From Gammaproteobacteria bacterium (lineage in GTDB: Bacteria; Pseudomonadota; Gammaproteobacteria; Steroidobacterales; Foliamicaceae), in assembly GCA_965116895.1 (NCBI GenBank), contig OZ220729.1, positions 1,882,122-1,946,121 on the forward strand: DNA of 64,000 nucleotides, in the 5' to 3' direction. Positions 1 to 64,000 of the stretch are shown piece by piece. Positions within the stretch are counted from its first letter, which is position 1; every line of letters begins with the position of its first letter. The notes beneath the pieces were generated by a model, which worked only from the letters and a program-made list of their open reading frames with translations, had not been told where the DNA came from and did no database searches. The position numbers and the translations under genes are program-made.

Positions 1-834
1 ACCCGCAGCCTGGTGACTGCCCTGCGGCGCCCGGAAGTGCGGGGCCAGTGGGGTGAAATGCAACTGCGGCGGCTGGTTGAGATCGCGGGCATGCAGGAGC
101 ATTGCGATTTCGTCGAACAGCCGCAGGGCCCGGAGGGCAGGACCCGGCCCGACATGATTGTCCGGCTGCCCGACGGCGGCCAGCTGGTGGTGGACGCCAA
201 GACGCCTCTGGACGCTTACCTGAGCGCGGTGGAAGCCGACGACGAGGACGCGCGCGCGGCCCTGCTGGCCCAGCACGCCGTCAACGTGGAGGAACAGGTC
301 AAGCGGCTGGCGTCCAAGGAATACTGGGACCAGTTCGAACGCAGCCCGGACTTCGTGGTGATGTTCGTGCCCGGCGACCATTTCCTGGCGGCCGCCGGCG
401 ACCAGCGGCCGGACCTGCTGGAGAAAGCTCTGCGCGCACGCGTGATCCTGGCCACGCCCACCTCGATGATGGCGCTGCTGCGGGTCACGGCCTACGGCTG
501 GCGGCAACTGGCCCTGGCCGAGAACGCCGAGGAAATCTCACGACTGGCCGCAACGCTTCATGAGCGCGTGGCGGTCTTCAGCGGCCACGTCGGACGGCTG
601 GGCAATCAGCTCAATACCGCAATCGGCACCTATAACAGCGCCGTAAGTTCGTTCAAGAGCCGCTTTCTCCCTGCGCTGGACAGAATGAACAAGGCCGGCG
701 TCGAGAAGACCCGGGAAATCGAGGCGCCGGAAGAAGTGGCCACGGCCGCCACGCCGCTGCTGGCGAACGAAAGCTCGCCGGAAGCGGCCTCCGAATCCGA
801 GTCCCCGAAGGAGCCCGTCACGAAACCCCACTAA
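1..834 (+). CDS. rmuC: DNA recombination protein RmuC, C-terminal part (5' end lies outside the window)
   Basis: Frame 1 is open from base 1; the track ORF 13..834 starts at an internal GTG. RmuC-like core (RGQWGEMQLRRLVE, VVDAKTPLDAY, VVMFVPGD) followed by an acidic/Ser-Pro low-complexity tail. Confidence 0.8.
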   Translation, partial: TRSLVTALRRPEVRGQWGEMQLRRLVEIAGMQEHCDFVEQPQGPEGRTRPDMIVRLPDGGQLVVDAKTPLDAYLSAVEADDEDARAALLAQHAVNVEEQVKRLASKEYWDQFERSPDFVVMFVPGDHFLAAAGDQRPDLLEKALRARVILATPTSMMALLRVTAYGWRQLALAENAEEISRLAATLHERVAVFSGHVGRLGNQLNTAIGTYNSAVSSFKSRFLPALDRMNKAGVEKTREIEAPEEVATAATPLLANESSPEAASESESPKEPVTKPH

Positions 835-1613
835 CCCCGGGAGCGAGGACTCGGCTGGGAGCGAGGACGTCTCGTCCTCGCGGAGGGCGGGACGCCCTCG
901 CCTCCAGCGACCAGGTGCTTGGGGTCGATTTCGCGCCACTGGCCGCGGGGCAGGTCGCGCGGCAGGCGCACGGGGCCGTAGCGGACCCGGATCAGGCGGC
1001 TTACCGCATGCCCCTGCGAGCTCCAGAGACGGCGCACCACGCGGTGGCGGCCTTCGCTGAGCGTCGCGCGGTACCAGCGATTGGCCCCGCTGCCGCGCTG
1101 CTCGACCAGCGCGTCGAACCGCGCGGGACCATCTTCGAGCACGACGCCCTCGGTCAGGCGGCGCAACGCCTGCGCGCCCGGCTGGCCCAGGACCCGCACC
1201 AGGTATTCGCGTTCCACTCCGAAGGAGGGATGCATCAGCCGGTGGGCCAGTCCGCCGTCGGTGGTCAGAATCAACAGTCCGCTGGAGTTCAGGTCGAGGC
1301 GGCCGACCGCTACCCAGCGCCGGCCCTTGAGCCGCGGCAGTGCGGCGAATACGGTCGGATGCCGGGCGCGGCTGTCGCGCGTGACGAGCTCGCCCTCCGG
1401 TTTGTTGTATGCGATGACCCGGTGCGCCCCGAGATTGCCTCGCGGCAGCTGCAATATCCGCCCGTCCAGGCGAAACTTCTCGCTGCCGTCAACCTTGAGT
1501 CCCGGCTCTGCCCGGCGCCCGTTGACGCTGAGCCGCCCTGCCGCGATCCAGGCCTCCACTTCGCGGCGGGAGGCCACGCCGGCCGCCGCCAGGTACTTCT
1601 GGACCCGAATCAA
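831..1613 (-). CDS. rluB: 23S rRNA pseudouridine synthase, RluB-like
   Basis: S4 domain at the N-terminus (VQKYLAAAGVASRREVE..GRLSVNG), catalytic motif VGRLDLNSSGLLILTTDG, Arg/Pro-rich C-tail. Start is TTG at 1613, overlapping the scpB stop (TTGA). Confidence 0.85.
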   Translation of the reverse strand: MIRVQKYLAAAGVASRREVEAWIAAGRLSVNGRRAEPGLKVDGSEKFRLDGRILQLPRGNLGAHRVIAYNKPEGELVTRDSRARHPTVFAALPRLKGRRWVAVGRLDLNSSGLLILTTDGGLAHRLMHPSFGVEREYLVRVLGQPGAQALRRLTEGVVLEDGPARFDALVEQRGSGANRWYRATLSEGRHRVVRRLWSSQGHAVSRLIRVRYGPVRLPRDLPRGQWREIDPKHLVAGGEGVPPSARTRRPRSQPSPRSRG

Positions 1614-2263
1614 TCGGGGACTGGGTTGGCTTCGACGGAATCGGGGCCGGCGTCGAAGAGGCCCGCGCCCTGCTCGCCGGCGCCGTCGGCGGCATCGGGA
1701 GACCCGCTGCCCGGAGGAGCGGCGGCGGGAGCATCGTCCGGGGACGCGAATTCGCCGGCCGAGGGCAGATCGTCAAGGCGCTTGAGTCCGAAATAGTCCA
1801 TGAAATCCTTCGTCGTGCCGTAAAGCGCCGGCCGGCCCGGGGTTTCGCGGTGGCCCACCACCTCGATCCAGTTGCGCTCCATGAGCGTGCGCATGATGTG
1901 GCCGCTCAGGCGCACGCCGCGCAATTCCTCGATTTCCGCCCGGGTGATCGGCTGCCGGTAGGCGATGGCCGCCAGGCTCTCCAGCAGCGCGCGGGAAAAC
2001 CTCGGCGGACGGAACCGTTCCAGCTTCGCCAGCCGCTCCGCGGCCGCGCTGCCCGTCTGCACCCGCCAGCCTCCGGCCACTTCCGTGATTTCGATCTCCC
2101 GGCCGGCATAGTCCCGCTCCAGGTCGCCGAGGGCCTTGAGCACATCGTCTTCGCCTACTTTCTCCAGCGGATCGAACAGGTTCAGAAGCTGCGTCATGCT
2201 GAGGGGCCGTCCCGCCCCCAGCAACGCCGCCTCGACCAGGTTGCGCGTATCCGGTGCGTTCAC
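1610..2263 (-). CDS. scpB: Segregation and condensation protein B
   Basis: ScpB-like N-terminus (LVEAALLGAGRPLSMTQL) and winged-helix segment (YRQPITRAEIEELRGV). GTG start overlaps the scpA stop (GTGA). Confidence 0.85.
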   Translation of the reverse strand: MNAPDTRNLVEAALLGAGRPLSMTQLLNLFDPLEKVGEDDVLKALGDLERDYAGREIEITEVAGGWRVQTGSAAAERLAKLERFRPPRFSRALLESLAAIAYRQPITRAEIEELRGVRLSGHIMRTLMERNWIEVVGHRETPGRPALYGTTKDFMDYFGLKRLDDLPSAGEFASPDDAPAAAPPGSGSPDAADGAGEQGAGLFDAGPDSVEANPVPD

Positions 2264-3090
2264 TTGGCGGCGTCCCTGCCTTGGCCGGGACCGCTGACGT
2301 AGATCGGCGCGAACGGTTCATTCTGGACGGCCTGCAGGCCGTTGTCGCGTACCAGTTCCAGCAGCGCCGAAAAGGTAACGGCCGCTCCCATGCGCCCCTC
2401 CGACGGATCGAACAGTTCAGTGAACTCGGTGAACTCGCTGCCCGAGACTTGCTTGAGAATGTCCGACATGCGCTCACGAATGGAAAGCTGTTCGGTCTGC
2501 ACCGCCCACCCCCCGCTGAAGCGCACCCGCTCGATCACGCGGGCGTAGGCCAGCGCCAGCTCGTTGAGCGTCGCCTGGGGCAGTTCGCGCGGCCGCTGGT
2601 CCTCTAGCGCGTCCACACTGGCCTGAAACGCGTCGCGCTCCTGGCGGGGAAGCTCTTCCAGCCCGGCAGCCAGCTGCTTGAGCCGCTCGTATTCCAGCAG
2701 GCGCTCGAAAAGTTTCGCCCGCGGGTCCTCCTCGTCCTCTTCCTCCAGCGGCAGTTGCGGCACCAGCATGCGGGACTTGATCTCCGCCAGGGTGGCGGCC
2801 ATGACGAGGTACTCGCCGGCCAGTTCCAGCTCCATCTCCTGCATCAGTTCGATGTACTGGGCGTATTGCTCGCAGATGTCGGTGATCGGAACGTCCATGA
2901 CGTCCAGGTCATGGCGGCGGATCAGGTACAGCAGCAGGTCCAGCGGTCCCTCGAAGGACTGGAGGAACACGCGCAGCGCCTCCGGCGGTATGAAAAGGTC
3001 GGCGGGCGCCTCCACGTACGGCTCGCCCGAGACGACCGCCAGGCTTGCCGCGGCGGCGGGCTCCTCAAACAGTTGGTGCTTGTCGGCCAT
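2260..3090 (-). CDS. scpA: Segregation and condensation protein A (kleisin)
   Basis: 276 aa with the ScpA hallmark FEGPLDLLLYLIRRHDLDVMDVPI. ATG at 3090. Confidence 0.85.
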   Translation of the reverse strand: MADKHQLFEEPAAAASLAVVSGEPYVEAPADLFIPPEALRVFLQSFEGPLDLLLYLIRRHDLDVMDVPITDICEQYAQYIELMQEMELELAGEYLVMAATLAEIKSRMLVPQLPLEEEDEEDPRAKLFERLLEYERLKQLAAGLEELPRQERDAFQASVDALEDQRPRELPQATLNELALAYARVIERVRFSGGWAVQTEQLSIRERMSDILKQVSGSEFTEFTELFDPSEGRMGAAVTFSALLELVRDNGLQAVQNEPFAPIYVSGPGQGRDAAK

Positions 3091-3096
3091 TGTCGA

Positions 3097-4149
3097 TCAG
3101 TCGGACTCTACTACTATTTTAGGGAATGCCGTCTTCGCTCCGCGGGCCCTGCCCGCCAGGCGCGCGGCCGCCGCCCTGGAAAGCGACCGGTAGTCGCCCC
3201 CTTCGTCCGGTTCCGACGGCGCCACCAGCCGCCCGTCGTCGGTAGCCGCGCGCACGCCCGCCGACAACGGCAGTTGCGCCAGCAGCGGCAAGTCGAATTC
3301 GCCGGCAAGCCGCGCGCCGCCCTCCTCGCCGAACAGCGCTTCGGCATGGCCGCAATGCGGACAGACATAGGCGCTCATGTTCTCCACCACGCCCAGCACC
3401 GGCACGTTCACCTTGCGGAACATGGCGATGCCCTTGCGCGCGTCGGCCACCGCCAGTTCCTGCGGCGTGGTCACGACCACCGCGCCGGCCAGCGGCACGC
3501 GCTGCGAAAGCGTCAGCTGGATGTCGCCGGTGCCCGGCGGCATGTCCACGATGAGGTAATCCAGGTCCTTCCAGCGCGTCTGGCCAAGCAGCTGCATGAG
3601 CGCCTGCGTCACCATCGGGCCGCGCCACACCACCGGGCTGCGGGTATCGACCAGGAAGCCGATGGAACTGGCCTGCAGGCCGTGCGCCCGCAGGGGCTCG
3701 AAGCTCTTGCCGTCGGCGCTGCGCGGCCGTTCGCCCTCCAGGCCCAGCATCCGCGGCACGCTGGGACCGTAAATGTCCGCATCGAGGATTCCGACGGCGG
3801 CGCCGTCCATCGCCAGCCCCACGGCCAGGTTCGCCGCCACGGTGGACTTGCCCACGCCGCCCTTGGCCGAGGCTACCGCGATGATGTTCCTGACCTGCTC
3901 GAGCCTCTGCACCTGCGGCGGCACCGCGTGCGCGGCGATCTCCGTGCGAACCACCACCTCTTCCGCGGACGTGACTTCACGGACCCGTGCGTTCAACTCT
4001 TCCACGAACCCGTCGCAGGGAAAACCCACGGTCAACTCGACGGCGCGGCCTCCGTTGCTCGCGCGAACGCGGCCCCCGGCCTCGCCCAGCGTCAAGCCGC
4101 CGAACGGAGCCTCCACCCCCAAAACCGCCGTTTCCAGGTCCTTAGACAC
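3097..4149 (-). CDS. apbC: Fe-S cluster carrier ATPase Mrp/ApbC
   Basis: Only the last 350 codons of track ORF 3097..4578 look real. GTG at 4149 is preceded by GGAGAA. Motifs AVASAKGGVGKSTVAANLA, DADIYGPS, CPHCG. The upstream extension is antisense to the neighbouring transporter gene. Confidence 0.85.
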   Translation of the reverse strand: MSKDLETAVLGVEAPFGGLTLGEAGGRVRASNGGRAVELTVGFPCDGFVEELNARVREVTSAEEVVVRTEIAAHAVPPQVQRLEQVRNIIAVASAKGGVGKSTVAANLAVGLAMDGAAVGILDADIYGPSVPRMLGLEGERPRSADGKSFEPLRAHGLQASSIGFLVDTRSPVVWRGPMVTQALMQLLGQTRWKDLDYLIVDMPPGTGDIQLTLSQRVPLAGAVVVTTPQELAVADARKGIAMFRKVNVPVLGVVENMSAYVCPHCGHAEALFGEEGGARLAGEFDLPLLAQLPLSAGVRAATDDGRLVAPSEPDEGGDYRSLSRAAAARLAGRARGAKTAFPKIVVESD

Positions 4150-4234
4150 GTGTTCTCCCGAAGAATTGACCTGATTGTAAGTGCCCAACGGCAGGCAAGC
4201 CGCTAGACTGCCGGTAGATTTGCAGGACAACGCA

Positions 4235-5641
4235 ATGAAAGACAGGCATTCGCCGCCGTGCGATTCCGCTCGCGCCGAAGGCGCTCTCCCACGGAGCCTG
4301 CGCATGAACTTCGGCGCCGGCGCAATGGGCATGGCCGTGATCCTGAACACCATGGGCGGCGTCTTCGCCCCGTTCATGACCAACTTCCTGGGGATAGGCG
4401 CGGGAGCGGCGGCCACGCTGCTGCTGGTCTCGAAGCTGTACGACATGGTGACCGACCCCCTGATGGGCGTCGTCAGCGACCGGACGACCACGCGGTGGGG
4501 CCGCCGGCGCCCGTTTCTGCTGCTGGGCGGCGCCATCAGCGCGATCGGGCTCGTACTGGTCTTCAATCCTCCGGACATTGCCGATCAGGCGTGGCTCATC
4601 GCCTATGTGCTGGGATCCCTGCTGGTCACCTATACCGGCTACACGGTTTTCAATATTCCGTACATGGCCATGCCCGCGGAGATGACCGACAGCTACCACG
4701 AACGCACGACGCTGATGTCGCATCGGGTCGTGTTCCTCAATATCGGCGCGCTGATCGCGGTGTCCGCGTTTGCGATAGTCGAATGGCTGGGAAACGATCG
4801 GGCCGCTCACGGAACCATGGCATGGGCGTTCGCGACGCTCATTTTTCTGGGTTCGGCCTATTGCTTCTTCGGCACGGCGCCAGCGCGACAGACTATCCAG
4901 AAGGAGCATGCCTATTCGCTCGGGACGCAAATCCGGAGCGCCTTGACGAACAGGCCGCTGGTGCTCCTGCTTGGGGCCAAGTTCTGCCAGTTGCTGGGGG
5001 TGTCGCTCTCGAGCGCAACGGGCGTGTACTTCAAGGTCGTGATCCTCGGGCTCAGCTACCAGCTCACGACGTTGTATCTCTATACCAGCAGCGTCGTGAT
5101 CATTGCGTTCATTCCCGTCTGGAACATGGCTTCCCGCAGGTACGGAAAGCGGCTGACCTACATGGCGGCCAGCGCCGGCTACGCGCTGGTGACGCTGACC
5201 TGGCTGCTGGCCACGGCGGACGATCCCCTCTCGTACGTGTTCATCCGGGCGGTACTGCTCGGCATCTGCGCCAGCGGCATTCTGGTCCTGGGCGCGGCGC
5301 TGCTGCCGGACGCCGTCGAGTACGACTACCTCAAGACCGGGATGCGCCGCGAAGGCACGCTGTCCTCGTTCTATTCGACCGTGGAAAAGCTGGCGTTTGC
5401 GGTCGGCCCGGCGCTGGCGCTGTATTTCCTTAGCTGGTTCGGCTACCAGGCGGGAACGGAAGGCATGCGGATCGAACAGCCGCAAAGCGCCATCATCGCG
5501 ATCTATATCGGCGCGGGCCTGACGCCGGCCGCGCTGTACGGGCTGAGCCTCGTGTTTCTGTTCAAGTACGACCTTTCGGAAGACAGGCTCAAGGCGCTGC
5601 GCGGCCGCTCTCCGGACACCGTGCCCGGGCCGAGCGGCTAA
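4235..5641 (+). CDS. MFS transporter, glycoside-pentoside-hexuronide (GPH) cation symporter family, copy 1
   Basis: ATG at 4235, in frame within track ORF 4181..5641. GPH signature SKLYDMVTDPLMGVVSDRTTTRWGRRRPFLLLGG. Multiple hydrophobic spans and the ALLPDAVEYDYLKTGMRREG loop. Confidence 0.8.
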   Translation: MKDRHSPPCDSARAEGALPRSLRMNFGAGAMGMAVILNTMGGVFAPFMTNFLGIGAGAAATLLLVSKLYDMVTDPLMGVVSDRTTTRWGRRRPFLLLGGAISAIGLVLVFNPPDIADQAWLIAYVLGSLLVTYTGYTVFNIPYMAMPAEMTDSYHERTTLMSHRVVFLNIGALIAVSAFAIVEWLGNDRAAHGTMAWAFATLIFLGSAYCFFGTAPARQTIQKEHAYSLGTQIRSALTNRPLVLLLGAKFCQLLGVSLSSATGVYFKVVILGLSYQLTTLYLYTSSVVIIAFIPVWNMASRRYGKRLTYMAASAGYALVTLTWLLATADDPLSYVFIRAVLLGICASGILVLGAALLPDAVEYDYLKTGMRREGTLSSFYSTVEKLAFAVGPALALYFLSWFGYQAGTEGMRIEQPQSAIIAIYIGAGLTPAALYGLSLVFLFKYDLSEDRLKALRGRSPDTVPGPSG

Positions 5642-5668
5642 ACTGCCCTTCGCATTCGAGGGAGTCCC

Positions 5669-7081
5669 ATGGAAAACCGGAAAGACGCAAGCCCGTCGCA
5701 CGCGCCTGAAGCGACGGGAGCGGGAGAGGCAGTCTCAAGAGCACTGCGCATCAACTTCGGCGCCGGAGCGCTGGGCATGGCGATCGTACTGAACACGCTG
5801 GCCGGCATTCTTGCGCCGTTCATGACCAACTTTCTGGGCATCGGCGCCGCAACGGTGGCGGCGCTGCTGCTGGCCTCCAAGCTCTACGACATGGTGACGG
5901 ACCCGCTCATGGGCGTACTCAGCGACCGCACCCGAACCCGCTGGGGCCGCCGCCGCCCCTTCCTTTTTCTCGGCGGCATCGTGACCGCCGCGGGCTTCTT
6001 CCTGATCTTCAATCCGCCGCAGCTGGACCATAGCCCCGCCCTGCTCAACGCCTGGGTGCTGGGCGCGCTGCTGCTGACCTACACCGGCTACACGCTGTTC
6101 AACATTCCCTACCTGGCCATGCCCGCCGAGATGACCACCCACTATCACGAACGCACGGCGCTGATGTCGTGGCGCACCGTGTTCATCAACGTGGGCGCGC
6201 TGCTTGCGTTTTTTTCGTTTGCCCTCGTGGAATGGCTGGGCAACGATCGCCAGGCGCACGGCGCCATGGGGCTGATCTACGCCGCGCTGATTGCAGGTGG
6301 CTCAATCTACTGCTTCTTCGGCCTCGCCTCAGCCCGCCAGACCACCGCCGCGCCGCGCGCGAAAACGCCTTCGATCCGGCGCCAGGTCCGCACCATCGCG
6401 GCGAACCGGCCGCTGATGAGCCTGCTGGGCGCCAAGCTGTGCCAACTCCTGGGGCTTGCGGCGTCCGGCGCGGCAGGCGTTTATTTCAAGGTCGTCATTC
6501 TCAAGATGAGTTACACGCAAACGACCTGGTTCCTGGTGGTGAACGTCGCCGTGATCCTGGCCGCCATCCCTCTGTGGAACCGCGTGTCGCGCAGGCACGG
6601 CAAACGGCTCACGTACATGATCGCAACCGGGTGCTTCGCCCTGACTGCCTCCACCTGGCTGCTGGCCACTGCCGCCGATCCGCTGTCGTACATCTTTGCG
6701 CGGGCCGTCTTCCTCGGCTTTTTCGCCAGCGGCGTGATCATAATGGGCGCCGCGCTTCTGCCCGACGCCGTCGAGTATGACTACATCAAAACGGGAATGC
6801 GGCGCGAAGCCACGATGTCCGCGTTCTACGCCACGGTCGAAAAACTGGCGTTCGCCGCCGGCCCGGCCCTGGCGCTGTTGATGCTGAGCGCATTCGGCTA
6901 CCAGTCCGGCACCGAGGGCATGCAGATCGAACAGCCGGAAAGCGCGATCAACGCCATTTACGTGACCGCGGGGCTGGCCCCGGCGCTGCTTTACGGGATG
7001 AGCCTCATATTCCTGGCCAACTACGACCTGACGGAAGAAAAACTCAAGTCGGCGCGCGCCGCAAGCGCCGCGGCCGGCTGA
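5669..7081 (+). CDS. MFS transporter, GPH symporter family, copy 2 (tandem paralog)
   Basis: ATG at 5669 with GAGGGAG upstream. Collinear with copy 1 along its whole length (SKLYDMVTDPLMGVLSDRTRTRWGRRRPFLFLGG; ALLPDAVEYDYIKTGMRREA). Confidence 0.8.
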   Translation: MENRKDASPSHAPEATGAGEAVSRALRINFGAGALGMAIVLNTLAGILAPFMTNFLGIGAATVAALLLASKLYDMVTDPLMGVLSDRTRTRWGRRRPFLFLGGIVTAAGFFLIFNPPQLDHSPALLNAWVLGALLLTYTGYTLFNIPYLAMPAEMTTHYHERTALMSWRTVFINVGALLAFFSFALVEWLGNDRQAHGAMGLIYAALIAGGSIYCFFGLASARQTTAAPRAKTPSIRRQVRTIAANRPLMSLLGAKLCQLLGLAASGAAGVYFKVVILKMSYTQTTWFLVVNVAVILAAIPLWNRVSRRHGKRLTYMIATGCFALTASTWLLATAADPLSYIFARAVFLGFFASGVIIMGAALLPDAVEYDYIKTGMRREATMSAFYATVEKLAFAAGPALALLMLSAFGYQSGTEGMQIEQPESAINAIYVTAGLAPALLYGMSLIFLANYDLTEEKLKSARAASAAAG

Positions 7082-7115
7082 GCGAAGCGCCTCAGGGACA
7101 TCTGGTAAGATCGAA

Positions 7116-7134
7116 GGCCGACGCTTCGTCGGCC
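7116..7134 (+). terminator. Short GC hairpin after the second GPH gene (possible weak terminator or attenuator)
   Basis: ggccgac-gcttc-gtcggcc: a perfect 7-bp stem 35 nt after the stop at 7081. No clear U-tract follows. Confidence 0.25.
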
Positions 7135-7237
7135 CTGGGATCGCGGGACAAGGGGGCCTGACCATGCGGAAACGCAAGCGAACTCAATCACAAAGGCCGC
7201 TGTTCCCGCGGCCGGACTGTCCCGTCCGGAGATTCTT

Positions 7238-9643
7238 ATGAAATTGCCCGCAGCAAATCTGGCTGCGACGGCCACGTTGCTGGCGCTGTTGCCATTCGGA
7301 GCCATCCAGACCCCGGCACTTGCCCAGGAGGCGGTGCTTGAAGAGATCATCGTCACGGCGCGCAAGCGCGAAGAGAATCTGTTCGACATCCCGGTCGCGA
7401 TCACCGCCATTACAGGAGAGCAGATCGAGAATCTCGGTCTCAACGACCTGCAGGACGTGGCGAAGATCGTGCCCGGCCTGACCTTCGACCGCTCGGTCAC
7501 GCAGAATGATTACGCGCCGGCCCTGCGCGGCCTGCAGGCGGAACAGGGCCGCAACAGCGTTGGCCTGCTGATCGACGACATCGATATTTCATCGCAGAAC
7601 GTGCAGGTGGCCGGCGGCGGCAGCCTGGCGCGCCTGCGGCTGGTGGACGTCGAGCGGATCGAGGTCGTAAAGGGGCCGCAGGCGGCCCTCTACGGCCGCT
7701 CCGCATTCGGCGGCGCGGTGAACTACATCACCAAGCGCCCCAGCCTGGACGAATACGATCTGAAGGCCGGGTTAGACGTGCACAGCGAGTCCGGCCACGA
7801 AATTACCGTCTCCGGCGGGGCGCCTGTGATCGAAGACGCGTTCGGCGTGCGGGTCAACGCCTACTACTTCGACGAGCGGGGCTCGTACAAGAACACGGTT
7901 TCCGACGCCTATGTGGGCGGCGGCGACGGGATGGGCATTTCGGCTGCATTCCTGCTCCAGGCAAACGAGAACTTTTCCGTTTACGGGCGGCTGGAATACT
8001 CCGACGAGAGCTACGCGCCACAGGCCGCGTTCGTGATCAACGGCAATACCGACGTAACTCTGGTCGACGGCGCCGAAATCGTACTCAACAGGCCCACCAC
8101 AAGAATCTTTTCCGGACCGCTTGTGGACGGTCCGATCAGGTTCGACATCAATCACCGCACCGGCGAGGACTACAAGGGCATGGACGTCGAGTATTTCCGC
8201 GCCACGGTCATCGCCGACTGGGACGCCGGCGACTTCGGGCTCAAGTCGCTGACCAGTTGGGTGGACTCGAACGACGACATCTTCCAGGACAACGATTTCG
8301 TCAGCGGGTCGGTGAACGGCATGGTGGTCGGCGCATTCCAGGAAACGGAACGGATCAATGACACGGTGCAGTTCAGCCAGGAGGTCCGGATCTTCTCGCA
8401 GGCGGACAGCCGTTTCCAGTGGCTCCTGGGGGCCTTGTACTGGAAGGAAGACGTGGACCAGTTCGGCAGCAACGACACCGGCCTGGCGCTCGGGCCCATC
8501 CTCGATTCCGACGTCCACGCCTTCTACGACACGCGCGACGGTGAGGGCCGCAACGTCAGCCGCTACACGGACCACCAGTCGGTTTTTGCCTGGTCGGAGT
8601 ATGCGCTTACCGAGCAACTGTTCGTTTCCGCCGAAGTCCGCTACACGGACGAGGAGATACAGCACATACTGGACTTCGATCCGCCGTTCAATTTCTTCTT
8701 CGGCGTGATCTCGCTCGGTGGCGTAGCGCCGCCGATACTGAGTTCGTTTGGCCAGGTCACCGGCATTCACTCCGAGACAATCACCGAGAAGTACACGATC
8801 CCCCGGGTCGCGCTAAGCTACCGGCCCGACGACAATCTGAACCTGTACGGGGCCATCGGAAAGGGCGTCAAGCCTTCCGGCTTCCAGGACGGCGCGGTGT
8901 TCTCGCTCGACAGGCCCTTCGACCGTGAATCGCTGTGGTCGTATGAAGTGGGCGCCAAGGCCCTGCTGATGGGCGGCGCGCTGGCCGTCAACACGGCCGC
9001 CTTTTTCCAGGACTACACGGACCAGCAGGTCTCCTCGCAGATCTTCAATGAAGAGGCGCAGCAGTTGCAGCCGGTGATCGAGAATGCCGGCAAATCGACG
9101 GTCTGGGGGCTTGAGTTCGAGGCGAACTGGCGAGCTTCGGAAGAATTGACCCTGTCCGGCGCCTACACCTACATCAACGGGGAGTTCGACAATTTCCGGG
9201 TGGTTTCCACCAGCGCATCGAGGATCGGCGAGAGCGGCTGCGGCGAATTCCTGGACTTCGCCCGGCCCGCCTGTCTCCTGATCAAGGACGGCAATCGGCC
9301 GGCGGACCTGCCCGAGCATCAGCTGAATCTCAACGGCAACTACACCGCCAGCCTTAACGGCAACTGGGACTGGTTTACCGACTTGAGCGCACGCTACACG
9401 TCCGAGCGCTTCGTTTCTTCCGCCAATGTAGCCACGCAAGACGCTTACTGGCGGGTAGACGGCCAGCTCGGGGTCCGCAGCGAGAGCATGCGCGCCGCGC
9501 TTTACGTGGACAACCTGCTGGATGACGACACCGTCACCGACGGCAATCTATACGTGGACTTCTTCAACGGGTTCGCGCCGTCCGGCTTCGGCTACCGTCC
9601 GATCCCGCGAACAGTGGGTCTGCGGGTGAGCTACAGCATGTAG
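7238..9643 (+). CDS. TonB-dependent receptor (TBDR-1)
   Basis: Signal peptide (LLALLPFGAIQTPALAQE), TonB-box/plug region (LEEIIVTARKREENLFDIPVAITAITGEQI), and a long beta-barrel with alternating aromatic/Gly pattern. Confidence 0.85.
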   Translation: MKLPAANLAATATLLALLPFGAIQTPALAQEAVLEEIIVTARKREENLFDIPVAITAITGEQIENLGLNDLQDVAKIVPGLTFDRSVTQNDYAPALRGLQAEQGRNSVGLLIDDIDISSQNVQVAGGGSLARLRLVDVERIEVVKGPQAALYGRSAFGGAVNYITKRPSLDEYDLKAGLDVHSESGHEITVSGGAPVIEDAFGVRVNAYYFDERGSYKNTVSDAYVGGGDGMGISAAFLLQANENFSVYGRLEYSDESYAPQAAFVINGNTDVTLVDGAEIVLNRPTTRIFSGPLVDGPIRFDINHRTGEDYKGMDVEYFRATVIADWDAGDFGLKSLTSWVDSNDDIFQDNDFVSGSVNGMVVGAFQETERINDTVQFSQEVRIFSQADSRFQWLLGALYWKEDVDQFGSNDTGLALGPILDSDVHAFYDTRDGEGRNVSRYTDHQSVFAWSEYALTEQLFVSAEVRYTDEEIQHILDFDPPFNFFFGVISLGGVAPPILSSFGQVTGIHSETITEKYTIPRVALSYRPDDNLNLYGAIGKGVKPSGFQDGAVFSLDRPFDRESLWSYEVGAKALLMGGALAVNTAAFFQDYTDQQVSSQIFNEEAQQLQPVIENAGKSTVWGLEFEANWRASEELTLSGAYTYINGEFDNFRVVSTSASRIGESGCGEFLDFARPACLLIKDGNRPADLPEHQLNLNGNYTASLNGNWDWFTDLSARYTSERFVSSANVATQDAYWRVDGQLGVRSESMRAALYVDNLLDDDTVTDGNLYVDFFNGFAPSGFGYRPIPRTVGLRVSYSM

Positions 9644-9654
9644 CGATCCTCGAC

Positions 9655-10518
9655 GTGCACCCGAAGGTAACGCAGGAAATCATCGACGCCTACAGGGAAA
9701 TAGGCGTGGCCCACGTGCCGGGCGTCTTCCCGGAGGAATGGGTCGAACGCATGACGCAGGTCATCGATTCGGTCGTCGCCGGGCTGCGCGACGGCTCGGT
9801 CGTTTTCGGCCCCCACGAGACCATGCGCGACGTGGAATTCGAGGACCACGACGGCTACGTGCGGCTGGTCAACGCCTACTGGCGAGTGCCGGAGATGCAG
9901 TCGCTGGTCGAGGACTGCGGCTGCGCCGAGATCGTCGCCGACGTGATCGGTTCGGACGAAATGCGCGCCTGGGTGGACGGCACGTTCCTGAAGGAGGGCA
10001 ACAAGGAGGAAACGGCCACGCCCTGGCACAACGACGAGTGCCTGTTCCCGTTCTCGGGCGAGCACAGCCCGTCGATGTGGGTGGCCCTGACCGACATGGG
10101 CCCGGACAATGCGCCCCTGCTGACCCTGGCCGGTTCCAACAGGGACCCGCACCGCTACGTGAGTTCCTGGGCGCTTGACGGCGTGGAAGCGCCACCCAAT
10201 TTCCATCCCTGGTCGGAACTGCTGGAGCGGGTCGCCGCGCCGGATGCGGACATTCGCGTGTGGGAAGCGCGCTCCGGCGACATGCTGATCATCCACCCGA
10301 AGACGATCCACGCCTCCAAACCGCGCACGGCCGGCCATGCGGGCCGCCGCCTCGGGTTCTCGCTGCGCTGGATCGGCAGCGACATCCGCTACCAGTTCAA
10401 TCCGACGGCCCGAAAGAACCCGTTCGAGGGCAGCGAGCTCTTGACGGAGGGCGAACGCATTCCCGATAAGGTCATGCCCGTGACCTGGCGGCGGGCGCCG
10501 CGCAAGAAAGCCGCCTGA
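9655..10518 (+). CDS. Fe(II)/2-oxoglutarate dioxygenase, phytanoyl-CoA dioxygenase (PhyH) family
   Basis: GTG start 12 nt after the TBDR-1 stop. HxD motif in TPWHNDE and a distal His in IIHPKTIHASKPR. Length and layout are typical of the PhyH family. Confidence 0.65.
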   Translation: MHPKVTQEIIDAYREIGVAHVPGVFPEEWVERMTQVIDSVVAGLRDGSVVFGPHETMRDVEFEDHDGYVRLVNAYWRVPEMQSLVEDCGCAEIVADVIGSDEMRAWVDGTFLKEGNKEETATPWHNDECLFPFSGEHSPSMWVALTDMGPDNAPLLTLAGSNRDPHRYVSSWALDGVEAPPNFHPWSELLERVAAPDADIRVWEARSGDMLIIHPKTIHASKPRTAGHAGRRLGFSLRWIGSDIRYQFNPTARKNPFEGSELLTEGERIPDKVMPVTWRRAPRKKAA

Positions 10519-10544
10519 GTGTATTGCCGGCAGAATCGCCCGGC

Positions 10545-11360
10545 ATGACCATCCGCCGCACGCTCGTTGAGACACCATCGGGCTTCGTCCACGTCCGGTC
10601 CGCCGGCTCCGGTTCTCCTATCCTGCTGCTGCACTGGACTCCCGCATCCAGCCGTCAATACGTCCCGGTGCTCGAGAAACTCGGCAATTCAGGATACGCC
10701 GGCTACGCACCGGACAACATGGGTTATGGCCAGTCCGACCCCCGCCCCGCTCCGTGGCTGGTAAAGGACTATGCCGACAACATCGCCGCGGTAATGGACG
10801 GGCTGGGGCTGGAGTCCGCAGCCGTGGTGGGCGGCCACGTGTCTTCCGAATTCGCGGTCGAACTCTCGCTTCGCCATCCCGCGCGCGTAACGCATCTCGT
10901 TCTCGACGGCTGCCCGGTCTGGGACCGCGCTTTTCGCGACGAGGTGCTCAGCGTGTCCCGGCAACCGGCGCCGGACTGGTCGGAGGACGGCGCCCACATC
11001 GCCTGGGTATGGGAGCGGTCGCTGTGGCTGCAGCGCATGTGGGATTCGAAATTCCAGCTGGACGACGCCGGCGCCGCCCTGCTCCGCAACGCGGTCATCG
11101 ACAGCATGCTGGCGCAGCAGATGGACGACGCCACCGAAGCGCTCAGGGAATACGAGATGGGGGACGCGCTAAAGACGGTCCGCGTTCCGACGCTTGCGCT
11201 CACGGCCGAGACGGATCCGTTGAACAACTGTCACGAGAAGGTGCTGGAGTTGGTTGAGGGCTCGGTGGGCCACACTTTCGAGGGTGGTCATCCGCATCAC
11301 TATCCGGAAAAGGCGGGCGAGTACGTGGGCGTTATCCTGGAGTTTCTTCGTCGGGCGTGA
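10545..11360 (+). CDS. Alpha/beta-hydrolase-fold protein with atypical nucleophile elbow (GGHVS)
   Basis: ATG at 10545; the track start 10524 is a TTG. Fold motifs: LLLHWTP (oxyanion region), APDNMGYGQSD, elbow VVGGHVSSEF, C-terminal GGHPH. Homologous to the product of 50345..51298. Confidence 0.65.
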   Translation: MTIRRTLVETPSGFVHVRSAGSGSPILLLHWTPASSRQYVPVLEKLGNSGYAGYAPDNMGYGQSDPRPAPWLVKDYADNIAAVMDGLGLESAAVVGGHVSSEFAVELSLRHPARVTHLVLDGCPVWDRAFRDEVLSVSRQPAPDWSEDGAHIAWVWERSLWLQRMWDSKFQLDDAGAALLRNAVIDSMLAQQMDDATEALREYEMGDALKTVRVPTLALTAETDPLNNCHEKVLELVEGSVGHTFEGGHPHHYPEKAGEYVGVILEFLRRA

Positions 11361-11613
11361 GGGCGGTGATGGTCAGGGCGTGGATGGGGCCCTGCATCAT
11401 TTCGTCCAGGGCAGCGTAAACAAGGCGGTGGCGGGCGAGCGGGGCTAGGCCGTCGAACTGCTCCGCTACGATGCGGACCGAATAGTGCCCCCCGCCGTCG
11501 CGGGCGCCCACATGCCCCACATGAAGGTGCGAATCGTCCTGCACTTCGACATCGCAGGGCGCCAGCGCCTCAAGAAGCCGGGCGCGGATCAGGGACGGGC
11601 GATCGGCGGTCAA
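11332..11613 (-). CDS. BolA-family protein
   Basis: 93 aa with BolA-like core (VEVQDDSHLHVGHVGA..GGHYSVRIVAEQFDG...RHRLVYAAL). TTG start overlaps the yciB stop. The 3' end overlaps the convergent gene by 29 nt. Confidence 0.7.
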   Translation of the reverse strand: MTADRPSLIRARLLEALAPCDVEVQDDSHLHVGHVGARDGGGHYSVRIVAEQFDGLAPLARHRLVYAALDEMMQGPIHALTITALTPDEETPG

Positions 11614-12167
11614 TCGCCTTCAACCGTCTTCATGGACCGGACAATCCAGATTCCCTGCAGCAGGCCGAACACGAGGGTCAGGCTGGTCAAGCCGAAAAGC
11701 TTGAAATAAACCCAGGTGGCTTCGCTGAAGCTGTAGGCCACCCAGATGTTGAGCGCGCCCATCACGACAAAGAACAGCAGCCATGCCCAATCCAGTGCCG
11801 ACGCCGTGCGGGCAGGCACAGCGGAAAAGCCTTCCGCCTGCGACGCCAGGATCGCATGGATCACGCCCTTGCGCTTCCACAGGCGCGCGCCCACAAGCGC
11901 CACGCTCATTGCCCAGTAGAGGACCGTCGGCTTCCACTTGATGAACACGGGGTCCTTCAGCACCACGGTCAGCGTGCCGAACACCAGCACCAGCCCCGCG
12001 GAGGCCAGCGTGATCGGCTTCGGCTTGTAGCGGCCGCCGAGCAGCCACTGCGCGGCAACCTGCACGATCACGGCGCCCATGAGCACCCACACGGCCGGGA
12101 TCAGCCCCCACAGAAGATAGGCCGCGAGGAACGGCACAAGAAAGAAAAAGTCCAGAAAAACCTGCAC
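11610..12167 (-). CDS. yciB: Intracellular septation protein A (YciB/IspZ)
   Basis: 185 aa, GTG start. YciB-like N-terminus (VQVFLDFFFLVPFLAAY) and KDPVFIKWKPTVLYW segment. Five hydrophobic spans. Confidence 0.8.
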   Translation of the reverse strand: MQVFLDFFFLVPFLAAYLLWGLIPAVWVLMGAVIVQVAAQWLLGGRYKPKPITLASAGLVLVFGTLTVVLKDPVFIKWKPTVLYWAMSVALVGARLWKRKGVIHAILASQAEGFSAVPARTASALDWAWLLFFVVMGALNIWVAYSFSEATWVYFKLFGLTSLTLVFGLLQGIWIVRSMKTVEGD

Positions 12168-12226
12168 GGCGGCGCAAATGATAGCGCGCCCGGCGGGCCG
12201 GGAAACGCGCTGACTATAATTCGCCG

Positions 12227-13699
12227 ATGCTCAATTTCTTCCGACATCCGCGGGGCCTGATCACCCTGTTCTTCACGGAGATGTGGGAGCGCATGAGCTA
12301 TTACGGCATGCGCGCCCTGCTCGTGCTGTTCATGGTCGATCAAGTGCAACGGGGCGGCATGGGCCTGACCGACGAGATCGCCACCGCGATATACGGCGTC
12401 TATACGGCAGCCGTGTATCTGGTCGCCCTTCCCGGTGGCTGGATGGCGGACCGGCTTCTGGGCGGCCAGCGGGCGGTCTGGGCGGGCGGCATCATCATCA
12501 TGTGCGGGCACTTCGTGCTCGCCGTTCCGACCGTCGCCGCCTTCTACATGGGGTTGATCCTGGTGGTGCTGGGCACCGGCCTGCTCAAGCCCAACATCAG
12601 CGCCCTGGTCGGGCAACTCTACTCGCCCACGGACCCGCGGCGTGACGGCGGCTTCACGCTGTATTACCTCGGCATCAACGTCGGCGCGTTCCTCGGACCT
12701 CTGGTTTGCGGTTGGCTGGCCGACTACAACTGGCACTACGGCTTCGCCGCCGCCGGCGTGGGCATGCTGTTTGGCCTGATTCAGTTCTATTACACCCGCG
12801 AGTACCTGGGTGAGGCCGGCGCCCGTCCCGAGTCGGCGGCGTCCGCCGCCTACCGCAGGAAAGTCTGGTTCGGCGTGGCGGGCTTCCTGGCCGCAATCGC
12901 CGCCGTATATGCCGGGGCGCTGGCCGGCGCGATCGAACTGAACGCGCGCGCCATCGCCGAAGCGAGCGCGCTCGTGATCGTGATCGTGGCGGCGATCTAT
13001 TTCCTGTTCCTGCTGTTTCTTGGCGGACTCACGCGCGACGAACGACTTCGCGTGATCGGCATCATCGTCCTGTTCTTCGGCGCCGCCATGTTCTGGGCGG
13101 GCTTCGAGCAATCCGGCTCGTCGCTCAACCTGTTCGCCGAGCGCTACACGATCCGCGAGTTCGGCTCCTTCAGCTTCCCGGCCGAGTGGTTCCAGTCGCT
13201 CAATCCCTTCTTCATCATCGTCCTGGGACCGCTGTTCGCGATGCTGTGGACGGCCCTGGCGCGGCGCAATCTCGATCCTTCCACGCCGCTGAAGTTCGCG
13301 TTCGGCCTCATTCAACTCGGCCTGGGGTTCGTGGTAATGATCGGCGCCGCCACGCTGGTGGCCGAGGGCAACCCGGTGCTGCCCACCTGGCTGTTCTTTA
13401 CCTACCTGCTGCACACCACCGGAGAGCTTTGCCTGAGCCCGGTGGGACTTTCCGCCGTAACCCGGCTGGCGCCGAAGAAATACGTGGGCCAGATGATGGG
13501 CATCTGGTTCCTGGGCGCGTCGCTGGGGAGTCTGATTGCCGGCCTGATCGCGGGTGAGTTCGATCCCGAGGCCCTGGGCGACATGCCCGCGCTGTACTGG
13601 CAGATCGTGCTTACGACCGTGGGCAGCGGGCTGATTCTCGCCGTTTTCCTGAAACCACTGAAGAAGTGCATGACGCCTGCGGAGGAAGAAGACAAGTGA
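12227..13699 (+). CDS. Proton-dependent oligopeptide transporter (POT/PTR2 family, DtpT-like)
   Basis: PTR2 signature FFTEMWERMSYYGMRALLVLFM. About 14 hydrophobic spans. 490 aa. Confidence 0.85.
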   Translation: MLNFFRHPRGLITLFFTEMWERMSYYGMRALLVLFMVDQVQRGGMGLTDEIATAIYGVYTAAVYLVALPGGWMADRLLGGQRAVWAGGIIIMCGHFVLAVPTVAAFYMGLILVVLGTGLLKPNISALVGQLYSPTDPRRDGGFTLYYLGINVGAFLGPLVCGWLADYNWHYGFAAAGVGMLFGLIQFYYTREYLGEAGARPESAASAAYRRKVWFGVAGFLAAIAAVYAGALAGAIELNARAIAEASALVIVIVAAIYFLFLLFLGGLTRDERLRVIGIIVLFFGAAMFWAGFEQSGSSLNLFAERYTIREFGSFSFPAEWFQSLNPFFIIVLGPLFAMLWTALARRNLDPSTPLKFAFGLIQLGLGFVVMIGAATLVAEGNPVLPTWLFFTYLLHTTGELCLSPVGLSAVTRLAPKKYVGQMMGIWFLGASLGSLIAGLIAGEFDPEALGDMPALYWQIVLTTVGSGLILAVFLKPLKKCMTPAEEEDK

Positions 13700-15492
13700 T
13701 TACCCGAACCGTCGTCGCGGCGCTGGCCCTGACCCTGCCCGTCAGCGCATCGACCGAGAATACCCCGCTGCAAAGCGCCGAGAATTACGTCAGGGAAACC
13801 AGCGAGCGATACGAGGAACTTCGCCTGGAAGGCGCCGCGGCCGCCTGGGCCTACCAGACCTACATCACTCCGGACACGGCGCTGCTCGCCGCCAGGGCGC
13901 AGGAACGCGGGCTCAAGTTCCAGAGTTCCGCAGTCGAGGGCGCCAAACGCTATGACGGAATCGAGCTGGCCCCGCTGACGCAGCGCGCCATCAACGCGAT
14001 CAAGTGGGGGACGACGCTGCCGGCGCCGGACGACGACGCCAAGCGTCGCGAACTGTCCGAAATCATGACCCGCATGGAAGGCGCCTACGGCAGCGGAAAG
14101 TACTGCCCCGACGGGCCGGAAAGCTGCCGGGATCTGGAGCAGCTCAGCGTGGTCATGGCACACAGCCGCGACTACTACGAACTGCTGGAAGCATGGCGCG
14201 GATGGCGCACCATCTCTCCCCCGATCCGGGCCGATTACCAACGTTTCGTGGAACTGGGCAACGAGGGCGCGCGCGAACTGGGTTTCAACGACATGGGCGA
14301 GTTGTGGCGTTCCGGCTACGACATGCCGGTGGCCGATTTCGGCGACGAAGTGGAGCGGCTCTGGAGCCAGGTGTCGCCGTTGTACGAGCAATTGCACTGT
14401 TACACCGCCGACAGGCTCCGGCAGGCCTACGGCGAGGAAACCGTGCCCCCGGGCGAGCCCATTCCGGCGCACCTTCTGGGCAACATGTGGTCGCAGACCT
14501 GGGGCGAAATCTACGAACTGGCGGAGCCGTACCCTGGCGTGGCGGAACTGAACGTGACCGAGGCGATGCAGGACCAGGACTACAGCGCCGTCTACATGAC
14601 CGAACTTGCGGAGGATTTCTTCGTTTCGCTGGGCATGCCGACGCTGCCGGAGAGTTTCTGGCAGCGTTCGCTGCTGGTGAAACCGCAGGACCGGGAGGTG
14701 GTCTGCCACGCCAGCGCCTGGAGCATGGACGGCAAGGACGACGTGCGGATCAAGATGTGCATCGAGCCCACCCAGGATCACCTGTTCACGATCTATCACG
14801 AACTGGGGCACATCTACTACTTCCTGGCCTACAAGGATCAGCCGATCGTTTTCCAGTCCGGGGCCCACGACGGGTTCCACGAGGCCGTGGGCGACACGGT
14901 CACGCTATCGATGACCGGCGAGTTCCTGAAGAACCTGGGGCTGGTCGAGGAAGTAAAGGACAGTCCCGAGGCGCTGATCAACTCGCAGATGAAGCTGGCG
15001 CTGGACAAGATCGCCTTTCTGCCCTTCGGCAAGCTGATGGACCAGTGGCGCTGGGGCGTGTTCTCGGGCGAGATCGCGCCGGAGGACTACAACGCCGCCT
15101 GGTGGGACCTGCGCACCCGTTACCAGGGCATAAGGCCACCGGTGGAGCGCAGCGAGGCCGATTTCGACCCGGGCGCCAAGTACCACATACCGGGCAATAC
15201 GCCGTACACCCGCTACTTCCTGGCCTTCGTGCTGCAGTTCCAGTTCCAGAGGGCGCTGTGCGACGCCGCCGGATTCGAGGGACCGCTGCACGAGTGCTCG
15301 ATCTACGGCAACAAGGAGGCCGGCGCGCTGTTGTGGAAGATGCTGCAGTCCGGTTCCAGCCGGCCGTGGCAGGACTCGCTGGAAGCCGTCACCGGCCAGC
15401 GCGAAATGGACGCCTCGGCGATCATCGCCTATTTTCAGCCGCTGATGAACTGGCTTGAGACCCGGAACCAGGGCCTTTCCTGCGGCTGGTAA
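13696..15492 (+). CDS. Secreted M2-family peptidyl-dipeptidase (angiotensin-converting-enzyme-like)
   Basis: GTG at 13696 preceded by GGAGGA and overlapping the POT stop (GTGA). Signal peptide [14 protein letters not shown]. Zinc motif [10 protein letters not shown] plus GFHEAVGD, as in ACE-type M2 peptidases. Confidence 0.8.
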
Positions 15493-15509
15493 TCCGGGAT
15501 AATCGCGGC

Positions 15510-17507
15510 ATGGCGCGCAAGATCCTCGTTACCGCGGCGCTGCCGTACGCCAGCGGTCAGATCCATCTCGGCAACCTGCTTGAGATGGTGCAGACCGACA
15601 TCTGGGTCCGCTACCAGCGCCTTTCGGGGGCCGACTGCTCGTTCGTTTGCGCGACCGACGCGCACGGCACGCCCACAATGCTCAAGGCGCGCGAGGAAGG
15701 CGTCGATCCGGAGGAATACGCCGAGTCCTGCCGCGCTGCGCACGTGCGGGACTTCGAGTCCTTCGGAATCCGCTTCGACAACTACTACACGACGCATTCG
15801 CCGGAAAACCGGGAACTGGTGGAGCGCATCTACGGCCGGCTGGTGGAGCGCGGTTTCATCCGCACCCGCACGATCCAGCAGGCCTACGACGAGGAGGCGG
15901 GCATGTTCCTGCCCGACCGCTACGTGCGGGGCGAGTGTCCGTCCTGCGGGGCGGAAGACCAGTACGGCGACAGTTGCGCGGCCTGCGGAGCCACCTACGC
16001 CCCCTCGGAGCTGGTCAACCCGCGTTCGATCCTGAGCGGCCGGCCGCCGGTCACGCGCGAGTCCGAACACAAGTTCTTCAAACTGGGCGAGTTCGAGTCG
16101 CTGCTGAAGACCTGGATGCAGGCCAGCAACCTGGACCGAGGCGCCCGCAACAAGCTGGCCGAATGGTTCAGGGAAGGCCTCAGGGACTGGGACATCACGC
16201 GTGACGAGCCGTACTTCGGCTTCGAGGTGCCGGGCGAGAAGGGCAAGTACTTCTACGTCTGGCTCGATGCCCCGGTGGGCTACATGGCCAGCTTCCGCAA
16301 CCTGTGCGGCGCCGGCGAGGACGGCGAGAGCCGGTTCGAGCGCTATTTCGGGCCGGACAGCGACGCCGAGCTCTACCACTTCATCGGCAAGGACATCCTC
16401 TACTTTCACGCGCTGTTCTGGCCCGCGGTGCTGCTGGGCGCGCGCATGCGCACGCCCAGCGGCGTTTTCGTGCACGGCTTCCTTACCGTGGACGGGCAAA
16501 AGATGTCCAAGTCGAAGGGCACCTTCATTACCGCGGCCGACTACCTGGCGGCCGGCCTGAACCCCGAGTATCTGCGCTACTACTATGCCGCCAAGCTCGG
16601 TCCGGGCCTCGACGACCTCGACCTGCAGCTGGAGGACTTCGCCGCACGGATCAATTCCGACCTGGTGGGCAAGCTCGTGAACATCGCCAGCCGCTGCGCC
16701 AGCTTCGTGCAGCGCGGGTTCGACAACCGTCTCGGACCGCGCCTGCACGACCCGGCCCTGTACGAGGACTTCGTCGCGCAGAGGGAGCAGATCGGCGAGT
16801 ACTACGAATCCCGTTCCTACGGCAAGGCCATGCGGGCGATCATGGCCCTGGCCGACCGCGCCAACGTGTGGATCAACGAGCGCAAGCCCTGGGAACTGGC
16901 CAAGGATCCGGAAAGGCAGGACGAATTGCATGCGATTGTCACGCAGGGAATCAACCTGTTTCGGGTGCTCATGACGTATATCACCCCGGTTCTTCCGCAA
17001 ATCTCCTCGAAGGCCGAGGCGTTTCTGCGCTCCGATCTGAACTGGAATGACGTGGACGAACCCCTGCTTGACGAATCGATTGCCGAATTCAAGCCGCTGG
17101 CCGGCCGAATATCGCTAAAGACGCTCAAGGCGCTGGTGGAAACCAATCGCGAACAGTCTGCCGCCGAAGTCGAGCATTCCGAGCCCATCGACATCGACGA
17201 GTTCCTGCGAACGGACCTGCGGGTGGCGAAGATCGTCAAGGCCGAGCGCGTTGCGGGCGCCAACCGCCTGCTGCGCCTGACCCTGGACGACGGCGGCAAG
17301 GGCCGCACCGTGTTCGCGGGAATAGCCGGTGCTTACGCGCCGGCCATCCTGGTCGGACGCAAGGTCGTCCTGGTCGCCAATCTCAAGCCGCGCAAGATGC
17401 GTTTCGGCGTGTCGGAAGGCATGGTACTGGCCGCCGGCGAGGGAGAGTCGCGGGTCTTCCTGCTTTCTCCGGACGAAGGCGCGGAACCGGGCATGCGCGT
17501 GCGCTAG
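15510..17507 (+). CDS. metG: Methionyl-tRNA synthetase
   Basis: [12 protein letters not shown] (HIGH-type motif), KMSKSKG, four Cys knuckle (CPSCG..CAACG), and a C-terminal Trbp111/EMAP-like tRNA-binding domain ([12 protein letters not shown]). Confidence 0.95.
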
Positions 17508-17511
17508 TGCC

Positions 17512-17916
17512 GTGCAGCCTTCGGTAGCGCGAATCGACGAAGCACTATGCGTGGGCTGCGCACGCTGCCTTCCGGCCTGTCCGGTGGACGCCATTATCGG
17601 CAGCCGCAACTTCACCCATACCATCATTCACGACGAGTGCGTGGGATGCGGTTTGTGCCTGCCGCCCTGCCCCGTGGACTGCATCGCCATCGAACCGCGC
17701 TTTCCCGGCGCGCCCGCCGATGACGAAGATGAAGGCATGCGGCGCGACAAGCTCCGGCGCCTTGGACAAACGGCACGGCGCCGATTCCGCGCACGCCGTC
17801 AAAGGCTGGCGGAGCTGGGGGAGCGGGCTGAAGCACGCGTGTCCGGCGCTCCCCCCGCCACAGCGCCCACGCCCAGCGACCGCGATATCGAGGCCCTGAT
17901 CCGCAGCCTCTCATGA
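17512..17916 (+). CDS. 2x[4Fe-4S] ferredoxin resembling the C-terminal half of RnfB/RsxB
   Basis: GTG at 17512, just after the metG stop; the track ORF start 17329 would overlap metG by about 180 nt. [16 protein letters not shown] and [16 protein letters not shown]. Basic Arg-rich C-tail. Confidence 0.7.
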
Positions 17917-18050
17917 CCCCCTGACCGCCCTGCGCATTCCCTGACGATCATCCGGCGGAGGTTTCGTCGATGAGCCCGTGCCGTTACCAGTCGTTTACCC
18001 CGCGAGGCGTAGGCTCGGAGACAACTTCATGCTCTTCGAGGTTGTTATCG

Positions 18051-20438
18051 ATGCTACATCGGACACTCACTTGTGCCTGCCTTACCCTTTGCGCACTGGC
18101 CGCCTCAACAGTTAACGCATACGCGGACACAGGTGACCTCCTGGTGACCGTAACCAGCGTGGAAAACCGGCCCCTGACAGGCAGCTCAATCACCATTGAG
18201 TCGCGAGCGGGCGACGAACAGAAGGCTGTCACCGATTCGAGCGGACGCGCCGTAATCCGGAACCTGCAGGTGGGTTTGTACCGCGTTACGACCGAGTTGC
18301 AGGGCTTTGTGCGCGTGGTAGAGCCGAGTGTTCGCGTTGTCAGGGGCAAGATCGTGCCCGTGGAGATGGTGCTGCGCCGCAGCAGGTACGAAGCCATCGA
18401 GGAGATTGTGGTCGTCGCCGAGGCCATTCGTCGCGACGCGTACGGCAGCGTCGCTTCGACCTACGTTGATCGGGAACACTTGAGGACGGCCACCGGCGGC
18501 GGCGGCGACGTCCTGCGCGCGCTCGATGGCCTGCCGGGAATGGTGTCCGGCGGCGAATTTTCGAATTTCACTGTTAGAGGGCGTGGGCCGCGCGACAACC
18601 TGATCCTTGTCGACGACTTCCCATTTGACAAGGTCGTCCACTTCGATGACTCCCTGGGCGAGCAGGACGACATCAGCGGCGGCGGCCGGTACTCGATCTT
18701 CGCACCGAACCTGATCGAGGGCGCCGAGTTCTCGCCCGGCGGTTGGAGCGCTGCCTACGGCGGCCGCAACGGATCGCTGCTCAAGCTCGACGTGGCCAAG
18801 GGCAACCCGAGCCCGTCGGCCAGCCTCAGGCTTGACCTGGCCGGTGCCGAACTTGTCTACGACGGCCCGAGCGGTCTGCACGATGAAACATCTCTGATAG
18901 CGACCGCCAGACGCTTCGACTTCGGTCGTTTCTTCGAGACTATCGGCGAGGAGGACATCGGCAGCCCCGTGATGACCGATCTCATCCTCAAGACCCATAC
19001 CCGGATCAATCCCGCCAACGAGTTCGAGTTCCTGTTGCTGTACACGCCGGAGGACTCGGAACGCACGGTGGCGAACGTGCTCCATTCCGTCGATTTTGAA
19101 GACCGCGAACTCCTGAACACCGAACAGGACAGCGCGCTCGTCGGCGTCACGTGGACCCGGCTGTTCGGGAAGGACGGGACTTGGGAGAACCGCGCCTACT
19201 TCCGCGACAGCGAGAAGACCAGCAGGGAGGGCGAGGCGTTCCCCTTCTCCAAACCGGTCTTGCTACCCGAAGACCAGGTGCCGACGCGGGCGGACATCCT
19301 TACTCTGAAGGAGGCCGAGACGGAGATCGGTTTCCGAAGCGACCTGTCGCTGGGCAACCGTTGGGGCCTGTTCGACGCCGGGATCCGCATGGCGGACCTG
19401 GATCTTGAGTTCGAAACGGTGCTCGACGGCGACTGGATCCGCTACGAGTACGATGCCGGCGATCATCGCCGCGAGCCCATGGACCGCTTCATCGTGCTGA
19501 TGCCCCGGTTCACCAACTCGACGTTCGTCCGGAGCGAGTTCCAGTACGCCGCCTACGCCGAACAGGTTTTCGAAGCTCCCCGCTGGGACTTCCGGGTCGG
19601 CGCCCGTTACGAGCACGACGGGTTTTCCGCCGGAGGTCGTGTCTCGCCCCGGCTGTCGGCGAACTTCCGAATCTCTCCGATCACCCGGCTCTCCGCTACC
19701 GCGGGCACCTTCTACCAGTCGCCGCGTTTTCTCGACCGCGCCCGGGCCCCGGAAAACGCCGGTCTACGGAACGAACGCCTGGATCATGTGAGCCTGGGGC
19801 TGGATCGCGAGTTCGGCCGCTGGAACGTGCTCGTCGAAGCCTACTACCGGCGGCTCGACGACCTTATCACCGAAAGCGACGCGGTCACCGGCGTCGCAAC
19901 GAACAACGGCGAGGGCACCGCGTACGGTGTGGACGTCGTCCTGAACCGGCCGTTCCACAACGGCTGGTCGGCGAATGCCGTCTATTCCTACAACGACGCC
20001 ACACGCAACGACAACGACGGCGACGGTAAATACGCCCCCGACTACAACCACCGCCACATTTTCGGTCTCGGCGCGCGCTGGGAAATCAATGAGCGCTGGC
20101 AGGTCGGGTTCCGGTGGAAGTACGCGACGGGGCGGCCACGTGACGCGTTCTCTCTCCATAGCGACGTGCTGGCATCGCTCGGAGGGCCGCTCCGGTACTC
20201 GCAGGAGTTCATCACCAACAACTCGTTGCGCTGGGACGACTTCCATACGCTCAACCTGCGCGTGGACTACCGGCGTCCAGTGGGGCCAGTGGATCTGGTC
20301 GCTTTCCTGGACATACTGAACATCTACGCCAGCCCCCCATCGGACGTGCTCGAGTTCAACCCGGCCACCGGGTCCGTCGTGCCGGACGACGGGGAGCCCT
20401 TCCCGTTGATCGGCATTCGATTCGAGAAGACATGGTAA
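18051..20438 (+). CDS. TonB-dependent receptor with N-terminal carboxypeptidase-regulatory-like domain (TBDR-2)
   Basis: ATG at 18051 gives signal peptide MLHRTLTCACLTLCALAASTVNAYA. CarboxypepD_reg-like beta-sandwich (LLVTVTSVENRPLTGSSITIE..TDSSGRAVIRNLQVGLYRV), then plug and barrel. Ends ..IRFEKTW. Confidence 0.8.
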   Translation: MLHRTLTCACLTLCALAASTVNAYADTGDLLVTVTSVENRPLTGSSITIESRAGDEQKAVTDSSGRAVIRNLQVGLYRVTTELQGFVRVVEPSVRVVRGKIVPVEMVLRRSRYEAIEEIVVVAEAIRRDAYGSVASTYVDREHLRTATGGGGDVLRALDGLPGMVSGGEFSNFTVRGRGPRDNLILVDDFPFDKVVHFDDSLGEQDDISGGGRYSIFAPNLIEGAEFSPGGWSAAYGGRNGSLLKLDVAKGNPSPSASLRLDLAGAELVYDGPSGLHDETSLIATARRFDFGRFFETIGEEDIGSPVMTDLILKTHTRINPANEFEFLLLYTPEDSERTVANVLHSVDFEDRELLNTEQDSALVGVTWTRLFGKDGTWENRAYFRDSEKTSREGEAFPFSKPVLLPEDQVPTRADILTLKEAETEIGFRSDLSLGNRWGLFDAGIRMADLDLEFETVLDGDWIRYEYDAGDHRREPMDRFIVLMPRFTNSTFVRSEFQYAAYAEQVFEAPRWDFRVGARYEHDGFSAGGRVSPRLSANFRISPITRLSATAGTFYQSPRFLDRARAPENAGLRNERLDHVSLGLDREFGRWNVLVEAYYRRLDDLITESDAVTGVATNNGEGTAYGVDVVLNRPFHNGWSANAVYSYNDATRNDNDGDGKYAPDYNHRHIFGLGARWEINERWQVGFRWKYATGRPRDAFSLHSDVLASLGGPLRYSQEFITNNSLRWDDFHTLNLRVDYRRPVGPVDLVAFLDILNIYASPPSDVLEFNPATGSVVPDDGEPFPLIGIRFEKTW

Positions 20439-20506
20439 CGAAACCGGCTTTCGCCGCTGCGCGTTTTGGACGACAATTCCGCACGTAAGATCCGAATCCC
20501 GCCCAC

Positions 20507-21184
20507 ATGAAGATCCTGACCCTGCTGGTGGAGGACAGCCTGTCGCTGGCCAAAACCGTGGTCGAATACCTGGCGCTCGAGAACATCGACTGCGACTACG
20601 CGGCCAACGGCGCGGCCGGTCTGCAACTGGCGCTGAGGAACCCATACCAGGCCATTCTGCTCGACGTGAACCTGCCGAAGATGAACGGCCTGGAGGTATG
20701 CGAGGCCTTGCGCCGCCGCGGGCTCGACGTGCCGGTCCTGATGCTGACCGCACGCGATACGCTGACCGACAAGCTGGCGGGTTTCGATGCCGGTACCGAC
20801 GACTATCTGGTGAAGCCGTTTCAAATGGCGGAACTCGCAGCCCGGATCAAGGCGCTGGCCAACCGGCGCAGCGCCCAGGCGAAACTGCTCAGGGTCGGCG
20901 ATCTGGAACTGGACCTGTCGACCAGAACCGCAACCCGTGCCGGTCTCAGACTCGGTCTCACGCCGACGGGCTGGACCATTCTTGAGTTCCTGATGCGCAA
21001 CGCGCCCAATGTCGTCAGCCGCACGGCGCTCGAGCAGGCGCTTTGGGACGACGACCAGCCGGAAACGGATGCGCTCAAGGTTCACCTCTATCGCTTGCGC
21101 CAGGAGGTCGACAAACCCTTCCCCGTCGCGATGATTCGAACCCTCGCCAATCACGGTGTCGCAATCCGGGCCCCCGGTGACTGA
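20507..21184 (+). CDS. OmpR-family response regulator
   Basis: Receiver domain (ILLDVNLPKMNGLEV, LMLTARD, KPF) plus a winged-helix output domain (LTPTGWTILEFLMRN...VHLYRLRQEVD). Confidence 0.9.
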   Translation: MKILTLLVEDSLSLAKTVVEYLALENIDCDYAANGAAGLQLALRNPYQAILLDVNLPKMNGLEVCEALRRRGLDVPVLMLTARDTLTDKLAGFDAGTDDYLVKPFQMAELAARIKALANRRSAQAKLLRVGDLELDLSTRTATRAGLRLGLTPTGWTILEFLMRNAPNVVSRTALEQALWDDDQPETDALKVHLYRLRQEVDKPFPVAMIRTLANHGVAIRAPGD

Positions 21185-22514
21185 CAAGGACGCGCAGTCG
21201 CCCAGCTTGCGCCGCTTCCTGTTGCGGTGGATAGTCGTTGGCGGCTTGGCGCTGGTGCTCTGCTACACGGTCCTGCTCGAATTCTATTTGGACCGCGGTA
21301 TCGAACTGCTGGCAAGGAACTCCCTTGAGCAAGTCGCGTCCGAATACGCCGGCCTGTACGCGGTAGACGCCGACGCGCCGTTACCGGCCGAAGCGAAAAT
21401 CGCCGCCTATCGATTGATCGAGGACGTGCCCGAAGCAATCCGCCAACTCTTTCCACCCGCGGAGTACCGACATGGCGAACTCAAGGCAGCCGAACACTTC
21501 GATAAGCGGGGGCGAGCCCTGCCCGCTTTGGGCGGCATCTTGCCGGCATGCGAACAGACGCCCTGCGAAGTGCTCTTTTTCTACAGCCATCGGCTGAACG
21601 AGCACGACTGGCTCTACCTGCTACAGGGTGTGGCCGTCAGCGAGGATCAAGACGCCGCATACGATCTCATCGAGACCCGCGCCATTGTGCTTGGCGCCTT
21701 TTTTGCCGCAGCGTTGACGGTGCTTGCCGTAGTGTTGATCAACCGCGTCGGTCGACCGGTGGAGCAATTGGCGCGCTGGGCCGATACCCTCGATGCGGGG
21801 ACGCTCGGGAGTCCGCCCGGATTCCGGTTTCGAGAACTGAACGCGGTGGCGGCCAAACTTCAGCACGCCTTCCGGCGACTGACGGAGGGCCTCGCGGAGG
21901 AAAAACGTTTCCTGCGGCACGCAAGCCACGAACTACGTACGCCTCTTTCGGTGATTTCAGGCAACCTTGAGATCCTGGAGAAGATCGACGGCCTGCCCCC
22001 GCGCAACGACACGAAAGCCGAGGCTCTCAGCAGGCTGTCGGCCGCAGTAACCGATATGCGGCAACTGTCCGAGACCCTGCTCTGGCTTCATCGGCCTTCG
22101 AAACGCCTTCTCGAACCGCAAACCGTCGATTTGCACGCGCTCGTCGTGAAGCTTGTCGAGGAGAATCGTTATCTGCTCGTTGGCAAGGCGGTTACCGTGG
22201 AAGTGACCGGTGAGGCTGCCTCCCGGGTGATCGCTCCCCGCACTCCCTGTCGAATCGTGATTGCCAACCTCGTCCGCAACGCCTTCCAGTACACTCACGC
22301 CGGCCGGATCGAGCTCCACATCGGCGCCGGAGAGATCACCATTCAGAACTCGAACGCGCCGGACGTCGACAACCAGGTTACGGATACGGCCGAAGACTAC
22401 GGGTTCGGCCTCGGTCTGCAGCTGGTCGAGCGGATTTGCGCGCGACTCGGGTGGGCGTTTGCGTGGACCCCTTCCGCCGCCGGACGGTGCGCTACCGTCC
22501 GGTTCCGGGACTAA
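21156..22514 (+). CDS. Sensor histidine kinase (two TM segments, unassigned periplasmic domain)
   Basis: H-box RHASHELRTPLSVISG and G-box GFGLGLQLV. TM spans at FLLRWIVVGGLALVL and AIVLGAFFAAALTVLAVVL. Start uncertain: GTG 21156, GTG 21177 or TTG 21207, all overlapping or abutting the regulator stop. Confidence 0.85.
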   Translation: MSQSGPPVTDKDAQSPSLRRFLLRWIVVGGLALVLCYTVLLEFYLDRGIELLARNSLEQVASEYAGLYAVDADAPLPAEAKIAAYRLIEDVPEAIRQLFPPAEYRHGELKAAEHFDKRGRALPALGGILPACEQTPCEVLFFYSHRLNEHDWLYLLQGVAVSEDQDAAYDLIETRAIVLGAFFAAALTVLAVVLINRVGRPVEQLARWADTLDAGTLGSPPGFRFRELNAVAAKLQHAFRRLTEGLAEEKRFLRHASHELRTPLSVISGNLEILEKIDGLPPRNDTKAEALSRLSAAVTDMRQLSETLLWLHRPSKRLLEPQTVDLHALVVKLVEENRYLLVGKAVTVEVTGEAASRVIAPRTPCRIVIANLVRNAFQYTHAGRIELHIGAGEITIQNSNAPDVDNQVTDTAEDYGFGLGLQLVERICARLGWAFAWTPSAAGRCATVRFRD

Positions 22515-22527
22515 CCTCGGCGCGAAG

Positions 22528-23787
22528 CTAGGAGGCGGCTTCGAGCTGCTCTTCGGTCGCGTAGCTGCTGATCTGCCAGGCGGAGATCATCGGCATGCTG
22601 CGGAACATCACCAGCACCAGGAAGAACCAGGAGGCCAGCGCGGAAATCGCAATCAGCCACTCCCTGGAATCGGTGAACGGCACATGCGCCGGTTCCAGTA
22701 TCGGCATGACGTTCAGATAGCGGTTGATCCAGAAACCCACCACGATGAACCCGGACAGCACCAGCATGGCCGGCCATGTGCGCTTGACCCAGGCCGCGAG
22801 TCCGCACAGCAGCGGGATGAAGAACATGCCGCTGACCATGATCCAGAAAAACGGCTGGTAGTGCCCGTACATCTGAAGCGAGACCACCCCGTACTCGTAG
22901 TCCAGGTTGCCGAACCAGGACACGAAGAACTGGGCCCAGAACATGTAGAGCCATAACAGGCTGAAGGACGTGATCAGGATGCCCATCTGCTTGAGACGGC
23001 CGGCGTCGAACCACTCCTTCAGGCCCTCGCAGCGCCACAGCACCGCGCTCATCAGGAGGATCGCGGCCGCTCCGGCCAGGTTGATGCCCTGGATGTAGTA
23101 GAGGGGGTAAACGCTGCTGTGGTAGTGCGAGATCAGCGTCATCCCGAAATCCCAGGCGATGAAGGAGTTCGACATGACGTAGAAGAACAGGATGAAGAAG
23201 GACGAGAAATACAGGCGCCGCTGCAGCGTGAACATATCGACCCGCGCGCGCCAGGACGCCAGCCAGCGCCAGCAGGCGCGGCACACGGGATTGCCGCTTT
23301 CGGCCAGTTCGTCGCGGACGTCCGGCAGCAGCCCCCAGAGGAAATACAGCAACGACAGGCCGTAGAAGGCCGCCAGCGCAATGAGGTTGCGCCACAGCAG
23401 CAGGTTCTCGTTCAGCCACGGACTCAAATGCCCGTGGTCGCCCTCTTGCAGCCAGTAGAACAGGGACTCCCGCCCGCAGGAGAAGATCAGGGCGAAGCCG
23501 ATAAAGGCGAACGGCAGGAACGCCAGCGTCATCACTTCGCCAAGGCGGTAGAAGACCCCCGAAAACTCTGCCTTGCACAGGCGCATGACCGCGGTAAAAC
23601 AGATGCCCGCCTGGCTCAGGCCCAGCACGAACATCCACATGACCAGCGCGAACGCCCAGGGAAAATCGCCGTCGGCGCCGGCCATCCAGAGCAGCGCGAA
23701 GGAAACGGCCGCGAGTCCCGCGAGCAGGCCGATCGTGGCCATGAACGCCTTCGCGCCCAGCGCACCCGTGCCGCCGCCGACGCTCAT
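22528..23787 (-). CDS. actF: Alternative complex III subunit ActF (NrfD-like membrane subunit)
   Basis: 419 aa polytopic membrane protein, last gene of the act operon. ATG overlaps the actE stop (ATGA). Confidence 0.7.
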   Translation of the reverse strand: MSVGGGTGALGAKAFMATIGLLAGLAAVSFALLWMAGADGDFPWAFALVMWMFVLGLSQAGICFTAVMRLCKAEFSGVFYRLGEVMTLAFLPFAFIGFALIFSCGRESLFYWLQEGDHGHLSPWLNENLLLWRNLIALAAFYGLSLLYFLWGLLPDVRDELAESGNPVCRACWRWLASWRARVDMFTLQRRLYFSSFFILFFYVMSNSFIAWDFGMTLISHYHSSVYPLYYIQGINLAGAAAILLMSAVLWRCEGLKEWFDAGRLKQMGILITSFSLLWLYMFWAQFFVSWFGNLDYEYGVVSLQMYGHYQPFFWIMVSGMFFIPLLCGLAAWVKRTWPAMLVLSGFIVVGFWINRYLNVMPILEPAHVPFTDSREWLIAISALASWFFLVLVMFRSMPMISAWQISSYATEEQLEAAS

Positions 23788-24359
23788 TCCGCCGCCGTCT
23801 CGCCGCCGGACTCGGCCTCGGCGGCGTCCGCCACTTTCGCGGCTTCCTCAATCAGGCCGGTACGCAGGTACCGCACGATGCGCCAGCGGTCTTCGCTCGA
23901 CATCGCGAAACGGTAGCTGGGCATGATCACGCCGCCGTGCGTGATCGTGTAGTAAAGCTGTCCGTCGGTCTGCTGCTGCACGTAGGGCAAGGTCAGGTCC
24001 ATGGGCTGCGGGTTGTACTTGAGTCCCACGCTGCCGTCGCCGGCGCCCGCCACGCCGTGGCATACGCGGCAGTAAATGTCGTACATTTCCGCCGCGCGGC
24101 CATCGTCCGGATCTTCCGCGGCAAGCGGATTGCTCAGCTGCTCTCCGGCCTTCAGCCGCGCGCGCACCAGCTCCGCGAGATCGGCCGGCCCGTCCAGTTC
24201 GCCGCCGTCGGCAGGGACGGATTCCGCCGGCAATTCGACCGTTGTCTCCTGCGTCTTGACACTCACCTGGTCCTTCATGTCGTCGTTCCACGGCAATGCG
24301 CCGGCCACGCCCGACACGACCAGCGTGGCGGTGAGCAGGGCGATAGCGACGCGGCTCAT
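23784..24359 (-). CDS. actE: Alternative complex III subunit ActE (monohaem cytochrome c)
   Basis: Real start is ATG at 24359 (MSRVAIALLTATLVVSG signal/anchor), not the track start at 24647. Single CRVCHG haem motif. Overlaps the actD stop (ATGA). Confidence 0.75.
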   Translation of the reverse strand: MSRVAIALLTATLVVSGVAGALPWNDDMKDQVSVKTQETTVELPAESVPADGGELDGPADLAELVRARLKAGEQLSNPLAAEDPDDGRAAEMYDIYCRVCHGVAGAGDGSVGLKYNPQPMDLTLPYVQQQTDGQLYYTITHGGVIMPSYRFAMSSEDRWRIVRYLRTGLIEEAAKVADAAEAESGGETAAE

Positions 24360-24850
24360 TCCGACTGCTCCCGCTCGATCGACTCGGCGCCCGCGGCGCG
24401 CAGGATCTCCTCGGCCTCGGGCGCGCCGGGCCCGGCCACCGAAATCACGAAGCGGTCCACGTTGCTGGAGGCCCGGTAAGTGCGGTCCCGCCACGCCGGC
24501 AAGCGGGCCACGACGAAGAAGCCCAGCAGCGTCATCAGCGTGCCCAGCAGGATGGTGCTCTCGTAGGTAATCAGCAGGTACGGAGGCAGCGCGATCACGG
24601 GCCGCCCCGCGGTCGGCAGGATGAAGCGCGTGGCGGTCCACACGCACAGCGTGAATCCGCCGATGGCGCCCAGGATGCCTCCGAGCAGCGTGAACACCCG
24701 CACCATGGACTTGCCCAGCCCCAGCGCTTCGTCGGCCCCGTGCAGCGGGATCGGAGAATACAGATCCACTCCGGCAACGCCCTTCTCGCGCAGGGCACGG
24801 GCGGCGTCCAGCGCGGCGTCTTCGTGCGCGAATGAGGCCAGCAGCGTCAT
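24356..24850 (-). CDS. actD: Alternative complex III subunit ActD (DUF3341-like)
   Basis: 164 aa: soluble N-domain (LASFAHEDAALDAARALREKG) plus two TM helices. The position between the NrfD-like and cytochrome c genes is characteristic. Confidence 0.7.
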   Translation of the reverse strand: MTLLASFAHEDAALDAARALREKGVAGVDLYSPIPLHGADEALGLGKSMVRVFTLLGGILGAIGGFTLCVWTATRFILPTAGRPVIALPPYLLITYESTILLGTLMTLLGFFVVARLPAWRDRTYRASSNVDRFVISVAGPGAPEAEEILRAAGAESIEREQSE

Positions 24851-26205
24851 CAGTGGGCCTCCCTCTTGCGCAAGGGGTTGAGCGTCTCCTTGACCTCGTA
24901 GATGGAAACGGCCGGGAATATCTTCACGAACAGCAGGAACAGCGTCGTGAAGATGGCAAACGAGCCGACCGTGATCGAGATTTCAACCAGGCTCGGGAAG
25001 TAGGTTCCGAACACGTCCGGCAGGAACTTGCGCGGCAGCGAACTGGCGACGATCACGAAGCGCTCGGTCAGCATGCCGATATTGATCAGGATGGAGATCA
25101 CCAGCATCAGGTTCCAGTTGGTCCGGATGCGGCGCGAGAACAGAACCAGCGGAACCACGGCGCAGAACAGGATCATCTCCCAGTACAGCCACCAGAACGG
25201 GCCCTCCCAGATCCTGTAGAGGATTGCCTCGTATTCGAAGCTCGTGCCGCTGTACCAGCCGCTGAAGTTCTCGCAAATGTTGATGTACGTCCAGATGAGC
25301 GAAAGCACCAGCAGCAGCTTGGAGAGGTTGTCGATGTGCAATTGCCCGATGTAGCGGCCGAAACCCATGAATTTCCGCAGCATCCACATTACGGTCACGA
25401 TCCCCGCCGTGCCCGAGTAGATCGCCCCGCACACGAAGTAAGGCGCGAAAATGGTGTGGTGCAGGCCGGGAACCGTGGACATGGCGAAGTCCCACGACAC
25501 GATGGAATGCACCGAAACCGCCAGCGGGATCACGAGCACGGCGAAGAACGTATAGGCCCAGCCCAGCGTGTGCCACTCGTGGGCGGTGCCGCGCCAGCCG
25601 AAGCACATGACCGCGTAGACCTTTCGGCGCAACCCGGTGGAGCGGTCGCGCACCGCGGCGAAGTCCGGCAGCGATCCCATGTAGATGAACACGCTGCTGG
25701 CCGTCAGGTAGGTCAGGATCGCCATCACGTCGAACATCAGCGGCGAGCGGAAGTTCGGCCACAGCTCCATCGGATTGGGGAAGGGGAAGGTCCAGTGAAC
25801 GAACCACACCCGTCCCACGTGCACCATGACGAACATGGCCGCAGTCATCAGCGAGAACAGCGTCATCGCCTCCGCACTTCGGTAGATCGACTTGCGCCAG
25901 TCCGACTGCGTGATATGCAGTACCGCGGAGAGCAGCGTTCCCGAGTGGCTCAGCCCGATCCAGAAAATGAAGTTGGACAGGTAGGTGCCCCACATGGCAT
26001 TGCGGTTCATGCCCGCGGCGCCCACGCCCACGATGATCTGGTAGATCCACGGCGCGACAAAGAACAGCAGCGCCGTGCCGGCGGATATGCCGAGCGTCAC
26101 CCAGTAGCGCCAGGTGGTGGTGGTGAGCGCGTTGATGACGTCGTTGTTGACCTCCGAGTAACTCGGCTGGCCGTGGTCGAACATGAGTTCCCGGGTGGCG
26201 GACAT
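24850..26205 (-). CDS. actC: Alternative complex III subunit ActC (NrfD/PsrC-like quinol-interacting membrane subunit)
   Basis: ATG at 26205, 2 nt after the actB2 stop; the track start 26241 would overlap. About 10 hydrophobic spans, NrfD-like. Confidence 0.8.
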   Translation of the reverse strand: MSATRELMFDHGQPSYSEVNNDVINALTTTTWRYWVTLGISAGTALLFFVAPWIYQIIVGVGAAGMNRNAMWGTYLSNFIFWIGLSHSGTLLSAVLHITQSDWRKSIYRSAEAMTLFSLMTAAMFVMVHVGRVWFVHWTFPFPNPMELWPNFRSPLMFDVMAILTYLTASSVFIYMGSLPDFAAVRDRSTGLRRKVYAVMCFGWRGTAHEWHTLGWAYTFFAVLVIPLAVSVHSIVSWDFAMSTVPGLHHTIFAPYFVCGAIYSGTAGIVTVMWMLRKFMGFGRYIGQLHIDNLSKLLLVLSLIWTYINICENFSGWYSGTSFEYEAILYRIWEGPFWWLYWEMILFCAVVPLVLFSRRIRTNWNLMLVISILINIGMLTERFVIVASSLPRKFLPDVFGTYFPSLVEISITVGSFAIFTTLFLLFVKIFPAVSIYEVKETLNPLRKREAH

Positions 26206-26207
26206 GG

Positions 26208-27056
26208 TCAGGTCACCGCCTCGCTCGCCTGTTCCGGCCACATGACCGGGCTTGCCGCGTGGCTATCGGACTCGTCGCCGTGATGGTCGTCATCGTCGTG
26301 GCCGGCTGCCGGTTCCCGCGCGTTCTTGAGGTAGACGACGCTGGGATGGGTATTCAGCTCTTCCAGCACCTTGTAGGCCCGCGGGTCCTGGAGCTTGCGC
26401 GAAACGGCGCTGTCGGGGTCGTTGCGGTCGCCGAACACGATCGCGTCGGTCGGGCAGGCCTGGGCGCAGGCCGGCTGGGCCTCGCCGTCGGCCACCCGGC
26501 GGTCCTCGTCGCGCGCCAGGTCCTTGGCGCGGTTGATGCGCTGCACGCAGAACGTGCACTTTTCCATCACGCCCTTCTCGCGCACGGTCACGTCCGGGTT
26601 GAGTTGCTGCTCCAGCGGCTCGTCCCAGGTGTAGGTGAACCAGTTGAAGAACCGAACCTCGTAGGGGCAGTAGACGGCGCAGGTCCGCGTTCCGATGCAG
26701 CGGTTGTAGACCTGCGCGTTGAGGCCGTCCTGGTTGTGATAGGTGGCGAACACCGGGCAGGCGATTTCGCAGGGCGCCTCGTCGCAGTGCTGGCACAGCA
26801 TCGGAATGAAGTTCAGCCGCGCGTCGGGATACTCGCCGTCCCAATAGCGCTCGATGCGCAGCCACTTCATCTCGCGGCCCTGCCGCATCCTCTTTTCGCC
26901 CACGATGGGCAGGTTGTTTTCCGCCTGGCAGGCCACCACGCAGGCCTCGCAGCCCGTGCACCGGTCGAGGTCCACGGCCATGGTCCAGTGGTATTCGAAT
27001 TCCGTGTAGTAGCCGGCGGTGCGGTACTCGCGCAATTTGTCCCTTATCGTGCTCAT
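26208..27056 (-). CDS. actB2: Alternative complex III subunit ActB2 (4Fe-4S cluster protein)
   Basis: Cys clusters CTGCEACVVACQ, CQHCDEAPCEIACP, CIGTRTCAVYCP, CTFCVQR, CAQACP. His/Asp-rich C-tail. Confidence 0.85.
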   Translation of the reverse strand: MSTIRDKLREYRTAGYYTEFEYHWTMAVDLDRCTGCEACVVACQAENNLPIVGEKRMRQGREMKWLRIERYWDGEYPDARLNFIPMLCQHCDEAPCEIACPVFATYHNQDGLNAQVYNRCIGTRTCAVYCPYEVRFFNWFTYTWDEPLEQQLNPDVTVREKGVMEKCTFCVQRINRAKDLARDEDRRVADGEAQPACAQACPTDAIVFGDRNDPDSAVSRKLQDPRAYKVLEELNTHPSVVYLKNAREPAAGHDDDDHHGDESDSHAASPVMWPEQASEAVT

Positions 27057-27060
27057 CGTC

Positions 27061-29247
27061 CTAGTGCTCGTCGTCCGGTCCGAGAATCTGCCGGCCCAGC
27101 GTGCGGCTGACGCCGCTGGTCCTTGTCATGCGTACGCGTTCGCCGGTCTTGCGCAGCGCCACGCGGGTGGCGGCCCAGGCCAGCGCCCCCGTGGATCCGT
27201 CGCTTTCCGCCGCGAGCAGCGAGGCCGGGTTCACCCCGCGCCCCTGCGCGTAACGACCATTGGCCTGGTGCCCCTGCCCCAGCGGCATGGCAATCACGTC
27301 GGGACGCACGCCCGGATACCGCAGCGCCGGCGCGGTCACCGTTCCGGCCTGCGAGCTCACTTCCACGACGTCGCCGTCCTTGAGGTCCAGCTCATCCGCG
27401 GTCGCCGGGTTCACTTCCACCCAGCTTCCGTAGGCAACGCTGGTCTGCGGGTCCGGCAGTTCCTGTATCCAGGGCAGCCTGGCGCCCTTGCCCTCGCGCA
27501 ATCCCGGCGTCTGAAAGGGGTGCAGCACGAAGGGATACTCGGATGCGTCGCCCGCAAACCGCGGCTCTGAAGGCGCCGCGGGAGCCGGGGCATCGGACGA
27601 GAACTCATCGGCCATTCCCTCCGCCAGGTCGGCAACCCAGACGCCCTGCTGCTGCACCTGCCGGAAACCGGCGTCGAAATCGTCCTCAATGCCGAGGTTC
27701 TTCCATGCAGTCGCCCACTCGGATCGGGTATAGGCTTCGGCGTCTTCATGGGGCAGCGCCTCGGCAAGAGCGCCGCCGGACCGTTGCGCAAGCTGCAGGA
27801 GGATATCGGTAACCGACAGCGTGTCATACAGGCGCCTTTGCACCGGCTGCTGCAAGGTGACCGACAGCTTCCCGTTTCCGGGAAGTGAAATGTCGTCGTC
27901 CCAGGTCTCGAAAAAAGTGTCCGTAGCCAGGATCCAGTCGGCCGCACTCGCCGTATCGCTGGGAAAGCTGTCCAGCGCCACAACCAGTTCGGCCCGGTCC
28001 AGGGCGCCGCGCAAGCCCAGGGAGTCCGGCAGATCGTGCAGCGGATCCACGCCCGCCACGATGACCAGCGACACTTCGCCGTTGGCCGCCTCGGCCACGA
28101 ATTTCTCTATCTCGCTCAGCGTGGAGAATCGGGGCGCGTGCGCCAGGTTGGGCCTGACGGTGGTCCCGGCGGCGCCCAGAATGCGGTTCAGCGCGGCCAC
28201 GCAGGTCAGCGCTTCGGTCGCGTTCACGCCCGCGCCCGCTGCTCCGCCTCCCAGGACCAGGGGTGTCCTGGCGGCGGCCAGCCGCTCGGCCAGCGCGCGC
28301 AATCGTTCGGCGGGCAGGTCCGCCAGCGCCGCGGCCTCGTCAAGGCTCAGGGCGCCGGACAGGCCTTCCCGGCCTGCCGGTCCCTCGTCCGCACCGCCCC
28401 GGCCATGCAACTCCGCGGCCAGCGCCAGCGCCAGCGCGCCTTCGGTGCCCGGCCGCGCGGGCAGCCACTCGTCCGCATTGGCGCCGGTCAGCGACATGCG
28501 CGGTTCGACCTGCACGAGGTATCCGCGATGGCCGTCGCCGCCCTGGCGAAACTCGCCGTAGGCCTTGGAATAGCCCACCGGCGAGCGCCATGCGCCGAGA
28601 AAGTCGGCGCCGAAGGAAACGACCAGGTCGGCTGATCCGATGTCGTAGTGAGGAAGGCCATTGAAGCCGTACATCGCCTTCGCGGCCGCCAGCTCGGTTG
28701 CCGGCGTGTCCAGCCCCAGACGCAGCACGTTCGCGCCCAGCGCTTCCCGGAACTTGTCCAGCGCCTCCTCGCCGGAACTGAGCAGGCCGCCGGTGAGGAT
28801 CCAGGTGCGGCTACCCATCCCCGCGGACTGCATCGCCCCCAGGCGCGGCGCGATGGCCTCAAGGGCCTCGTCCCAGGAAGATTCCACAAAGCCGCCTTCC
28901 CCGTCGGACCGCATGGGCGCACGCAGCCGGTCGGGGTTGTACAAGGCGTTGAGGCTGGCCTGGCCCAGCGCGCAGGTGCCGCCCCGGCTGACCGGATGAT
29001 TGGGATTGCCCTCGATCTTCTTGGCCCTGCCCTCGCGCACCCGAACCGAAATGCCGCAGCCGGCCGGGCACATGCGGCACAGGGTGTTGTACCAGGTGTC
29101 CATGCCCGGGGAGAAATCCTCGGGTGGAATATGCGTGGAGAGCAGCGTTTCCAGCGGACGCTGGTTCACTTCTCCGAGCAGAAGGCCGGTCCCGACGCCG
29201 ACTCCGCCGCCGGCCAGGTACTTGAATATGTCCCTGCGGTTCAGCAT
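27061..29247 (-). CDS. actB1: Alternative complex III subunit ActB1 (molybdopterin-oxidoreductase-like, Tat signal)
   Basis: Twin-arginine signal MLNRRDIFKYLAGGGVGVG. N-terminal Fe-S motif CRMCPAGCG. 728 aa with an MopB-like fold. Confidence 0.8.
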   Translation of the reverse strand: MLNRRDIFKYLAGGGVGVGTGLLLGEVNQRPLETLLSTHIPPEDFSPGMDTWYNTLCRMCPAGCGISVRVREGRAKKIEGNPNHPVSRGGTCALGQASLNALYNPDRLRAPMRSDGEGGFVESSWDEALEAIAPRLGAMQSAGMGSRTWILTGGLLSSGEEALDKFREALGANVLRLGLDTPATELAAAKAMYGFNGLPHYDIGSADLVVSFGADFLGAWRSPVGYSKAYGEFRQGGDGHRGYLVQVEPRMSLTGANADEWLPARPGTEGALALALAAELHGRGGADEGPAGREGLSGALSLDEAAALADLPAERLRALAERLAAARTPLVLGGGAAGAGVNATEALTCVAALNRILGAAGTTVRPNLAHAPRFSTLSEIEKFVAEAANGEVSLVIVAGVDPLHDLPDSLGLRGALDRAELVVALDSFPSDTASAADWILATDTFFETWDDDISLPGNGKLSVTLQQPVQRRLYDTLSVTDILLQLAQRSGGALAEALPHEDAEAYTRSEWATAWKNLGIEDDFDAGFRQVQQQGVWVADLAEGMADEFSSDAPAPAAPSEPRFAGDASEYPFVLHPFQTPGLREGKGARLPWIQELPDPQTSVAYGSWVEVNPATADELDLKDGDVVEVSSQAGTVTAPALRYPGVRPDVIAMPLGQGHQANGRYAQGRGVNPASLLAAESDGSTGALAWAATRVALRKTGERVRMTRTSGVSRTLGRQILGPDDEH

Positions 29248-29251
29248 GGCG

Positions 29252-29821
29252 TCAGTAGTGGCAGGTGAGGCAGTCGCGGCCGTTGGCCACGTCTTCCTCG
29301 GTGTGGCAATCGATGCACCAGGGCATGCGAAGGTTCTCGTTCAGATCGACGCGCCGCGTAACGCGAGCCATTTCCTCCACGGGTCCGTGGCAGGTCTGGC
29401 ATTCAACCCCGCCGCGGATATGCGGCTTGTGCCGGAAATGGACGAAATCCGGCGTATCGTGGACCTTCACCCAGGGGATGCCTTCTCCGCGCTCCCAGTA
29501 GTCGAAAAGCTTGACCACGTCGGGCTTGTCGCGAACCTCGGTGAGGCCCTTGTGGCAGCCCACGCAGGTCTCTACGCTGGGCACGCCAGCCGTCGCCGAG
29601 CGGCCGGCCCAGGAGTGGCAGTACTCGCAGGGAATCTCGTTTTCGCCGGCGTGAACCTCGTGGCTGAATTCGATCGGCTGGACCGGCGTGTAGTCGTTCA
29701 GCATGGCGCCGTGGGCCCAATGTCCGATGTAAGCACCGACAATCCCCAGCGCGGCAACAATCAAGCCCTTGATTACCGGCCGCGCGGCCTCGAAAACACC
29801 AATGGACACGAACAACTCCAA
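29252..29821 (-). CDS. actA: Alternative complex III subunit ActA (pentahaem cytochrome c)
   Basis: Five CxxCH motifs (CEYCH, CVGCH, CQTCH, CIDCH, CLTCH) after an N-terminal membrane anchor. Start is TTG 29821 or GTG 29809. Confidence 0.8.
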   Translation of the reverse strand: MELFVSIGVFEAARPVIKGLIVAALGIVGAYIGHWAHGAMLNDYTPVQPIEFSHEVHAGENEIPCEYCHSWAGRSATAGVPSVETCVGCHKGLTEVRDKPDVVKLFDYWERGEGIPWVKVHDTPDFVHFRHKPHIRGGVECQTCHGPVEEMARVTRRVDLNENLRMPWCIDCHTEEDVANGRDCLTCHY

Positions 29822-29922
29822 CCCTTGACGGCGCGCGATTATAGACGGTTACAGCCCGTCTGCCCACCTTTCCGACCGCAGCGCATATTCAAGCGCAATG
29901 CCTGCTGGACTAAACTGCGATC

Positions 29923-31455
29923 ATGCTGCAACACCGATTCATCGAAAGGGTCAGGAAACACCCGAACAAGACAGCCATCAGGGACAGGGCCACCCATCGG
30001 GATGTGACCTACTCACGGGCCCTGCTCGGCGCGCTTGTTCTGGCGCGGCGCTTCCGGAAAATGGAGCGAGGCCGCATCGGCATCATGTTGCCCACCTCGT
30101 CCGGTGGAGCCCTGGCTGTCGTGGGTGCGCTGATGGGCGGGTTGACACCCGTAATGATCAACTATTCGACCGGCGCCGCGAAAAACTGCGCGTACGCACA
30201 AGCCCAATGTGATTTCCGAACCATCGTCACGGCCCGCGCATTGGTGGAACGGGTCGGCTGCGAGGAACTGCCGGACATGGTGTTCATGGAGGACATCATG
30301 GCCGGACTGGGTCGCTACGAAAAGCTGCTGGCCTATCTCAAGTCCAGGCTGCCGCCGGGGTGGCTGAAGCGCATTACAGGCACTGGTGGCCTGGACAGTC
30401 CCGCCGTAATACTGTTTACCAGCGGCAGTGAGAAAGACCCCAAGGGTGTCCAGCTTACTCAGCGAAACATCCTGTCCAATATAGATTCCTTCTCCGACAT
30501 GATGGACATCCGCGGGATGGATCACATGCTGGCTGTGCTTCCCTACTTTCATGTGTTTGGCCTGACAATCCATCTCTGGACTCCCCTGTGTCTGGGAATG
30601 ACGGCCATTACCTACCCCAACCCTCTTGATTTCAAGGTCATCGCCAGACTCATCAGGGAAGAAAAACCCCAGCTGCTTGTCGGCACTCCACTGTTCCTGG
30701 AAGGATATGCAAGACAGTCCCGGCCGGGAGATTTCGCCAGTGTGAAACTGACCGTTGCGGGCGCCGACAAATGTCCCGATTCCCTCAGGCAACTCTACCG
30801 TGAGAAGCACAAGCTGGAGATTTTCGAAGGTTACGGCGCCACCGAGACTTCACCCGTTATCTCGGTGAACCCAAGGGACGGAAATCGCCCCGGCAGCATC
30901 GGCGTGCCGATACCGGGCACCCGGGTACGAATCGAGAACATCGACAACGGGGAGGACTGTGCGCCGGGCGAGATCGGCAGGATCATGGTGAAAGGCGAAG
31001 GGGTCATGTCCGGTTACCTGAATGACATGGCGGAGTCCCACCTGCGATTGAAGTCAGGCTGGTATGACACCGGCGATCTCGGGGTTCTCGATGAGGATGG
31101 CTATCTGTGGCACAAGGGTCGTCTCAAGCGATTCGTCAAGATAGGCGGCGAGATGGTCTCCCTGGTGAACGTGGAAGAGGCACTCAAGGAGGTAATCGGG
31201 GAAGACGTGGAGTGTTGCGCCGTGGAATTGCCGGATGCCAGGCGAGGTTCACGAATCATTGCAGTCACCAGCAGGCAGATCGATGAACGGGACGTGGCCA
31301 GGAGACTCACGGAACAGCTGCCCAACCTGGCGCTGCCGAAAAAGTACGTCGTGGTGAAGGAGTTCCCCGCCATGGGAAGCGGCAAGACTGATTTTCGCAC
31401 TCTCACCGACATTGTGCGCCGGCAGGAAGTCAACTCCCGGCGAGGACGCGCCTAG
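29923..31455 (+). CDS. AMP-dependent synthetase/ligase resembling the acyl-ACP synthetase domain of Aas
   Basis: AMP-binding motif ILFTSGSEKDPKGVQLTQRN, GYGATETSP, YDTGDLG. N-terminal region (LPTSSGGALAVVGALMGGLTPVMINYSTGA) recalls Aas-type enzymes. No acyltransferase domain. Confidence 0.75.
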   Translation: MLQHRFIERVRKHPNKTAIRDRATHRDVTYSRALLGALVLARRFRKMERGRIGIMLPTSSGGALAVVGALMGGLTPVMINYSTGAAKNCAYAQAQCDFRTIVTARALVERVGCEELPDMVFMEDIMAGLGRYEKLLAYLKSRLPPGWLKRITGTGGLDSPAVILFTSGSEKDPKGVQLTQRNILSNIDSFSDMMDIRGMDHMLAVLPYFHVFGLTIHLWTPLCLGMTAITYPNPLDFKVIARLIREEKPQLLVGTPLFLEGYARQSRPGDFASVKLTVAGADKCPDSLRQLYREKHKLEIFEGYGATETSPVISVNPRDGNRPGSIGVPIPGTRVRIENIDNGEDCAPGEIGRIMVKGEGVMSGYLNDMAESHLRLKSGWYDTGDLGVLDEDGYLWHKGRLKRFVKIGGEMVSLVNVEEALKEVIGEDVECCAVELPDARRGSRIIAVTSRQIDERDVARRLTEQLPNLALPKKYVVVKEFPAMGSGKTDFRTLTDIVRRQEVNSRRGRA

Positions 31456-32870
31456 AGAACGACCAGCGGGTCGTCCATCGTCGCCAGCGGCTCGAAACCG
31501 TCCTTCGTAACGACAATCAGATCTTCAAGGTGCGCGCCGCCCCAGCCGATCTCCAAAGACGGCATGTCGATGGTCAGCGTCATGTTCTCCCGGAACGTCA
31601 GGTCGTCCGAAACCATGAACGGCAAACCGTCCCGGTACGGCTGGTCGGTATGCTGCAGTCCCACGGAATGCGGCGAGGCGCCGAAGGTGGCTTTGGCCAG
31701 CGCCGCGTTCGCCTTGTTCATGGCCTCGCCCGCATGCGCCCGCAGTTCCGAGTACTTGAGGCCCGGACGAATCACGTCCAGCGCCGCCTCGTAGCCCTTT
31801 CGGATGATGCCCACCCGGTCGAGCACGTCCTTGCGGGGCTCGCCCAGGCACCAGGTGCGGCCGAAGTCGCCGTGGTAGTAGTTGATCTGGCACACCGCGT
31901 CGACCATCATCGGGCGTCCCGGCACGACCTCGCCGTCGGCGAACCCGCCGATCGTGCCCATCGCGATCCAGATCGCCTTCGCGCCGCGCTTGGCCGCTTC
32001 CTCAAGGAAGAGCTGGTCCGTGTCCGCCTTCGTCATCCCCGCTTCGACTTGTCGAAGCATCGCCATGCAGGCGTCCTGATTGGCCCGCGCCGCGGCGCGC
32101 ATGTGCCCGAGTTCCACCTCGGACTTGATCATCCGGATCTTGCGGAAGGTGTTGTCGCCGGGCACGCACCGGATCGTGTCCTGGCCCAGTGTCTCCAGAA
32201 TGTGCGCGATGCTCATGTCGTCCACCGCGACCCGGCCCTTCGCCAGCCCGGCTTCCTCCAGCGCGCGCACCAGCGCCCATTCCGGCGTGGCCGCCTTGCG
32301 GTTCTCGAAGCGGCGCTCCATTTCGACCCAGCCGCGTTCGATGTCCGTCAGGCTTTCTTCGCGAATCGGCCGGCTGAACCCGCCACGCGCTTCCGGTGGC
32401 CGGTTCCAGGTATCGGGGTCGCGGTACTGCTCCCACGCCACCGGCGCGCCGTACGGGATGATCTCGGGGTACTCCCGCTCGGCGTTGGCGATGAACCAGA
32501 GGTCGGTCGAGGCCACGACCAGGAACGAGGGCTTGCCGGGGTCGCGCGGCATGACCGCGAAGCTGGGAATGGCCCTGAGTTTCTGCACCTCGTACGAGAA
32601 GTAGTTGCCCAGGTAGAACACGTTGACCGGGTTGAGCGCGACGATCCCGTCGACGCCCTCCTGTTCCATCACCTCGTAGGCGCGCGGCCTGTTGACCAGG
32701 CTGCGCCCGTCGAAGTCCTCGCCCGGGACCGGTCCGGGAGCGATCAGCCCCCAGTTGGCGTGCGCCTGTTGCGCGCCCAGCATGCCGGCGCCCAGCGCAA
32801 ATGCCGCCCCGCCGGCAATCCCGGCAAAGAAGTCCCGGCGCTCGATGTGATAGGGATCGGGCTTCGTCAT
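31452..32870 (-). CDS. M24-family metallopeptidase/creatinase-like protein with Tat signal
   Basis: Real start is ATG at 32870 (MTKPDPYHIERRDFFAGIAGGAAFALGAGMLGAQQAHA); the upstream 168 codons of the track ORF are not credible. Creatinase_N-like N-domain plus pita-bread C-domain (VDAVCQINYYHGDFGRTW, PHSVGLQH, AHLEDLIVVT). ATGA overlap with the upstream gene. Confidence 0.75.
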   Translation of the reverse strand: MTKPDPYHIERRDFFAGIAGGAAFALGAGMLGAQQAHANWGLIAPGPVPGEDFDGRSLVNRPRAYEVMEQEGVDGIVALNPVNVFYLGNYFSYEVQKLRAIPSFAVMPRDPGKPSFLVVASTDLWFIANAEREYPEIIPYGAPVAWEQYRDPDTWNRPPEARGGFSRPIREESLTDIERGWVEMERRFENRKAATPEWALVRALEEAGLAKGRVAVDDMSIAHILETLGQDTIRCVPGDNTFRKIRMIKSEVELGHMRAAARANQDACMAMLRQVEAGMTKADTDQLFLEEAAKRGAKAIWIAMGTIGGFADGEVVPGRPMMVDAVCQINYYHGDFGRTWCLGEPRKDVLDRVGIIRKGYEAALDVIRPGLKYSELRAHAGEAMNKANAALAKATFGASPHSVGLQHTDQPYRDGLPFMVSDDLTFRENMTLTIDMPSLEIGWGGAHLEDLIVVTKDGFEPLATMDDPLVVL

Positions 32871-34195
32871 AGCGTGCCCTCCTTGAAAATGTCGTGAATT
32901 CCGTCGGCCAGGCGGTCCACCTGGTCCTCGGTGTTGTAGTGGTGGGTCGAGGCGCGCACCGTATTCAGGCCGTAGTCGGTCTCCCGCACCCAGACGCGGT
33001 TGCGCCGCCAGAGCGTATCGACCACCGCAATCCGGTCGAAGCCTTCCAGCGCGAAACCGGTCAGCCCGCAGCACAGTTCCGGGTTCTCCGAGGCGTACAG
33101 CGTCACTCCGGGAATCTCCCTGAGCCTTTCCCGCAGCCTTGCGGCCAGTGCCCGGACGCGTTCCTCGATGCGGCCGCGGCCGATGGCGTTCTGGAACTCT
33201 AGCGCCGCAAGCGTTGCCAGCAGCAACGGGCCGGCGCGCTGGCTCAGGCGGTCGTAGCGCTGCGCGCCGGTCTCCTCGTCGTCCCAGCCCATCGACGCCA
33301 CGGTCGGCCAGACCCTGTCCTGCGACTCGCGCCGCATATAGAGAAAGCCCGTCCCGACCGGCGCGCCCGCCCACTTGTAGGGGCTGGAGGCATAGAAGTC
33401 GACGCCCAGGTCCTGCATGTCCAGGTCGATCATCCCGATCGCGTGCGCGCCATCGACCAGCGTAAGGATGCCGCGGGGACGGGCCAGGCCCGCGAGCTGC
33501 CCCACCGGCAGCATGCAGCCGGTAGGAAACGTGACGTGACTGACGCTGATCACGCGGGTGCGGGGAGTGATGGCGTCCTCGAAGAGGCTCAGTAGTTCCG
33601 CCGGGTCCGAGACCGGAATCGGAAACGGCAGCTCCTTCACGACCACGCCGTGACGTTTCGCCTTGATTTTCCAGGGCTCCAGCCCGCCGGGATGCTCATG
33701 GAAGGTGCACAGCACCTCGTCGCCGGCCTTGAGGTCGAGACCATTGGCGATGAAACTCATTCCCTCGGTCGTATTCCGGGTCAATGCGACCTCGCCGGGG
33801 GCGGCGTTGACGAAGGCGGCCAGTTCCTGCCGCAATTCGTCCTCGGCCTCCACCTGGCGCGCGTTCTCGCGGCCGGGATCGGCGGCCAGCGACCGGTAGC
33901 CGTCCACCACGGCGTAAAACACGGGCTTTGGCATCGGACCAAGCGTGCCGCTGTTCATGTAGGCCAACTCGTCCGAGATCAGGAACTCGCGGCGCACTTT
34001 CGACCAGAAATCCTCTTCCGGCAGCGCCCGGGCCTCCTCCATCGAGGCGATCGACGCCCGGGCGTCGGCCCTGGACGCCCCGCCGGCCACGAACATGCCG
34101 GCCGACCCTGCCGCGACCGCGCCGAGAAACCGGCGGCGCGAAACACCGGCCGCGGTCCCCGGCTCCAGTACCGTTCCACGCAAGGGCTCCGGCAT
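32867..34195 (-). CDS. Class V aminotransferase-fold PLP enzyme (isopenicillin-N-epimerase/cysteine-desulfurase-like) with Tat signal
   Basis: ATG at 34195 preceded by GGGGAGG. Twin-arginine signal GVSRRRFLGAVAAGSAGMFVAGGASRADA. Fold-type I motifs (ALTRNTTEG, VDGAHAIG, ASSPYKW with the candidate PLP lysine). Confidence 0.75.
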   Translation of the reverse strand: MPEPLRGTVLEPGTAAGVSRRRFLGAVAAGSAGMFVAGGASRADARASIASMEEARALPEEDFWSKVRREFLISDELAYMNSGTLGPMPKPVFYAVVDGYRSLAADPGRENARQVEAEDELRQELAAFVNAAPGEVALTRNTTEGMSFIANGLDLKAGDEVLCTFHEHPGGLEPWKIKAKRHGVVVKELPFPIPVSDPAELLSLFEDAITPRTRVISVSHVTFPTGCMLPVGQLAGLARPRGILTLVDGAHAIGMIDLDMQDLGVDFYASSPYKWAGAPVGTGFLYMRRESQDRVWPTVASMGWDDEETGAQRYDRLSQRAGPLLLATLAALEFQNAIGRGRIEERVRALAARLRERLREIPGVTLYASENPELCCGLTGFALEGFDRIAVVDTLWRRNRVWVRETDYGLNTVRASTHHYNTEDQVDRLADGIHDIFKEGTL

Positions 34196-34300
34196 CGGCG
34201 CGCCTCCCCGAAATCGACGAAAGACCATAATAGACTACGCCGCTGATGCGGCCCCCGGAGGGACAGGCTGATACTTCCGCTGAAACCACACGCCCGAAAG

Positions 34301-35827
34301 TTGCGGCTTGCCCGAACCGCGTTTTGTTCGGCGGTCATTCTTGGAATCGCCACGATTTGCGAAGCGCCCCGGGCCTTCGCGGAGGAAACGCCGCTTCGCG
34401 TGGCGGTGACGCTCATGCCGGCCAGCTTCGGCGACCCTTTCCGGACCCTGGGCGTCCCGGGGGATTGGGTCTGGCGCCAGATCTTCGACCCGCTCACCGA
34501 AAGCGACGATGAAGGACGCATTGTTCCGCTGCTGGCCGAAAGCTTCGAGAATCTCGATCCCCACACCTGGCGTTTCGAGCTTCGCGAAGGCGTGCGCTAT
34601 GCCAACGGCCGGCCCTTCAACGCCTTCTCGGCAAAAGAAGTCTTCGACTGGCTGATCAGCGACGAGGGCCAGGCGACGGTCGTAGGCTGGGAGATACGCC
34701 GGGTCAGCAAGGTCGAGGCGCCCGATCCCCGCACGCTGATCTTCACCACCTGGGAACCGGACCCGGTCCTGCCCAACCGGCTGACTTCCGCGATGATGGT
34801 CGAGCCGCAGGCCTGGCGCGAACTGGGCCGGCAGGGTTTTTCGCGAACCCCTGTGGGCACGGGTTCGTACCTGCTCACGGACTGGCAGAACCGCAACGGA
34901 GCGGTGGTGCTCACGGCCAACCCGTACGCCTGGCGGCCGCCCGGAATTTCGCGGGCGGAGATCTATCCGCTGCGCGATCACGCCTCGCGTTTGCAGGCGG
35001 CCCTGTCCGGCCAGCTGGACATCATCATGTCCCTGCGCCCCGAGCAACTCGACATTTTTCACCGCCGCGGCTTTACGGTCCACGCCGATATCCTGCGGCA
35101 GATCCTCGCCTTCGCCTTCGACGTGACCGGGCATCCCGATTCGCCGATCGCGGACGTGCGCGTGCGCCAGGCGCTCAACTACGCCATTGACCGAAGGGCC
35201 ATCTCGGAAGACATCCTTCAGGGCTTTGCGCCGCCGGCCAGCCAGGGATCGGCGCCCAACGTGTTCGGCCACAATCCGCGGATCAAGCCCTATCCCCACG
35301 ATCCGGAGAAGGCCCGAGCGCTGCTCGCCGAGGCAGGCTACCCGCAGGGTTTCTCCACCGAGGTGCAGGTCGTGACCGGCACCTATCCCAACGACCTGGA
35401 AATCTTCGCCAAGCTGCAGCAGGACCTGGCGGCGGTGGGCGTTGACATGGCGTTCCGCAGGGTGCTGTTCTCCGACTGGATCCGCCAGTTCTTCCAGGGC
35501 GCGTGGCGCACCGAACTCTTCACTCTCGCCTGGAACACCGCGCCGCACAACGACGCATTGCGGCCCATGGAGCAGTATTCCTGCCTCAAGACCCGCCCGT
35601 TCTTCTGCGACGAAGGGCTGCGCGGAAAACTCGTGGCTGCCGGCCGGGAAATGGACACACGGCGAAGGGAGGCCCTGCTCCAGGAGCTGGCCCTCGACTA
35701 CCGGCAGCGCGCCGTCAGCCTGCTGCTGCTGGAGTACGGCCACATGTGGGTGGTGGCGCCCGGCTTGAGCGGGTTCCGCGTGCGCACCCGGGCTCCGCAG
35801 CTCTACCGCGTAGAGCGGGTCGAATGA
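34301..35827 (+). CDS. ABC transporter substrate-binding protein, family 5 (peptide/nickel/opine type)
   Basis: TTG start. Signal peptide (AFCSAVILGIATICEAPRAFA). SBP_bac_5-like length and motifs (RFELREGVRYANGRPF, GTGSYLLTDW). Confidence 0.8.
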   Translation: MRLARTAFCSAVILGIATICEAPRAFAEETPLRVAVTLMPASFGDPFRTLGVPGDWVWRQIFDPLTESDDEGRIVPLLAESFENLDPHTWRFELREGVRYANGRPFNAFSAKEVFDWLISDEGQATVVGWEIRRVSKVEAPDPRTLIFTTWEPDPVLPNRLTSAMMVEPQAWRELGRQGFSRTPVGTGSYLLTDWQNRNGAVVLTANPYAWRPPGISRAEIYPLRDHASRLQAALSGQLDIIMSLRPEQLDIFHRRGFTVHADILRQILAFAFDVTGHPDSPIADVRVRQALNYAIDRRAISEDILQGFAPPASQGSAPNVFGHNPRIKPYPHDPEKARALLAEAGYPQGFSTEVQVVTGTYPNDLEIFAKLQQDLAAVGVDMAFRRVLFSDWIRQFFQGAWRTELFTLAWNTAPHNDALRPMEQYSCLKTRPFFCDEGLRGKLVAAGREMDTRRREALLQELALDYRQRAVSLLLLEYGHMWVVAPGLSGFRVRTRAPQLYRVERVE

Positions 35828-36750
35828 TTCTTCCCGGTCTGGCGCAACGCGCCGTACGGCTGCTGATCCTGCTGCTGGGGGTGAACGCGCTGCTTTTCGT
35901 TGCGCTTGGCCTGGCCGGCGATCCGGCGCTGATGCTGGCCGGAGAGGACCCGACGCCGGAACTGCTTGAACGGATACGCGCCGAATACGGCCTCGACCTC
36001 CCGGCCTGGCAACGGTACCTCGTCCAGCTTGGGCGCATGGCACAACTCGACTTCGGCGTCTCGATCTATACCGGGCAACCGGCCCTGGTCATGGCGCTGG
36101 AACAACTGCCGGGCACGCTGCTGATGGCGGTACTCAGCATGGCCCTGACCCTGGTCACGGCCATCCCCGCCGGCGTCTGGATCGGCCAGCGTCCCGAGGC
36201 CGCTTCGCGCCGGTTCGGCGCCGCGCTGACTGCCGTGGCCCAGGGCATCCCCGGTTTCGTCATGGCGCTGGTGCTGATCCAGGTCTTCGTGGTGCGGCTC
36301 GGCTGGCTGCCCTCGCTCGGTTACTCGCAGCCGGCCGCCTGGATACTTCCGAGCATTTCGCTGGGTTTCTTCCTCGCGCCGAAACTGTGCCGCGTGGTCA
36401 GCGCCGGCGTTGCCGAGGCGATGCAGGAGGACTACATACGCACCGCCCGCGCCAACGGCGCGTCGATGCGGTTCATCCTCTGGAGAGAAGCGCTGCCTGC
36501 CGCCCTGCCGGCGGCGGTCGCGCTGGTGGGCACCCAATTCGCGTTCCTGGTTTCCGGCGTCGTGCTGATCGAGACCCTGTTCCTGTGGCCGGGCATCGGT
36601 CTGCTGCTGCTGTACTCGGCCCAGAACCTGGACTTTCCGGTGCTTCAGGCGATCTGCTTTGTCGTGGCGATCCTTGTGTTCCTGGTGAACAGCCTGGCGG
36701 ACGCCCTGTTGCGCCTGATGGACCCGAGGCTGAGGCCGGCAGCGCAATGA
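35824..36750 (+). CDS. ABC transporter permease (DppB/OppB-like)
   Basis: ATG at 35824 overlapping the SBP stop (ATGA). N-terminus MILPGLAQRAVRLLILLLGV and EAA-loop region (DYIRTARANGAS). Confidence 0.85.
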   Translation: MILPGLAQRAVRLLILLLGVNALLFVALGLAGDPALMLAGEDPTPELLERIRAEYGLDLPAWQRYLVQLGRMAQLDFGVSIYTGQPALVMALEQLPGTLLMAVLSMALTLVTAIPAGVWIGQRPEAASRRFGAALTAVAQGIPGFVMALVLIQVFVVRLGWLPSLGYSQPAAWILPSISLGFFLAPKLCRVVSAGVAEAMQEDYIRTARANGASMRFILWREALPAALPAAVALVGTQFAFLVSGVVLIETLFLWPGIGLLLLYSAQNLDFPVLQAICFVVAILVFLVNSLADALLRLMDPRLRPAAQ

Positions 36751-37592
36751 AAACGGAACAGGCTTTGCGCCGGATGCTGGCGCCGCTCAAGGCGTCGCCC
36801 CAACTGGCGCTGGGCGCGGCGGCGCTGCTGGGCTGGGTGCTGCTGCTGGCGCTGGGCGGGCTGCTGCAGACGCACGACCCGCAATTGGGCGACCTGGCGG
36901 AACGCTTTGCACCGGCGGGTGCCGCGGGCCACCTGCTGGGGACCGACAACCTGGGGCGGGACCTCTGGTCGCGGGTACTTTCGGGTCTTCCATGGTCGGT
37001 GGGCGTCGCAACCGTTTCCTGCATCCTGGCGCTGCTGCTGGGCGGCACGCTGGGCATGTGCGCCGCGCAGTTCCCGGGCCACCCTCGCACCGCCATCAAT
37101 CAACTGGTCGACGCCACGCTGTCCTTTCCGGGGCTGGTCGCGGCGATCATCATCGTGGCGATAGCGGGCCGGGGATTCTGGCCGCTCAGCATCACCTTGG
37201 GACTGCTGAGCTGGCCGGTTTTCGCCCGCGTAGTCTACGCCGAGAGCCTGCGCCTGCTGGCCGAAGACTACGTGACGGCGGCCCGGATCATGGCGGTGAG
37301 CACGCCGCGCATTCTGCTGGGCCACCTGCTGCCGGGGCTGCGCCCGGTGCTTGCGGTGGTATTCACGTTTCATTTCGCCGACATGCTGGTGGCGGAAAGC
37401 GCCCTCTCCTTCCTGGGTCTGGGAGCGCCGCTGGGCGTTCCCACCTGGGGCTCGCTGTTGCAGGAATCGCGCGACTTCCTGATCGTCGCGCCCTGGCTGA
37501 TGATCGTGCCCGCCACCGCCATCGCCCTGCTGGTCGTTTCCATCCACCTGCTGGGAGACGGCCTGAGCGCACTGGATCGGGCTCGCAGATGA
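36747..37592 (+). CDS. ABC transporter permease (DppC/OppC-like)
   Basis: ATG at 36747 overlapping the previous stop (ATGA). HLLGTDNLGRDLWSRVL motif, EDYVTAARIMAVS EAA loop. Confidence 0.85.
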   Translation: MKTEQALRRMLAPLKASPQLALGAAALLGWVLLLALGGLLQTHDPQLGDLAERFAPAGAAGHLLGTDNLGRDLWSRVLSGLPWSVGVATVSCILALLLGGTLGMCAAQFPGHPRTAINQLVDATLSFPGLVAAIIIVAIAGRGFWPLSITLGLLSWPVFARVVYAESLRLLAEDYVTAARIMAVSTPRILLGHLLPGLRPVLAVVFTFHFADMLVAESALSFLGLGAPLGVPTWGSLLQESRDFLIVAPWLMIVPATAIALLVVSIHLLGDGLSALDRARR

Positions 37593-39160
37593 ACGCTTCC
37601 GCCTCCCTTCTGCGAATACGCGAGCTGTGCGTGGATTTTCCCCGCGCCGGCAGGGTCCTGCACGGCGTATCGCTGGATGCGGCCGAGGGAGAAGTCGTGG
37701 GCCTGGTCGGTGAGTCGGGCGCCGGCAAGACGCTGGCGGCGCTGGCCATTCTGGGCCTCGTGCCCACGCCGGGACGCATCGCCGGCGGCAAGGTGTTCGT
37801 CAGGGACAGGGAGCTGACCCAACTCGATGAAGAAGCCCTGCGGCCATTGCGCGGCCGGCTCGCCGGATTCGTCTTTCAGGATCCCCTGAAATCACTCAAC
37901 CCGGTCCGCCCGATCGGTTCCGCGCTGGTCGAAAGCGCCATGCGCCATACCGGGCTGACGCGCCAAGAGGCGCGGATGAGAGCGATCGAAGCCCTGCGCT
38001 CGGTCGAACTGCCCAAACCGGAATCGGCCCTGCGCGCCTACCCGCACCAGTTCTCGGGCGGCCAGCGTCAGCGCATCATGATCGCCCTGGCGCTGATAAA
38101 CCAGCCGCCGCTGCTCATCGCCGACGAGCCCACGACGGCGCTGGACGCCGCGGTGCAGTCACGGATCCTTGATCTGCTCAAACGCCGCGCAAAGCGCCAC
38201 ACGCTGCTGATGATCACCCACGACCTGGCGCTGGCCGCCCGTTTCTGCGACCGCCTCTACGTCATGCACGGCGGGCGGGTGGTGGAGCATGGGCCGGCCC
38301 GCGAACTGTTCTCCAGGCCCCGCCACGAATACACCCGCTCGCTGCTGGACGCGATGCCGGGAAAACGGGCGGCCGCTCGCGGGCGCGTCGGCCGCCCGAA
38401 ATCGCGGGAGGCCCTGGTCGCCCTGCGCGGCCTTACGGTCCGCTACCGGGGGGCGCGGCAACCGGCCGTAGAAAACGTCGATTTCTCGATTGGGGCCAAC
38501 GAAACCGTGTGCCTGGTGGGAGAGTCCGGATCGGGCAAGACCACGATTGCGCGCGCGCTGGCGGGCGTAATCAGGGTAGAACCCGAACAACTCCGATTCC
38601 CGGCGCTGAACGACGAATTGCCGGGCGCGACGGTTCGCGCGCGCCATCTGCAGATGGTTTTCCAGGACCCCTATTCCAGTCTCAACCCGCGGTGGCCCGT
38701 GGAACGCATCGTCGCCGAACCGATCCGCACCCACCGCCTGTGCGCCCGTGCGGAGCAAAAGGCCCGAGTGGCCGCTCTCCTGGGCCGCGTCGGCCTGGAT
38801 CCGGAGCAGATGGACCGGCGCCCGGCGGCTTTCTCCGGGGGCCAGCGCCAGCGAATCGCCCTGGCGCGCGCGCTGGCGATGAATCCGCGCCTGCTGCTGG
38901 CCGATGAAGCGCTCTCCGCGCTGGACATTCGCACCCAGGCCCGGATCCTGGCGCTGCTTCGGGACATCCGCGAAGAACGCAGACTGGCGCTGCTGCTCAT
39001 AACGCACGACCTGGCGCTGGCCGCGGAAATCGGCGACCGCGTGATCGTGCTCCGCCGCGGAAGGATCGTCGAACAGGGGCCCGCGTCCAGGGTCATGAAC
39101 GCGCCCCGGCACGAATACACCCGCGAACTGCTCGCCGCCCAGGCGCGCTGGCGCCCGTAG
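37589..39160 (+). CDS. ABC transporter ATP-binding protein, fused double ATPase (DppD/DppF-like)
   Basis: ATG at 37589 (ATGA overlap). Two Walker A motifs (GESGAGKT, GESGSGKTT) and two signature motifs (FSGGQRQRI twice). Confidence 0.9.
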   Translation: MNASASLLRIRELCVDFPRAGRVLHGVSLDAAEGEVVGLVGESGAGKTLAALAILGLVPTPGRIAGGKVFVRDRELTQLDEEALRPLRGRLAGFVFQDPLKSLNPVRPIGSALVESAMRHTGLTRQEARMRAIEALRSVELPKPESALRAYPHQFSGGQRQRIMIALALINQPPLLIADEPTTALDAAVQSRILDLLKRRAKRHTLLMITHDLALAARFCDRLYVMHGGRVVEHGPARELFSRPRHEYTRSLLDAMPGKRAAARGRVGRPKSREALVALRGLTVRYRGARQPAVENVDFSIGANETVCLVGESGSGKTTIARALAGVIRVEPEQLRFPALNDELPGATVRARHLQMVFQDPYSSLNPRWPVERIVAEPIRTHRLCARAEQKARVAALLGRVGLDPEQMDRRPAAFSGGQRQRIALARALAMNPRLLLADEALSALDIRTQARILALLRDIREERRLALLLITHDLALAAEIGDRVIVLRRGRIVEQGPASRVMNAPRHEYTRELLAAQARWRP

Positions 39161-39204
39161 AGTCCTTTCGCTCCCGGGACGGCCGGCATGTACACTCCGC
39201 GCCT

Positions 39205-40698
39205 GTGAAACGTCGAGAACTGCTTAAAGGCGCGGGCGCCGGCCTGACCCTGGCGATCCCGGCCGTGCGGGCCGGCACACTGCTGGAATCGCAGTGGGAT
39301 TTCATCGTCGTGGGCGCGGGCACCGCGGGACTGCCCGCCGCCATCCACGCCTCCAGGCGCGGCGCGAAGGTCCTGATGCTGGAAGCGGCCGACGCGCTGG
39401 GCGGCACGCTGACCATGGCCTCGGGTCAGGTCAGCGCGGCCGGGACACGGCTGCAGGAAGCCAGGGGCATCGCCGATTCGCCGGACCGACACTTCGAGGA
39501 CATCATGGAGATCACCTTTGGCGAGGCGGACCCGAAGATCGTTCGGCGCACCGTGGACCTCGCGCCGGACACGCTGAACTGGCTGCTGGACAAGGGGCTG
39601 GTTCCGCTACCCGGTCACCCGGTGACAGGAGCGGCGCCGGGGCGCGCAGGTTACAGCGTTCCGCGTTATTTCTGGGCCGAGGAGGCCGGCAAGGCGATCC
39701 TCAAGGTGGTGCTCGAGGAGCTTGAGCGCGAAATGCCGCAAGGCAATATCGCGATCCGCCTCGACACCCGGGTGACCGGGCTGCTGACGTCCGATTCGGG
39801 CGCGGTGGAAGGCGTTCGCGCGGAGAGCGGCGACGAGGAATGGACTTTCCGCGGGCGCCACATCCTGCTCACCAGCGGCGGCTACGCCATGAACCCGGAC
39901 ATGTTCGAGCTGCTGACCGGCCATCCGGCCTACGCCGCCGGTTCCTGGCCGCATTCCATGGGCGACGGCCTGGACCTGGCCGTTTCCGTAGGCGGCTGGC
40001 TGCGCGGCCAGCACCTTCATCGAGCCGGCACCGGCTCCATCCTTACCAGGGCGGCATTTCCCGCCAAGGTCTACGCGCGTTTCGCGACGGTCCCTCAGGA
40101 ACGTCTGCCCTGGGAAATCTGGGTCAACGATTCGGGGCAGCGTTTCATTCGCGAGGACGAACCGCTGGTGCGCCCACGGGCTCGCGCCGTGCTCGCACTG
40201 CCGCGCCTTCGCTACGTCATCGTTTTCGACGAGAACATCTTCAACAGCGCACCGCCCGGGTTGCCACAGTTCAGCCGGGAGGAGTTTCTCGCCCACTGCG
40301 AGAACCATCCCATGTTCGCCCGCGCCGACAGCCTGGCCGAGCTGGCGGCGGCAGCGGACGTGGACGCAGCGGGACTGACGCAGACCGTCCGCGACTACAA
40401 CGATGCGGTGGCCGGCGGCGAAGACCCGCTCGGGCGGCGGCATCTGCCCGCGCCCATCGCCGAGCCGCCCTTCTACGCCATCACGCACCTGGGCAGTTCG
40501 GCCACGTCGTCGGCCGGCGTGGTGGTGAACGACGCGCACCAGGTCGTGCGCGGGAACCAGGAGCCGGTGCCGGGGCTCTACGCCGCCGGCGAAGTCCTCG
40601 GGTCCGGCACCACGCTGGGCTCCACGTTCGCGCCCGGAATGATGCTCACTCCGGCACTCTCCATCGGCCGCTGGCTAGGCATGACCCTGCCCATCTGA
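39205..40698 (+). CDS. FAD-dependent oxidoreductase (FAD_binding_2, fumarate-reductase/KstD-like) with Tat signal
   Basis: GTG start. Twin-arginine signal VKRRELLKGAGAGLTLAIPAVRA. Dinucleotide fold DFIVVGAGTAGLPAAIHASRRGAKVLMLEA. C-terminal LYAAGEVLGSG motif. Confidence 0.8.
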   Translation: MKRRELLKGAGAGLTLAIPAVRAGTLLESQWDFIVVGAGTAGLPAAIHASRRGAKVLMLEAADALGGTLTMASGQVSAAGTRLQEARGIADSPDRHFEDIMEITFGEADPKIVRRTVDLAPDTLNWLLDKGLVPLPGHPVTGAAPGRAGYSVPRYFWAEEAGKAILKVVLEELEREMPQGNIAIRLDTRVTGLLTSDSGAVEGVRAESGDEEWTFRGRHILLTSGGYAMNPDMFELLTGHPAYAAGSWPHSMGDGLDLAVSVGGWLRGQHLHRAGTGSILTRAAFPAKVYARFATVPQERLPWEIWVNDSGQRFIREDEPLVRPRARAVLALPRLRYVIVFDENIFNSAPPGLPQFSREEFLAHCENHPMFARADSLAELAAAADVDAAGLTQTVRDYNDAVAGGEDPLGRRHLPAPIAEPPFYAITHLGSSATSSAGVVVNDAHQVVRGNQEPVPGLYAAGEVLGSGTTLGSTFAPGMMLTPALSIGRWLGMTLPI

Positions 40699-40734
40699 CC
40701 CCATGGGGCGGGCTTAAGCGCCCTTCTCCCGGGA

Positions 40735-42924
40735 TCAGAAGATGTAGGTTGCGGTAGCTCCGATCTGCCGCGGGTCCGCCAGCGGATACTGGAAGGCGCG
40801 AACGAATCCCGAGGTGCGGGCGCTGTCGCCGCGCGGCAGGATGTTCTTGAAGTCCACGAAGCGGATCACCGTGGAAGGCGTGCGGTCGTCCGTCAGGTTG
40901 CGCACGAACAGCCCCAGCTGCCATTGCCCCACGTCCAGCCCAAGCTTCACATTGATCAGGTTCTGATCGCCGCTGTGGGCATGGTTGAAGATCTGCGCGT
41001 ACTTGCGGCTGGCGTATGCGTAGTCGGCGCGGATGTAGGCGGTATTGGCGCCCACCGGCCACTCGTAGCGGGCGAAGGCGTTGGCCATGTGCTTCGACGC
41101 GTTGGGCGTCTGGTTGCCGGCCACCGACGGATTGCCGCCGGTAAATACGGCCTGTTCCCGGAACTCGTCAAACTCCACGAATGTGGCGTCGTTCAGCGCG
41201 TAGCCGAAGCCGGCGGTGAACTGCTCATTGAAGATATGCGCCACTTCCAGCTCCAGACCCTTGCCCTCGGTTTCACCGGCATTGGTTACGTACGACACCG
41301 GGCGGCCGTCGCTGAGCAGGCCGGTGGTGGTGAGCTGCTGCTTGGTCCAGTCGATGAAATACACGGCCACGTTCAAGGTCGTGCGGCCATCGTTCAGCGT
41401 GTTCTTGGTGCCCACCTCGACGTTGAAGGATTCTTCCTCCTCCGCAAACCGCAGCGAAGGATCCAGTAACGGGTTGGCGTTGATGAAGCCGGGCTTGTTA
41501 CCCACGGCCACCGTCCCGTAAATCATCCGGCCGTCGGCGTATTTCCAGTCCAGCGTGGCGCGCGGCGACCAGGTCTTGAAGGTGTTCTCGATCAGAGGCA
41601 GCGTGGGGCGCGCGGGCGGATTGTCGTTGCCGATCTTGTCCGATGCATAACGCAGTTCCAGCGTGCCGGTAACGGTATCGGAAAAGTCGCGCGCGACCGA
41701 TCCGAACACGGCCCAGTTGTCGGTGCGGGCCTCGCCCTGATCGACGGTGCGGCCGTTGAGGCGGTCCTCGCGAAAGTCCCGGCGGCTCTGATACAGGTAC
41801 ACCCCGCCCAGCAGCCGGGTGGCGGACACCAGGTCGGTGCTGATCAGCAACTCGGTGGACCACTCGCGGCGGTCGCTCACCGCGATGCGATTGAAGGTTC
41901 CGCCCAGTGCGGTCGAGTTGGACGTGATGTCCACGTCATAACCGTAGGTGGAATCGGCATTGAAATAGCCGGTGTTGGACCGCACGGTGAAGCCGCCCAG
42001 GTCCCATTCAAGCTGCGCCGATGCGCGCCAGGCCGTCTTGTCGAGTCCGATATCGTCGCCGAACAGGTCCAGGTTCTGCTCGGTGCTGTCCAGTTCCGCA
42101 ACCTCGCCGCAGTAGTACTGCCGCGCGATTTCCAGGAAACAGTTGTTGTAGCTGCGGTCCTGCAGGGTTACCGCGGCCGCGCCGTCGTCGTCACTGCCGT
42201 AGCCCAGATTGAATCGGGCCGTGAAGCTGTCCGAGGGCCGCAGCTCCACGGACAGGTTCAGGTTGATCGACTCCTCGTCGCCCACAAGCTGGTTGTCCAG
42301 CGTGTTTCGATAGAAGCCGCCGTAGGTGTAGTAGCGCACGTGGGCCATGTAGAAGGCGGTGTCCTGCGCCAGGGGTCCGCGCGAAAGAAGGCTGATTTCG
42401 CCCTCCTCGTGCTCCGCCACGCGCAGCGAAAACTTGTTTTCGGGCTCGTTGGTGCCCGTCTTGGTGATCAGGTTGATGGCGCCGGCGAAGGTGGCCCGGC
42501 CGAACAGCGCCGCCTGGGGGCCCTTGATCACTTCCACCCGTTCGACGATATCGAACGGAAACGACAGGATCGAATCGTTGTAGAGCACGCCGTCCACGAA
42601 GATGGAAGCGTTGGCGCCGCCGAGGATCTGCGACTGGCCGCGGATGACCGGCCGGCTGCCTCCTCCCTGCACGCCGTAGCGGTTCAGTTTCTCGAACGAG
42701 AAGCCCGGCGTGAACTGGCTGATGTCCATCACGTCGGACAGGCCCCGCTCGCTGATCTCGGCCGCCGTGAAGGCGCTGATCGTGAGCGGCACGTCCTGGA
42801 TCCGCTCTTCCTGCTTGCGCGCGGTAACCACGACTTCCTCGATCTCGCCGGCTTCCTGTTGCGCCAGGGCCGGCGGCGCGGTCAGGGCAAACGCGCAGGC
42901 AAGAATGGTGATTCGAATCCTCAT
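40735..42924 (-). CDS. TonB-dependent receptor (TBDR-3)
   Basis: ATG at 42924 gives MRIRITILACAFALTAPPALAQQE. Plug EIEEVVVTARKQEERIQDVPLTISAF. Ends ..GATATYIF. Confidence 0.85.
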   Translation of the reverse strand: MRIRITILACAFALTAPPALAQQEAGEIEEVVVTARKQEERIQDVPLTISAFTAAEISERGLSDVMDISQFTPGFSFEKLNRYGVQGGGSRPVIRGQSQILGGANASIFVDGVLYNDSILSFPFDIVERVEVIKGPQAALFGRATFAGAINLITKTGTNEPENKFSLRVAEHEEGEISLLSRGPLAQDTAFYMAHVRYYTYGGFYRNTLDNQLVGDEESINLNLSVELRPSDSFTARFNLGYGSDDDGAAAVTLQDRSYNNCFLEIARQYYCGEVAELDSTEQNLDLFGDDIGLDKTAWRASAQLEWDLGGFTVRSNTGYFNADSTYGYDVDITSNSTALGGTFNRIAVSDRREWSTELLISTDLVSATRLLGGVYLYQSRRDFREDRLNGRTVDQGEARTDNWAVFGSVARDFSDTVTGTLELRYASDKIGNDNPPARPTLPLIENTFKTWSPRATLDWKYADGRMIYGTVAVGNKPGFINANPLLDPSLRFAEEEESFNVEVGTKNTLNDGRTTLNVAVYFIDWTKQQLTTTGLLSDGRPVSYVTNAGETEGKGLELEVAHIFNEQFTAGFGYALNDATFVEFDEFREQAVFTGGNPSVAGNQTPNASKHMANAFARYEWPVGANTAYIRADYAYASRKYAQIFNHAHSGDQNLINVKLGLDVGQWQLGLFVRNLTDDRTPSTVIRFVDFKNILPRGDSARTSGFVRAFQYPLADPRQIGATATYIF

Positions 42925-43000
42925 GAGCAATACTCCGGATGCTGGAAAACGACGCAATATACCCAAAAAGGCGCCGGCGAGCCACTATGGCGTCGAGGCG

Positions 43001-43294
43001 CTAGTCGTCGCCTTCCCGCAGCACGAAGTAGATCCGATCGATGAATTCCCTGCGCTCCCGATCGAGCGCGGCGCGCTCGTCCTCGCTGAATTCGTAGGCT
43101 TCCACGGCGGCGGTGCTTATGCCCGCCTTGCCGAGCGCTTCGACGGCCGCCAGGCGCTCCCTGACCGCCCAAAGCTCCTGCGCCAGGCCCATCGTGATGG
43201 ACACCAGTTCATCGACGCCCTGAACGTCGAAGAACCGCGGCTGCTTGCCGCGGGTCAGGTCCCTCAGCCGAGTCTCCGGGGAATCCTTGGACAA
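43001..43294 (-). CDS. Small hypothetical protein (64-97 aa, start uncertain)
   Basis: Coding-like codon usage between the methyltransferase stop (43305) and TBDR-3. Candidate starts are TTG 43294, GTG 43207 and ATG 43195. Sequence ..FFDVQGVDELVSITMGLAQELWAVRERLAAVEALG..EFSEDERAALDRERREFIDRIYFVLREGDD is predicted helical and I recognise no family. Confidence 0.4.
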   Translation of the reverse strand: MSKDSPETRLRDLTRGKQPRFFDVQGVDELVSITMGLAQELWAVRERLAAVEALGKAGISTAAVEAYEFSEDERAALDRERREFIDRIYFVLREGDD

Positions 43295-43304
43295 GGGCCC
43301 CGCC

Positions 43305-44504
43305 CTACTTCCAGGCTCCGAAGCAATACCAGCGGATCGACGGCACCAGGCGCCCGGTGTTCTCGTCCACGGTGATATCGTCCCGCGATACGTAAGCCTG
43401 CAGTTCCTCCTCGCCGTTGCGGGCAAGGCTGGGCACGATGAATTCCACGAAGTTCGACTCGTCGAATCCGCCCGCCGTGCAGCAGTCGATCGGACGCATG
43501 TCGCGGAACGCCTTGTAATAGGGCTCCTGGTTGTAGTAGCTGTCCCAGTCGAAGTAGAAACTCTCGTACGGCACGGTGTGGCAGTTCGGGGGCAGTTCCA
43601 TGTGCAGCATCAGCCCGCCGGGACGCAGCAGCCGGTATGCCTCGCGGAACACCGCCCGCACTTTCTTGGGCGGCAATTCGTGCAGGAACATCGACGACCA
43701 GACGATGTCGAAACCGGGCTCGCCGTCGAAATCGCATTGCGAGGCGTCCATTTGCCGGTAATGAACCCGCGCGCCCAGCACTTCGGCGCGGGCGTGGGCG
43801 TAACGCAGCATTGGCGCCGCGACGTCCACGGCATGGACCTCGGCTTCGGGAAACGTGCGCGCCCAGGGCAAGGTATTCGAGCCGATCGAGCATCCCATGT
43901 CGAGGATGCGGCGCGGGCGAAATTCCGGAAATTTCAGCGAAATGAAGCGCGCGATGCTGCTGCCGATGTCGTCGCGCTCGCTGCCGAACAGCCCCATGCT
44001 GAACACGGCGCCGCCGTTGTCGTACAGCGCGCCCGCGGCCACGTCGTCGTCGCCGTATTCCGTGTGGTAGCAGCCCGGCATCAGGTGCACGTCGTGGTTG
44101 GCCACGTACGGCGGCGTTTCCAGGTCCGGGTCGAGCGTAATCGAACCGCCTTGTCCGCCTCCGTTGGCGTCCACGCCGGCGACCCTGCGGTTCAGGTCTT
44201 CCAGGTTGCGTTCGATGGTGGGGATGACCGATCGCCAGACGAGTTTCTGGCAGTTCACCCGCATGGCCGAATAGAAGCGGTAGGAACTCTCGCCCCGCAT
44301 CGCCCTGTGAACTTCCGCGCCGTCGGCGGGCTCCCGGCCGTTTTTGCGAACGAGTTCCGGTTTCACCTTAGTGTGGTATGCGGAGCGCATTCCGTTCGCC
44401 AGGTCCCCCAGGATGTGGCGGCGTATGTCGGAGACGAAACGCTGGCGCGACAACTCGTCCCGGGTGGGCTTGATCCGCAGGTCGTGGCGTACGTGGTCGG
44501 TCAT
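43305..44504 (-). CDS. Class I SAM-dependent methyltransferase with ~170-aa N-terminal extension
   Basis: SAM motif I ILDMGCSIGSNTL, post-I AVDVAAPML, motif IIVWSSMFLHELP, LLRPGGLML. The N-terminal region is unassigned. Confidence 0.75.
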   Translation of the reverse strand: MTDHVRHDLRIKPTRDELSRQRFVSDIRRHILGDLANGMRSAYHTKVKPELVRKNGREPADGAEVHRAMRGESSYRFYSAMRVNCQKLVWRSVIPTIERNLEDLNRRVAGVDANGGGQGGSITLDPDLETPPYVANHDVHLMPGCYHTEYGDDDVAAGALYDNGGAVFSMGLFGSERDDIGSSIARFISLKFPEFRPRRILDMGCSIGSNTLPWARTFPEAEVHAVDVAAPMLRYAHARAEVLGARVHYRQMDASQCDFDGEPGFDIVWSSMFLHELPPKKVRAVFREAYRLLRPGGLMLHMELPPNCHTVPYESFYFDWDSYYNQEPYYKAFRDMRPIDCCTAGGFDESNFVEFIVPSLARNGEEELQAYVSRDDITVDENTGRLVPSIRWYCFGAWK

Positions 44505-44647
44505 TACGGCAGTCCTCCCTTGCCCGGAATCATACTACGCGGCCGTTTTGTGCGGCCACGTCGTTGAACTTCAGCGATGGCGCGCGGAATTCCGTTTAGA
44601 CTTAGCGCCCCGCCGGTCGGAGAGACCGGGAAACTGAGGGGTACTTG

Positions 44648-45658
44648 GTGAGCGAGGAAATCATTGCGCCGGACGGATCGCCCTTGCGGGCCGCCGTTAT
44701 CGGCTGCCGCGACGTCGAAAAGTCACTGGCCTTCTACCGGGACCGCATCGGCCTGTCGGTGCTTGCCGACGAGGTCCTGGGCGGCCCGGCCTTTCGCAGC
44801 TTCTGGAACCTGAACGGCGGAGCCTCCGCCCGAGCCGTCCTGCTGGGGCAAGGCGACGAGGGGGTCGGGCAGGTCCTTCTGCTCGACTTTCATCTGCCCG
44901 AAGGCAGCGCCAGTCCCGTGGAAATCCGCGATCGCAGCATTGTCCGGGCCTATGGATGCTTCAATCTCAATTTCTATACTGCCGACATTCACCGCGATTT
45001 CGAGGGCTTGAAGAAAGACGGCTACGTCCTCTGGTCCGATCCCGTCCAGCACTTTTTCGGGGACGACGTGGGCGATCCCATAGAAGGCATTTTCGAAGGT
45101 CCCGACCGCGTGCCGATCAACCTGGTGGAACTCGCCACCCGCGACACGGCGACGCGCGTGGGCCAGATGCGCGCCTACGTCGAGCAGCGCGGCTATACCG
45201 ATGCCGGCTTCACGCCCATCGTGACCAGTTCGCATGGCGTGGATTCGAGCGAACGCGCGATGGCCTTTTACGAACAGGTCCTGAACATGAAGCCGCTGAT
45301 CGACGAGGTCCTGGGCACGCCGGAGTCCAACCGCCTGCTGAACCTGCCCGAGGACGCGAAGACCCGCGTCGTGTTCATGCAGGGCAACCACATGTTCGGC
45401 AAGGTGGTGCTGAGCCAGCCGCTGAATTACGAGTGCGAGTCCCTGATCGAGCGGGCCAAACCCCCGAACGTCGGTTACCTGGCACAAACCTTCGCGGTCG
45501 GCGACCTGGAGGAGGCGGCCGGCAGGTGCAGCGCGCTGAAAGCGGAGGTCCTGAGCAAGCCCCAGGAAACTCCATGGCCCGGTTCGGGCAGCGTTTCCGC
45601 GATGCTGGTGCGGAACCCCGGCAGCGGAGCGCTGCAGATATTGATGGAGGATGCGTAA
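44648..45658 (+). CDS. Two-domain VOC (glyoxalase/bleomycin-resistance/extradiol-dioxygenase) family protein 1
   Basis: GTG 44648 lies 6 nt after GAGGGG; TTG 44645 is also possible. Repeated beta-alpha-beta-beta-beta modules (LRAAVIGCRDVEKSLAFYRDRIGL.. and IVTSSHGVDSSERAMAFYEQVLNM..). Confidence 0.65.
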   Translation: MSEEIIAPDGSPLRAAVIGCRDVEKSLAFYRDRIGLSVLADEVLGGPAFRSFWNLNGGASARAVLLGQGDEGVGQVLLLDFHLPEGSASPVEIRDRSIVRAYGCFNLNFYTADIHRDFEGLKKDGYVLWSDPVQHFFGDDVGDPIEGIFEGPDRVPINLVELATRDTATRVGQMRAYVEQRGYTDAGFTPIVTSSHGVDSSERAMAFYEQVLNMKPLIDEVLGTPESNRLLNLPEDAKTRVVFMQGNHMFGKVVLSQPLNYECESLIERAKPPNVGYLAQTFAVGDLEEAAGRCSALKAEVLSKPQETPWPGSGSVSAMLVRNPGSGALQILMEDA

Positions 45659-46614
45659 TGAGCGTTTACGGCATGACTTCGGTGACCGTCGGCGTAAGCG
45701 ACATCGATGAGTCGCTGGGACTCTTTCGCGACGTGATTGGACTGCAGGTGGAGAGCGACGGCGAGGCGCCGCGCGCGCTCCTCGATGCCTGGGGCCTGCC
45801 GCAGCACGTAACGGCGCGGCTGGTCGAACTGTCCTGCCGCGGCTATCCCGCCGGGCATCTGCGCCTGGCGCAGTATTCGCCCGCCGTGACCGAGGCCGTG
45901 CGGCTGGATCATGGAGCTGGCGCGGTCGATGGTTCCACCGACATCGGCCCCAAGGCGATCGATTTCTATGTTCCGACGCCAATGAGCGCCGCCGTCGAAG
46001 CGATCACCGGTGCCGGATACACTTTCCGCTCCGAGCCGATCCGCTACGAATTGGGCGATATCGAAAGCGAGGAGTGCCTGTTTACGGGGCCCGACGGCGT
46101 GCCCGCCCTGCTGATGATCGGCCATAGACACCCGCCGGAGGCGATGCGCGCCCTGCCGGCCGGCGTCCGTTTTTCCGAAATCGCCACGACGTCCGTCATA
46201 TGCGCGGATCCCGAAGCGGCGCGTGCGTTGTATTGCGACGCACTGGGACTGGAATCCGGTACCGACGCCTGGGTGGCGGAAGAAAACCTGGATCTGGCAC
46301 GCCGCCTCACCGGCGTCCCGAGCTGCACGGGCATGTATTTCCTGCTGGTCCGCGCACCGGGCGAGCCCAGCGGCAAGCTCCTGTTCGTGCATTTCGCCGG
46401 CGTCCCGAGCAAGCGGCTCACCGGGAGAATGCGACCCGGAAAGCTGGGCGTGAACCTCTTCAGTTACAGGGCAAGCGACCTGGACGCCACGCTGGCGAAG
46501 GCCTGCGAATCCGGCGGAACTCTCCTGCGCGGGCCAACGCAAGTGGGCGGAACGCGCGTGGCGCTGCTGCTGGGCGCCAACGAGGAATTGCTGGAGCTGA
46601 CCGAAGGGGACTGA
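45658..46614 (+). CDS. Two-domain VOC family protein 2
   Basis: ATG at 45658 overlapping the previous TAA (TAATG). MTSVTVGVSDIDESLGLFRDVIGL.. and a second module IATTSVICADPEAARALYCDALGL... The track ORF 44956..46614 is an out-of-gene extension. Confidence 0.65.
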   Translation: MSVYGMTSVTVGVSDIDESLGLFRDVIGLQVESDGEAPRALLDAWGLPQHVTARLVELSCRGYPAGHLRLAQYSPAVTEAVRLDHGAGAVDGSTDIGPKAIDFYVPTPMSAAVEAITGAGYTFRSEPIRYELGDIESEECLFTGPDGVPALLMIGHRHPPEAMRALPAGVRFSEIATTSVICADPEAARALYCDALGLESGTDAWVAEENLDLARRLTGVPSCTGMYFLLVRAPGEPSGKLLFVHFAGVPSKRLTGRMRPGKLGVNLFSYRASDLDATLAKACESGGTLLRGPTQVGGTRVALLLGANEELLELTEGD

Positions 46615-46615
46615 G

Positions 46616-47464
46616 TTGTCGACGGAAACCCGCCGGGGCGGTCCGGTCGATCTGCGCCGGCTGGAGTCCGAGGCAATACTCATCCTGCGCAAAGCGGTCG
46701 AGGCGTTTCGCCGGCCGGTGCTGCTGTTCTCGGCCGGCAAGGACTCGGCGGTGATGTTGCGCCTCGCCCAGAAGGCATTCGCGCCTTCGCTGCCTCCGTT
46801 TCCTCTGCTGCATGTGGACACGAACTGGAAGTTCCCGGAGGCCTATGAGTACCGGGACCGGACCGCGAACGAAGCGGGCATGAAGCTGATCGTCCACGTC
46901 AACCGGGAAGGACTTGCGCGCGGAATCGGGCCGTTCAGCCACGGCGCGGAGACCCATGTCCGTGTCATGAAGAGCGAGGCTCTGCAAGAGGCCCTGGAGC
47001 GCTACGGTTTTGACGTCATGATCGACGGGGCGCGGGGCGACGAGGAGCGATTCAGAGGCGACTCGCGACGCTCCGACACGCCCTCCGGCGGCGGCGGGGC
47101 GGCGCGCGCGTTCCCGCTGCGCAACTGGACCGAGCTTGATGTGTGGCGCTACGTTCAGGCGGAAGACATCCCGCTGCCGACGCTCTACTTTGCCGCGCCG
47201 CGGCTGGTGGTGCGGCGGGACGGACTGCTGATCGTCAGGGCCGACGAGCGAATGACGCTGGCGAACGACGAGAAGGCCACGATGCGCACGGTGCGGTTCC
47301 GCACGCTGGGGTGCTGGCCGCTGACGGGCGCCGTGGAATCGGATGCGGCGGACGTTGCAGGCGTTCTGCGCGAACTTCGCCGCGCCCGGACTCCCGAGCG
47401 GTCGTGGCGCGCCATCGACCGGCCGGCCGCCGAAGCGGCCGGAAAGCGGGAGCCGCGCCCTTGA
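46616..47464 (+). CDS. CysD-like PP-loop ATP pyrophosphatase (sulfate adenylyltransferase subunit 2 homolog) lacking an internal conserved segment
   Basis: TTG start after GAAGGGGA. PP-loop LLFSAGKDSAVML, PFPLLHVDTNWKF, VRFRTLGCWPLTGAVES. The region between GARGDEE and FPLRNWTE is about 20 residues shorter than canonical CysD (comparison from memory). Confidence 0.7.
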   Translation: MSTETRRGGPVDLRRLESEAILILRKAVEAFRRPVLLFSAGKDSAVMLRLAQKAFAPSLPPFPLLHVDTNWKFPEAYEYRDRTANEAGMKLIVHVNREGLARGIGPFSHGAETHVRVMKSEALQEALERYGFDVMIDGARGDEERFRGDSRRSDTPSGGGGAARAFPLRNWTELDVWRYVQAEDIPLPTLYFAAPRLVVRRDGLLIVRADERMTLANDEKATMRTVRFRTLGCWPLTGAVESDAADVAGVLRELRRARTPERSWRAIDRPAAEAAGKREPRP

Positions 47465-48048
47465 ACGCGCGAGACCCAGGCCCTGCCCCCGCCGGGAGGG
47501 GAAGGCGTCTGCACGAAGCCCGAAAGCCCTGCATTCTCTGGTTGACCGGCTTGCCCGCCGCGGGAAAGACGACCCTCGCCCGGGAAATCGCCCGCAGGCT
47601 TGAAACGCTTAGCGTCCGCGCCTTCGTGCTGGACGGCGACGACCTCCGCCTGGGTCTCAACAGCGACCTCGGGTTCAGCCGCGCGGCCCGCGACGAGAGC
47701 GTTCGCCGAGCCGGCCACGCCGCCAAACTCCTTCTCGACGCCGGAACGATCGCGGTGGCTGCCCTGATCTCGCCCTTCCGCGACCACCGCCAGCGGATCC
47801 GCGAACTGGCCGGCCCCGACCGGTTCGTGGAGATCTTCGTCGACGCGCCGCTTCATGTGTGCGAACGGCGCGATCCGAAGGGGCTTTACGCCAGCGCGCG
47901 GGCCGGCGATATCCAGGACGTCACCGGCATCGATTCACCCTACGAACCGCCTGAAAATCCGGATATCCGGCTGCGGTCTGCGGAAAGCCCACCGGACGAA
48001 CTGGCGGGCCAGGTGATCCGCTACCTTAAGGAAAGGGAATACATATAG
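47461..48048 (+). CDS. cysC: Adenylylsulfate (APS) kinase
   Basis: TTG at 47461 overlapping the previous stop (TTGA). P-loop LWLTGLPAAGKTTLA, LDGDDLRLGLNSDLGFS, ISPFRDHR, VCERRDPKGLY, GIDSPYEPPENPD. Confidence 0.85.
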   Translation: MNARDPGPAPAGRGRRLHEARKPCILWLTGLPAAGKTTLAREIARRLETLSVRAFVLDGDDLRLGLNSDLGFSRAARDESVRRAGHAAKLLLDAGTIAVAALISPFRDHRQRIRELAGPDRFVEIFVDAPLHVCERRDPKGLYASARAGDIQDVTGIDSPYEPPENPDIRLRSAESPPDELAGQVIRYLKEREYI

Positions 48049-48054
48049 AGCGCC

Positions 48055-48164
48055 GCGTCCTGGTTCGCCCCATGCCGCGGCGGAGCGTCGGCGGCAGGAG
48101 CCGCCGCCGAGCCCCAGGGATGGGTTCATGCGTCTCCGACGCGGCATGGGGCGAACCAGGACGC
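48055..48164. terminator. Perfect 25-bp inverted repeat with ~60-nt spacer (contains an inner GC hairpin); putative bidirectional terminator or REP-like element
   Basis: 48055-48079 gcgtcctggttcgccccatgccgcg is the exact reverse complement of 48140-48164. Inner hairpin cggcggc-agga-gccgccg. It sits between convergent cysC and TBDR-4 and touches the TBDR-4 stop codon. Confidence 0.5.
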
Positions 48165-50236
48165 TAGAAGCGTTTGCGTACCCGCAGCATGAAGTGCATT
48201 GCCTGCTCGGTCCTGCGCTCTTCCACCGCGGTAATGGCGCCGCCGGAACGGCCGTCTCCGTATAGGTCGCGGGTTCGCGTGCGGCGCGCAGGCGTAAAGT
48301 TCATGATCTCGAAACGAACGGAGAGGTCCTCACCGAAAGTCCGGTCCCACCAGATATTCATCGGCAGGGGGGCTTCCCGAATGAGCCGCTCCTCCGAAAT
48401 GCGATAGACGCGCTCCTGGAAACCGATGAATCCGTCAAGACCCAGCACTGAATTCCATCGCGGCAATTCCCAGGTGAGGCCGATGAACCCCACAAACGAA
48501 TCGCGGCCCGATCGCCGCCGTGTCTCCCCGGTAAATGGATCTGTGATCCGGGAATCGAAGTGCACGGTGCGCGACCGCCACGTCGCTCCTTTCCAACCCA
48601 ACGGGTCCAGGGGAAAATTCGTCACCAGTATCCACCTGCCGCGGGTCGCGTTGCCGGCGTTGCCCCGCGCGTCGAAACCCAGGCCGACCGGAACGAAATC
48701 CAGCGCGCTGTCCAGCCGGTAACGGGTGTAGGTCAGGATGGCCGAGCCCCTTCCCCAGAACCTGCGTTCGAATTGCAGTTCGTACTCGGCTGATTCTTCC
48801 GGTTCCAGGTCGGCATTACCGGCGGCCAGAATGTCCCACTCCAGGTTCGGCGATGCGGCGAACGAGTAAAAATTGAGTTGCCCCACGACTTTCTCCACGC
48901 GCAGCCGGACATCGGTCACGCTGTTGATCGACCAGGTCGCCGTCAGGCGCGGCTTGAGGTAGTCGAAGTGCTTGACGAGATTGGCGTCGCCGCTTTGCGT
49001 GAGGGTGGATTTCTCGAACGCCAGGCCGGCTTCGAACGACAGGTTGGGCCGGACCCGGTAAATGGCCTTGGCGAACGCCTGATAGCGGTCTTCCGCTACC
49101 GTGACGTTGTCATTCGGCAGCTCGAGTGGGACGTCGCCCACGCTGACCTCGACGAGACTGTCCAGCTCGTTGAATGCGGCCTCGGCCCCGAACTCCAGGC
49201 TCAGGGGATCGGACAGGTCCCACCGGTATATTGCTCGCGCCGCGGTCTCGGTCCAGTCGAAATCGTCGTCCGCGAGGGTCTCCAGGGAACCGACTTGCAG
49301 ATACGAGTCGCTGCCCAGGGACTCCAGCCGGTGGAGCAATTTGGCGTTCAGGCGCCGATTCCCGGCCAGGTTGATCGCGACGTCCGAACCCACCTCGAAT
49401 ACGTCGTTCCCCCGCTCGATGTCCACGAGCTGATCGTACGGCTCGCCGCCCGCAGTCCGGTACTCGCCGAGCCGGTCAAGAAGCAGCGTCGACGTCTTGG
49501 CCGTAAGGTTCAGCCCCAAATCGAAACGGTCCCATGCGTAATTGCCGCTGGCCGTGGCGTGCACACTCCTGGTCCAGTCGTCAATATCGAACCGGCCGGT
49601 CAGCGAGGACTGGGGATCCACGGCCGTAAGGGTGTACGGTCCCTCTCCCGTTCCCCATTCGAATTGTTCGTTCTCGTAGACAAGGCTCGCATCGAAATTG
49701 AAGCGCCCCGAACTCCTTGAGTACTCGGCACGCGCGGTTCCGCCGAAGTCACGGTCATTGTCGGTGTACTTCTTGAATGCCGCTTCGGTGATCAGCGTCG
49801 ATTTGCCGCCCGCCTTGCGAACGACGTTGACGACGACCTGGCGGCCCATCGTGTCGAAGTCCGCGACGTCCGCGCGTATCACTTCCACCTGCTCGATGAC
49901 CGCAAAAGGAATGGCGGTGAGCACCTCCTGCAGGGTGTTGGCCTTTATGGTCGGCCAGCGGCCGTCGATGAGCACGTTTCCGGCGGCGCTCTCAAGGCCG
50001 CGCATGTCGTTGTTTCCGCGCTCGAAGATGAATCCCGGCGTGCGGTTGATCACGTCCATTGCGCTGACCGGTTCGCCGTCCGCGTAGAAAGCCGCCGGGA
50101 AGACCGTGATGCCGGTGTTCTCCGCAGCGGCCGGCCGCTCCTGTGCAAGGCACGCAATGGCGAGCGCCGCCTGCGCGAAGACAATCCCGGCAACCCGCGC
50201 GATGTGACCAATGCCCTGTTTCACGACCACTACCAT
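48164..50236 (-). CDS. TonB-dependent receptor (TBDR-4)
   Basis: Only the last 690 codons of track ORF 48164..51370 are credible. ATG 50236, signal peptide ARVAGIVFAQAALAIACLAQE, plug (MDVINRTPGFIFERGNNDMRGLESAAGNVLIDG), barrel ending ..MLRVRKRF. Confidence 0.75.
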   Translation of the reverse strand: MVVVVKQGIGHIARVAGIVFAQAALAIACLAQERPAAAENTGITVFPAAFYADGEPVSAMDVINRTPGFIFERGNNDMRGLESAAGNVLIDGRWPTIKANTLQEVLTAIPFAVIEQVEVIRADVADFDTMGRQVVVNVVRKAGGKSTLITEAAFKKYTDNDRDFGGTARAEYSRSSGRFNFDASLVYENEQFEWGTGEGPYTLTAVDPQSSLTGRFDIDDWTRSVHATASGNYAWDRFDLGLNLTAKTSTLLLDRLGEYRTAGGEPYDQLVDIERGNDVFEVGSDVAINLAGNRRLNAKLLHRLESLGSDSYLQVGSLETLADDDFDWTETAARAIYRWDLSDPLSLEFGAEAAFNELDSLVEVSVGDVPLELPNDNVTVAEDRYQAFAKAIYRVRPNLSFEAGLAFEKSTLTQSGDANLVKHFDYLKPRLTATWSINSVTDVRLRVEKVVGQLNFYSFAASPNLEWDILAAGNADLEPEESAEYELQFERRFWGRGSAILTYTRYRLDSALDFVPVGLGFDARGNAGNATRGRWILVTNFPLDPLGWKGATWRSRTVHFDSRITDPFTGETRRRSGRDSFVGFIGLTWELPRWNSVLGLDGFIGFQERVYRISEERLIREAPLPMNIWWDRTFGEDLSVRFEIMNFTPARRTRTRDLYGDGRSGGAITAVEERRTEQAMHFMLRVRKRF

Positions 50237-50344
50237 ACTCGCTATATCGCCGGGCGGGAAATCATTTCCAGGACATCCGGCTGCCTGATAAGATTCGCCC
50301 GGTTGCGCCCGGAGGATTCCGAACGACGCGTCAGGGGGAATAGA

Positions 50345-51298
50345 GTGCGGGAAAACAAAATACGAATTCATCGGCGGCGGCTGGTCCAGACAATGCTGGC
50401 CGCACCGCTGGCATACGTCTGGGCGCGGACAGGCGCGGACCAGGCGTTTTCTGCATCCGAATCGGCGCCGTCGGCGGCCGCGCGACGGATCCGCCGGCGC
50501 TACGTGGACGGGCGCTTCGGCCAGGTGCATGTGCATATTGCCGAAGCCCTGGATGAAACCGCACGGCGCACGCCGTTGATGTGCTTTCATCCCACGGCCT
50601 TGTCGGGGGACTTCTATCGCGATTACATGCTGGCGATGAGTCTCGACCGGCGGGTCATGGCGATGGATACGCCGGGCTACGGCCGATCGGATCCGCCGCC
50701 TGAACCGCAGCCGATGAGCGAACTGGCCGGCGCCGCGGCCGACACGCTGGTCGCGCTCGGCTACGGGGCGGATGGCGAAGGCGCCGTGGACGTGATCGGC
50801 TACCACACGGGAACCTTCATCGCTGCGGAACTGGCCATTGTCCGGCCGGATCTGGTGCGCCGCCTGGTGCTGCCCGGCATCCCCTACCGCGTCGGCGAGG
50901 AGCGCGAGGCGCTGTACGAGCAGTACGCCCGGCCCAGTGAGCTCAAGGAAGACGGCTCGAACGCGATGGAAGTGTGGCGCTTCTGGGTGACCGACCGACA
51001 CCCGGATGTTTCGTTGCAACGCGGCGCTTCGCACTTTGTCGATCACCTGCAGTCGGGCCCCTACGCGTGGTGGGCGTATCACAGCGTGTTCAGCTACCCG
51101 GCCGAAGAACGTCTTCCTCTGGTGCGGCAGCCCGTTCTGGTGCCCAACACGCACGGCAATCTCAATGAACCGTCCCGCGAAGCCGCGAAGCTGCTGAATG
51201 ATGTGCGGGTGGTGGAAATGCCTGACCTGAGCCACGGCGCATTCGATGTCGGCGCGGACCGGCTGGCCGACGTTTCCCGCGAATTTCTGGATCAATGA
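50345..51298 (+). CDS. Alpha/beta-hydrolase-fold protein with atypical nucleophile elbow (GYHTG), possibly exported
   Basis: GTG 50345 after GGGGGA (alternative ATG 50393). N-terminal extension IHRRRLVQTMLAAPLAYVWA looks signal-like. Core is homologous to 10545..11360 (MDTPGYGRSDPPPEP; VIGYHTGTFIAAELAIVRPDLVRRLVLPG). Confidence 0.65.
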   Translation: MRENKIRIHRRRLVQTMLAAPLAYVWARTGADQAFSASESAPSAAARRIRRRYVDGRFGQVHVHIAEALDETARRTPLMCFHPTALSGDFYRDYMLAMSLDRRVMAMDTPGYGRSDPPPEPQPMSELAGAAADTLVALGYGADGEGAVDVIGYHTGTFIAAELAIVRPDLVRRLVLPGIPYRVGEEREALYEQYARPSELKEDGSNAMEVWRFWVTDRHPDVSLQRGASHFVDHLQSGPYAWWAYHSVFSYPAEERLPLVRQPVLVPNTHGNLNEPSREAAKLLNDVRVVEMPDLSHGAFDVGADRLADVSREFLDQ

Positions 51299-52116
51299 AC
51301 ATGAATTTTGAGCGAGTCGCAAAACTGGGCGCGGAGGTTTCGGGCGTTGAGCTGACGCCGGACCTTGCACAGGATGTCATCGACGAGATAGAACAAGGAA
51401 TACTGGAACACAGAGTTCTGTTTTTCCGGGACCAGGAACTGAACGGAGAAGAACTCGTCGACTTTTCCCGCCGCTTTGGCGAGAGCTTCGTCCAGCCGGC
51501 GCTGGCGCACAAGTACCAGGAACTGCTGTTTCTGGAGAACGACAAAAGCAAGCCGCCCACGCTCAACACCTTTCACCAGGACATGACCGGCCTGGCGCAA
51601 CCCCCGGCGCTGCACATGCTGCACGCGCTGATCGTGCCCGATGGGGGCGGCGACACCATGTGGGCCTGCAACTACAGCGCCTACGAATCCCTCTCGGACG
51701 AAATGAAGCGGATACTCGGCAGCCTGACGTGCACCCACACCATACTCGGGTACTACGAACCGATCGTAAGGAACTGGGAGAACGCCGAGGAGACGCTGAA
51801 GGAGTTCAGGGAGATATTCCCGCCGGTGTCGCATCCGCTGGTGAGGACCCACCCGCAAACCGGCCGCAAGTCACTGTTCGTCAACCGCTTCTTCACCAAT
51901 TTCATCAACGGTTTCACTCCCCAGGAAAGCGAAAACCTGCTTCAGTTCCTGTACAAGCACATCGAAACGCCCGAATTCTGCGTGCGGCTGCGCTGGCGTC
52001 CCGGCACCCTGGCGATCTGGGACAACCGCTGCACCTCCCACTACGCGCTGGCCGACTACTGGCCGCAGCACCGCAAGATGCAGCGCGCCTCGGTCTCGGG
52101 CGACACGCCCTTCTAG
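51295..52116 (+). CDS. Fe(II)/2-oxoglutarate dioxygenase, TauD/TfdA family
   Basis: ATG overlapping the previous stop (ATGA). HxD in TFHQDMTG, GGGDTMWA, distal His in RCTSHYA. 273 aa. Confidence 0.8.
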   Translation: MNMNFERVAKLGAEVSGVELTPDLAQDVIDEIEQGILEHRVLFFRDQELNGEELVDFSRRFGESFVQPALAHKYQELLFLENDKSKPPTLNTFHQDMTGLAQPPALHMLHALIVPDGGGDTMWACNYSAYESLSDEMKRILGSLTCTHTILGYYEPIVRNWENAEETLKEFREIFPPVSHPLVRTHPQTGRKSLFVNRFFTNFINGFTPQESENLLQFLYKHIETPEFCVRLRWRPGTLAIWDNRCTSHYALADYWPQHRKMQRASVSGDTPF

Positions 52117-53651
52117 CCCAATTCCTCGCGCAGGCCCTTGACGAGGCCGACGCACATGCACAGCAGCACAAGAGTAAAGGGCAGGCCCACCGAAAGCGTC
52201 AGCGCCTGCAGCGAGGCCATGCCGCCGCCCAGCATCAGCGCCATCGCGGCGAGGCCGGCCAGCAGGCACCAGAAGGCGCGTTGCTGAACCGGCGCGTCCA
52301 TCTTCCCGCCGGCCGTAATGGTGTCCACTACCAATGATCCCGAGTCGGCCGAGGTGACAAAGAAGATCGTGATCAGGAGCACGCTGACGGCCGAGACGAT
52401 TCCGGTCATCGGCAAAGGCTCCAGCATCTTGAACAAGGCCAGTTCGGGCACCGATTCCGCCACCCCGGTATAACCGCCGGAGAAGTACTGGTCCAGCGCG
52501 GCGCCGCCGAACGTCGCCATCCACAGGATTCCGATGATCGTCGGGACGATCAGCACCCAGGTGATGAATTCGCGCACGGTGCGCCCAAAACTGATGCGCG
52601 CGATGAACATGCCCACGAACGGCGCCCAGGCGACCCACCAGGCCCAGTAGAAGGTTGACCAGTCGCGCACGAAAGCCACGTCCTCGCGGCCGATCCAGTT
52701 GCTCAGTGCCGGCAGGTAATAGACATAATCGACGCCCGCGTTGGCGATCGTCGCGAGAATCACCAGCGTGGGTCCCGCGACCAGGACGAACAGCCACAAC
52801 AGGGCCGCAAGCACCATGTTGATCCAGCTCAGGCGCTTGACGCCCTTGTCCAGCCCGGCGATGACGGACGCCAACGCGATGCCGATGATGACCATGATCA
52901 GAACGGCCCTGGTGGCGACGGTCGCGGGAATCCCGAACAGGTATTGCAGTCCGCCGGCGATCTGTTCGGCGCCGAAGCCCAGCGACACCGCCAGCCCGAA
53001 CAGGGTCGCCAGCACCGCCACGATGTCCACGGCGTGACCGAAGGGCCCCCAGACCGACTTGCCGATCAGCGGGAAGAAACCGGAGCGCATCGTCAGCGGC
53101 ATGCCGCGATTGAAACAGAAGAATGCCAGCGACAGGCCCGCGACGGCGTATATGGCCCAGGCGTGCAGCCCCCAATGCAGGATCGCCGCGGACATGCCGA
53201 CGGCCCGCGCGGTCGCGGTGTCGGCGGGATCGACGCCGAGCGGCGGCGCCAGGGTGTGGGTCACGGGCTCAAGGACGCCGAAGAACATCAGGCCGATGCC
53301 CACACCCGCCGCGAACAGCATGGCCAGCCACGCGGAATAGCCGTACTGGGGCGCCGCGTCCCGTCCCCCGAGGCGAATCCGTCCCAACGGAGACAGCGCG
53401 AGGCCGAGGCAGAACAGGACGAAGAGGTTCGACGCGGCGAAGTAGAACCAGTCGAACGTCGTGGTCGTCCAGACCCTCAGATCAGCGAACAGCGTCGCCG
53501 CCTGCTGCCGGAACAGCAAGGTTCCGATCACCAGTATGACCACCAGCGCGGCGGAAACGATGAAGACCGGATTGTGGATGTCGAGCCCAAGGAAGCGGAT
53601 ATTCTGCTCGCCGATCTTGTGGCCGATATCGGGCGCCGCCTTGGAGTTCAT
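52113..53651 (-). CDS. BCCT-family (betaine/carnitine/choline) transporter
   Basis: ATG at 53651 (MNSKAAPDIGHKIGEQNIRFLGLDIHNPVF). BCCT-like core including the Trp-rich segment FYWAWWVAWAPFVGMFIARIS. The track extension to 53903 is not credible. Confidence 0.85.
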   Translation of the reverse strand: MNSKAAPDIGHKIGEQNIRFLGLDIHNPVFIVSAALVVILVIGTLLFRQQAATLFADLRVWTTTTFDWFYFAASNLFVLFCLGLALSPLGRIRLGGRDAAPQYGYSAWLAMLFAAGVGIGLMFFGVLEPVTHTLAPPLGVDPADTATARAVGMSAAILHWGLHAWAIYAVAGLSLAFFCFNRGMPLTMRSGFFPLIGKSVWGPFGHAVDIVAVLATLFGLAVSLGFGAEQIAGGLQYLFGIPATVATRAVLIMVIIGIALASVIAGLDKGVKRLSWINMVLAALLWLFVLVAGPTLVILATIANAGVDYVYYLPALSNWIGREDVAFVRDWSTFYWAWWVAWAPFVGMFIARISFGRTVREFITWVLIVPTIIGILWMATFGGAALDQYFSGGYTGVAESVPELALFKMLEPLPMTGIVSAVSVLLITIFFVTSADSGSLVVDTITAGGKMDAPVQQRAFWCLLAGLAAMALMLGGGMASLQALTLSVGLPFTLVLLCMCVGLVKGLREELG

Positions 53652-55618
53652 ATCGCGAAGCGCCGCCGCACGTCTTCGCCAAGCGCATCCCTGAGCGGGT
53701 CGAGCCAGGATTCGTAGTTGCGCCAGTAGTCCAGTCCCGCCTTGAAAATCGGCTGGCGGACCTGCTCCGAACTCGGGGTGCGCACCGCCCTTTCCGTGCG
53801 GTGAAAGCTCAGGCACCCCGGTTCGAAGTCGAGTCCGCAGTGGTCGAGAATCCGGCGCACCTGGGTTTCGAGGTCGCCCACCACTTCCTCGTACTGGACG
53901 CACAGCACCTTGCCGGGAAGCACCGTGTCCCAGTGGTCCATGAGTTCCACGTAATCGCGATAGTACTGTCCGAGGTCCGCCAGGTCGTAGGTGAATTGCT
54001 GGCCTTCGGCGAAGAGCTGCTTGTAGCCGCTGAAGCCGCAGGCCATGGGGTGCCGCCTGGCGTCGATGATCTTCGCATTGGGCAGCATCAGGTGAATCAG
54101 TCCGATGTGGCGGAAGTTGTTCGGCATCTTGTCGACGAAAAACGGAGCGTCCTGGCGGTGAATCCGGGTGTCGTCGATGTACTGCTGCCCGAACTGTCGC
54201 AGTTCCTCATCCGACAGTGTCGCCAGGATCTCGGGATAGTCCGGTTCGGGCCCGCTACGCCCGCGCCGTCGCAACTGCTGCGCCAGCGACAGGACGTTCG
54301 GCAGTTCCAGGGTTCCGTCCACCCGCGAATGGGATGAAAGAATCTGTTCCAGCAGAGTTGATCCGGCGCGCGGCAGCCCGACAACGAAAATCGGATCGCC
54401 GGCGGAATGCCCCGCCTCCGCGCCGCGCGACAACATACCGGCGACGCACACCCGATGCTGGGCGCGCAGTTCCTCCGTCATCTTGTCCGCGTCGTAGCGG
54501 CTCGCAGCCTTCTTCGAGCGGTTGCCCTGCTCGTAGAACCGGAACGAGGTCTCGAAGTCTTCGCGGTCCTCGTAGGCCTTGCCCAGGGCGAAGTTCAGAT
54601 GCACGCGGTCGGCATGGGACAGATCATTCTTCCCGGCCTGCGCATGCATCCGCTCGAGTTCGCGGTCGCTGAACGAATAGACCTTCAGGTTGGACAGCGA
54701 ATACCAGGCTTCGCCGTGGCGTGGCTGGCTCGCGAGCGCCGCCCGGTAGGAGGCGACAGCCTCGTCGTACTGGCCGTGGGTCTTGAGCGCATGGCCCTTC
54801 GAGGTAAGCGTGACCGGGTCGCCCGGAATCTTCTCCAGCACCCTGTCGAAAAGACCCAGCGCCTCCTCGTAGTCGCCGGTCTGCATGCATTCGATCGCGT
54901 AGATCGACTGGAACTGCGGATTGCCGGGCGAGGTCTCAAGCAGCAGCCTGGCCTGCTCGAGGGCCTTTTCGAATTTCTGGCGCTTCCTGAGCGCCTGGAT
55001 GTAGTCCATGTGCACCCGCACGTTCTTCGGATCGAACTGGTGCGCCGACTCGAGCAGGAATTCTGCGTCCGCCAGGACCCCGAAGCGGATGCCGATGTCG
55101 GCCAGCAGCCGCATGGCTTCCACGTGGTGCGGCACTTTCCTGAGAAACTTGCGGCACAGGTCCTCCGCCTTGAGCAGCTTGCCCTGGCTCATGAGGTCGA
55201 GGACGATGACGAGCGGCCGCGGCAACTGCTCAAAGTGGTCAATCTGGGCTTTCGCTTGCGCAGCCTCCCGGAGGCGCCCGCTCCGGGCCAGGATGTTCAG
55301 TTGCCCCCTCCAGCTCGCCACCAGCGCCGGGTTGAACCGGCACGCCTGCGCATACGCCCGCAACGCCTGGGCCGGACGGCCCATGTCGCGGTACGCGTGG
55401 CCCTCCTCCTGGTGTGCCCGGCCGTTCTCGGGCGCGAGGGCTTTCAGCCTGGCGAGCTGCGCCAGCGCCGCATCGAACTCGCCACGGTAGCGGCGGCAGA
55501 CCGCGCTCATGTACAGCGCGTCGGTGTTTTCCGGCTCGTCCCTGAGGATGTCATAGAGGTCGGCCAGCGCTTCGTCAAACTGCTTCCCGACGATCCTGGC
55601 CTGAATGGCATCCAGCAC
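53648..55618 (-). CDS. TPR-repeat protein fused to a PAPS-type sulfotransferase domain
   Basis: GTG start. The N-terminal ~380 aa are TPR-like repeats. The C-terminal domain has a 5'-PSB-like loop VVGLPRAGSTLLEQILSSHS and a Sulfotransfer-type core (FVDKMPNNF, RHPMACGFS). The stop overlaps the BCCT start (ATGA). Confidence 0.8.
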   Translation of the reverse strand: MLDAIQARIVGKQFDEALADLYDILRDEPENTDALYMSAVCRRYRGEFDAALAQLARLKALAPENGRAHQEEGHAYRDMGRPAQALRAYAQACRFNPALVASWRGQLNILARSGRLREAAQAKAQIDHFEQLPRPLVIVLDLMSQGKLLKAEDLCRKFLRKVPHHVEAMRLLADIGIRFGVLADAEFLLESAHQFDPKNVRVHMDYIQALRKRQKFEKALEQARLLLETSPGNPQFQSIYAIECMQTGDYEEALGLFDRVLEKIPGDPVTLTSKGHALKTHGQYDEAVASYRAALASQPRHGEAWYSLSNLKVYSFSDRELERMHAQAGKNDLSHADRVHLNFALGKAYEDREDFETSFRFYEQGNRSKKAASRYDADKMTEELRAQHRVCVAGMLSRGAEAGHSAGDPIFVVGLPRAGSTLLEQILSSHSRVDGTLELPNVLSLAQQLRRRGRSGPEPDYPEILATLSDEELRQFGQQYIDDTRIHRQDAPFFVDKMPNNFRHIGLIHLMLPNAKIIDARRHPMACGFSGYKQLFAEGQQFTYDLADLGQYYRDYVELMDHWDTVLPGKVLCVQYEEVVGDLETQVRRILDHCGLDFEPGCLSFHRTERAVRTPSSEQVRQPIFKAGLDYWRNYESWLDPLRDALGEDVRRRFAI

Positions 55619-55690
55619 GGCTTTGGCGCCGCCCCGGGGGCGGTAATCACCTCGGGAGCCGGGACCTCCGGCATGGCCGGACGCGACAAC

Positions 55691-55712
55691 GGCGTCCTCC
55701 GGGGAGGACGCC
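55691..55712 (-). terminator. GC-rich palindromic hairpin downstream of TBDR-5 (possible terminator or attenuator)
   Basis: ggcgtcctcc-gg-ggaggacgcc: 10-nt arms that are exact reverse complements, 32 nt after the TBDR-5 stop. It is followed on the minus strand by gttgtcg. Confidence 0.4.
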
Positions 55713-55743
55713 GTGTCCGTTCGTGTTGCCGTATCCGGGTCGG

Positions 55744-58371
55744 TCAGAAGTTCACGCTCGCGCGTACGCCGAATGTCCTGGGTTGCGCATACGTGACGTG
55801 CTTGGTGTCGAAGACGAATGAGCGCGACACCTCGGCCCGTTCATCGGTCAGGTTGCTGCCGAAAAGCGTCACCGACCAGTTGTCGCTGGCCACGCCCGCC
55901 GTCAGGCCGAGCATCGTCCAGCTATCGATCCGGTCGCGGTTGATGGTAATGATGTCGCTGTACGAATCCGCGGACCAGGTAATCATGGGCATGACGTGCG
56001 CCGTCCACCCATTGGCCTGCAGGGTCCACTCGTAGCGCGCCCGCAGATTGCCCTGGTTGCCCGGGGCGAACGCAAGCTCGTCCCCCTCGCGCACATCGTT
56101 GGTGGGGGTGATCTTCCGCGTGATCTCGGAGTCCAGCAAGGACAGCGCGCCGGCGATCGTGAGCCCGTCGATGCCGGGGGGCAGCCAGACGAAGTCCGCC
56201 TCCAGACCCCTCACCCTCGCGTCCGCCGCATTGTCCGAGAAGAACAGGTTGACGATGCTGGTATCGAAGATCGTGGTCTGCAGATTGTCGATATCGACGT
56301 TGAACAGCGCCGCGTTAATGCGGAAGGCGTTACCGAAATCGGCTTTCATGCCCACTTCGACATTGACGACTTCGTCGGTTTGCAGCTCAAAGGGAACCAC
56401 GAAACCGCTGCCATCCGCGCTCGGGCGCCCGCCCGGGCGATTCAACAGGCCCGGCCGGAAGCCCTCCGACAGCGTGACGTAGTAGAGGTGCTCCGGCTGC
56501 GGCCGCCACCCGAGCGTCGCCTTGAAGATCGTGCCGTCGGCTACCGCCTTGTCGGGCGCGCCCACGGCGTTGCCGGGCATGAACTGCTGCGAAATGTTGG
56601 TGCCGAAGCGCTGCCCGTCAGTTCTGTTTGCGCCGAAATTCCCGAACGACGAGTTGGCGCTGCCCTCGAGGTCCACCTCGATCTCGTAATTGCGCGCGCC
56701 CAGCGTCAGCGTGAACTGCTCGGTGAGGTCGAAGTCCAGTTCGCCGAAAACGCCGAACTGATCATCCGTGCGCCGGATGTCGTTGCGGAAGATGACCCCG
56801 ATGTCGCCGCCGTGGCGATCCGGACCGAATGGCCCCGGGTAGGTGTAGTAACCGGGGCCGGCGCCGAACGCACTTCCGGCAGGATTACCGGGAGCCGCTC
56901 CAGGATTGGTCAGCGGGTAGTTCGGCGCGAACCCCGGATGCCCGTTCCACGAGATGGCCCAAACGGAACCCGGATAGATGAAGTCGTTGACCTCGATGAG
57001 TTCCAGTTCGCTTGTAAACACACCGCCCTGGAGCCGCCACCGCCTCGACTGGTCCGTGGTGAAGCGGATTTCATGCGTCTGGACGTCGAGCCTGTTGAGG
57101 CTGTCCACGTACATTTGCGGCGGGTGACACCTCGTGCCTGCACGGGGAATGCCCGGAGGACTGTTGAATGACGTATACGTCGCGTAGTAATCGCAGATGT
57201 AGTAAGGCAGGTACTGACCCACGAACAGGTAGTCGGAGTAGTCCACGATCTGGTCCGACTCGCGGTCCGTGAACGCGCCTGCGTAGATGACGTCCAGCCC
57301 CGCCAGCCGTCCCGTGAGCGTCACGGCCGTGTTGTCGAAAGTGTCGAAGATGCCTTCATTCACGAAGCGGTTGACTTCCAGTTCGCCGACATCGGGATCG
57401 GCGAAGAACACACCGTCCGCCTCGGTATCCTGGGTCGTATGCGCAACCAGCAGACTCCAGTCGTCGGTGATGTCCCATTTCGCCGAGATCCGGCCGCCGC
57501 TGTAGGTGACTTCGTTGATGTCTTCGTCGGCTATCGCGCTGTTGTCGACCTCAAAGAACGTGATATTGGAAAGATCCACTCCCGCCTGGAATCCGGCGCG
57601 ATAGGAGGCGACGGGGACTCCGTTCTTGCGAACCGCACCCGCGGGCCGGAACCGTGCACTCTCCTCGGCGGTCCTCGTAGCGGCCACATTGTCGATCCAG
57701 CCGCCCTTGCTGTCGTGGTAGAAGACGCCGCGCAAACCGAAGTTGTCGCTTAAGGGAACGTTCAGCATGACTTCGATGCTCTCACCCCCGTCGCCGCCGC
57801 TGATCGTGTTCGCGCCGAGCTTCGCATTGCCGTAAAACTCGTTCAGGTCCGGCTTGTTCGTGATCAGGCGGACGTTGCCGGCCTGCGAACTGGCCCCGAA
57901 CAACGTGCCCTGGGGACCCGAGAGCACTTCGATGCGCGCCAGGTCCGCGGCGTAAACGTCGAGATTGCGGCCCGGATGCGCCAGCGGCTGTTCATCCAGG
58001 TAAAAGGCGACGTTGGGCGCCAGGCCGGCCACGCCGGCCACAGTCAGGTTCGGCGTCGTGGAAGCCACGCCGCGAATGTAGATGGTGTTCTGGCCCGGTC
58101 CGCTGCCGCCGGCTGTCACGTTCGGCAGCTGCAGCACGTAGTCCGCGAAATTGGTGACCCCGAGTTCGGTGATCTCGCGCGTGTCCAGGGCGGTCACGGC
58201 AAGAGGAACATCCTGCAGCGATTCCTGGACGCGCCTCGCGGTAACCACGATCTCGTCGAGCACCCGCCCGCCGGCAGCCTCCTGCGCCGACGCCGCGACC
58301 GGCGCGCCGACAATCGCAGCGGCTACCGCAGCGGACAATACGCTTTGTTTCGTTGGTACATTAATCGCCAT
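55744..58371 (-). CDS. TonB-dependent receptor (TBDR-5)
   Basis: ATG 58371 after GGGAGA. Signal MAINVPTKQSVLSAAVAAAIVGAPVAASAQE, plug LDEIVVTARRVQESLQDVPLAVTAL, ends ..GVRASVNF. Confidence 0.85.
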   Translation of the reverse strand: MAINVPTKQSVLSAAVAAAIVGAPVAASAQEAAGGRVLDEIVVTARRVQESLQDVPLAVTALDTREITELGVTNFADYVLQLPNVTAGGSGPGQNTIYIRGVASTTPNLTVAGVAGLAPNVAFYLDEQPLAHPGRNLDVYAADLARIEVLSGPQGTLFGASSQAGNVRLITNKPDLNEFYGNAKLGANTISGGDGGESIEVMLNVPLSDNFGLRGVFYHDSKGGWIDNVAATRTAEESARFRPAGAVRKNGVPVASYRAGFQAGVDLSNITFFEVDNSAIADEDINEVTYSGGRISAKWDITDDWSLLVAHTTQDTEADGVFFADPDVGELEVNRFVNEGIFDTFDNTAVTLTGRLAGLDVIYAGAFTDRESDQIVDYSDYLFVGQYLPYYICDYYATYTSFNSPPGIPRAGTRCHPPQMYVDSLNRLDVQTHEIRFTTDQSRRWRLQGGVFTSELELIEVNDFIYPGSVWAISWNGHPGFAPNYPLTNPGAAPGNPAGSAFGAGPGYYTYPGPFGPDRHGGDIGVIFRNDIRRTDDQFGVFGELDFDLTEQFTLTLGARNYEIEVDLEGSANSSFGNFGANRTDGQRFGTNISQQFMPGNAVGAPDKAVADGTIFKATLGWRPQPEHLYYVTLSEGFRPGLLNRPGGRPSADGSGFVVPFELQTDEVVNVEVGMKADFGNAFRINAALFNVDIDNLQTTIFDTSIVNLFFSDNAADARVRGLEADFVWLPPGIDGLTIAGALSLLDSEITRKITPTNDVREGDELAFAPGNQGNLRARYEWTLQANGWTAHVMPMITWSADSYSDIITINRDRIDSWTMLGLTAGVASDNWSVTLFGSNLTDERAEVSRSFVFDTKHVTYAQPRTFGVRASVNF

Positions 58372-58442
58372 AGTCCCCAATCTCCCGGCGGCTCAATGCT
58401 GAGCCAACTCCCATACTGTAACCCATAGATTTTGCCGGCCGA

Positions 58443-59984
58443 TTATCGCCCCATGGCAGCCCGGGACAGAAGGATCGGGAACCCGGACCGCACGCCAGCG
58501 TCGATCTCGTCGCTGACGTGGCGCGGCGCCGGATCGGCGAGGACTTCCCGCTTCTTTTCGGCAGCCCGATTCAGCAGCGCCGGCTTGCCTTTTTCTTCCC
58601 AGACGGTCGGGCTGTCCCGGTCGCTGAAGTCGGGGTATATGTACTCGCTTTGCATCACCTGCAGGGTACTCCCCGAACCCAGGTAATGCCCTTCGCCGCC
58701 GGCGCAGATCTGCTCGATCTCGGCGAAGCTCAGCGTCTCCGGGCTCACTTCGATCCCCCGTGTAACGCGCCCGACGGCGCCAAGAACGTCGTTGTCCAGC
58801 AAGAGGCTCTCCGGGCAGGTCCCCAGCAGGCTGGCGTACATGCCGGCGGATTCATAAACGATGTTCGCCCCGGACAAGGCGGCCGCCAGCACGGTTGCCG
58901 CGCGTTCCGCCCCGGCCTGAAAGTCGGGGAACTTGGCGTCGGTCATGCCGCAGGCGGTGCCGAAGGGAAGGTCGAAGTGGAGGCCGAGCTGGGCGCAGGC
59001 GGCGGACAGCAGACCTTGCTCGGGCGAGCCGCCGCTCATCGCCCCGGTGCGCAGATCCGAAACAAACGGCCAGGCGCCGAGAATCGCCGGCGCGCCGGGT
59101 TTGATCGCGTTGACATAGACCAGCCCACCGAGACACTCCGCCCAGGCTTGGGAAACCGCCCCGGCCAGATAGGCGGGGGTCGTTGCGCCGGCCTGCCCCG
59201 CCGACAGCAGCAGCACCGGCATGCCGCCCTCTACGGCCACGCGCAGGCACTCGAGGGCGTCGGTGGCGAACTTCATCGGCGGCACCACAAAACAGTTGGA
59301 CTGGCTGACGAAGGGACGCGCCCGCCACTCGGCCTCGCCGCCGGCGATCAGATGCAGCATCTCGAGGCTCTGCTCCACGTGCCCGGGCAGCGTCCAACTC
59401 GAACCGACGTGCTTGCTGGTGCCCATCACCGAGCAGTAGAGGGTATTGATGTCCATTTCGTAGTTGTCGCGAATGTCCCGGGGCACGCAGGTGCGCTGGA
59501 ACATGTGAATGTGCTCGCAGGTGTCGACGATACGCGCCATGTCGTACAGATCCTGCGCCAGCGAATCCCGGTAAAGGTTGTTTTCCGTGTCGGCCACCAT
59601 GACCGCGGCGCCGGCGGTGGAGAAGTGCACTCTGGCGCCGCTCAGATCGAGGTCTCTGCGCGGATCCTGCCCATGGAGCACCAGATTCCGCCGGGCCAGT
59701 TCGAGGGTTCGCTCGACCAGGCTTGGGGGCATGCGCAGGCGCCCGTCCTCGCCGAGCACGGCGCCGACCGCCGTGCAGGTCTCGATGCAGTGAGGCGTGG
59801 CGTCGGCGAATCCCACCCTGTCGAGAATCTCGAAGGCATTGTCCGCTATGGCCGTAACGCCGTCGGCGGACAAGGGCCGGTACTGTCCTCCGGCATGCCC
59901 CGGCCGAACCGGCTTGATCGCTTCGGCAAGCGGCGCGGCGCGCTCGGCCCTTCTGGCCCGTCTACCGCCCGATCGTCGAGGCAT
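58443..59984 (-). CDS. MttB-superfamily methyltransferase, non-pyrrolysine type (quaternary-amine:corrinoid methyltransferase-like)
   Basis: 513 aa uninterrupted ORF with no in-frame TAG. MttB-like TIM-barrel segments (FEILDRVGF, HFSTAGAAVMV, PVLLLSAGQAGATTPAYLAG, SGANIVYESAGM). Confidence 0.8.
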   Translation of the reverse strand: MPRRSGGRRARRAERAAPLAEAIKPVRPGHAGGQYRPLSADGVTAIADNAFEILDRVGFADATPHCIETCTAVGAVLGEDGRLRMPPSLVERTLELARRNLVLHGQDPRRDLDLSGARVHFSTAGAAVMVADTENNLYRDSLAQDLYDMARIVDTCEHIHMFQRTCVPRDIRDNYEMDINTLYCSVMGTSKHVGSSWTLPGHVEQSLEMLHLIAGGEAEWRARPFVSQSNCFVVPPMKFATDALECLRVAVEGGMPVLLLSAGQAGATTPAYLAGAVSQAWAECLGGLVYVNAIKPGAPAILGAWPFVSDLRTGAMSGGSPEQGLLSAACAQLGLHFDLPFGTACGMTDAKFPDFQAGAERAATVLAAALSGANIVYESAGMYASLLGTCPESLLLDNDVLGAVGRVTRGIEVSPETLSFAEIEQICAGGEGHYLGSGSTLQVMQSEYIYPDFSDRDSPTVWEEKGKPALLNRAAEKKREVLADPAPRHVSDEIDAGVRSGFPILLSRAAMGR

Positions 59985-60043
59985 GGCTGCTCTCCGTTAC
60001 ATGCGAGTTGAAAGACGCCGAAAGCATAGCTTGTTCCCGGGGG

Positions 60044-60943
60044 TCAGCCCCGACGGCGACGGCGGCCCCGACGGGCCCCGCGAGCCCCGGCCGGCGCACC
60101 GGGTTCGCGGTACTTGCCGATCCAGCGCGCGCAATCGGGATCCTTGCCCATCATGACATCGGCGCCGAGGACCGCCTGCACGACCTCGACGTGCAGCGGA
60201 TTGGTGATCGCCGAAGTCATGCCGGCGCCGATCGCCATGGTAAGGAATGCGCTGTTGATGCCGTTGCGATTCGGCAGGCCGAAACTCACATTGGACGCGC
60301 CGCAGGTGGTATTGACCTTCAGTTCCCCGCGCAACCGCCTGACCAGGTGCATGACCTGTTTGCCGGCGGCGTTGATCGCGCCGATCGGCATGACCAGAGG
60401 ATCGACCACGACATCGCTCGGGGAAATGCCGTGGTCCTGCGCCCGTTCGACGATTTTTCTGGCCACTTCGAAGCGCACGTCCGGATCCTCGGAAATGCCG
60501 GATTCATCGTTGGAGATGGCCACCACCGCGGCGCCGTGCCGGGCTACCAGCGGCAGCACAGTCTCCAGCCTGTCCTCTTCGCCCGTGACCGAGTTGACCA
60601 GCGCCTTGCCCCGATAGACCGCCAGTCCGGATTCCAGCGCGGCGACGATGGACGAATCGATAGACAGCGGCACATCGGTTACCGACTGCACCAGCCTGAT
60701 GGCCTCGGCCAGCATGGCGGGTTCGTCCGCCAGCGGGATTCCGGCGTTCACGTCCAGCATGTGGGCGCCCGCCTCAACCTGGGCGAGGGCGTCCGCGACC
60801 ACGCGATCGTAGTTGCCCGCCTTCATTTCCTCCGCAAGGATTTTCCGCCCGGTGGGGTTGATACGCTCGCCTATGATCACGAAGGGCCGGTCGAAACCGA
60901 TCACGACCTCCCGGCTGGCGGAGGCGACTACCGTGTCCGTCAT
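60044..60943 (-). CDS. Pterin-binding methyltransferase (methyltetrahydrofolate:corrinoid methyltransferase, MetH/AcsE/MtrH-like)
   Basis: FVIIGERINPTGRK, GAHMLDVNAG, PLSIDSS, ALVNSV, CGASNVSFGLP: the pterin-binding (DHPS-like) barrel signature. Confidence 0.8.
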   Translation of the reverse strand: MTDTVVASASREVVIGFDRPFVIIGERINPTGRKILAEEMKAGNYDRVVADALAQVEAGAHMLDVNAGIPLADEPAMLAEAIRLVQSVTDVPLSIDSSIVAALESGLAVYRGKALVNSVTGEEDRLETVLPLVARHGAAVVAISNDESGISEDPDVRFEVARKIVERAQDHGISPSDVVVDPLVMPIGAINAAGKQVMHLVRRLRGELKVNTTCGASNVSFGLPNRNGINSAFLTMAIGAGMTSAITNPLHVEVVQAVLGADVMMGKDPDCARWIGKYREPGAPAGARGARRGRRRRRG

Positions 60944-60958
60944 GCCTCGGCCACCGGC

Positions 60959-61279
60959 TTACGCATCCGGCGTCTCCTCCAGACCGTGATTGCGAATGAG
61001 CGCCAGCAGGCTCTCATCCGAGTATCGCGCTTCGATCCCGGCCGCAAGCCTTTCGGCGACCGCCTGCAGATCGTCCGCCGCGGCATCCGACCCGGGCCTG
61101 ATCGGTTCCCGCGCCCATTCGCTGAGATAGGCATCGGCGCTTTGCTTCTTCGCCCGCATGGCGGCGCGATCGATGGCGTTCTGGAAGCGCCCGCTCAACC
61201 GCGCCCTTGCGCGCAGCCTGCCCTTCCTGACAATCACCTGTGCGGGAATGTCGCGCCACTTCACCAGGACGGCGTTCAT
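60959..61279 (-). CDS. Small conserved protein often found in corrinoid-methyltransferase clusters (tentatively the family annotated 'virulence factor'); function unknown
   Basis: ATG 61279 (MNAVLVKWRDIPAQVIVRKG...) or ATG 61318. The family assignment is from memory of the WRDIPAQV-type N-terminus and is tentative. Confidence 0.45.
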   Translation of the reverse strand: MNAVLVKWRDIPAQVIVRKGRLRARARLSGRFQNAIDRAAMRAKKQSADAYLSEWAREPIRPGSDAAADDLQAVAERLAAGIEARYSDESLLALIRNHGLEETPDA

Positions 61280-61333
61280 GGCGTCAGCCCGCTTCCTCCC
61301 GGCGGACCCGAATCCCATTCGGAGCGACCCGCG

Positions 61334-62059
<726 letters not shown>

Positions 62060-62072
62060 GCCAACTACCTCC

Positions 62073-62107
62073 AACCACCGAACTTCAGCCTCGAAAGTTC
62101 AGTGGTT
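62073..62107. promoter_or_regulatory. Imperfect 13-bp inverted repeat in the divergent corrinoid-operon / DMGDH intergenic region (candidate operator or 5'-UTR hairpin)
   Basis: aaccacCgaactt (62073-62085) and aagttcAgtggtt (62095-62107) match at 12 of 13 positions, with a 9-nt spacer. It starts 14 nt upstream of the corrinoid-protein ATG. Confidence 0.3.
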
Positions 62108-62245
62108 CCAGGACGGGATCCCGGCCGATCCTGCGGCCCACGGCGGCATATTAGCAGTCATGAATCGACATCCGCAATGGAAAAACGCGACTATTGCAAG
62201 TGAGCGCCAACTTCCGTGAGAATCGCTTCAGGCCCGGAGGGCGCC

Positions 62246-64000
62246 ATGCAGAAACAGGCTCGAATTGTCATCGTCGGCGGCGGCATCATGGGCGTCGGCC
62301 TGCTGTATCACCTGGCGGCCGAGGGATGCGCCGACGTCCTGCTGATCGAGAAGGGCGAGTTGACTTCGGGCTCGACCTGGCACGCGGCCGGTCAATGCCC
62401 CAACCTGGTCGGCGACTACAACCTCGCCAAGATCCACGAATACAGCATTTCCCTGTACAGGAAACTGGAGCACCTGACCGGACAGTCGGTCACCTGGCAC
62501 GACTGCGGCAGCGTCCGCTTTGCCCTCACCGAGCAGGACCTGGACTGGTTCCGCTACCTGCGCGGGATCGCCGCGAATGTCGGTTACCACATGGAGATCG
62601 TGGACGTTGCAAAGATCGGCAAGCTGAATCCCTTTGTCTCGACCGAAGGCGTGCTGGCCGGCGCCTGGACCCGCAACGACGGCCATGCCGACCCGTTCGG
62701 GCTGACCCAGGCGATGGCGAAGGGAGCGCGCAGCCTCGGCGCCGGGATCGTGCGGCACAACCGGGTGATCGGGATTGAATCCATGCGCGGCGGAGAGTGG
62801 AAAGTGATGACCGAGCAGGGGCCGGTCATCGCCGAAACCGTTGTCAACGCAGCCGGCTGCTTCGCCCGGCAAGTGGCGGGGATGGTGGGAGCGGATCTTC
62901 CGATCTGCAACATCAAGCACCACTATCTCGTCTCCGGCCCGGTGCCGGAACTGGCCGGCAGAAGTGAAGAACTCCCCGTAACCCGCGACCCCTATGCCTC
63001 CGTCTACCTGCGCCAGGAGCAGGAGTCCGGCCTGATCGGCATCTACGAGTCCGAAGGGCTCAGCGAAGCCTGGCAGCCGGGCGGACTGCCGCCCTGGGAG
63101 TCCGACAGCGAGCTGTTCGAGGACGAACTCGAGCGCCTGATGCCCTGGCTGGAGCGGGCCATGGAGCGCATGCCGATCTTCGAACCGGCTGGCATCAAGC
63201 GGATCGTCAATGGCGCCATCTCCCACAGCCCCGACGGTCTGCCGCTGCTCGGCCCGGTGGCGGGCCTGAGCAATTTCTGGCTGTGCTGCGGCTCGTCGTT
63301 CGGCATTGCCCAGGGCGCCGGCTGCGGCAAGTACCTGGCCCAGTGGATGTTGCATGGCGATTCCGAAATCAACATGACCGGGTTCGATCCGCGGCGATTC
63401 GGAGTGTTTGCCGATGCCGGCTACATGAGCGCCAGGGGGCGCCAGGACTATGCCAGGACCTACGTCACTCCGCCTCCGGGGGAAGAACTGCCGGCGGCCC
63501 GCCGATGCCGGACCAGCCCCCTCTATGACAAGCTCAAGGCCCAGGGTTGTGTCTACACCGACACCTTCGGCTGGGAGCGGCCCAAGTGGTTCTCTCCCGA
63601 CGGCCGCGAGGAGCAATACAGCTTTCGACATAACAACGTGTTCGAGCTGGTGCGCGAAGAGTGCCTGGCCGTGCGCGAGCGGGTCGGCCTCCTGGACCTC
63701 TCCGGGTTCTCCAAGTACGACGTGACGGGTCCCGATGCCAGCACGATGCTGAATCGACTCTGCGCCAACCGTGTGCCGACAGCGGGCCGCATCGCGCTCA
63801 CCCACCTGCTGTCCGAGGGCGGGCGCATCGGCGCCGAAATGACCATCACCCGGCTGGACGACGAGACCTTCTACGTGCTTTCCGCCGCCGGCGCCGAACT
63901 GCGCGATCTCGACCACCTGACACAGGGCCGGCTCCCCACGGAGCAGACGCATGTGGCCAATGTCACCGACCGGCGGGGGGTCCTGGTGCTGGCCGGACCG
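62246..64000 (+). CDS. FAD-dependent dimethylglycine/sarcosine dehydrogenase-like protein with GcvT-type folate-binding domain (3' end outside the window)
   Basis: Not in the ORF track because it has no stop in the window. ATG 62246 is followed by 585 open codons to base 64000. MQKQARIVIVGGGIMGVGLLYHLA (dinucleotide fold), SGSTWHAAGQ (covalent-FAD His context of the DMGDH/SARDH family), and the later GcvT-like region (SPLYDKLKAQGCVYTDTFGWERPKWF, LLDLSGFSKYDV). Confidence 0.85.
   Translation, partial: MQKQARIVIVGGGIMGVGLLYHLAAEGCADVLLIEKGELTSGSTWHAAGQCPNLVGDYNLAKIHEYSISLYRKLEHLTGQSVTWHDCGSVRFALTEQDLDWFRYLRGIAANVGYHMEIVDVAKIGKLNPFVSTEGVLAGAWTRNDGHADPFGLTQAMAKGARSLGAGIVRHNRVIGIESMRGGEWKVMTEQGPVIAETVVNAAGCFARQVAGMVGADLPICNIKHHYLVSGPVPELAGRSEELPVTRDPYASVYLRQEQESGLIGIYESEGLSEAWQPGGLPPWESDSELFEDELERLMPWLERAMERMPIFEPAGIKRIVNGAISHSPDGLPLLGPVAGLSNFWLCCGSSFGIAQGAGCGKYLAQWMLHGDSEINMTGFDPRRFGVFADAGYMSARGRQDYARTYVTPPPGEELPAARRCRTSPLYDKLKAQGCVYTDTFGWERPKWFSPDGREEQYSFRHNNVFELVREECLAVRERVGLLDLSGFSKYDVTGPDASTMLNRLCANRVPTAGRIALTHLLSEGGRIGAEMTITRLDDETFYVLSAAGAELRDLDHLTQGRLPTEQTHVANVTDRRGVLVLAGP

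Follow-up and report, generated by a model that had tools for sequence, protein, structure and literature searches.

Alpha/beta-hydrolase-fold proteins with histidine at the nucleophile elbow form a clade, one subfamily of which is coupled to a PhyH-type dioxygenase

Introduction

A 2024 survey of alpha/beta-hydrolase catalytic sites lists Ser, Asp and Cys nucleophiles together with nucleophile-free dyads, and does not list His; the survey also describes nucleophile-free alpha/beta-fold enzymes, such as the D/E-H dyad carboxy-lyases, as well as families devoid of catalytic residues (PMC11878206). Cofactor-free dioxygenases (HOD/QDO) also adopt this fold (PMC10548524, PMC3444685). With the hydroxynitrile lyases, these carboxy-lyases and dioxygenases are a precedent for the fold performing general-base, non-hydrolytic chemistry; their likeness to the proteins described below would be one of mechanism only, and no specific sequence relationship to them was seen. 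A literature search for alpha/beta hydrolases in which the nucleophile is His or the elbow reads GXHXG found nothing relevant. To our knowledge, the Ser is either kept or simply missing in nucleophile-free alpha/beta families, and a His elbow occurs in none of them.

Here we describe two proteins with this feature, ABH1 and ABH2, encoded in one window, a stretch of 64,000 nucleotides from a Gammaproteobacteria bacterium (contig OZ220729.1 of assembly GCA_965116895.1). Enzymes of the epoxide hydrolase, haloalkane dehalogenase and fluoroacetate dehalogenase type are among the best matches (phmmer 3.8e-14 to 8HGU; Foldseek E 8e-17, TM ~0.7-0.78), and resemble both proteins in the core fold, its helical cap and a D-x-x-G-x-G-x-S motif after beta4, and ABH1 also in a His after beta8 and an Asp after beta7. 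However, where these enzymes have an Asp nucleophile and HGxP, the clade of ABH1 and ABH2 has His and HW[TL]P or HP/HQ; the EDGxH..W motif of the cap is confined to this clade, and the alkyl-enzyme ester through which these enzymes work is chemically impossible with His. The combination of Sm-H-D-x-Sm and HGxP that marks the epoxide hydrolase/haloalkane dehalogenase subgroup is absent, and the haloalkane dehalogenase model of NCBIfam gives 47 bits (cut-off 241). Serine hydrolases of the AidH, PFE aryl-esterase and PcaD enol-lactonase types have the same fold and length, with AidH among the top matches of the ABH2-family profile (1.9e-11), but Ser102 of AidH is replaced by the aligned His. PcaD (TIGR02427), the best NCBIfam match, scores 51.9 bits for ABH1 and 32.2 bits for ABH2, both under its cut-off of 255.85.

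Two pathways offer a comparison at the level of gene context. As in the BioC-BioH pair of a SAM methyltransferase and an alpha/beta-fold methyl-esterase, the alpha/beta-hydrolase gene repeatedly has a class I SAM methyltransferase in its neighbourhood, and this methyltransferase (MT400) is a weak BioC match, but its score of 55.6 lies well under the BioC cut-off of 185 and its gene is rarely in the same operon, while the BioH model TIGR01738 yields 21.7 bits for ABH1 and 19.7 bits for ABH2 (cut-off 206.95) and the Ser nucleophile of BioH is missing. PhyH-initiated alpha-oxidation relies on a hydroxylase followed by a thiamine-dependent lyase. Both in that pathway and for TauD/AtsK enzymes near TonB receptors, a 2OG dioxygenase is accompanied by an uptake system and another enzyme, as it is here, although the partner in our case is an alpha/beta-fold protein and not a thiamine-dependent lyase. 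Nothing specific was found in a literature search for clusters of PhyH, TonB receptor and hydrolase genes.

Results

ABH1 and ABH2 belong to two separate gene modules of the window (Table 1), and both are members of the alpha/beta-hydrolase fold superfamily. Each exceeds the gathering threshold of Pfam Abhydrolase_1 (45.8 bits for ABH1 and 37.4 bits for ABH2, cut-off 25.8), and the AlphaFold2 (AF2) models of both have strands and helices in the order expected for the fold. When compared with the PDB by Foldseek, these models matched more than 1,500 alpha/beta hydrolases at E<=1e-3, all of them generic Ser/Asp enzymes with no closer structural relative. The ABH1 reading frame from the TTG at 10524 encodes 278 aa, but the true start is likely the ATG at 10545, because homologues are 271 aa long. 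Its translation holds every landmark named in the initial annotation, namely HWTP at residues 37-40, PDNMGYGQSD at 63-72, GGH at 254-256 and the elbow VVGGHVS. The reading frame of ABH2 spans 50204-51298 on the forward strand, with the start placed at the GTG at 50345, which is preceded by AGGGGGA.

Table 1 Features of the two modules in the 64,000-nucleotide window.
Feature	Coordinates	Strand	Basis
MFS_2 transporter, GPH-type, inner-membrane; first gene of module 1	5669..7081	+	Pfam MFS_2 1.4e-81
TonB-dependent receptor, module 1	7238..9643	+	Pfam Plug and TonB_dep_Rec_b-barrel
PhyH-family Fe(II)/2-oxoglutarate dioxygenase, conserved ABH1 partner	9655..10518	+	Pfam PhyH 1.4e-20
ABH1, alpha/beta-hydrolase-fold protein with His105 at nucleophile elbow (GGH)	10524..11360	+	Pfam, alignments, AF2 model
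His105 codon CAC, ABH1 elbow	10836..10838	+	Invariant in alignment A3 and in 80/80 representatives
Small ORF upstream of MT400, weak member of recurrent neighbour family	43001..43426	-	phmmer 9e-08 to cluster 'small113'
MT400, class I SAM methyltransferase of ~400 aa with unique N-terminal domain	43305..44504	-	phmmer 3e-138 to methyltransferase of locus L111
VOC/glyoxalase-like two-domain protein, first of two	44645..45658	+	phmmer 2.2e-10 to cluster Glyox330 (weak match)
VOC/glyoxalase-like two-domain protein, second of two	45655..46614	+	phmmer 1.8e-186 (containing ORF 44956-46614)
TonB-dependent receptor, module 2	48164..50236	-	Pfam Plug and barrel
ABH2, alpha/beta-hydrolase-fold protein with His154 elbow (GYHTG), probably Tat-exported	50345..51298	+	Pfam, alignments, AF2 model
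His154 codon CAC, ABH2 elbow	50804..50806	+	Invariant in alignment A2; 116/117 representatives
TauD-family Fe(II)/2OG dioxygenase	51295..52116	+	Pfam TauD 7e-59, 200 bits (cut-off 27)

Sequence alignments and predicted models together confirm that His105 and His154 sit at the nucleophile position, between beta5 and alphaC, a placement that had been proposed for ABH1 from a manual alignment and on which phmmer, profile, MAFFT and AF2 secondary structure now agree. In phmmer alignments, H105 of ABH1 falls on the Asp of GHDVG in the epoxide hydrolase 8HGU and on Ser102 of AidH; the latter column reads S in 4G8C and G in the S102G mutant 4G8B, and therefore fixes the H105 column as that of the catalytic residue. 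Likewise, H154 of ABH2 is aligned by phmmer with the Asp of GHDWG in 6UNW and by the ABH2-family profile with AidH S102. Across a MAFFT alignment of 91 sequences, the column of the elbow His holds Ser (13) or Asp (12) among 28 outgroup proteins. The AF2 models, read for the order of their secondary structure, place a strand at residues 99-104, then H105, then a helix at 106-117 in ABH1 (pLDDT 93), and a strand at 148-152 and a helix at 155-166 in ABH2 (pLDDT 89). The register could in principle be wrong, with S107 or S108 of ABH1 or T155 of ABH2 as the real nucleophile of ordinary hydrolases, given that hydroxyl residues follow one to three positions past the His (GGHVSS, GYHTG). We consider this highly improbable: four independent alignment methods agree on His, position 106 is variable and position 107 is S or G in the ABH1 family, and the models have the His at the junction and the Ser or Thr inside alphaC. 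S107 and T155 were thus rejected as nucleophiles.

The oxyanion motif HG of outgroup proteins is altered as well, to HW (or HM) in ABH1 and, in the ABH2 family, to HP, HQ or HA. Since the beta5-alphaC elbow carries a His where a Ser, Asp or Cys would be expected, neither ABH1 nor ABH2 can, judged from sequence, be a classical Ser/Asp/Cys alpha/beta hydrolase, in line with the earlier expectation that the alpha/beta-fold partner was unlikely to be a classical serine hydrolase.

ABH1 and ABH2 together define a clade with an invariant His in the Sm-X-Nu-X-Sm elbow and a replaced oxyanion Gly. The His is found in 80/80 cluster representatives of the ABH1 family and 116/117 of the ABH2 family, the next weaker matches carrying Ser, and among genes of the fetched loci it is present in 33/33 of the ABH1 type, 85/88 of the ABH2 type and 131/141 of all clade members. 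That the two proteins are specifically related, as first suspected from their shared elbow, is borne out by a profile-profile comparison (hhalign probability 99.95%, E 7.6e-38, 24% identity), by the EDGxH..W cap motif common to both families and by a neighbour-joining tree built without the elbow columns (bootstrap 71/100 for the clade, 87/100 for ABH1). Calling ABH2 a second copy was correct as to its His elbow (GYHTG), yet 'paralog' overstates a pairwise identity of 34% over 108 aa. The clade profile matches up to ~2,000 clusters at 50% identity, for which we found no solved structure, curated family model or specific name, only generic annotations. Many members are named 'pimeloyl-ACP methyl ester carboxylesterase' at JGI, an automatic COG-level label.

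Residues beyond the elbow separate the two families. In alignment A3, which comprises the ABH1 family without outgroups and was used for the genome scan, G103, G104, H105, D128, G129, H256 and P257 are invariant and H37, W38, D231 and H259 nearly so, giving a subfamily motif set of HW[TL]P .. GGH .. LDG .. D231 .. H256-P-x-H259. The His and Asp of the canonical triad are hence kept in ABH1, with H256, D231 and D128 all conserved. For ABH2, the His of LSHG is present in the window protein, but just 38/88 family members have a His in this column, and conservation is lacking at the acid position. Many members of the clade are double-domain proteins or occur as tandem arrays. Among 109 double-domain proteins (~560 aa), for which NCBIfam gave no curated family, at least one half retains the elbow His in 95, and in halves that lack it the frequency of Thr at Nu+1 falls from 0.79 to 0.34. 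This joint loss is the pattern expected of one active and one degenerate site. H37 and the cap residue H158, by comparison, are retained even where the elbow His is lost, and so look structural.

These patterns bear on whether the proteins are enzymes at all. Ligand-binding, scaffold or accessory pseudo-enzymes are conceivable, as both proteins have lost the canonical nucleophile along with the glycine of HG, the triad His and Asp are gone too in the ABH2 family, and alpha/beta-fold families without catalytic residues appear in the 2024 survey. We nevertheless find such a non-catalytic role quite improbable, since neutral loss would not fix a single residue in ~200/200 representatives, H256 and D231 are kept in the ABH1 subfamily, the great majority of duplicated proteins hold the elbow His in at least one half, and the genes reside in operons with enzymes and importers.

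The ABH1 gene is coupled to a single subfamily of PhyH-type Fe/2OG dioxygenase, usually along with an importer. An orthologous PhyH gene lies within 3.5 kb of ABH1 in 19/20 loci with enough flanking sequence, drawn from alpha- and gammaproteobacteria, and near none of 56 outgroup alpha/beta-hydrolase genes; in close relatives the intergenic gap is 2-48 nt. Reverse look-up from two PhyH orthologues led in one case (L178) to an overlapping GGH-type ABH1 (4-nt overlap), and in the other (L177) to a 50%-identical PhyH orthologue whose partner is an ordinary alpha/beta hydrolase with a Ser elbow (GTSSG), a hint that the partner may simply catalyse hydrolysis. Among the 120 PhyH homologues listed, we found no fusion of PhyH and ABH, which would have provided a Rosetta-stone link. 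By its sequence the window protein is a PhyH-family member (PF05721 75 bits, cut-off 22, profile positions 1-209 of 213) with HxD..H iron-binding motifs retained, its WHND and distal-His motif (IHPKTIH) aligning with the same motifs of MysH (9C9N), which is the nearest solved relative at only 5e-12. Importers near the pair comprise a TonB-dependent receptor and a GPH-type MFS transporter here and an Opp-like ABC system in L178-L180. The MFS_2 transporter of the window scores 221 bits with the NCBIfam GPH model, slightly under the cut-off, and its orthologue adjoins PhyH-ABH1 in L001 and L016-L021; the TonB-dependent receptor is present in L016, L017, L019 and L021 and missing from L018 and L020.

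Module 2 is organized differently. The TauD start codon overlaps the ABH2 stop (ATGA), and the TonB-dependent receptor diverges from ABH2 across a 108-bp spacer, an arrangement kept in L015. Based on profile scores, the window protein is a TauD-family member that misses the taurine dioxygenase equivalog cut-off (NF007104, 261.9 bits against 313), with E. coli TauD as its best PDB match (3e-62). Adjacency of ABH2 and TauD was limited to relatives that are 77-78% identical (L015, L096-L098) and was seen in none of 77 more distant ABH2-type loci, and an ABH2-TauD cassette across the family was therefore rejected. Nor do the modules share one type of dioxygenase: at a BLASTP E of 0.43, the PhyH and TauD proteins are, on sequence comparison, of unrelated families. 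Surveying co-occurrence thus upheld the recurrent two-enzyme cassette of the initial annotation for ABH1 and PhyH and dismissed it for ABH2 and TauD beyond close relatives, and the pairing of His elbow and 2OG dioxygenase emerges as a rule for the ABH1 subfamily and not for the clade.

ABH2 also appears to be exported by the Tat route, its N-terminus reading as a twin-arginine-type signal peptide (HRRRLVQ-TMLAAPLAYVWA-RTGA|DQ). In a heuristic motif scan of its family, 64/74 members had a hydrophobic N-extension, 41 of these 64 with an RR-type motif, whereas the ABH1 family has neither N-terminal extension nor signal peptide (median of 14 residues ahead of the first strand motif). The window TauD has no signal peptide, so that ABH2 and TauD would be in different compartments if the signal is real. 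Overall, ABH2 appears to be an exported relative of the GxHTG type that neighbours TauD in a lineage-specific manner. Export by Tat is common among proteins that are already folded, with any cofactor bound. The RR-type signals of exported-looking ABH2-family members are consequently one point in favour of the elbow His being a metal ligand, in a mononuclear centre formed in ABH1 by H105 with H256, H259 or D128, as is the conservation of the catalytic-loop residues H105, D128, D231, H256 and H259 in that subfamily. Such a metallo-enzyme is unlikely in our assessment, however: outside ABH1 neither H256 nor D231 is retained, no set of three potential ligands is conserved clade-wide alongside the elbow His, the residues that do persist in His-less domains (H37 and H158) look structural, and the Tat inference is itself a motif heuristic.

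Around module 2, the window contains several sulfur genes, encoding a CysD-like protein, APS kinase, TauD and a TPR-sulfotransferase, the last of which is found again near a 62%-identity ABH2 relative (L013) and in L096-L099. This context would suit covalent catalysis, in which the elbow His, at the N-terminus of alphaC and beside the oxyanion-hole amides, attacks a phosphoryl, sulfuryl or acyl group to give an N-substituted His intermediate in a phosphatase, sulfatase or transferase, as opposed to a hydrolase of carboxyl esters. The His does occupy the exact position from which Ser or Asp attacks in relatives, and it is lost jointly with the Nu+1 Thr in degenerate domains. We still judge covalent catalysis rather unlikely, as the sulfur context is limited to close ABH2 relatives and is absent from most ABH2-type and all ABH1 loci, Nu+1 in the ABH1 subfamily is V, L, F, S or N (i.e., the Thr is unconserved), and neither our literature search nor the 2024 survey yielded an alpha/beta hydrolase with a His nucleophile.

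The MT400 family accompanies the clade as a whole, being encoded in 22/85 ABH2-type, 7/28 ABH1 and none of 56 outgroup loci, and MT400 reaches the cut-off of no curated NCBIfam family. With gaps from 0 to 4.8 kb and all orientations, it was rejected as an operonic partner. The two VOC/glyoxalase-like genes, which have the identical order in L015, are related to a cluster (Glyox330) whose representative matches Pfam Glyoxalase; no curated NCBIfam family was found for the VOC proteins or the small ORFs, and the small ORF next to MT400 had no match in Pfam either. Separate hints as to substrate come from the neighbourhoods, namely a sulfonate or sulfate ester, a quaternary amine (BCCT), a mycosporine-like compound (weak MysH similarity), and, from Opp-type importers, a peptide- or opine-like compound. 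Neighbourhoods were too variable to decide among these, and naming a substrate from context was abandoned.

Discussion

The near-constant pairing with PhyH suggests that ABH1 probably carries out unfamiliar chemistry. In the reading that we tentatively favour, while holding it as a whole to be somewhat short of probable, a small molecule would be imported and hydroxylated by the PhyH enzyme, and the hydroxylated product would then be converted by ABH1. At what is the weakest step, H105, supported by H256 and D231 (His-His-Asp), may serve as a proton relay or general base, either for a cleavage of the kind catalysed by hydroxynitrile lyases and other lyases or for hydrolysis via a directly activated water. 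In both cases the reaction would proceed without the acyl- or alkyl-enzyme intermediate that classical alpha/beta hydrolases form. We propose this general-base mechanism with low confidence, from residue identity and by analogy with alpha/beta-fold lyases. As the corresponding His and Asp are unconserved in the wider clade, a His-His-Asp relay cannot be the clade-wide mechanism.

A broader and more doubtful reading is that the His-elbow clade represents a new catalytic class, with His as the reactive centre, be it a covalent N-nucleophile or an anchor for a metal or cofactor. Its chemistry would then be new to this fold, ABH1-PhyH would be an undescribed two-step route for the catabolism of a metabolite abundant in the sea or in soil, and MT400 would act in the same metabolism.

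An entire clade has fixed His at the Ser/Asp/Cys position of a heavily studied scaffold, and public names such as 'alpha/beta fold hydrolase' or 'pimeloyl-ACP methyl ester carboxylesterase' imply a classical hydrolase triad that is absent here, the second of these failing its own family model. ABH1-PhyH offers a concrete two-enzyme system in which to find a new reaction and the metabolite imported for it by marine and freshwater proteobacteria. Cultured organisms that carry the ABH1 type include Sandaracinobacteroides saxicola and Thermaurantiacus tibetensis, and the ABH2 type is found in cultured Parasphingorhabdus.

Identification of a histidine at the nucleophile elbow

Two alpha/beta-hydrolase-fold proteins encoded in the window, ABH1 and ABH2, carry a His (H105 and H154, respectively) at the nucleophile elbow. 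Every motif quoted in the initial annotation was present in these proteins, and its hand-aligned placement of His at the nucleophile position was borne out for both by pairwise, profile, and MAFFT alignments and by AF2 secondary structure. With phmmer, the ABH1 elbow GGH(105)VS placed H105 on the Asp of GHD-VG in the Bosea epoxide hydrolase 8HGU, and on the Ser column of GWS-LG in the lactonase AidH. Since AidH entry 4G8B, described by Foldseek as an S102G mutant, has a G in the H105 column, this column corresponds to an experimentally defined catalytic serine. Similarly, ABH2 GYH(154)TG matched GHD-WG in 6UNW, a soluble epoxide hydrolase, and H154 fell on AidH S102 with a 44-sequence ABH2-family profile. 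In a profile-free MAFFT alignment that included 28 outgroup proteins (alpha/beta hydrolases outside the His-elbow clade), the His shared its column with Ser in 13 of them and with Asp in 12. AF2 models predicted H105 as the lone residue separating strand 99-104 from helix 106-117 (ABH1, pLDDT 93), and H154 between strand 148-152 and helix 155-166 (ABH2, pLDDT 89). A wrong alignment register is contradicted by four alignment methods and both AF2 models, and appears very improbable.

The elbow His is a fixed family character rather than an accident. It was found in 80/80 ABH1-family and 116/117 ABH2-family representatives of protein database clusters and, among genes from genome and metagenome loci, in 33/33 ABH1-type, 85/88 ABH2-type, and 13/20 genes of an intermediate group (HQSP..GHHTG..LNG). 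The ten next hits below the ABH1 family (E ≥ 4e-16) included nine with Ser, the tenth being an apparently frameshifted copy. A clean ABH1 alignment had invariant G103, G104, H105, D128, G129, H256, and P257, with H37, W38, D231, and H259 near-invariant; in the ABH2 alignment G152, H154, T155, G156, and H82 were invariant, and the canonical His after beta8 and acid after beta7 were not conserved. The Gly of the oxyanion HG/HGxP motif was substituted in both families (HW or HM in ABH1; HP, HQ, or HA in ABH2), and outgroup proteins from the same scan displayed HGxP..GHDxG or GxSxG. An invariant residue would be difficult to explain if the His-elbow proteins were non-catalytic, and we regard such a role as improbable. 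Sporadic non-Asp elbows (GHHLG, GHELG, GHGLG, GAHRG; see Table) were also seen, as isolated substitutions, in ordinary HGxP epoxide-hydrolase-like proteins that do not belong to the His-elbow clade.

Extent and diversity of the His-elbow clade

BLASTP between ABH1 and ABH2 yielded no more than 34% identity over 108 residues. Their specific relationship, proposed in the initial annotation, is distant but was upheld by profile-profile comparison (probability 99.95%, E 7.6e-38) and by a tree. The 267 aligned columns take in the cap domain, and an EDGxH..W motif is common to both families. In the neighbour-joining tree, made after taking out elbow and HG columns, the His-elbow sequences formed one split (bootstrap 71/100), with the ABH1 family at 87/100. 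The intermediate group scored equally on both family profiles, and its genes directly adjoin ABH1-type genes in two Sphingomonadaceae loci.

A profile search of 1.84 billion representatives returned 1,970 proteins at E ≤ 1e-30, an upper bound for clade size, the best 146 of which were inspected. Among these, single-domain proteins had the His in 37/37 cases, and the other 109 were double-domain proteins of ~560 aa, with His in at least one half in 95/109 and in both halves in 29. In His-less halves the His was usually replaced by Gly. These halves had mostly also lost the Thr at Nu+1, the residue after the elbow position, and kept the cap motif and H37, a pattern of one putatively active and one degenerate site that speaks for catalysis by the His. 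Single-domain paralogues commonly stood in tandem arrays of two or three. These arrays and the double-domain proteins, seen across proteins P0138, P0139, P0145, and P0211-P0356 and loci L150, L168, L170, and L173, suggest that clade proteins may work as dimers. One 3.7-Mb genome (WLWI01000002.1) contained at least four clade copies.

The epoxide-hydrolase, dehalogenase, and AidH/aryl-esterase groups come closest to ABH1 and ABH2 by fold and sequence, yet both proteins differ from these in nucleophile identity and HG motif, and ABH2 also in triad. Neither protein thus fits the catalytic definition of any of these groups, in line with the initial suggestion that the alpha/beta-fold partner is unlikely to be a classical serine hydrolase. 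The closest PDB entries (E ~1e-11 for ABH2, ~1e-14 for ABH1) were all Ser or Asp enzymes, and all NCBIfam model scores were far below cut-offs for ABH1, ABH2, and double-domain relatives. Source databases name clade members only "alpha/beta fold hydrolase" or "pimeloyl-ACP methyl ester carboxylesterase", the latter label being unsupported (BioH, 21.7 bits vs. a cut-off of 207).

ABH1 is locked to a PhyH dioxygenase

Module 1 comprises four genes in one direction with short gaps (Table), and the unrelated housekeeping and peptide-uptake genes downstream, among which a 608-aa ORF with an HELGH motif looks like a putative M2-type peptidase, indicate that it ends at 11360. Based on homologues of 271 aa, the real ABH1 start is probably ATG 10545, 26 nt past the PhyH stop. 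The window has a G+C of 65%, and its nearest relatives are Gammaproteobacteria MAGs (91% protein identity) and Candidatus Foliamicus (77-87%).

Features of the window and of comparison loci (L numbers)
Feature	Location	Strand	Remark
GPH-type MFS_2 transporter	5669-7081	+	Pfam
TonB-dependent receptor (TBDR), module 1	7238-9643	+	Pfam
PhyH-family Fe/2OG dioxygenase	9655-10518	+	Pfam
ABH1, alpha/beta-hydrolase-fold protein	10524-11360	+	Pfam
BolA	within 11332-15492	-	
IspA/YciB	within 11332-15492	-	
POT peptide transporter	within 11332-15492	+	
Small ORF	43001-43426	-	Part of methyltransferase/VOC block
Methyltransferase of ~400 aa (MT400)	43305-44504	-	Recurrent neighbour family of His-elbow genes
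Two VOC/glyoxalase-like genes	44645-45658 and 45655-46614	+	Beside methyltransferase
CysD-like PAPS_reduct protein	46616-47464		
APS kinase	47461-48048		Likely TTG start; overlaps CysD stop
TonB-dependent receptor, module 2	48164-50236	-	Divergent from ABH2, 108 bp upstream
TauD-family dioxygenase	51295-52116	+	ATG overlaps ABH2 stop (ATGA)
TPR + Sulfotransfer_3 protein	53648-55618	-	Stop overlaps likely BCCT transporter start at 53651
Sporadic-elbow proteins (GHHLG, GHELG, GHGLG, GAHRG)	L058:5944-6783, L095:344-1183, L082:4422-5249, L083:5968-6873		
DUF7733-type small protein	L005:7320-7883, L006:7421-7951, L028:5366-6085		

The initial annotation had proposed a recurrent two-enzyme cassette for both modules; this held for ABH1-PhyH, whereas ABH2-TauD was confined to close relatives. 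Of the 20 loci in which an ABH1-type gene had 2.5 kb or more of flank on each side, 19 encoded an orthologue of the window PhyH within 3.5 kb (phmmer E-values 1e-49 to 1e-190), the sole exception being the P0041-type gene of L027, and a window-type PhyH gene was found in 0/56 outgroup alpha/beta-hydrolase loci. PhyH lies directly upstream of ABH1 in close relatives (2-48 nt gap) and is divergent in Nevskiaceae-, Steroidobacteraceae-, and Sphingomonadaceae-type loci, where a small protein of ~180-240 aa with a weak DUF7733 match sits between the two; it occurred in 13/28 ABH1 loci, with no copy detectable in either window module. L025:3416-6828 and L030:3-6801 each contained two PhyH + ABH1-like pairs, the second more divergent (ABH1 profile scores 240-266).

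Reverse look-up from PhyH recovered L178-L180, in which the gene of a 45%-identity homologue and that of a GGH-type ABH1 share 4 nt, with a complete Opp/Dpp-type ABC importer after the pair (L178:6001-12903; also L179, L180) instead of TBDR and MFS. The importer thus differs by locus (TBDR + MFS, MFS alone, or ABC): the PhyH-ABH1 pair is conserved and the uptake system interchangeable. In L177:4992-6846, a 50%-identity PhyH orthologue overlaps a Ser-elbow alpha/beta hydrolase (GTSSG, weak Ndr-like Pfam match), which may be a non-orthologous replacement of ABH1; MT400, amine oxidase, CN_hydrolase, and DUF1330 genes are nearby. No PhyH-ABH fusion was found among 120 PhyH homologues listed.

ABH2 resides in a variable, sulfur-rich neighbourhood

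The mechanical ABH2 ORF starts at 50204, but homologues of ~317 aa and a ribosome-binding site (AGGGGGA) point to GTG 50345, in agreement with the initial coordinate. In L015, a 78%-identity relative, gene order matches the window (methyltransferase, VOC, VOC, TBDR, ABH2, TauD), with the methyltransferase/VOC block directly adjoining TBDR-ABH2-TauD; module 2 therefore belongs to a larger cluster, which runs from ~43.0 to 55.6 kb and into which, in the window, CysD-like and APS-kinase genes have been inserted. TPR-sulfotransferase and BCCT transporter genes follow ABH2-TauD on the minus strand. This sulfur theme spans 46616-48048 and 52113-55618, and L013 and L096-L099 likewise encode a TPR-sulfotransferase close to their ABH2 relatives.

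TauD adjoined ABH2 only in 77-78% identity relatives (L015, L096-L098); ABH2 relatives in L009, L010, L012, and L013 had other neighbours, and the 77 other ABH2-type metagenome loci had no detectable TauD or PhyH gene. The PhyH and TauD dioxygenases of the window had no detectable similarity. The ABH2 N-terminus comprises HRRRLVQ, a hydrophobic stretch, and TGA|DQ; such hydrophobic extensions were present in 64/74 ABH2-family members scanned (in 41 cases together with a twin-arginine-type motif) and in none of the ABH1 family. Given this putative signal in ABH2 and the lack of a signal peptide in TauD, the two probably act in different compartments.

MT400, a class I SAM methyltransferase family with a unique N-terminal domain, was found within 6 kb of a His-elbow gene in 22/85 ABH2-type and 7/28 ABH1 loci (29/113 overall) and in 0/56 outgroup loci, although it rarely shares an operon with the alpha/beta-hydrolase gene. 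Copies from an ABH1 and an ABH2 locus shared 35% identity across 345 aligned positions (E 4e-75). Other genes that recurred encode zinc-type dehydrogenases, CN-hydrolases, amine oxidases, cupins, DUF1330, SBP_bac_5 binding proteins, and TonB receptors. His-elbow neighbourhoods resemble catabolic islands of varying gene content, serving small molecules that probably contain nitrogen.

A possible mechanism and its significance

Function, substrate, and even the catalytic role of the elbow His are matters of inference. Module 1 would import a small molecule, PhyH, which retains its iron-binding motifs, would hydroxylate it, and ABH1 would convert the hydroxylated product. In the most tentative step, H105 backed by H256-D231 might act as a general base or proton relay for lyase-type cleavage, or for hydrolysis via directly activated water, with no acyl- or alkyl-enzyme intermediate. 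His is unable to form the ester intermediates of Ser/Asp enzymes. We propose general-base catalysis for this reason and because the fold supports non-covalent general-base chemistry (PMC11878206). However, the His-Asp pair is missing from the wider clade, and any mechanism common to its members must therefore depend on the elbow His by itself, perhaps assisted by the Thr at Nu+1. The Ser-elbow partner found in L177 is a hint that the enzyme in the ABH1 position may carry out ordinary hydrolysis. Covalent catalysis through an N-substituted His seems rather unlikely; the sulfur-rich context of module 2 would suggest it but is restricted to close relatives. A metal site that includes the elbow His would fit the multiple His and Asp residues of ABH1 and the putative Tat signals of ABH2, but a three-ligand set is not conserved clade-wide and we consider this reading unlikely.

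A 2024 superfamily survey included only Ser, Asp, and Cys nucleophiles and nucleophile-free dyads (PMC11878206), and we found no description of a His elbow in alpha/beta hydrolases in open-access full text, where absence is not proof. While the alpha/beta-hydrolase fold itself is very well known, what is new is a sizeable, unannotated His-elbow clade, with a striking conservation pattern and, in ABH1-PhyH, a system open to direct testing.

Follow-up and report, generated by a model that had tools for sequence, protein, structure and literature searches.

Three Tat-signal cofactor enzymes around a peptide-type ABC importer in a locus of variable composition in the Ca. Foliamicus clade

Gene content of the locus

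Direct reading of the sequence, together with a profile search, confirmed eight genes at 31452-40698 of the 64-kb window (the window being the whole stretch of DNA that was analyzed, 64,000 nucleotides), as a sequence-only reading had proposed. The gene set, the four ATGA overlaps (confirmed by direct reading), the divergent gap of exactly 105 nt between the PLP and solute-binding protein genes (34196-34300) and the three RR signals all lie where that reading had put them. Its description of three Tat-signal cofactor enzymes flanking a peptide-type ABC importer holds as well, the importer being of the peptide/nickel/opine type (PepT), and so does its remark that no regulator is visible. The functional neighborhood runs past 40698 to approximately 46614 (Table 1), through an adjoining TonB-dependent receptor gene, a gene pair encoding a methyltransferase-like (MTase-like) protein and a small 97-aa protein, and two VOC genes, all of which the earlier reading had passed over. 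In all, the window contains five TonB receptor genes, and also two MFS_2 genes, POT, BCCT, Peptidase_M2, TauD and an MttB set.

Table 1. Features of the locus and their positions in the window
Feature	Position	Strand	Remarks
Tat-signal M24 metallohydrolase	31452..32870	-	472 aa; PF00557 at 1.3e-25
Tat-signal class-V PLP enzyme, PvdN-like	32867..34195	-	442 aa; PF00266 at 2.6e-46; ATGA overlap with M24
Conserved upstream element in 105-nt divergent region	34225..34252	-	alignment of clade loci
SBP_bac_5 family-5 (cluster C) solute-binding protein	34301..35827	+	508 aa; PF00496 at 2.1e-59; TTG start
ABC permease 1 (BPD_transp_1)	35824..36750	+	308 aa; PF00528 and PF19300
ABC permease 2 (BPD_transp_1)	36747..37592	+	281 aa; PF00528
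Fused double ABC ATPase	37589..39160	+	523 aa; two PF00005 stretches and oligo_HPY
Tat-signal FAD_binding_2 flavoprotein	39205..40698	+	497 aa; PF00890 at 1.2e-46; GTG start
TonB-dependent receptor	40735..42924	-	Plug and barrel domains; convergent with FAD gene
Small protein	43001..43294	-	97 aa; TTG start at 43294; no signal peptide
MTase-like protein	43305..44504	-	399 aa; Methyltransf_25 core, residues 200-297; no signal peptide
VOC1, two-domain VOC/glyoxalase-fold protein	44645..45658	+	PF00903 and PF13669; divergent from MTase-like gene
VOC2, second VOC-fold protein	45655..46614	+	weak Pfam Glyoxalase matches

The Tat-signal enzymes, the importer and their neighbors

Two descriptions of a Tat signal were applied: an S/T-R-R-x-F-L-K-type motif in the first ~35 residues, followed by an h-region free of charges and a cleavage site of AxA type, and a TatFind-like rule that asks for an RR motif, 13 or more uncharged residues and an AxA-like site. 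The motifs ERRDFF (M24), SRRRFL (PLP) and KRRELL (FAD) are followed by uncharged stretches of 30, 19 and 13 residues, respectively. The rule is passed by just four proteins of the window, namely these three enzymes and a molybdopterin enzyme (27061-29247), and by none of the spurious ORFs. R11 and R12 of M24 are kept in at least 90% of 18 sequences (homologs down to 51% identity), and the RR pairs of the flavoprotein (R3, R4) and the PLP enzyme are invariant in 16 and 14 homologs, respectively, down to 55-57% identity. Because each enzyme family shows full or nearly full conservation of its RR pair, a periplasmic location is well supported, and the three enzymes are very probably periplasmic Tat substrates. 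From such family-conserved signals it would follow that PLP, metal and FAD are loaded, and the proteins folded, in the cytoplasm, and that the enzymes act in the periplasm; PvdN, a documented Tat substrate, needs its bound PLP for export (PMC6206403). At least one member of the M24 family, encoded in locus L067, appears to have no signal peptide. No tatABC genes were seen within the window.

The signal of the M24 enzyme contains ERRDFFAG and, at its predicted cleavage site, AHA/NWG. Judged by alignment, its two-metal site is complete: D324, D335, H401, D435 and E449 are invariant in 18 homologs and align to D209, D220, H284, E313 and E327 of P. furiosus prolidase, respectively. The best fold matches of the predicted AF2 model (pLDDT 72.5) were Xaa-Pro peptidases, followed by DoeA, creatinase and DddP, with TM-scores of 0.7-0.8 (normalized by target length); the latter three are other offshoots of M24, and creatinase has a metal-free active site. 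The two-domain pita-bread fold and the five metal ligands are common to the window enzyme and the M24B Xaa-Pro dipeptidases and aminopeptidase P. Unlike these, however, the window enzyme has a Tat signal, a longer N-terminal half and an Asp (D435) in place of one Glu ligand, its identity to solved M24B enzymes is only 15-21%, and its equivalog scores fall far below the cut-offs (PepQ, 41.7 bits with a cut-off of 630; PepP, 20.7 bits with a cut-off of 465), so that assignment as a PepQ or PepP equivalog was rejected. Assignment as a creatinase was likewise rejected, since all five metal-ligand positions are filled and there is no match to PF01321 (Creatinase_N).

The PLP enzyme, with the signal motif SRRRFLG, begins at ATG 34195, where its homologs begin and where GGAGG stands 8 nt upstream; the alternative ATG at 34228 falls within the conserved upstream motif and was discarded. 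Counted from the 34228 start, residues K285, R31 and R32 do not vary among 14 homologs. Its best NCBIfam match is PvdN (NF051467; 159 bits, short of the cut-off of 650), and its best PDB match is again PvdN (5i90, 2.8e-37, over residues 53-430). The loop that aligns to the catalytic loop of SufS, VWVRETDYGLN, has no Cys, and with a score of 150 bits against a cut-off of 475, a cysteine desulfurase (SufS/CsdA/IscS) was excluded. The sequence thus predicts the features of the PvdN type, namely a Tat-signal class-V fold with a Schiff-base lysine and no persulfide cysteine. To our knowledge, pyoverdine tailoring is essentially the one setting from which PLP chemistry in the periplasm is known so far. 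In Pseudomonas, PvdN and PtaA carry out this periplasmic tailoring, and PvdN is likewise a class-V-fold, Tat-exported PLP enzyme (PMC6206403); PvdN and the window enzyme have the PLP lysine in common and both are devoid of the desulfurase cysteine, but their identity is only ~30%, and the partner here is an M24 hydrolase rather than a pyoverdine cluster, no pvd genes (pvdMNO/pyoverdine cluster) being found within the window.

The upstream element has two parts, the palindrome GCCGCATCAGCGGC (34239-34252) and, after it, GTAGTCTATTATGG (34225-34238), which resembles a -10 box. Among the aligned clade loci, GTAGTCTATTATG is invariant (10/10) and the palindrome is found in eight of ten; a variant, TAATCTATTATGA, lies upstream of M24 in L015, a locus that has no PLP gene. 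The element may have a promoter-like role; a scan for consensus sigma-70 promoters gave no match.

The flavoprotein (signal motif KRRELLKG) shares the FAD_binding_2 fold with the Fcc3 fumarate reductase, UrdA and Cgr2 of Eggerthella lenta, the last of which is likewise predicted to be Tat-secreted (PMC5953540), and its best PDB matches are flavocytochrome c3 (1.3e-40) and urocanate reductase (6e-29). In contrast to these relatives, it has no heme or FMN domain and no adjoining cytochrome partner, and no electron partner was found in the locus. By alignment, the Arg that is catalytic in fumarate and urocanate reductases is retained (R300, equivalent to Fcc3 R402 and invariant among 16 homologs), but their distal carboxylate-binding His and Arg are not: Fcc3 H504 and R545 are replaced by A433 and F475. 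The flavoprotein was therefore not assigned as a flavocytochrome c3/soluble fumarate reductase, two of the residues H365, R402, H504 and R545 and the heme domain being absent. The neighboring TonB receptor has a Sec-type signal from ATG 42924, and its best NCBIfam model is a siderophore-receptor subfamily, with a score far below the cut-off.

The importer has the composition of the PepT (Opp/Dpp/Nik/Gsi) class, that is, an SBP_bac_5 protein, two BPD_transp_1 permeases and ATPases with oligo_HPY. The binding protein, whose Sec-type signal ends in AFA/EE, best matches GsiB/YliB, NikA, AgaA and AccA, with scores that fall far short of the equivalog cut-offs (GsiB 111/594, NikA 103.5/393, CntA 65.5/800). 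The best NCBIfam models were Opp2B, NikB and GsiC for permease 1, Opp2C, Opp1C, NikC, GsiD and CntC for permease 2, and YejF and GsiA for the ATPase, none of which reached its cut-off. The systems for glutathione (GsiABCD), nickel (NikABCDE), opine metallophores (Cnt/Opp) and opines/agrocinopines have the same architecture and are the best-scoring relatives, but the window importer reaches the equivalog cut-off of none of them; its two ATPases form a single fused protein, an arrangement shared with YejF and GsiA.

For the MTase-like protein, nothing in NCBIfam reaches its cut-off. The family comprises 235 representatives at E<=1e-30 among 1.8 billion; the best 150 of these are 128-484 aa in length and show no fusions or extra domains. 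Because the family is this rare, chance adjacency of the MTase-like gene is negligible. The 97-aa protein, which has no Pfam or NCBIfam match, is always encoded alongside the MTase-like gene, its homologs being small ORFs that adjoin that gene in L067, L070, L110, L111 and other loci.

Distribution inside and outside the Ca. Foliamicus clade

The earlier reading had taken the eight genes for one co-conserved line and had suggested conservation across genomes as a check. The full set proved to be confined to the Ca. Foliamicus clade of sponge symbionts, in which 10 of 15 loci are complete, at 79-95% protein identity. The PLP gene is absent from L015; FAD and receptor are absent from L012, which retains a 38-aa FAD remnant; and L010, L011 and L054 have neither ABC importer, FAD nor receptor. 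These losses (PLP, FAD with TonB receptor, and the ABC-FAD-receptor block) show deletion scars. In the last three loci, the VOC2<-VOC1 pair is followed by MTase->small->PLP->M24, with a small-PLP gap of ~30 nt in L054, and VOC2 stays beside VOC1 in these loci and in L090. M24 is the sole enzyme found in every locus variant.

Outside the clade, neighbors were counted within 8 kb of FAD anchors (n=78) and M24 anchors (n=57); gene calls in the fetched loci came from a crude ORF picker and the metagenome contigs are short, so that absences are under-determined. The FAD-anchored loci contain MTase-like genes in 17 cases, TonB receptors in 11, small genes in 10 and SBP_5 genes in 6, the MTase-like gene usually lying directly upstream on the same strand at a distance of 12-33 nt. 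The corresponding counts around M24 are 19 for VOC, 13 for TonB receptors, 6 for MTase-like, 5 for SBP_5, 4 for small and 3 for FAD genes. When anchors were collapsed at 80% identity, MTase-like genes remained in 11/47 FAD and 5/23 M24 lineages, and VOC relatives in 4/23 M24 lineages. The recurrent partner of both the FAD and M24 families is the MTase-like/small pair. Direct M24-FAD adjacency is rare (3/57 and 1/78 loci), and neither the PLP gene nor a complete ABC system was seen in any of the 57 M24-anchored or 78 FAD-anchored loci. PLP-enzyme homologs are widespread as stand-alone genes, and those at 58-70% identity occur alone in unrelated contexts.

Individual loci illustrate these partnerships. 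L067, from a cultured Aliiglaciecola, has the order MTase->small->M24; in L088, TctCBA is followed by FAD and an M24 of another subfamily; and L118 has the receptor (63% identity) and then FAD (59%), with the MTase-like gene (40%) adjoining on the opposite strand. An AMP-ligase lies beside M24 in only some relatives. Partner genes elsewhere include VOC, OYE-like, SDR, alpha/beta-hydrolase and MFS genes and look catabolic.

Possible function of the locus

Sequence by itself assigns neither substrate nor mechanism. We lean, by a small degree, toward a locus of modular build, made up of separable units, with which a sponge-symbiotic gammaproteobacterium would scavenge nutrients on the periplasmic side. 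The backbone unit would be MTase-like->small protein->(PLP)->M24, which forms a tight co-directional run in some relatives; a second unit would pair the TonB-dependent receptor with the Tat-exported Fcc3-like flavoprotein, and the third would be the Gsi/Nik/opine-type ABC importer. In such a scheme, the substrate, a small organic compound that contains an amide bond, would pass the outer membrane via the TonB receptor, M24 would hydrolyze the amide (peptide-like) bond, and the flavoprotein would oxidize or reduce a C-C bond adjoining a carbonyl. Where present, the PLP enzyme might modify an exposed alpha-amino-acid moiety. The products would be imported by the ABC system, or by MFS/TTT transporters in other lineages, and the remaining steps may fall to the VOC enzymes and to the MTase-like/small pair of the cytoplasm. 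On our best reading, M24 and FAD are functionally linked only indirectly, via their common MTase-like/small partner, and the PLP gene and ABC importer are clade-specific additions.

We consider it unlikely that the genes are unrelated neighbors, with the Tat enzymes, the importer and the receptor each serving a different substrate and brought together in a region crowded with scavenging genes and prone to insertions and deletions. The other genes of the window named above, the modular gain and loss at the locus and the inconstant AMP-ligase are in line with such a region, and receptor adjacency alone is close to chance because five TonB receptors lie in the 64-kb window. However, the PLP/M24 ATGA overlap, the MTase-like/small pair, which ties the M24 and FAD families across distant lineages, and the receptor-FAD-MTase adjacency kept in L118 at 40-63% identity speak against it.

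Somewhat less probable still is the model of the sequence-only reading, in which the eight genes form one obligate periplasmic line that hydrolyzes, PLP-modifies and oxidizes a single peptide-like compound and imports the product by the ABC system. The ten complete clade loci, the tight coupling through ATGA overlaps and a common 105-nt divergent region with an invariant motif, and the rule-based prediction of Tat targeting for all three enzymes agree with it. Nevertheless, PLP, FAD with receptor, and ABC with FAD and receptor are each lost in some clade genomes while M24 remains; outside the clade, PLP is never near M24 or FAD and its homologs stand alone, and M24 or FAD occurs without a full ABC system. 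Of that model, the very probably periplasmic location of the enzymes survives, and the single co-conserved eight-gene set does not.

That the locus handles a metallophore, with the receptor and a Nik/Cnt-like ABC system importing a chelator of nickel, iron or opine type and the enzymes tailoring, recycling or destroying it in the periplasm, as in pyoverdine maturation, appears improbable: the PvdN match of the PLP enzyme in both family and structure, the highest scores of the permeases and binding protein against nickel/Opp2, Nik and Cnt models and the siderophore-receptor model of the receptor point in this direction, but every score is far below the family cut-offs, the window showed no biosynthesis genes of NRPS, NIS or CntLM type, the best Fur-box match (11/19) is not above background (43/457 control windows reach 11), and the partners elsewhere look catabolic. 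A related theme, which also favors a metallophore, has been described: periplasmic dipeptidase-like proteins are linked to Tat-FAD oxidoreductases and TonB receptors, and were proposed to act on siderophore-like molecules (PMC9305348). In those neighborhoods, likewise uncharacterized, a Tat-exported flavoprotein and a TonB receptor accompany a periplasmic protein of peptidase fold, an MFS transporter being present in some cases; the taxa overlap (Steroidobacter, sphingomonads, Caulobacter). The families differ, however: that work deals with M19 proteins whose metal site is dead and with DAO-type oxidases, whereas the locus here has an M24 enzyme with its metal site intact and a flavoprotein of Fcc3 type, and the MTase-like/small pair is not described there.

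Beyond the modular scavenging locus itself, we tentatively raise the possibility of a catabolic system, widespread among aquatic and symbiotic Proteobacteria and so far undescribed, whose markers would be the Tat-exported M24 family, the Tat-exported heme-less Fcc3-like flavoprotein family and the MTase-like/small pair of the cytoplasm; TonB receptors, VOC-fold proteins and orphan binding proteins of family 5 often accompany them. Its substrate might be abundant amide-containing dissolved organics, with the chemistry performed partly in the periplasm by pre-loaded cofactor enzymes. The Foliamicus locus, with the PvdN-like PLP enzyme and an ABC importer of its own as additions, might be the most elaborate version of this system. 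The Tat-exported M24 and the domain-less Fcc3-type flavoprotein represent uncharacterized families, whose members number in the hundreds and come from marine, freshwater and sponge-associated bacteria. The shared substrate, once known, would provide insight into the pre-import processing of organic matter by TonB-receptor-rich heterotrophs and sponge symbionts, and would give a function to the rare MTase-like/small-protein pair. The system is tractable because two cultured strains, Aliiglaciecola sp. 3_MG-2023 and Altererythrobacter sp. GH1-8, contain parts of the network.

Layout of the locus and its surroundings

The eight genes that the sequence-only reading had joined into one periplasmic processing line with an ABC importer are present at the coordinates it gave (31452-40698) and are as it described, and a direct reading of the sequence confirmed four ATGA overlaps and a divergent gap of 105 nt. 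The PLP gene starts at ATG 34195, with GGAGG 8 nt upstream and homologues starting at the same point; the upstream ATG 34228 lies within a conserved non-coding motif. Rightward past the flavoprotein gene, the locus runs on through a TonB-dependent receptor, a small protein, a methyltransferase-like (MTase-like) protein and two VOC-fold genes, all absent from the earlier account; the VOC genes are divergent from the other three. VOC gene 2 is directly followed by a PAPS_reduct-family gene (CysD-like by reading) and, by eye, an APS kinase-like ORF. To the left, the gene of an AMP-dependent ligase, a relative of acyl-ACP synthetase (Aas-type), is convergent with the M24 gene, and the two stop codons overlap. 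Its presence is patchy in the Ca. Foliamicus clade of sponge symbionts (found in loci L003, L005 and L008 and missing in others), and it is a variable insertion outside the locus proper.

Features of the locus and of the rest of the window
Feature	Position	Strand	Remark
TonB-dependent receptor	7109-9643	+
Stretch resembling the L026/L141 alpha/beta-hydrolase	10470-11360	+	27-29% identity (both stretches)
POT-family peptide transporter, then Peptidase_M2	12185-15492	+	angiotensin-converting-enzyme-like peptidase
TonB-dependent receptor	17925-20438	+
439-aa protein	22528-23847	-	Qrc-like operon; no Pfam match
NrfD-like membrane subunit	24850-26262	-	Qrc-like operon
4Fe-4S protein	26208-27056	-	Qrc-like operon
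Molybdopterin-like subunit	27061-29247	-	Tat signal; best NCBIfam match QrcB
Multihaem cytochrome c	29252-29821	-	Qrc-like operon
AMP-dependent ligase	29923-31455	+
M24 hydrolase	31452-32870	-	472 aa
Class-V PLP enzyme	32867-34195	-	442 aa
Divergent-region motif	34225-34252
Family-5 binding protein (SBP_5)	34301-35827	+	TTG start; Sec-type signal ending AFA/EE
Permease 1	35824-36750		ABC system
Permease 2	36747-37592		ABC system
Fused double ATPase	37589-39160		with oligo_HPY segment
FAD_binding_2 protein	39205-40698		GTG start
TonB-dependent receptor	40735-42924	-
Small protein	43001-43294	-	97 aa; no known family
MTase-like protein	43305-44504	-	399 aa
VOC-fold gene 1	44645-45658
VOC-fold gene 2	45655-46614
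PAPS_reduct-family gene and APS kinase-like ORF	46616-48048	+
TonB-dependent receptor	48164-51376	-	large ORF
Stretch resembling the L026/L141 alpha/beta-hydrolase	about 50501-51289		within, or antisense to, the receptor ORF at 48164-51376
TauD	51226-52116
BCCT transporter	52113-54206
TonB-dependent receptor	55744-58392	-
MttB-family methyltransferase and pterin-binding protein	58443-60958	-	adjoining

The locus holds no regulator gene, in agreement with the earlier statement. Over 29000-47500, Rfam gave no match at E<=1; the promoter scan found no consensus promoter, the search for a Fur box gave no match above background, and the terminator scan found two terminator-like sites, where chance alone would give about 10. 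In the divergent region, the -10-like GTAGTCTATTATG is invariant in the 10 aligned loci, and a palindrome, GCCGC-N4-GCGGC, precedes the invariant GTAGTCTATTATGG in eight of them. A variant of this motif stands directly before the M24 gene (about 9890-9905) in L015, a locus of the clade that has no PLP gene. The -10-like motif is thus a candidate promoter element and the palindrome a candidate operator.

Elsewhere in the window, the five TonB-dependent receptors, one of which has a CarboxypepD_reg domain, form an unusually dense set, so that a receptor lying beside a gene says little in this genome. The operon at 22528-29821 resembles alternative complex III or Qrc, and the transporter-peptidase couple is a further peptide-scavenging pair. 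The MttB, pterin-binding, BCCT and TauD genes look like a set for quaternary-amine demethylation and uptake, and such sets are typical of sponge symbionts.

Export signals and predicted activities

In the 64-kb window, a TatFind-like rule, which asks for an RR motif, 13 or more uncharged residues and an AxA-like site, was passed by only four proteins, namely the M24, PLP and FAD enzymes and the molybdopterin enzyme, and by no spurious long ORF. Molybdopterin enzymes are a classical kind of Tat substrate. The three RR signals proposed earlier thus stand (ERRDFF in M24, SRRRFL in PLP and KRRELL in FAD), and the arginine pair is invariant in 16 homologues of FAD (down to 57% identity) and 14 of PLP (down to 55%) and nearly invariant in 18 of M24 (down to 51%). 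Across the M24 family, A-N-W-G after the predicted cleavage site is also invariant. PvdN, a PLP protein, has been shown to be Tat-exported, and its bound PLP is required for export (PMC6206403). Together, this precedent, the rule and the RR conservation make a periplasmic location of the three enzymes well supported at the level of sequence.

In the family profile of the M24 protein, D324, D335, H401, D435 and E449 align with the metal ligands D209, D220, H284, E313 and E327 of P. furiosus prolidase, and all five positions are invariant in the family. The best fold matches of its AF2 model (pLDDT 72.5, pTM 0.76) are Xaa-Pro peptidases, followed by ectoine hydrolase, creatinase and DddP, at 15-21% identity. 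The ligands and the fold matches point to a predicted metal-dependent amidohydrolase; a creatinase is ruled out by the presence of the metal ligands.

The PLP enzyme has an invariant K285 (numbered from ATG 34228), and PvdN is its closest solved relative (2.8e-37). Its loop aligned by HMMER to the SufS catalytic-cysteine loop reads VWVRETD and, as in PvdN, has no cysteine, so that a cysteine desulfurase is ruled out. Against the PvdN model it scores 159 bits, with a cut-off of 650; by these matches the enzyme is PvdN-like yet outside the PvdN family.

The best matches of the flavoprotein are flavocytochrome c3 (1.3e-40), TcuA and urocanate reductase. In the alignment with Fcc3, R300 is the equivalent of the catalytic Arg402 and is invariant, and H504 and R545 are replaced by A433 and F475; the loss of these two equivalents rules out a fumarate reductase. 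The flavoprotein carries no haem or FMN domain, and the locus encodes no electron partner for it. In L085, the FAD gene adjoins that of a 430-aa c-type cytochrome protein (Cytochrom_C and Cytochrome_CBB3 domains).

The sequence of the ABC system places it in the Gsi/Nik/opine branch of PepT importers. None of the substrate-specific importer models reaches its cut-off, and a nickel, glutathione or opine importer is rejected on these scores.

Conservation inside and outside the clade

Closest to this genome are MAGs that carry the label Ca. Foliamicus or Gammaproteobacteria, and the isolate names of many are typical of sponge metagenomes. When all window proteins were mapped onto 74 genome loci fetched via the M24 family, the complete set was confined to the Foliamicus clade (10 of 15 loci) and one metagenome locus (L089). 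L012 keeps the ABC genes and has lost FAD and the receptor; a 38-aa FAD remnant after its ATPase gene (3484-3597) marks a deletion. In L010, L011 and L054, the ABC importer, FAD and the receptor are missing, and the gene order is VOC2<-VOC1, then MTase->small->PLP->M24, with a small-PLP gap of about 30 nt in L054. This order marks the block of about 8.8 kb from the binding protein to FAD, together with the receptor, as inserted into or deleted from an MTase->small->PLP->M24 backbone. In L010 (8401-8514) and L011 (8561-8665), the PLP gene is immediately preceded by an incomplete second copy of the small gene; these copies were counted as deletion scars.

In the 57 loci outside the clade, M24 homologues (48-72% identity) lie next to neither the PLP gene nor a complete ABC system, PLP homologues at 58-70% identity are stand-alone genes in unrelated contexts, and FAD homologues from metagenomes (78 loci) never have the PLP gene nearby. 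The single-pathway reading is thus only partly right: the locus and the observation are real, and the co-conservation of the two divergent units, on which that reading itself depended, does not hold at any depth past a single clade. Both the PLP gene and the ABC importer are additions specific to the clade.

Neighbours outside the clade at up to 8 kb from the anchor gene (lineages, anchors collapsed at 80% identity)
Anchor	Sample	MTase-like	Small	TonB receptor	SBP_5	VOC	M24	FAD	PLP
FAD	78 loci	17	10	11	6	1	1		0
FAD	47 lineages	11	7	6	4	1	1		0
M24	57 loci	6	4	13	5	19		3	0
M24	23 lineages	5	4	9	4	4		2	0

Single-linkage collapse at 65% identity merged nearly all anchors and was uninformative. Little weight can be put on the receptor counts, as TonB receptors crowd these genomes. 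Among 1.8 billion, the MTase-like family has just 235 representatives at E<=1e-30, and at this rarity its adjacencies to FAD and M24 are not chance; in FAD-anchored loci the gene is mostly directly upstream on the same strand, with a gap of 12-33 nt. A Rosetta-stone search found no MTase-like gene fusions among the best 150 of the 235 representatives. M24 and FAD are tied only via shared partners. The arrangements include receptor (63% identity)->FAD (59%)<-MTase-like (40%) in L118, small->OYE-like->SDR->MFS->MTase->FAD in L110, and TctCBA->FAD->M24 of another subfamily in L088 (Steroidobacteraceae). The cultured Aliiglaciecola sp. 3_MG-2023 (L067, 6378-12425) has a Tat amine-oxidase flavoprotein, a small cytochrome c, MTase->small->M24 and a Tat DUF1838 protein, its M24 apparently having no signal peptide; this organism offers a tractable model of the network.

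A proposed periplasmic route and its precedents

Catalytic residues are intact in M24 and PLP and partly retained in FAD, Tat signals are family-conserved in all three, and the locus also encodes a receptor and a binding-protein-dependent importer. In the mechanism judged most likely, a small amide-containing compound would enter via the TonB receptor and be hydrolysed by M24, the flavoprotein would dehydrogenate or reduce it next to a carbonyl, and the PLP enzyme, where present, would modify it at an exposed alpha-amino-acid moiety. Import of the products would follow, and the MTase-like/small pair and the VOC enzymes would complete their processing. One possible substrate is a gamma-glutamyl peptide, by analogy with PvdN, which acts on gamma-linked Glu, and with GsiB, the best match of the binding protein.

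The Tat-exported PvdN and PtaA are precedents for the PLP element, and Cgr2, a FAD_binding_2 reductase predicted to be Tat-secreted, is one for the flavoprotein (PMC5953540); for peptidase-fold proteins of the periplasm, links with Tat flavoproteins, TonB receptors and MFS transporters have been noted and are uncharacterised (PMC9305348). In the literature search, no paper found mentioned 'Foliamicus', and Tat, M24 and TonB together matched only a PvdM paper in which 'M24' is the name of a mutation. Every element has precedent; these particular families and their combination were not previously described.

Among L078 (the cultured Altererythrobacter sp. GH1-8, 892-9410), L049 (6749-7444) and L067 (1975-2610), the M24 homologues have as neighbours either hydantoinase A/B, histidinol-dehydrogenase-like and PEP-mutase/ICL-like genes or ORFs that are isochorismatase-like by eye, which hint at cyclic-amide or ureide-type substrates. 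A Tat-signal alpha/beta-hydrolase adjoins M24 in L026 and FAD in L141, and two stretches of the window resemble it.

Follow-up and report, generated by a model that had tools for sequence, protein, structure and literature searches.

This locus raises the question of whether a class V aminotransferase-fold PLP enzyme that begins with a twin-arginine (Tat) signal works outside the cytoplasm, and what it would do there. The DNA analyzed, called the window below, is 64,000 nucleotides long. The reading we consider probable is a fold-type I, class V PLP enzyme that is exported by Tat, is coupled to an M24 partner and likely has a periplasmic catabolic role. The gene and its 5' features are as follows.

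34195..32867, minus strand: class V PLP enzyme open reading frame, ATG 34195 to TGA 32869..32867, 442 amino acids
34203..34209, minus strand: Shine-Dalgarno-like GGGGAGG, read from the sequence, 7 nt before ATG 34195
34226..34237, minus strand: invariant motif TAGTCTATTATG upstream of the gene, a putative -10 box or operator that contains ATG 34228
34061..34195, minus strand: predicted Tat signal peptide, residues 1-45, from the TIGR01409 match and motif conservation, with a deduced cleavage site
34133..34138, minus strand: twin-arginine codons R20 and R21, invariant columns in alignments A1 and A2

Translation from ATG 34195 starts with MPEPLRGTVLEPGTAAGVSRRRFLGAVAAGSAGMFVAGGASRADA followed by RAS. 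The initial annotation had chosen this codon, after GGGGAGG, and the choice is supported by the ribosome-binding site and by the homologue N-termini (MPEPLRE...), which begin at the equivalent of ATG 34195. GGGGAGG is largely kept in an alignment of related upstream regions. Reading the frame further upstream gives a second in-frame ATG (34228) and a 453-aa form. This ATG lies inside the invariant, non-coding TAGTCTATTATG, and its frame relative to the open reading frame differs between loci. TAGTCTATTATG is unique in the window, with 0.02 chance matches expected, and is found upstream of the PLP enzyme gene in 13 gammaproteobacterial loci with diverging flanks. It was not called in a consensus promoter scan, a promoter/terminator scan of the intergenic region returned none, and an Rfam search gave no RNA element near the PLP enzyme gene. 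Public records hold 442-, 444- and 455-aa forms of the protein and gene callers differ on the start; every alternative annotated start lies upstream of the RR motif, which is thus retained. The RR signal is predicted to be present whether translation begins at ATG 34195 or ATG 34228.

The N-terminus has VSRRRFLG followed by 16 hydrophobic residues, rich in Gly and Ala, and SRADA. It has the layout of a Tat signal, with an n-region, S19-R20-R21-R22-F23-L24, an h-region (G25-A40) and a c-region (S41-RADA-45) with an AxA site. The near-consensus Tat signal of the initial annotation is borne out by the TIGR01409 (TAT_signal_seq) model, which matches residues 18-45 with 17.5 bits (curated cutoff 16.7), and by the presence of RR in all 82 related loci; Pfam PF10518 (TAT_signal) left the PLP enzyme N-terminus unmatched. 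In these loci, which come from Gammaproteobacteria, Vicinamibacterales, other Acidobacteriota, Aminicenantes and Gemmatimonadota, SRRxF[LV] stands in frame upstream of the catalytic domain down to 42% identity. A 52-sequence alignment shows no variation at R20 and R21, and 116 of 120 close homologues have a Tat-like N-terminus. Clusters that match the enzyme with E of 1e-30 or better number 1,411. The best 150 cluster representatives at 50% identity include 116 full-length proteins, 101 of them (87%) with a Tat-like N-terminus. The dN/dS ratio is 0.26-0.45 in the signal region compared with 0.13-0.24 in the mature part. Purifying selection acts on the signal region, and pS > pN there indicates that it is translated.

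A true start downstream of the RR motif, which the initial annotation had named as a refutation, would make this a cytoplasmic class V enzyme and its signal an untranslated leader or a gene-calling artefact. The varying start calls fit such an artefact, class V enzymes are usually cytoplasmic, and a Tat-like N-terminus is missing from about 13% of the full-length proteins among the nearest cluster representatives. However, the internal candidates M34 and M52 are not conserved among the homologues, the RR and hydrophobic stretch are kept as protein in 82/82 loci, the substitution pattern is that of coding sequence, and both the ribosome-binding site and the other annotated starts place initiation before RR. 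We judge a cytoplasmic enzyme very improbable.

The same N-terminus could be an uncleaved Tat signal anchor that tethers a periplasm-facing enzyme to the inner membrane. Residues 40-60 are conserved and predicted helical with pLDDT 80-92, and distant members are without a clear AxA motif, the site being not obvious in the Aminicenantes-type members. In the AF2 model pLDDT is <50 at residues 1-19 and 30-41. In the window protein the TIGR01409 match ends exactly at ADA, a canonical small-x-small site, the Gly/Ala-rich, weakly hydrophobic h-region is typical of cleaved Tat signals, and PvdN, as far as PDB entries 5i90/5hh9 describe it, was crystallized as a soluble periplasmic protein. These points make a permanent anchor quite unlikely. 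No tatABC genes are seen within the 64-kb window, and an ActB-like molybdoprotein in the window is a further predicted Tat-type substrate. The exported form is preferred, and the PLP enzyme very probably works in the periplasm, as judged from its sequence and those of its relatives.

The signal precedes the catalytic domain:

32867..34060, minus strand: mature class V aminotransferase-fold PLP domain (residues 46-442) and stop codon, from Pfam PF00266 and the AF2 model
33374..33376, minus strand: codon of K274, the Schiff-base lysine in SSPYKW, invariant in the family

Pfam PF00266 (Aminotran_5) matches residues 98-440 with 158.7 bits (threshold 21.5, E 2.6e-46) and covers model positions 10-371 of 371. 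The initial annotation's complete fold-type I domain with its lysine in SSPYKW agrees with this match and with the invariance of K274 and the PLP residues. In alignments K274 coincides with the lysine that binds PLP in SufS (sshK) and PvdN (gthKW). D248, H166/H168, T142/T143, S271 and R414 are likewise invariant in the family alignments, and the PLP-site residues line up with those that bind PLP and the carboxylate in SufS and PvdN. The AF2 model has a mean pLDDT of 84, and Foldseek gives TMt values of 0.86 for PvdN (5i90), 0.83-0.85 for C-DES and about 0.78-0.80 for SufS. The PLP active site is predicted to be intact. A start upstream of RR, a Tat signal and an intact PLP site together support periplasmic PLP chemistry, which we therefore infer as the initial annotation did.

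That annotation also listed desulfuration among the possible chemistries, and here it needs correction. In principle the enzyme could act in the periplasm as a cysteine desulfurase and supply an exported acceptor with persulfide sulfur. Its similarity to SufS/CsdA is strong and full length, JGI calls relatives 'selenocysteine lyase/cysteine desulfurase', and it shares with these type II desulfurases the overall fold, the PLP Lys, the Asp, the stacking His and the carboxylate-binding Arg (R414). It differs from them in its Tat signal, in a His for the Gln next to PLP O3' and in a Trp for the catalytic Cys (RAGHHCAQP in B. subtilis SufS vs RRNRVWVRE). No invariant Cys column exists in the PLP enzyme family alignments, and no SufE/SufU-like gene is nearby. 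The desulfurase models are all far below cutoff (TIGR01979 SufS, 149.9 vs 475.1; CsdA, 91.6 vs 607; IscS, 60.6 vs 548). Cysteine desulfurase identity was rejected on the missing catalytic Cys; persulfide-transfer desulfuration of the SufS/IscS type is unlikely because that Cys is absent, and a periplasmic desulfurase that feeds an acceptor is exceedingly improbable. The encapsulin-cargo desulfurase model NF041166 was also rejected, since only the catalytic domain matches (110.8 bits, cutoff 800). The chemistry may instead be epimerisation, transamination, beta-elimination or a PvdN-like oxidative decarboxylation.

The gene immediately downstream encodes the partner:

31452..32870, minus strand: M24-fold metallohydrolase, 472 amino acids (Pfam PF00557, 90.9 bits vs 23, E 1.3e-25)

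The M24 ATG overlaps the aminotransferase stop codon (ATGA), and in this Ca. Foliamicus-like gammaproteobacterium the two genes are predicted to be co-transcribed and translationally coupled. The M24 protein begins with MTKPDPYHIERRDFFAGIAGGAAFALGAGMLGAQQAHA followed by NWGLIAPGP. A Tat-like N-terminus and then a conserved ANWG motif occur in 114 of 118 full-length M24 homologues (97%); the window protein's N-terminus reaches the cutoff of neither TIGR01409 nor PF10518. Aligned to prolidase 5giu, the M24 protein retains D, D, H and E of the metal site and carries Asp in place of one Glu (TIDMP for TIEPG). All specific NCBIfam models score the M24 protein below cutoff. The PLP enzyme and M24 genes are adjacent in 14/14 gammaproteobacterial loci, including two without the transporter. 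In other lineages the M24 family sits beside IclR, a TonB-dependent receptor and VOC proteins, or else beside hydantoinase A/B, and a reciprocal neighbour check of those lineages never placed it beside the PLP enzyme. The receptor and VOC genes of the window have generic similarity (25-40%) to those M24 neighbours. A search for conserved neighbours in 80 related loci, with neighbour ORFs in high-GC loci called using a GC3 filter, found none shared between phyla; the neighbours in other phyla include an Atg22-like MFS transporter, DUF362, DUF6599 and DUF5916. Because the M24 adjacency is restricted to the gammaproteobacterial group and no neighbour is shared across phyla, the neighbours give no family-wide function.

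Next to the pair, the window carries transport and redox genes:

34301..39160, plus strand: peptide/opine-type ABC importer, divergent from the PLP enzyme (Pfam and gene calls in the identical locus L001)
34301-35827, plus strand: SBP_bac_5 binding protein of the importer (Pfam)
about 35824-36750 and 36747-37592, plus strand: two permeases of the importer (Pfam/gene calls)
about 37589-39160, plus strand: fused double ATPase of the importer (Pfam/gene calls)
39205..40698, plus strand: FAD_binding_2 flavoprotein, flavocytochrome c/TcuA-like (Pfam PF00890, E 1.2e-46)
40735..42966, minus strand: TonB-dependent outer-membrane receptor, convergent with the flavoprotein gene (Pfam Plug and TonB_dep_Rec_b-barrel)

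The importer is laid out alike in most gammaproteobacterial relatives, and its binding protein is NikA/Opp-like. The flavoprotein starts with KRRELLKGAGAGLTLAIPAVRA ahead of a Rossmann GxGxxG and is Tat-like by the test for RR plus an uncharged run; PF10518 gives it 12.8 bits, below cutoff, and NCBIfam TIGR01813 gives 175 bits, below the cutoff of 285. The gene at the receptor position is called a TonB-dependent receptor in one related locus (L002) and belongs to an unannotated gene cluster in the others. Acyl-ACP synthetase and ACIII-like genes are further neighbours in the window. The arrangement suggests that the PLP-M24 pair, importer, flavoprotein and receptor form a periplasmic substrate-processing and uptake locus. 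The link of the PLP enzyme to these genes is seen in one gammaproteobacterial lineage only and is inseparable from plain synteny.

A working model can be drawn by analogy with PvdN. The apoprotein would bind PLP at K274 and fold in the cytoplasm, probably as a dimer. TatABC would export the folded holoenzyme, signal peptidase would cut near A45/R46, and the mature enzyme would act in the periplasm on a compound with a free alpha-amino acid group. A periplasmic catabolic step is the most likely role, held with lower confidence than export itself. The M24 enzyme would hydrolyse a peptide- or amide-linked substrate once it has crossed the outer membrane, the released amino-acid moiety would pass to the PLP enzyme for elimination, transamination or oxidative decarboxylation, and the products would be imported by the ABC system. 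A broader proposal is tentative. The enzyme may represent a cross-phylum clade of Tat-exported class V PLP enzymes in which PvdN is a distant, specialised cousin, and Ca. Foliamicus-like bacteria may in addition have an undescribed periplasmic catabolic pathway. Its three cofactor-loaded Tat cargoes would be the PLP enzyme, the dimetal M24 hydrolase and the flavoprotein, with the TonB-dependent receptor feeding the pathway and the ABC importer draining it. Candidate substrates would be host-derived cystine, gamma-glutamyl and other amino-acid conjugates.

To our knowledge, most of what has been documented on PLP chemistry in the periplasm concerns two pyoverdine-tailoring enzymes of Pseudomonas. 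Class V enzymes with a Tat signal are spread far more widely, across at least 100 clusters at 50% identity in several phyla and outside siderophore clusters. With this spread, the folded export of PLP enzymes would be a general strategy rather than a Pseudomonas curiosity. New here is the ATGA-overlapping M24 metallohydrolase with its own conserved RR signal, beside uptake genes, and the PLP-M24 operon could reveal a role of such enzymes in nutrient scavenging. In practice the gain is modest: the annotation moves beyond 'class V-fold PLP-dependent enzyme', a desulfurase is excluded, and the protein becomes a candidate for substrate discovery.

Four kinds of known class V or Tat-exported systems, besides the desulfurases, bear comparison with the window enzyme. 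JGI names relatives at 55-58% identity isopenicillin N epimerase-like, an automated annotation. Proteins of that type are class V enzymes without desulfurase chemistry, and the window locus differs in having no beta-lactam context. C-DES, the cystine C-S lyase of Synechocystis (PDB 1elq/1n2t), is also class V without the desulfurase Cys loop. Its score of 120 bits, like its TMt, equals those of PvdN and SufS within error. C-DES is cytoplasmic and, as far as we know, is made without a signal peptide; in the oxidising periplasm cystine would be a plausible substrate.

PvdN converts an N-terminal gamma-linked Glu to succinamide by oxidative decarboxylation. Like the window enzyme, it combines the class V/fold-type I PLP fold with an N-terminal twin-arginine signal and has no catalytic Cys. 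Both proteins have a His after the PLP-binding Asp (DGAHA vs DGVHG), where SufS has Gln. Its NCBIfam model NF051467 is the top match (159 bits, E 1.5e-46, residues 43-442), and PvdN 5i90 is the top PDB match at 132 bits, within error of the SufS and C-DES scores. A PvdN orthologue, or another periplasmic enzyme that tailors a secreted metabolite such as a siderophore, would have in its favour the first place of PvdN in HMM, sequence and structure, the shared His, and the nearby TonB-dependent receptor and NikA/Opp-like binding protein, as in metallophore loci; the role would then be biosynthetic, not catabolic. However, the NF051467 score is far below the equivalog cutoff of 650, identity to PvdN is about 29%, and the best 150 cluster representatives, each with at least 211 bits against the query, all score above the 132 bits that PvdN had in the PDB search. 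The window has no pvdM/pvdO, NRPS or exporter genes, the adjoining transport genes are importers, and the partner is an M24 hydrolase, not PvdM/PvdO. PvdN orthology was rejected on the NF051467 cutoff and the missing pyoverdine context, and a tailoring role in general is unlikely.

The catabolic reading is retained, and PvdN serves it as a precedent for export. Tat exports PvdN folded with its PLP, and the enzyme is experimentally Tat- and PLP-dependent (PMC6206403). A PvdN variant mutated at the active-site lysine is reported not to be exported (PMC6206403). Periplasmic transaminase A (PtaA) of Pseudomonas fluorescens is a second PLP enzyme whose Tat export is established by experiment, and its homologues occur in non-pyoverdine bacteria, for which other periplasmic pathways have been proposed (PMC6206403). 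PtaA resembles the window enzyme in this export and differs in being described as a normal transaminase, both points being taken from the review. Literature searches on Tat and PLP beyond PvdN/PtaA, and on 'Foliamicus', returned nothing useful. With PvdN as the best match and PtaA as a second precedent, the initial annotation overstated the case in calling the physiological role of such chemistry 'essentially uncharacterised': the label fits this one family and its substrate, rather than periplasmic PLP chemistry as such. By sequence the window enzyme falls in a large, unnamed clade of class V enzymes with Tat signals. The Tat-exported PLP enzyme is already known as a type from PvdN and PtaA, and the clade would be an uncharacterised sister group, not a new type.

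The PLP enzyme gene adjoins import genes and is arranged in the window as follows.
34195..32867, minus strand: PLP enzyme, ATG 34195 to TGA 32869..32867, 442 aa
32870..31452, minus strand: M24-fold protein, 472 aa, N-terminus MTKPDPYHIERRDFFAGIAGGAAFALGAGMLGAQQAHA followed by NWGLIAPGP
34226-34237, minus strand: invariant 12-nt motif TAGTCTATTATG, ~30 nt upstream of the PLP enzyme start codon
34301-39160, divergent from the PLP enzyme: SBP_bac_5 binding protein, two permeases and a fused ATPase
39205-40698, after the ABC genes: FAD_binding_2 flavoprotein, KRRELLKGAGAGLTLAIPAVRA ahead of its Rossmann motif
40735-42966, convergent, after the flavoprotein: TonB-dependent receptor

The coordinates, RR motif and SSPYKW lysine (K274) of the initial annotation were all found as described. 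ATG 34195 has GGGGAGG 7 nt upstream and gives the N-terminus MPEPLRGTVLEPGTAAGVSRRRFLGAVAAGSAGMFVAGGASRADA followed by RASIASMEE. An alternative in-frame ATG at 34228 adds 11 residues, and some NCBI records have the longer start (455 aa). The true start does not appear to lie downstream of the RR pair, the case that the initial annotation named as refuting its reading, because homologues have a start equivalent to 34195 and the longer start also keeps the signal. Neither internal methionine (M34, M52) is conserved in the 20- and 52-sequence alignments, and a mis-called start is very improbable. ATG 34228 falls within TAGTCTATTATG, which occurs once in the window and, in 13 gammaproteobacterial loci, stands ahead of the PLP enzyme orthologue between diverging flanks. 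The frame of TAGTCTATTATG relative to the open reading frame varies among loci, and it is therefore a non-coding element. It was not picked up by a consensus promoter scan; probably it serves as a promoter -10 box or as an operator, for either the PLP-M24 operon or the divergent ABC operon.

Five independent lines of evidence indicate that the twin-arginine signal is real. NCBIfam TIGR01409 (TAT_signal_seq) matched residues 18-45 with 17.5 bits (cutoff 16.7), so the match ends exactly on the ADA small-x-small site; Pfam PF10518 did not match the N-terminus. Among the 120 closest proteins (55-91% identity) in a 5.8-billion-protein collection, 116 have a Tat-like N-terminus, here an RR pair and then an uncharged stretch of 12 or more residues. 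Eighty loci came from a scan of 185,579 species genomes; their identity to the PLP enzyme is 66-91% in Ca. Foliamicus-like Gammaproteobacteria, 67-73% in Vicinamibacterales, 51-62% in other Acidobacteriota, and 42-46% in Aminicenantes and Gemmatimonadota. All 82 loci (these 80 and two others) encode SRRxF[LV] ahead of the catalytic domain and in its reading frame, and the R20 and R21 columns do not vary in the 20- and 52-sequence alignments. Comparison of the window with seven orthologues gave dN/dS values of 0.26-0.45 for the signal region, with synonymous exceeding non-synonymous change, and 0.13-0.24 for the mature part. The signal region is more relaxed than the mature part, the pattern expected of a signal peptide. 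Within the signal, the RR core was under the tightest constraint in five of seven comparisons (0.00-0.21) and stayed at or below 0.45 in all seven. These data show a conserved, translated Tat-type signal. The protein would acquire PLP and fold in the cytoplasm, be exported folded by Tat and be cleaved near A45/R46. A periplasmic location is likely, and the rival reading of the RR sequence as an uncleaved membrane anchor is quite unlikely.

The Pfam Aminotran_5 model matched residues 98-440 (E = 2.6e-46). An AlphaFold2 model built from a 52-sequence alignment had a mean pLDDT of 84, with low confidence confined to residues 1-41 (the signal region) and one loop. Foldseek against the PDB returned PvdN (5i90; TMt 0.86, rmsd 3.0, 29% identity), the cystine lyase C-DES (TMt 0.83-0.85) and SufS (TMt about 0.78-0.80), in agreement with the sequence search (PvdN, 132 bits; SufS and C-DES, about 120 bits). 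The PLP ligands K274, D248, H166/H168, S271 and T142/T143 and the carboxylate-binding R414 are invariant, showing that the PLP site of the predicted enzyme is intact. Desulfuration was among the reactions first proposed. The cysteine-desulfurase loop RAGHHCAQP aligned with RRNRVWVRE, placing Trp at the catalytic Cys position, and no invariant Cys was found in the family alignment. A SufS/IscS-type persulfide mechanism is thus excluded as far as can be read from the sequence, and a cysteine desulfurase is extremely unlikely. The reaction could be a C-DES-like C-S or beta-elimination, a PvdN-like oxidative decarboxylation, a transamination or an epimerisation.

The PLP enzyme stop codon and the M24 ATG overlap (ATGA), which shows translational coupling to the gene for a predicted RR-signal M24 hydrolase. 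Tat-signal HMMs did not reach their cutoffs on the M24 N-terminus. Among the 120 best M24 homologues, mostly from Alphaproteobacteria, 114 of 118 full-length proteins are Tat-like, with ANWG as the common mature-end motif. The M24 protein keeps four of the five metal ligands of Deinococcus prolidase unchanged and has Asp instead of Glu as the fifth. The two genes adjoin in 14/14 gammaproteobacterial loci, two of them without the transporter, which is present in the other 12. The flavoprotein gene occurs in every gammaproteobacterial locus that extends far enough, except L010. In the related locus L002 the called gene adjoining the flavoprotein is a TonB-dependent receptor, and six other loci have an unannotated gene cluster at this position. 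Receptor uptake would be followed by M24 hydrolysis, transformation by the PLP enzyme (possibly with the flavin protein) acting in the periplasm on a free alpha-amino-acid moiety, and ABC import. This reading of the locus as a catabolic module for periplasmic processing and uptake is possible but tentative.

Outside the gammaproteobacterial lineage, the PLP enzyme neighbors an Atg22-like MFS transporter, an RR-signal DUF362 protein, DUF6599 and DUF5916. The functional link between the PLP enzyme, M24 and uptake genes is lineage-specific, and not fully separable from synteny, because the PLP enzyme and the M24 family each have other contexts elsewhere. In Alphaproteobacteria an RR-signal M24 gene directly follows an IclR regulator, a TonB-dependent receptor and two secreted VOC/glyoxalase-domain proteins, and in Altererythrobacter an M24-family gene adjoins hydantoinase A/B genes. 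Such M24-family contexts are:
L084, 4358-9413
L085, 1984-7039
L083, 3932-9410
The window VOC-domain gene (44645-45658) is 37% identical to a further L084 VOC gene at 11835-12803, about 2.4 kb past the L084 M24 gene.

The most distant PLP enzyme loci (L048-L082, Aminicenantes/Gemmatimonadota-type, 42-46% identity) encode the N-terminus SRRDFVKYLxAGSALS....LNKLNAS(V/I)YQSI, in which an AxA site is not evident. Twelve of them have the DUF362 protein, which bears an RR motif of its own in the representative examined, directly upstream of the PLP enzyme, often with a secreted DUF6599 protein between the two.

Other features of the window are:
7238-9643, 48164-51370 and 55744-58380: TonB-dependent receptors
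22528-29821, minus strand: alternative-complex-III-like or Qrc-like gene set, including a 4Fe-4S protein, an NrfD-like membrane subunit and others
29252-29821, minus strand: multihaem cytochrome of this set
27061-29247, minus strand: molybdopterin-family subunit of this set, RR N-terminus, best match QrcB (295 bits, under the cutoff of 440)
51295-52116: TauD-family dioxygenase
53648-55618: TPR-sulfotransferase
58443-62074, minus strand: MttB-family methyltransferase, pterin-binding and B12-binding proteins
62216 onward: FAD oxidoreductase gene, after the MttB cluster

Every gammaproteobacterial relative has the ACIII-/Qrc-like set downstream of its PLP-M24 pair; in three other loci as well as the window, the two are separated by an acyl-ACP synthetase gene. 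The 64 kb hold at least four TonB-dependent receptor genes besides the dioxygenase and the sulfotransferase, which suggests a stretch of genome with many genes for uptake and scavenging. The MttB cluster is perhaps a quaternary-amine demethylation system. Rfam PYLIS_3 matched 58847-58946 on the minus strand (39.1 against a gathering score of 38) inside the uninterrupted MttB ORF, which looks like the non-pyrrolysine type with no Pyl insertion site.

HMMER was run exhaustively against the representatives of 1.84 billion clusters at 50% identity and gave 24,463 matches at E ≤ 0.001 and 1,411 at ≤ 1e-30. The best 150 all scored at least 211 bits, versus 132 bits for PvdN in a separate PDB search. 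Of these 150, 116 are full-length, and a Tat-like N-terminus was seen in 101 of the 116 (87%). The names in public records are generic ('aminotransferase class V-fold PLP-dependent enzyme', 'selenocysteine lyase/cysteine desulfurase', 'isopenicillin-N epimerase'), and a literature search for the Tat-signal class V clade found no paper. The enzyme is ~70% identical between Ca. Foliamicus-like Gammaproteobacteria (L003-L012) and Vicinamibacterales (Acidobacteriota) MAGs (L013-L033), far above expectation between phyla, which suggests horizontal transfer. Several isolate labels (SB06xx, COS, Plut) resemble those of sponge or coral metagenome bins. The breadth of the clade and an operon with a Tat-signal metallohydrolase near uptake genes make the enzyme a reasonable target for substrate discovery.

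The top NCBIfam model was NF051467 ('pyoverdine-tailoring periplasmic protein PvdN'), at 159 bits against a cutoff of 650. Both proteins have a His (H251 in the PLP enzyme) in place of the SufS Gln after the PLP Asp, but the PLP enzyme lacks a PvdN-type gene context. It is not to be filed as PvdN because the HMM cutoff and gene context both failed, and a PvdN-like biosynthetic tailoring role is unlikely. PvdN decarboxylation chemistry is O2-dependent (summarized in PMC7497351). PvdN leaves the cytoplasm through Tat already folded and carrying PLP, and PvdN with a mutated active-site lysine is stuck in the membrane (PMC6206403). PtaA is a second periplasmic PLP transaminase exported by Tat, and other periplasmic pathways were proposed for its homologues in non-pyoverdine species (PMC6206403). 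Tat-exported class V-fold PLP enzymes are thus an established kind, and the signal itself would not surprise a specialist familiar with PvdN and PtaA. The initial annotation was right in its observation and partly supported in its interpretation: 'essentially uncharacterised' applies to the enzyme's own family and not to the phenomenon, established through PvdN and PtaA (PMC6206403). The PLP enzyme is a new, uncharacterized member among the known Tat-exported periplasmic PLP enzymes.
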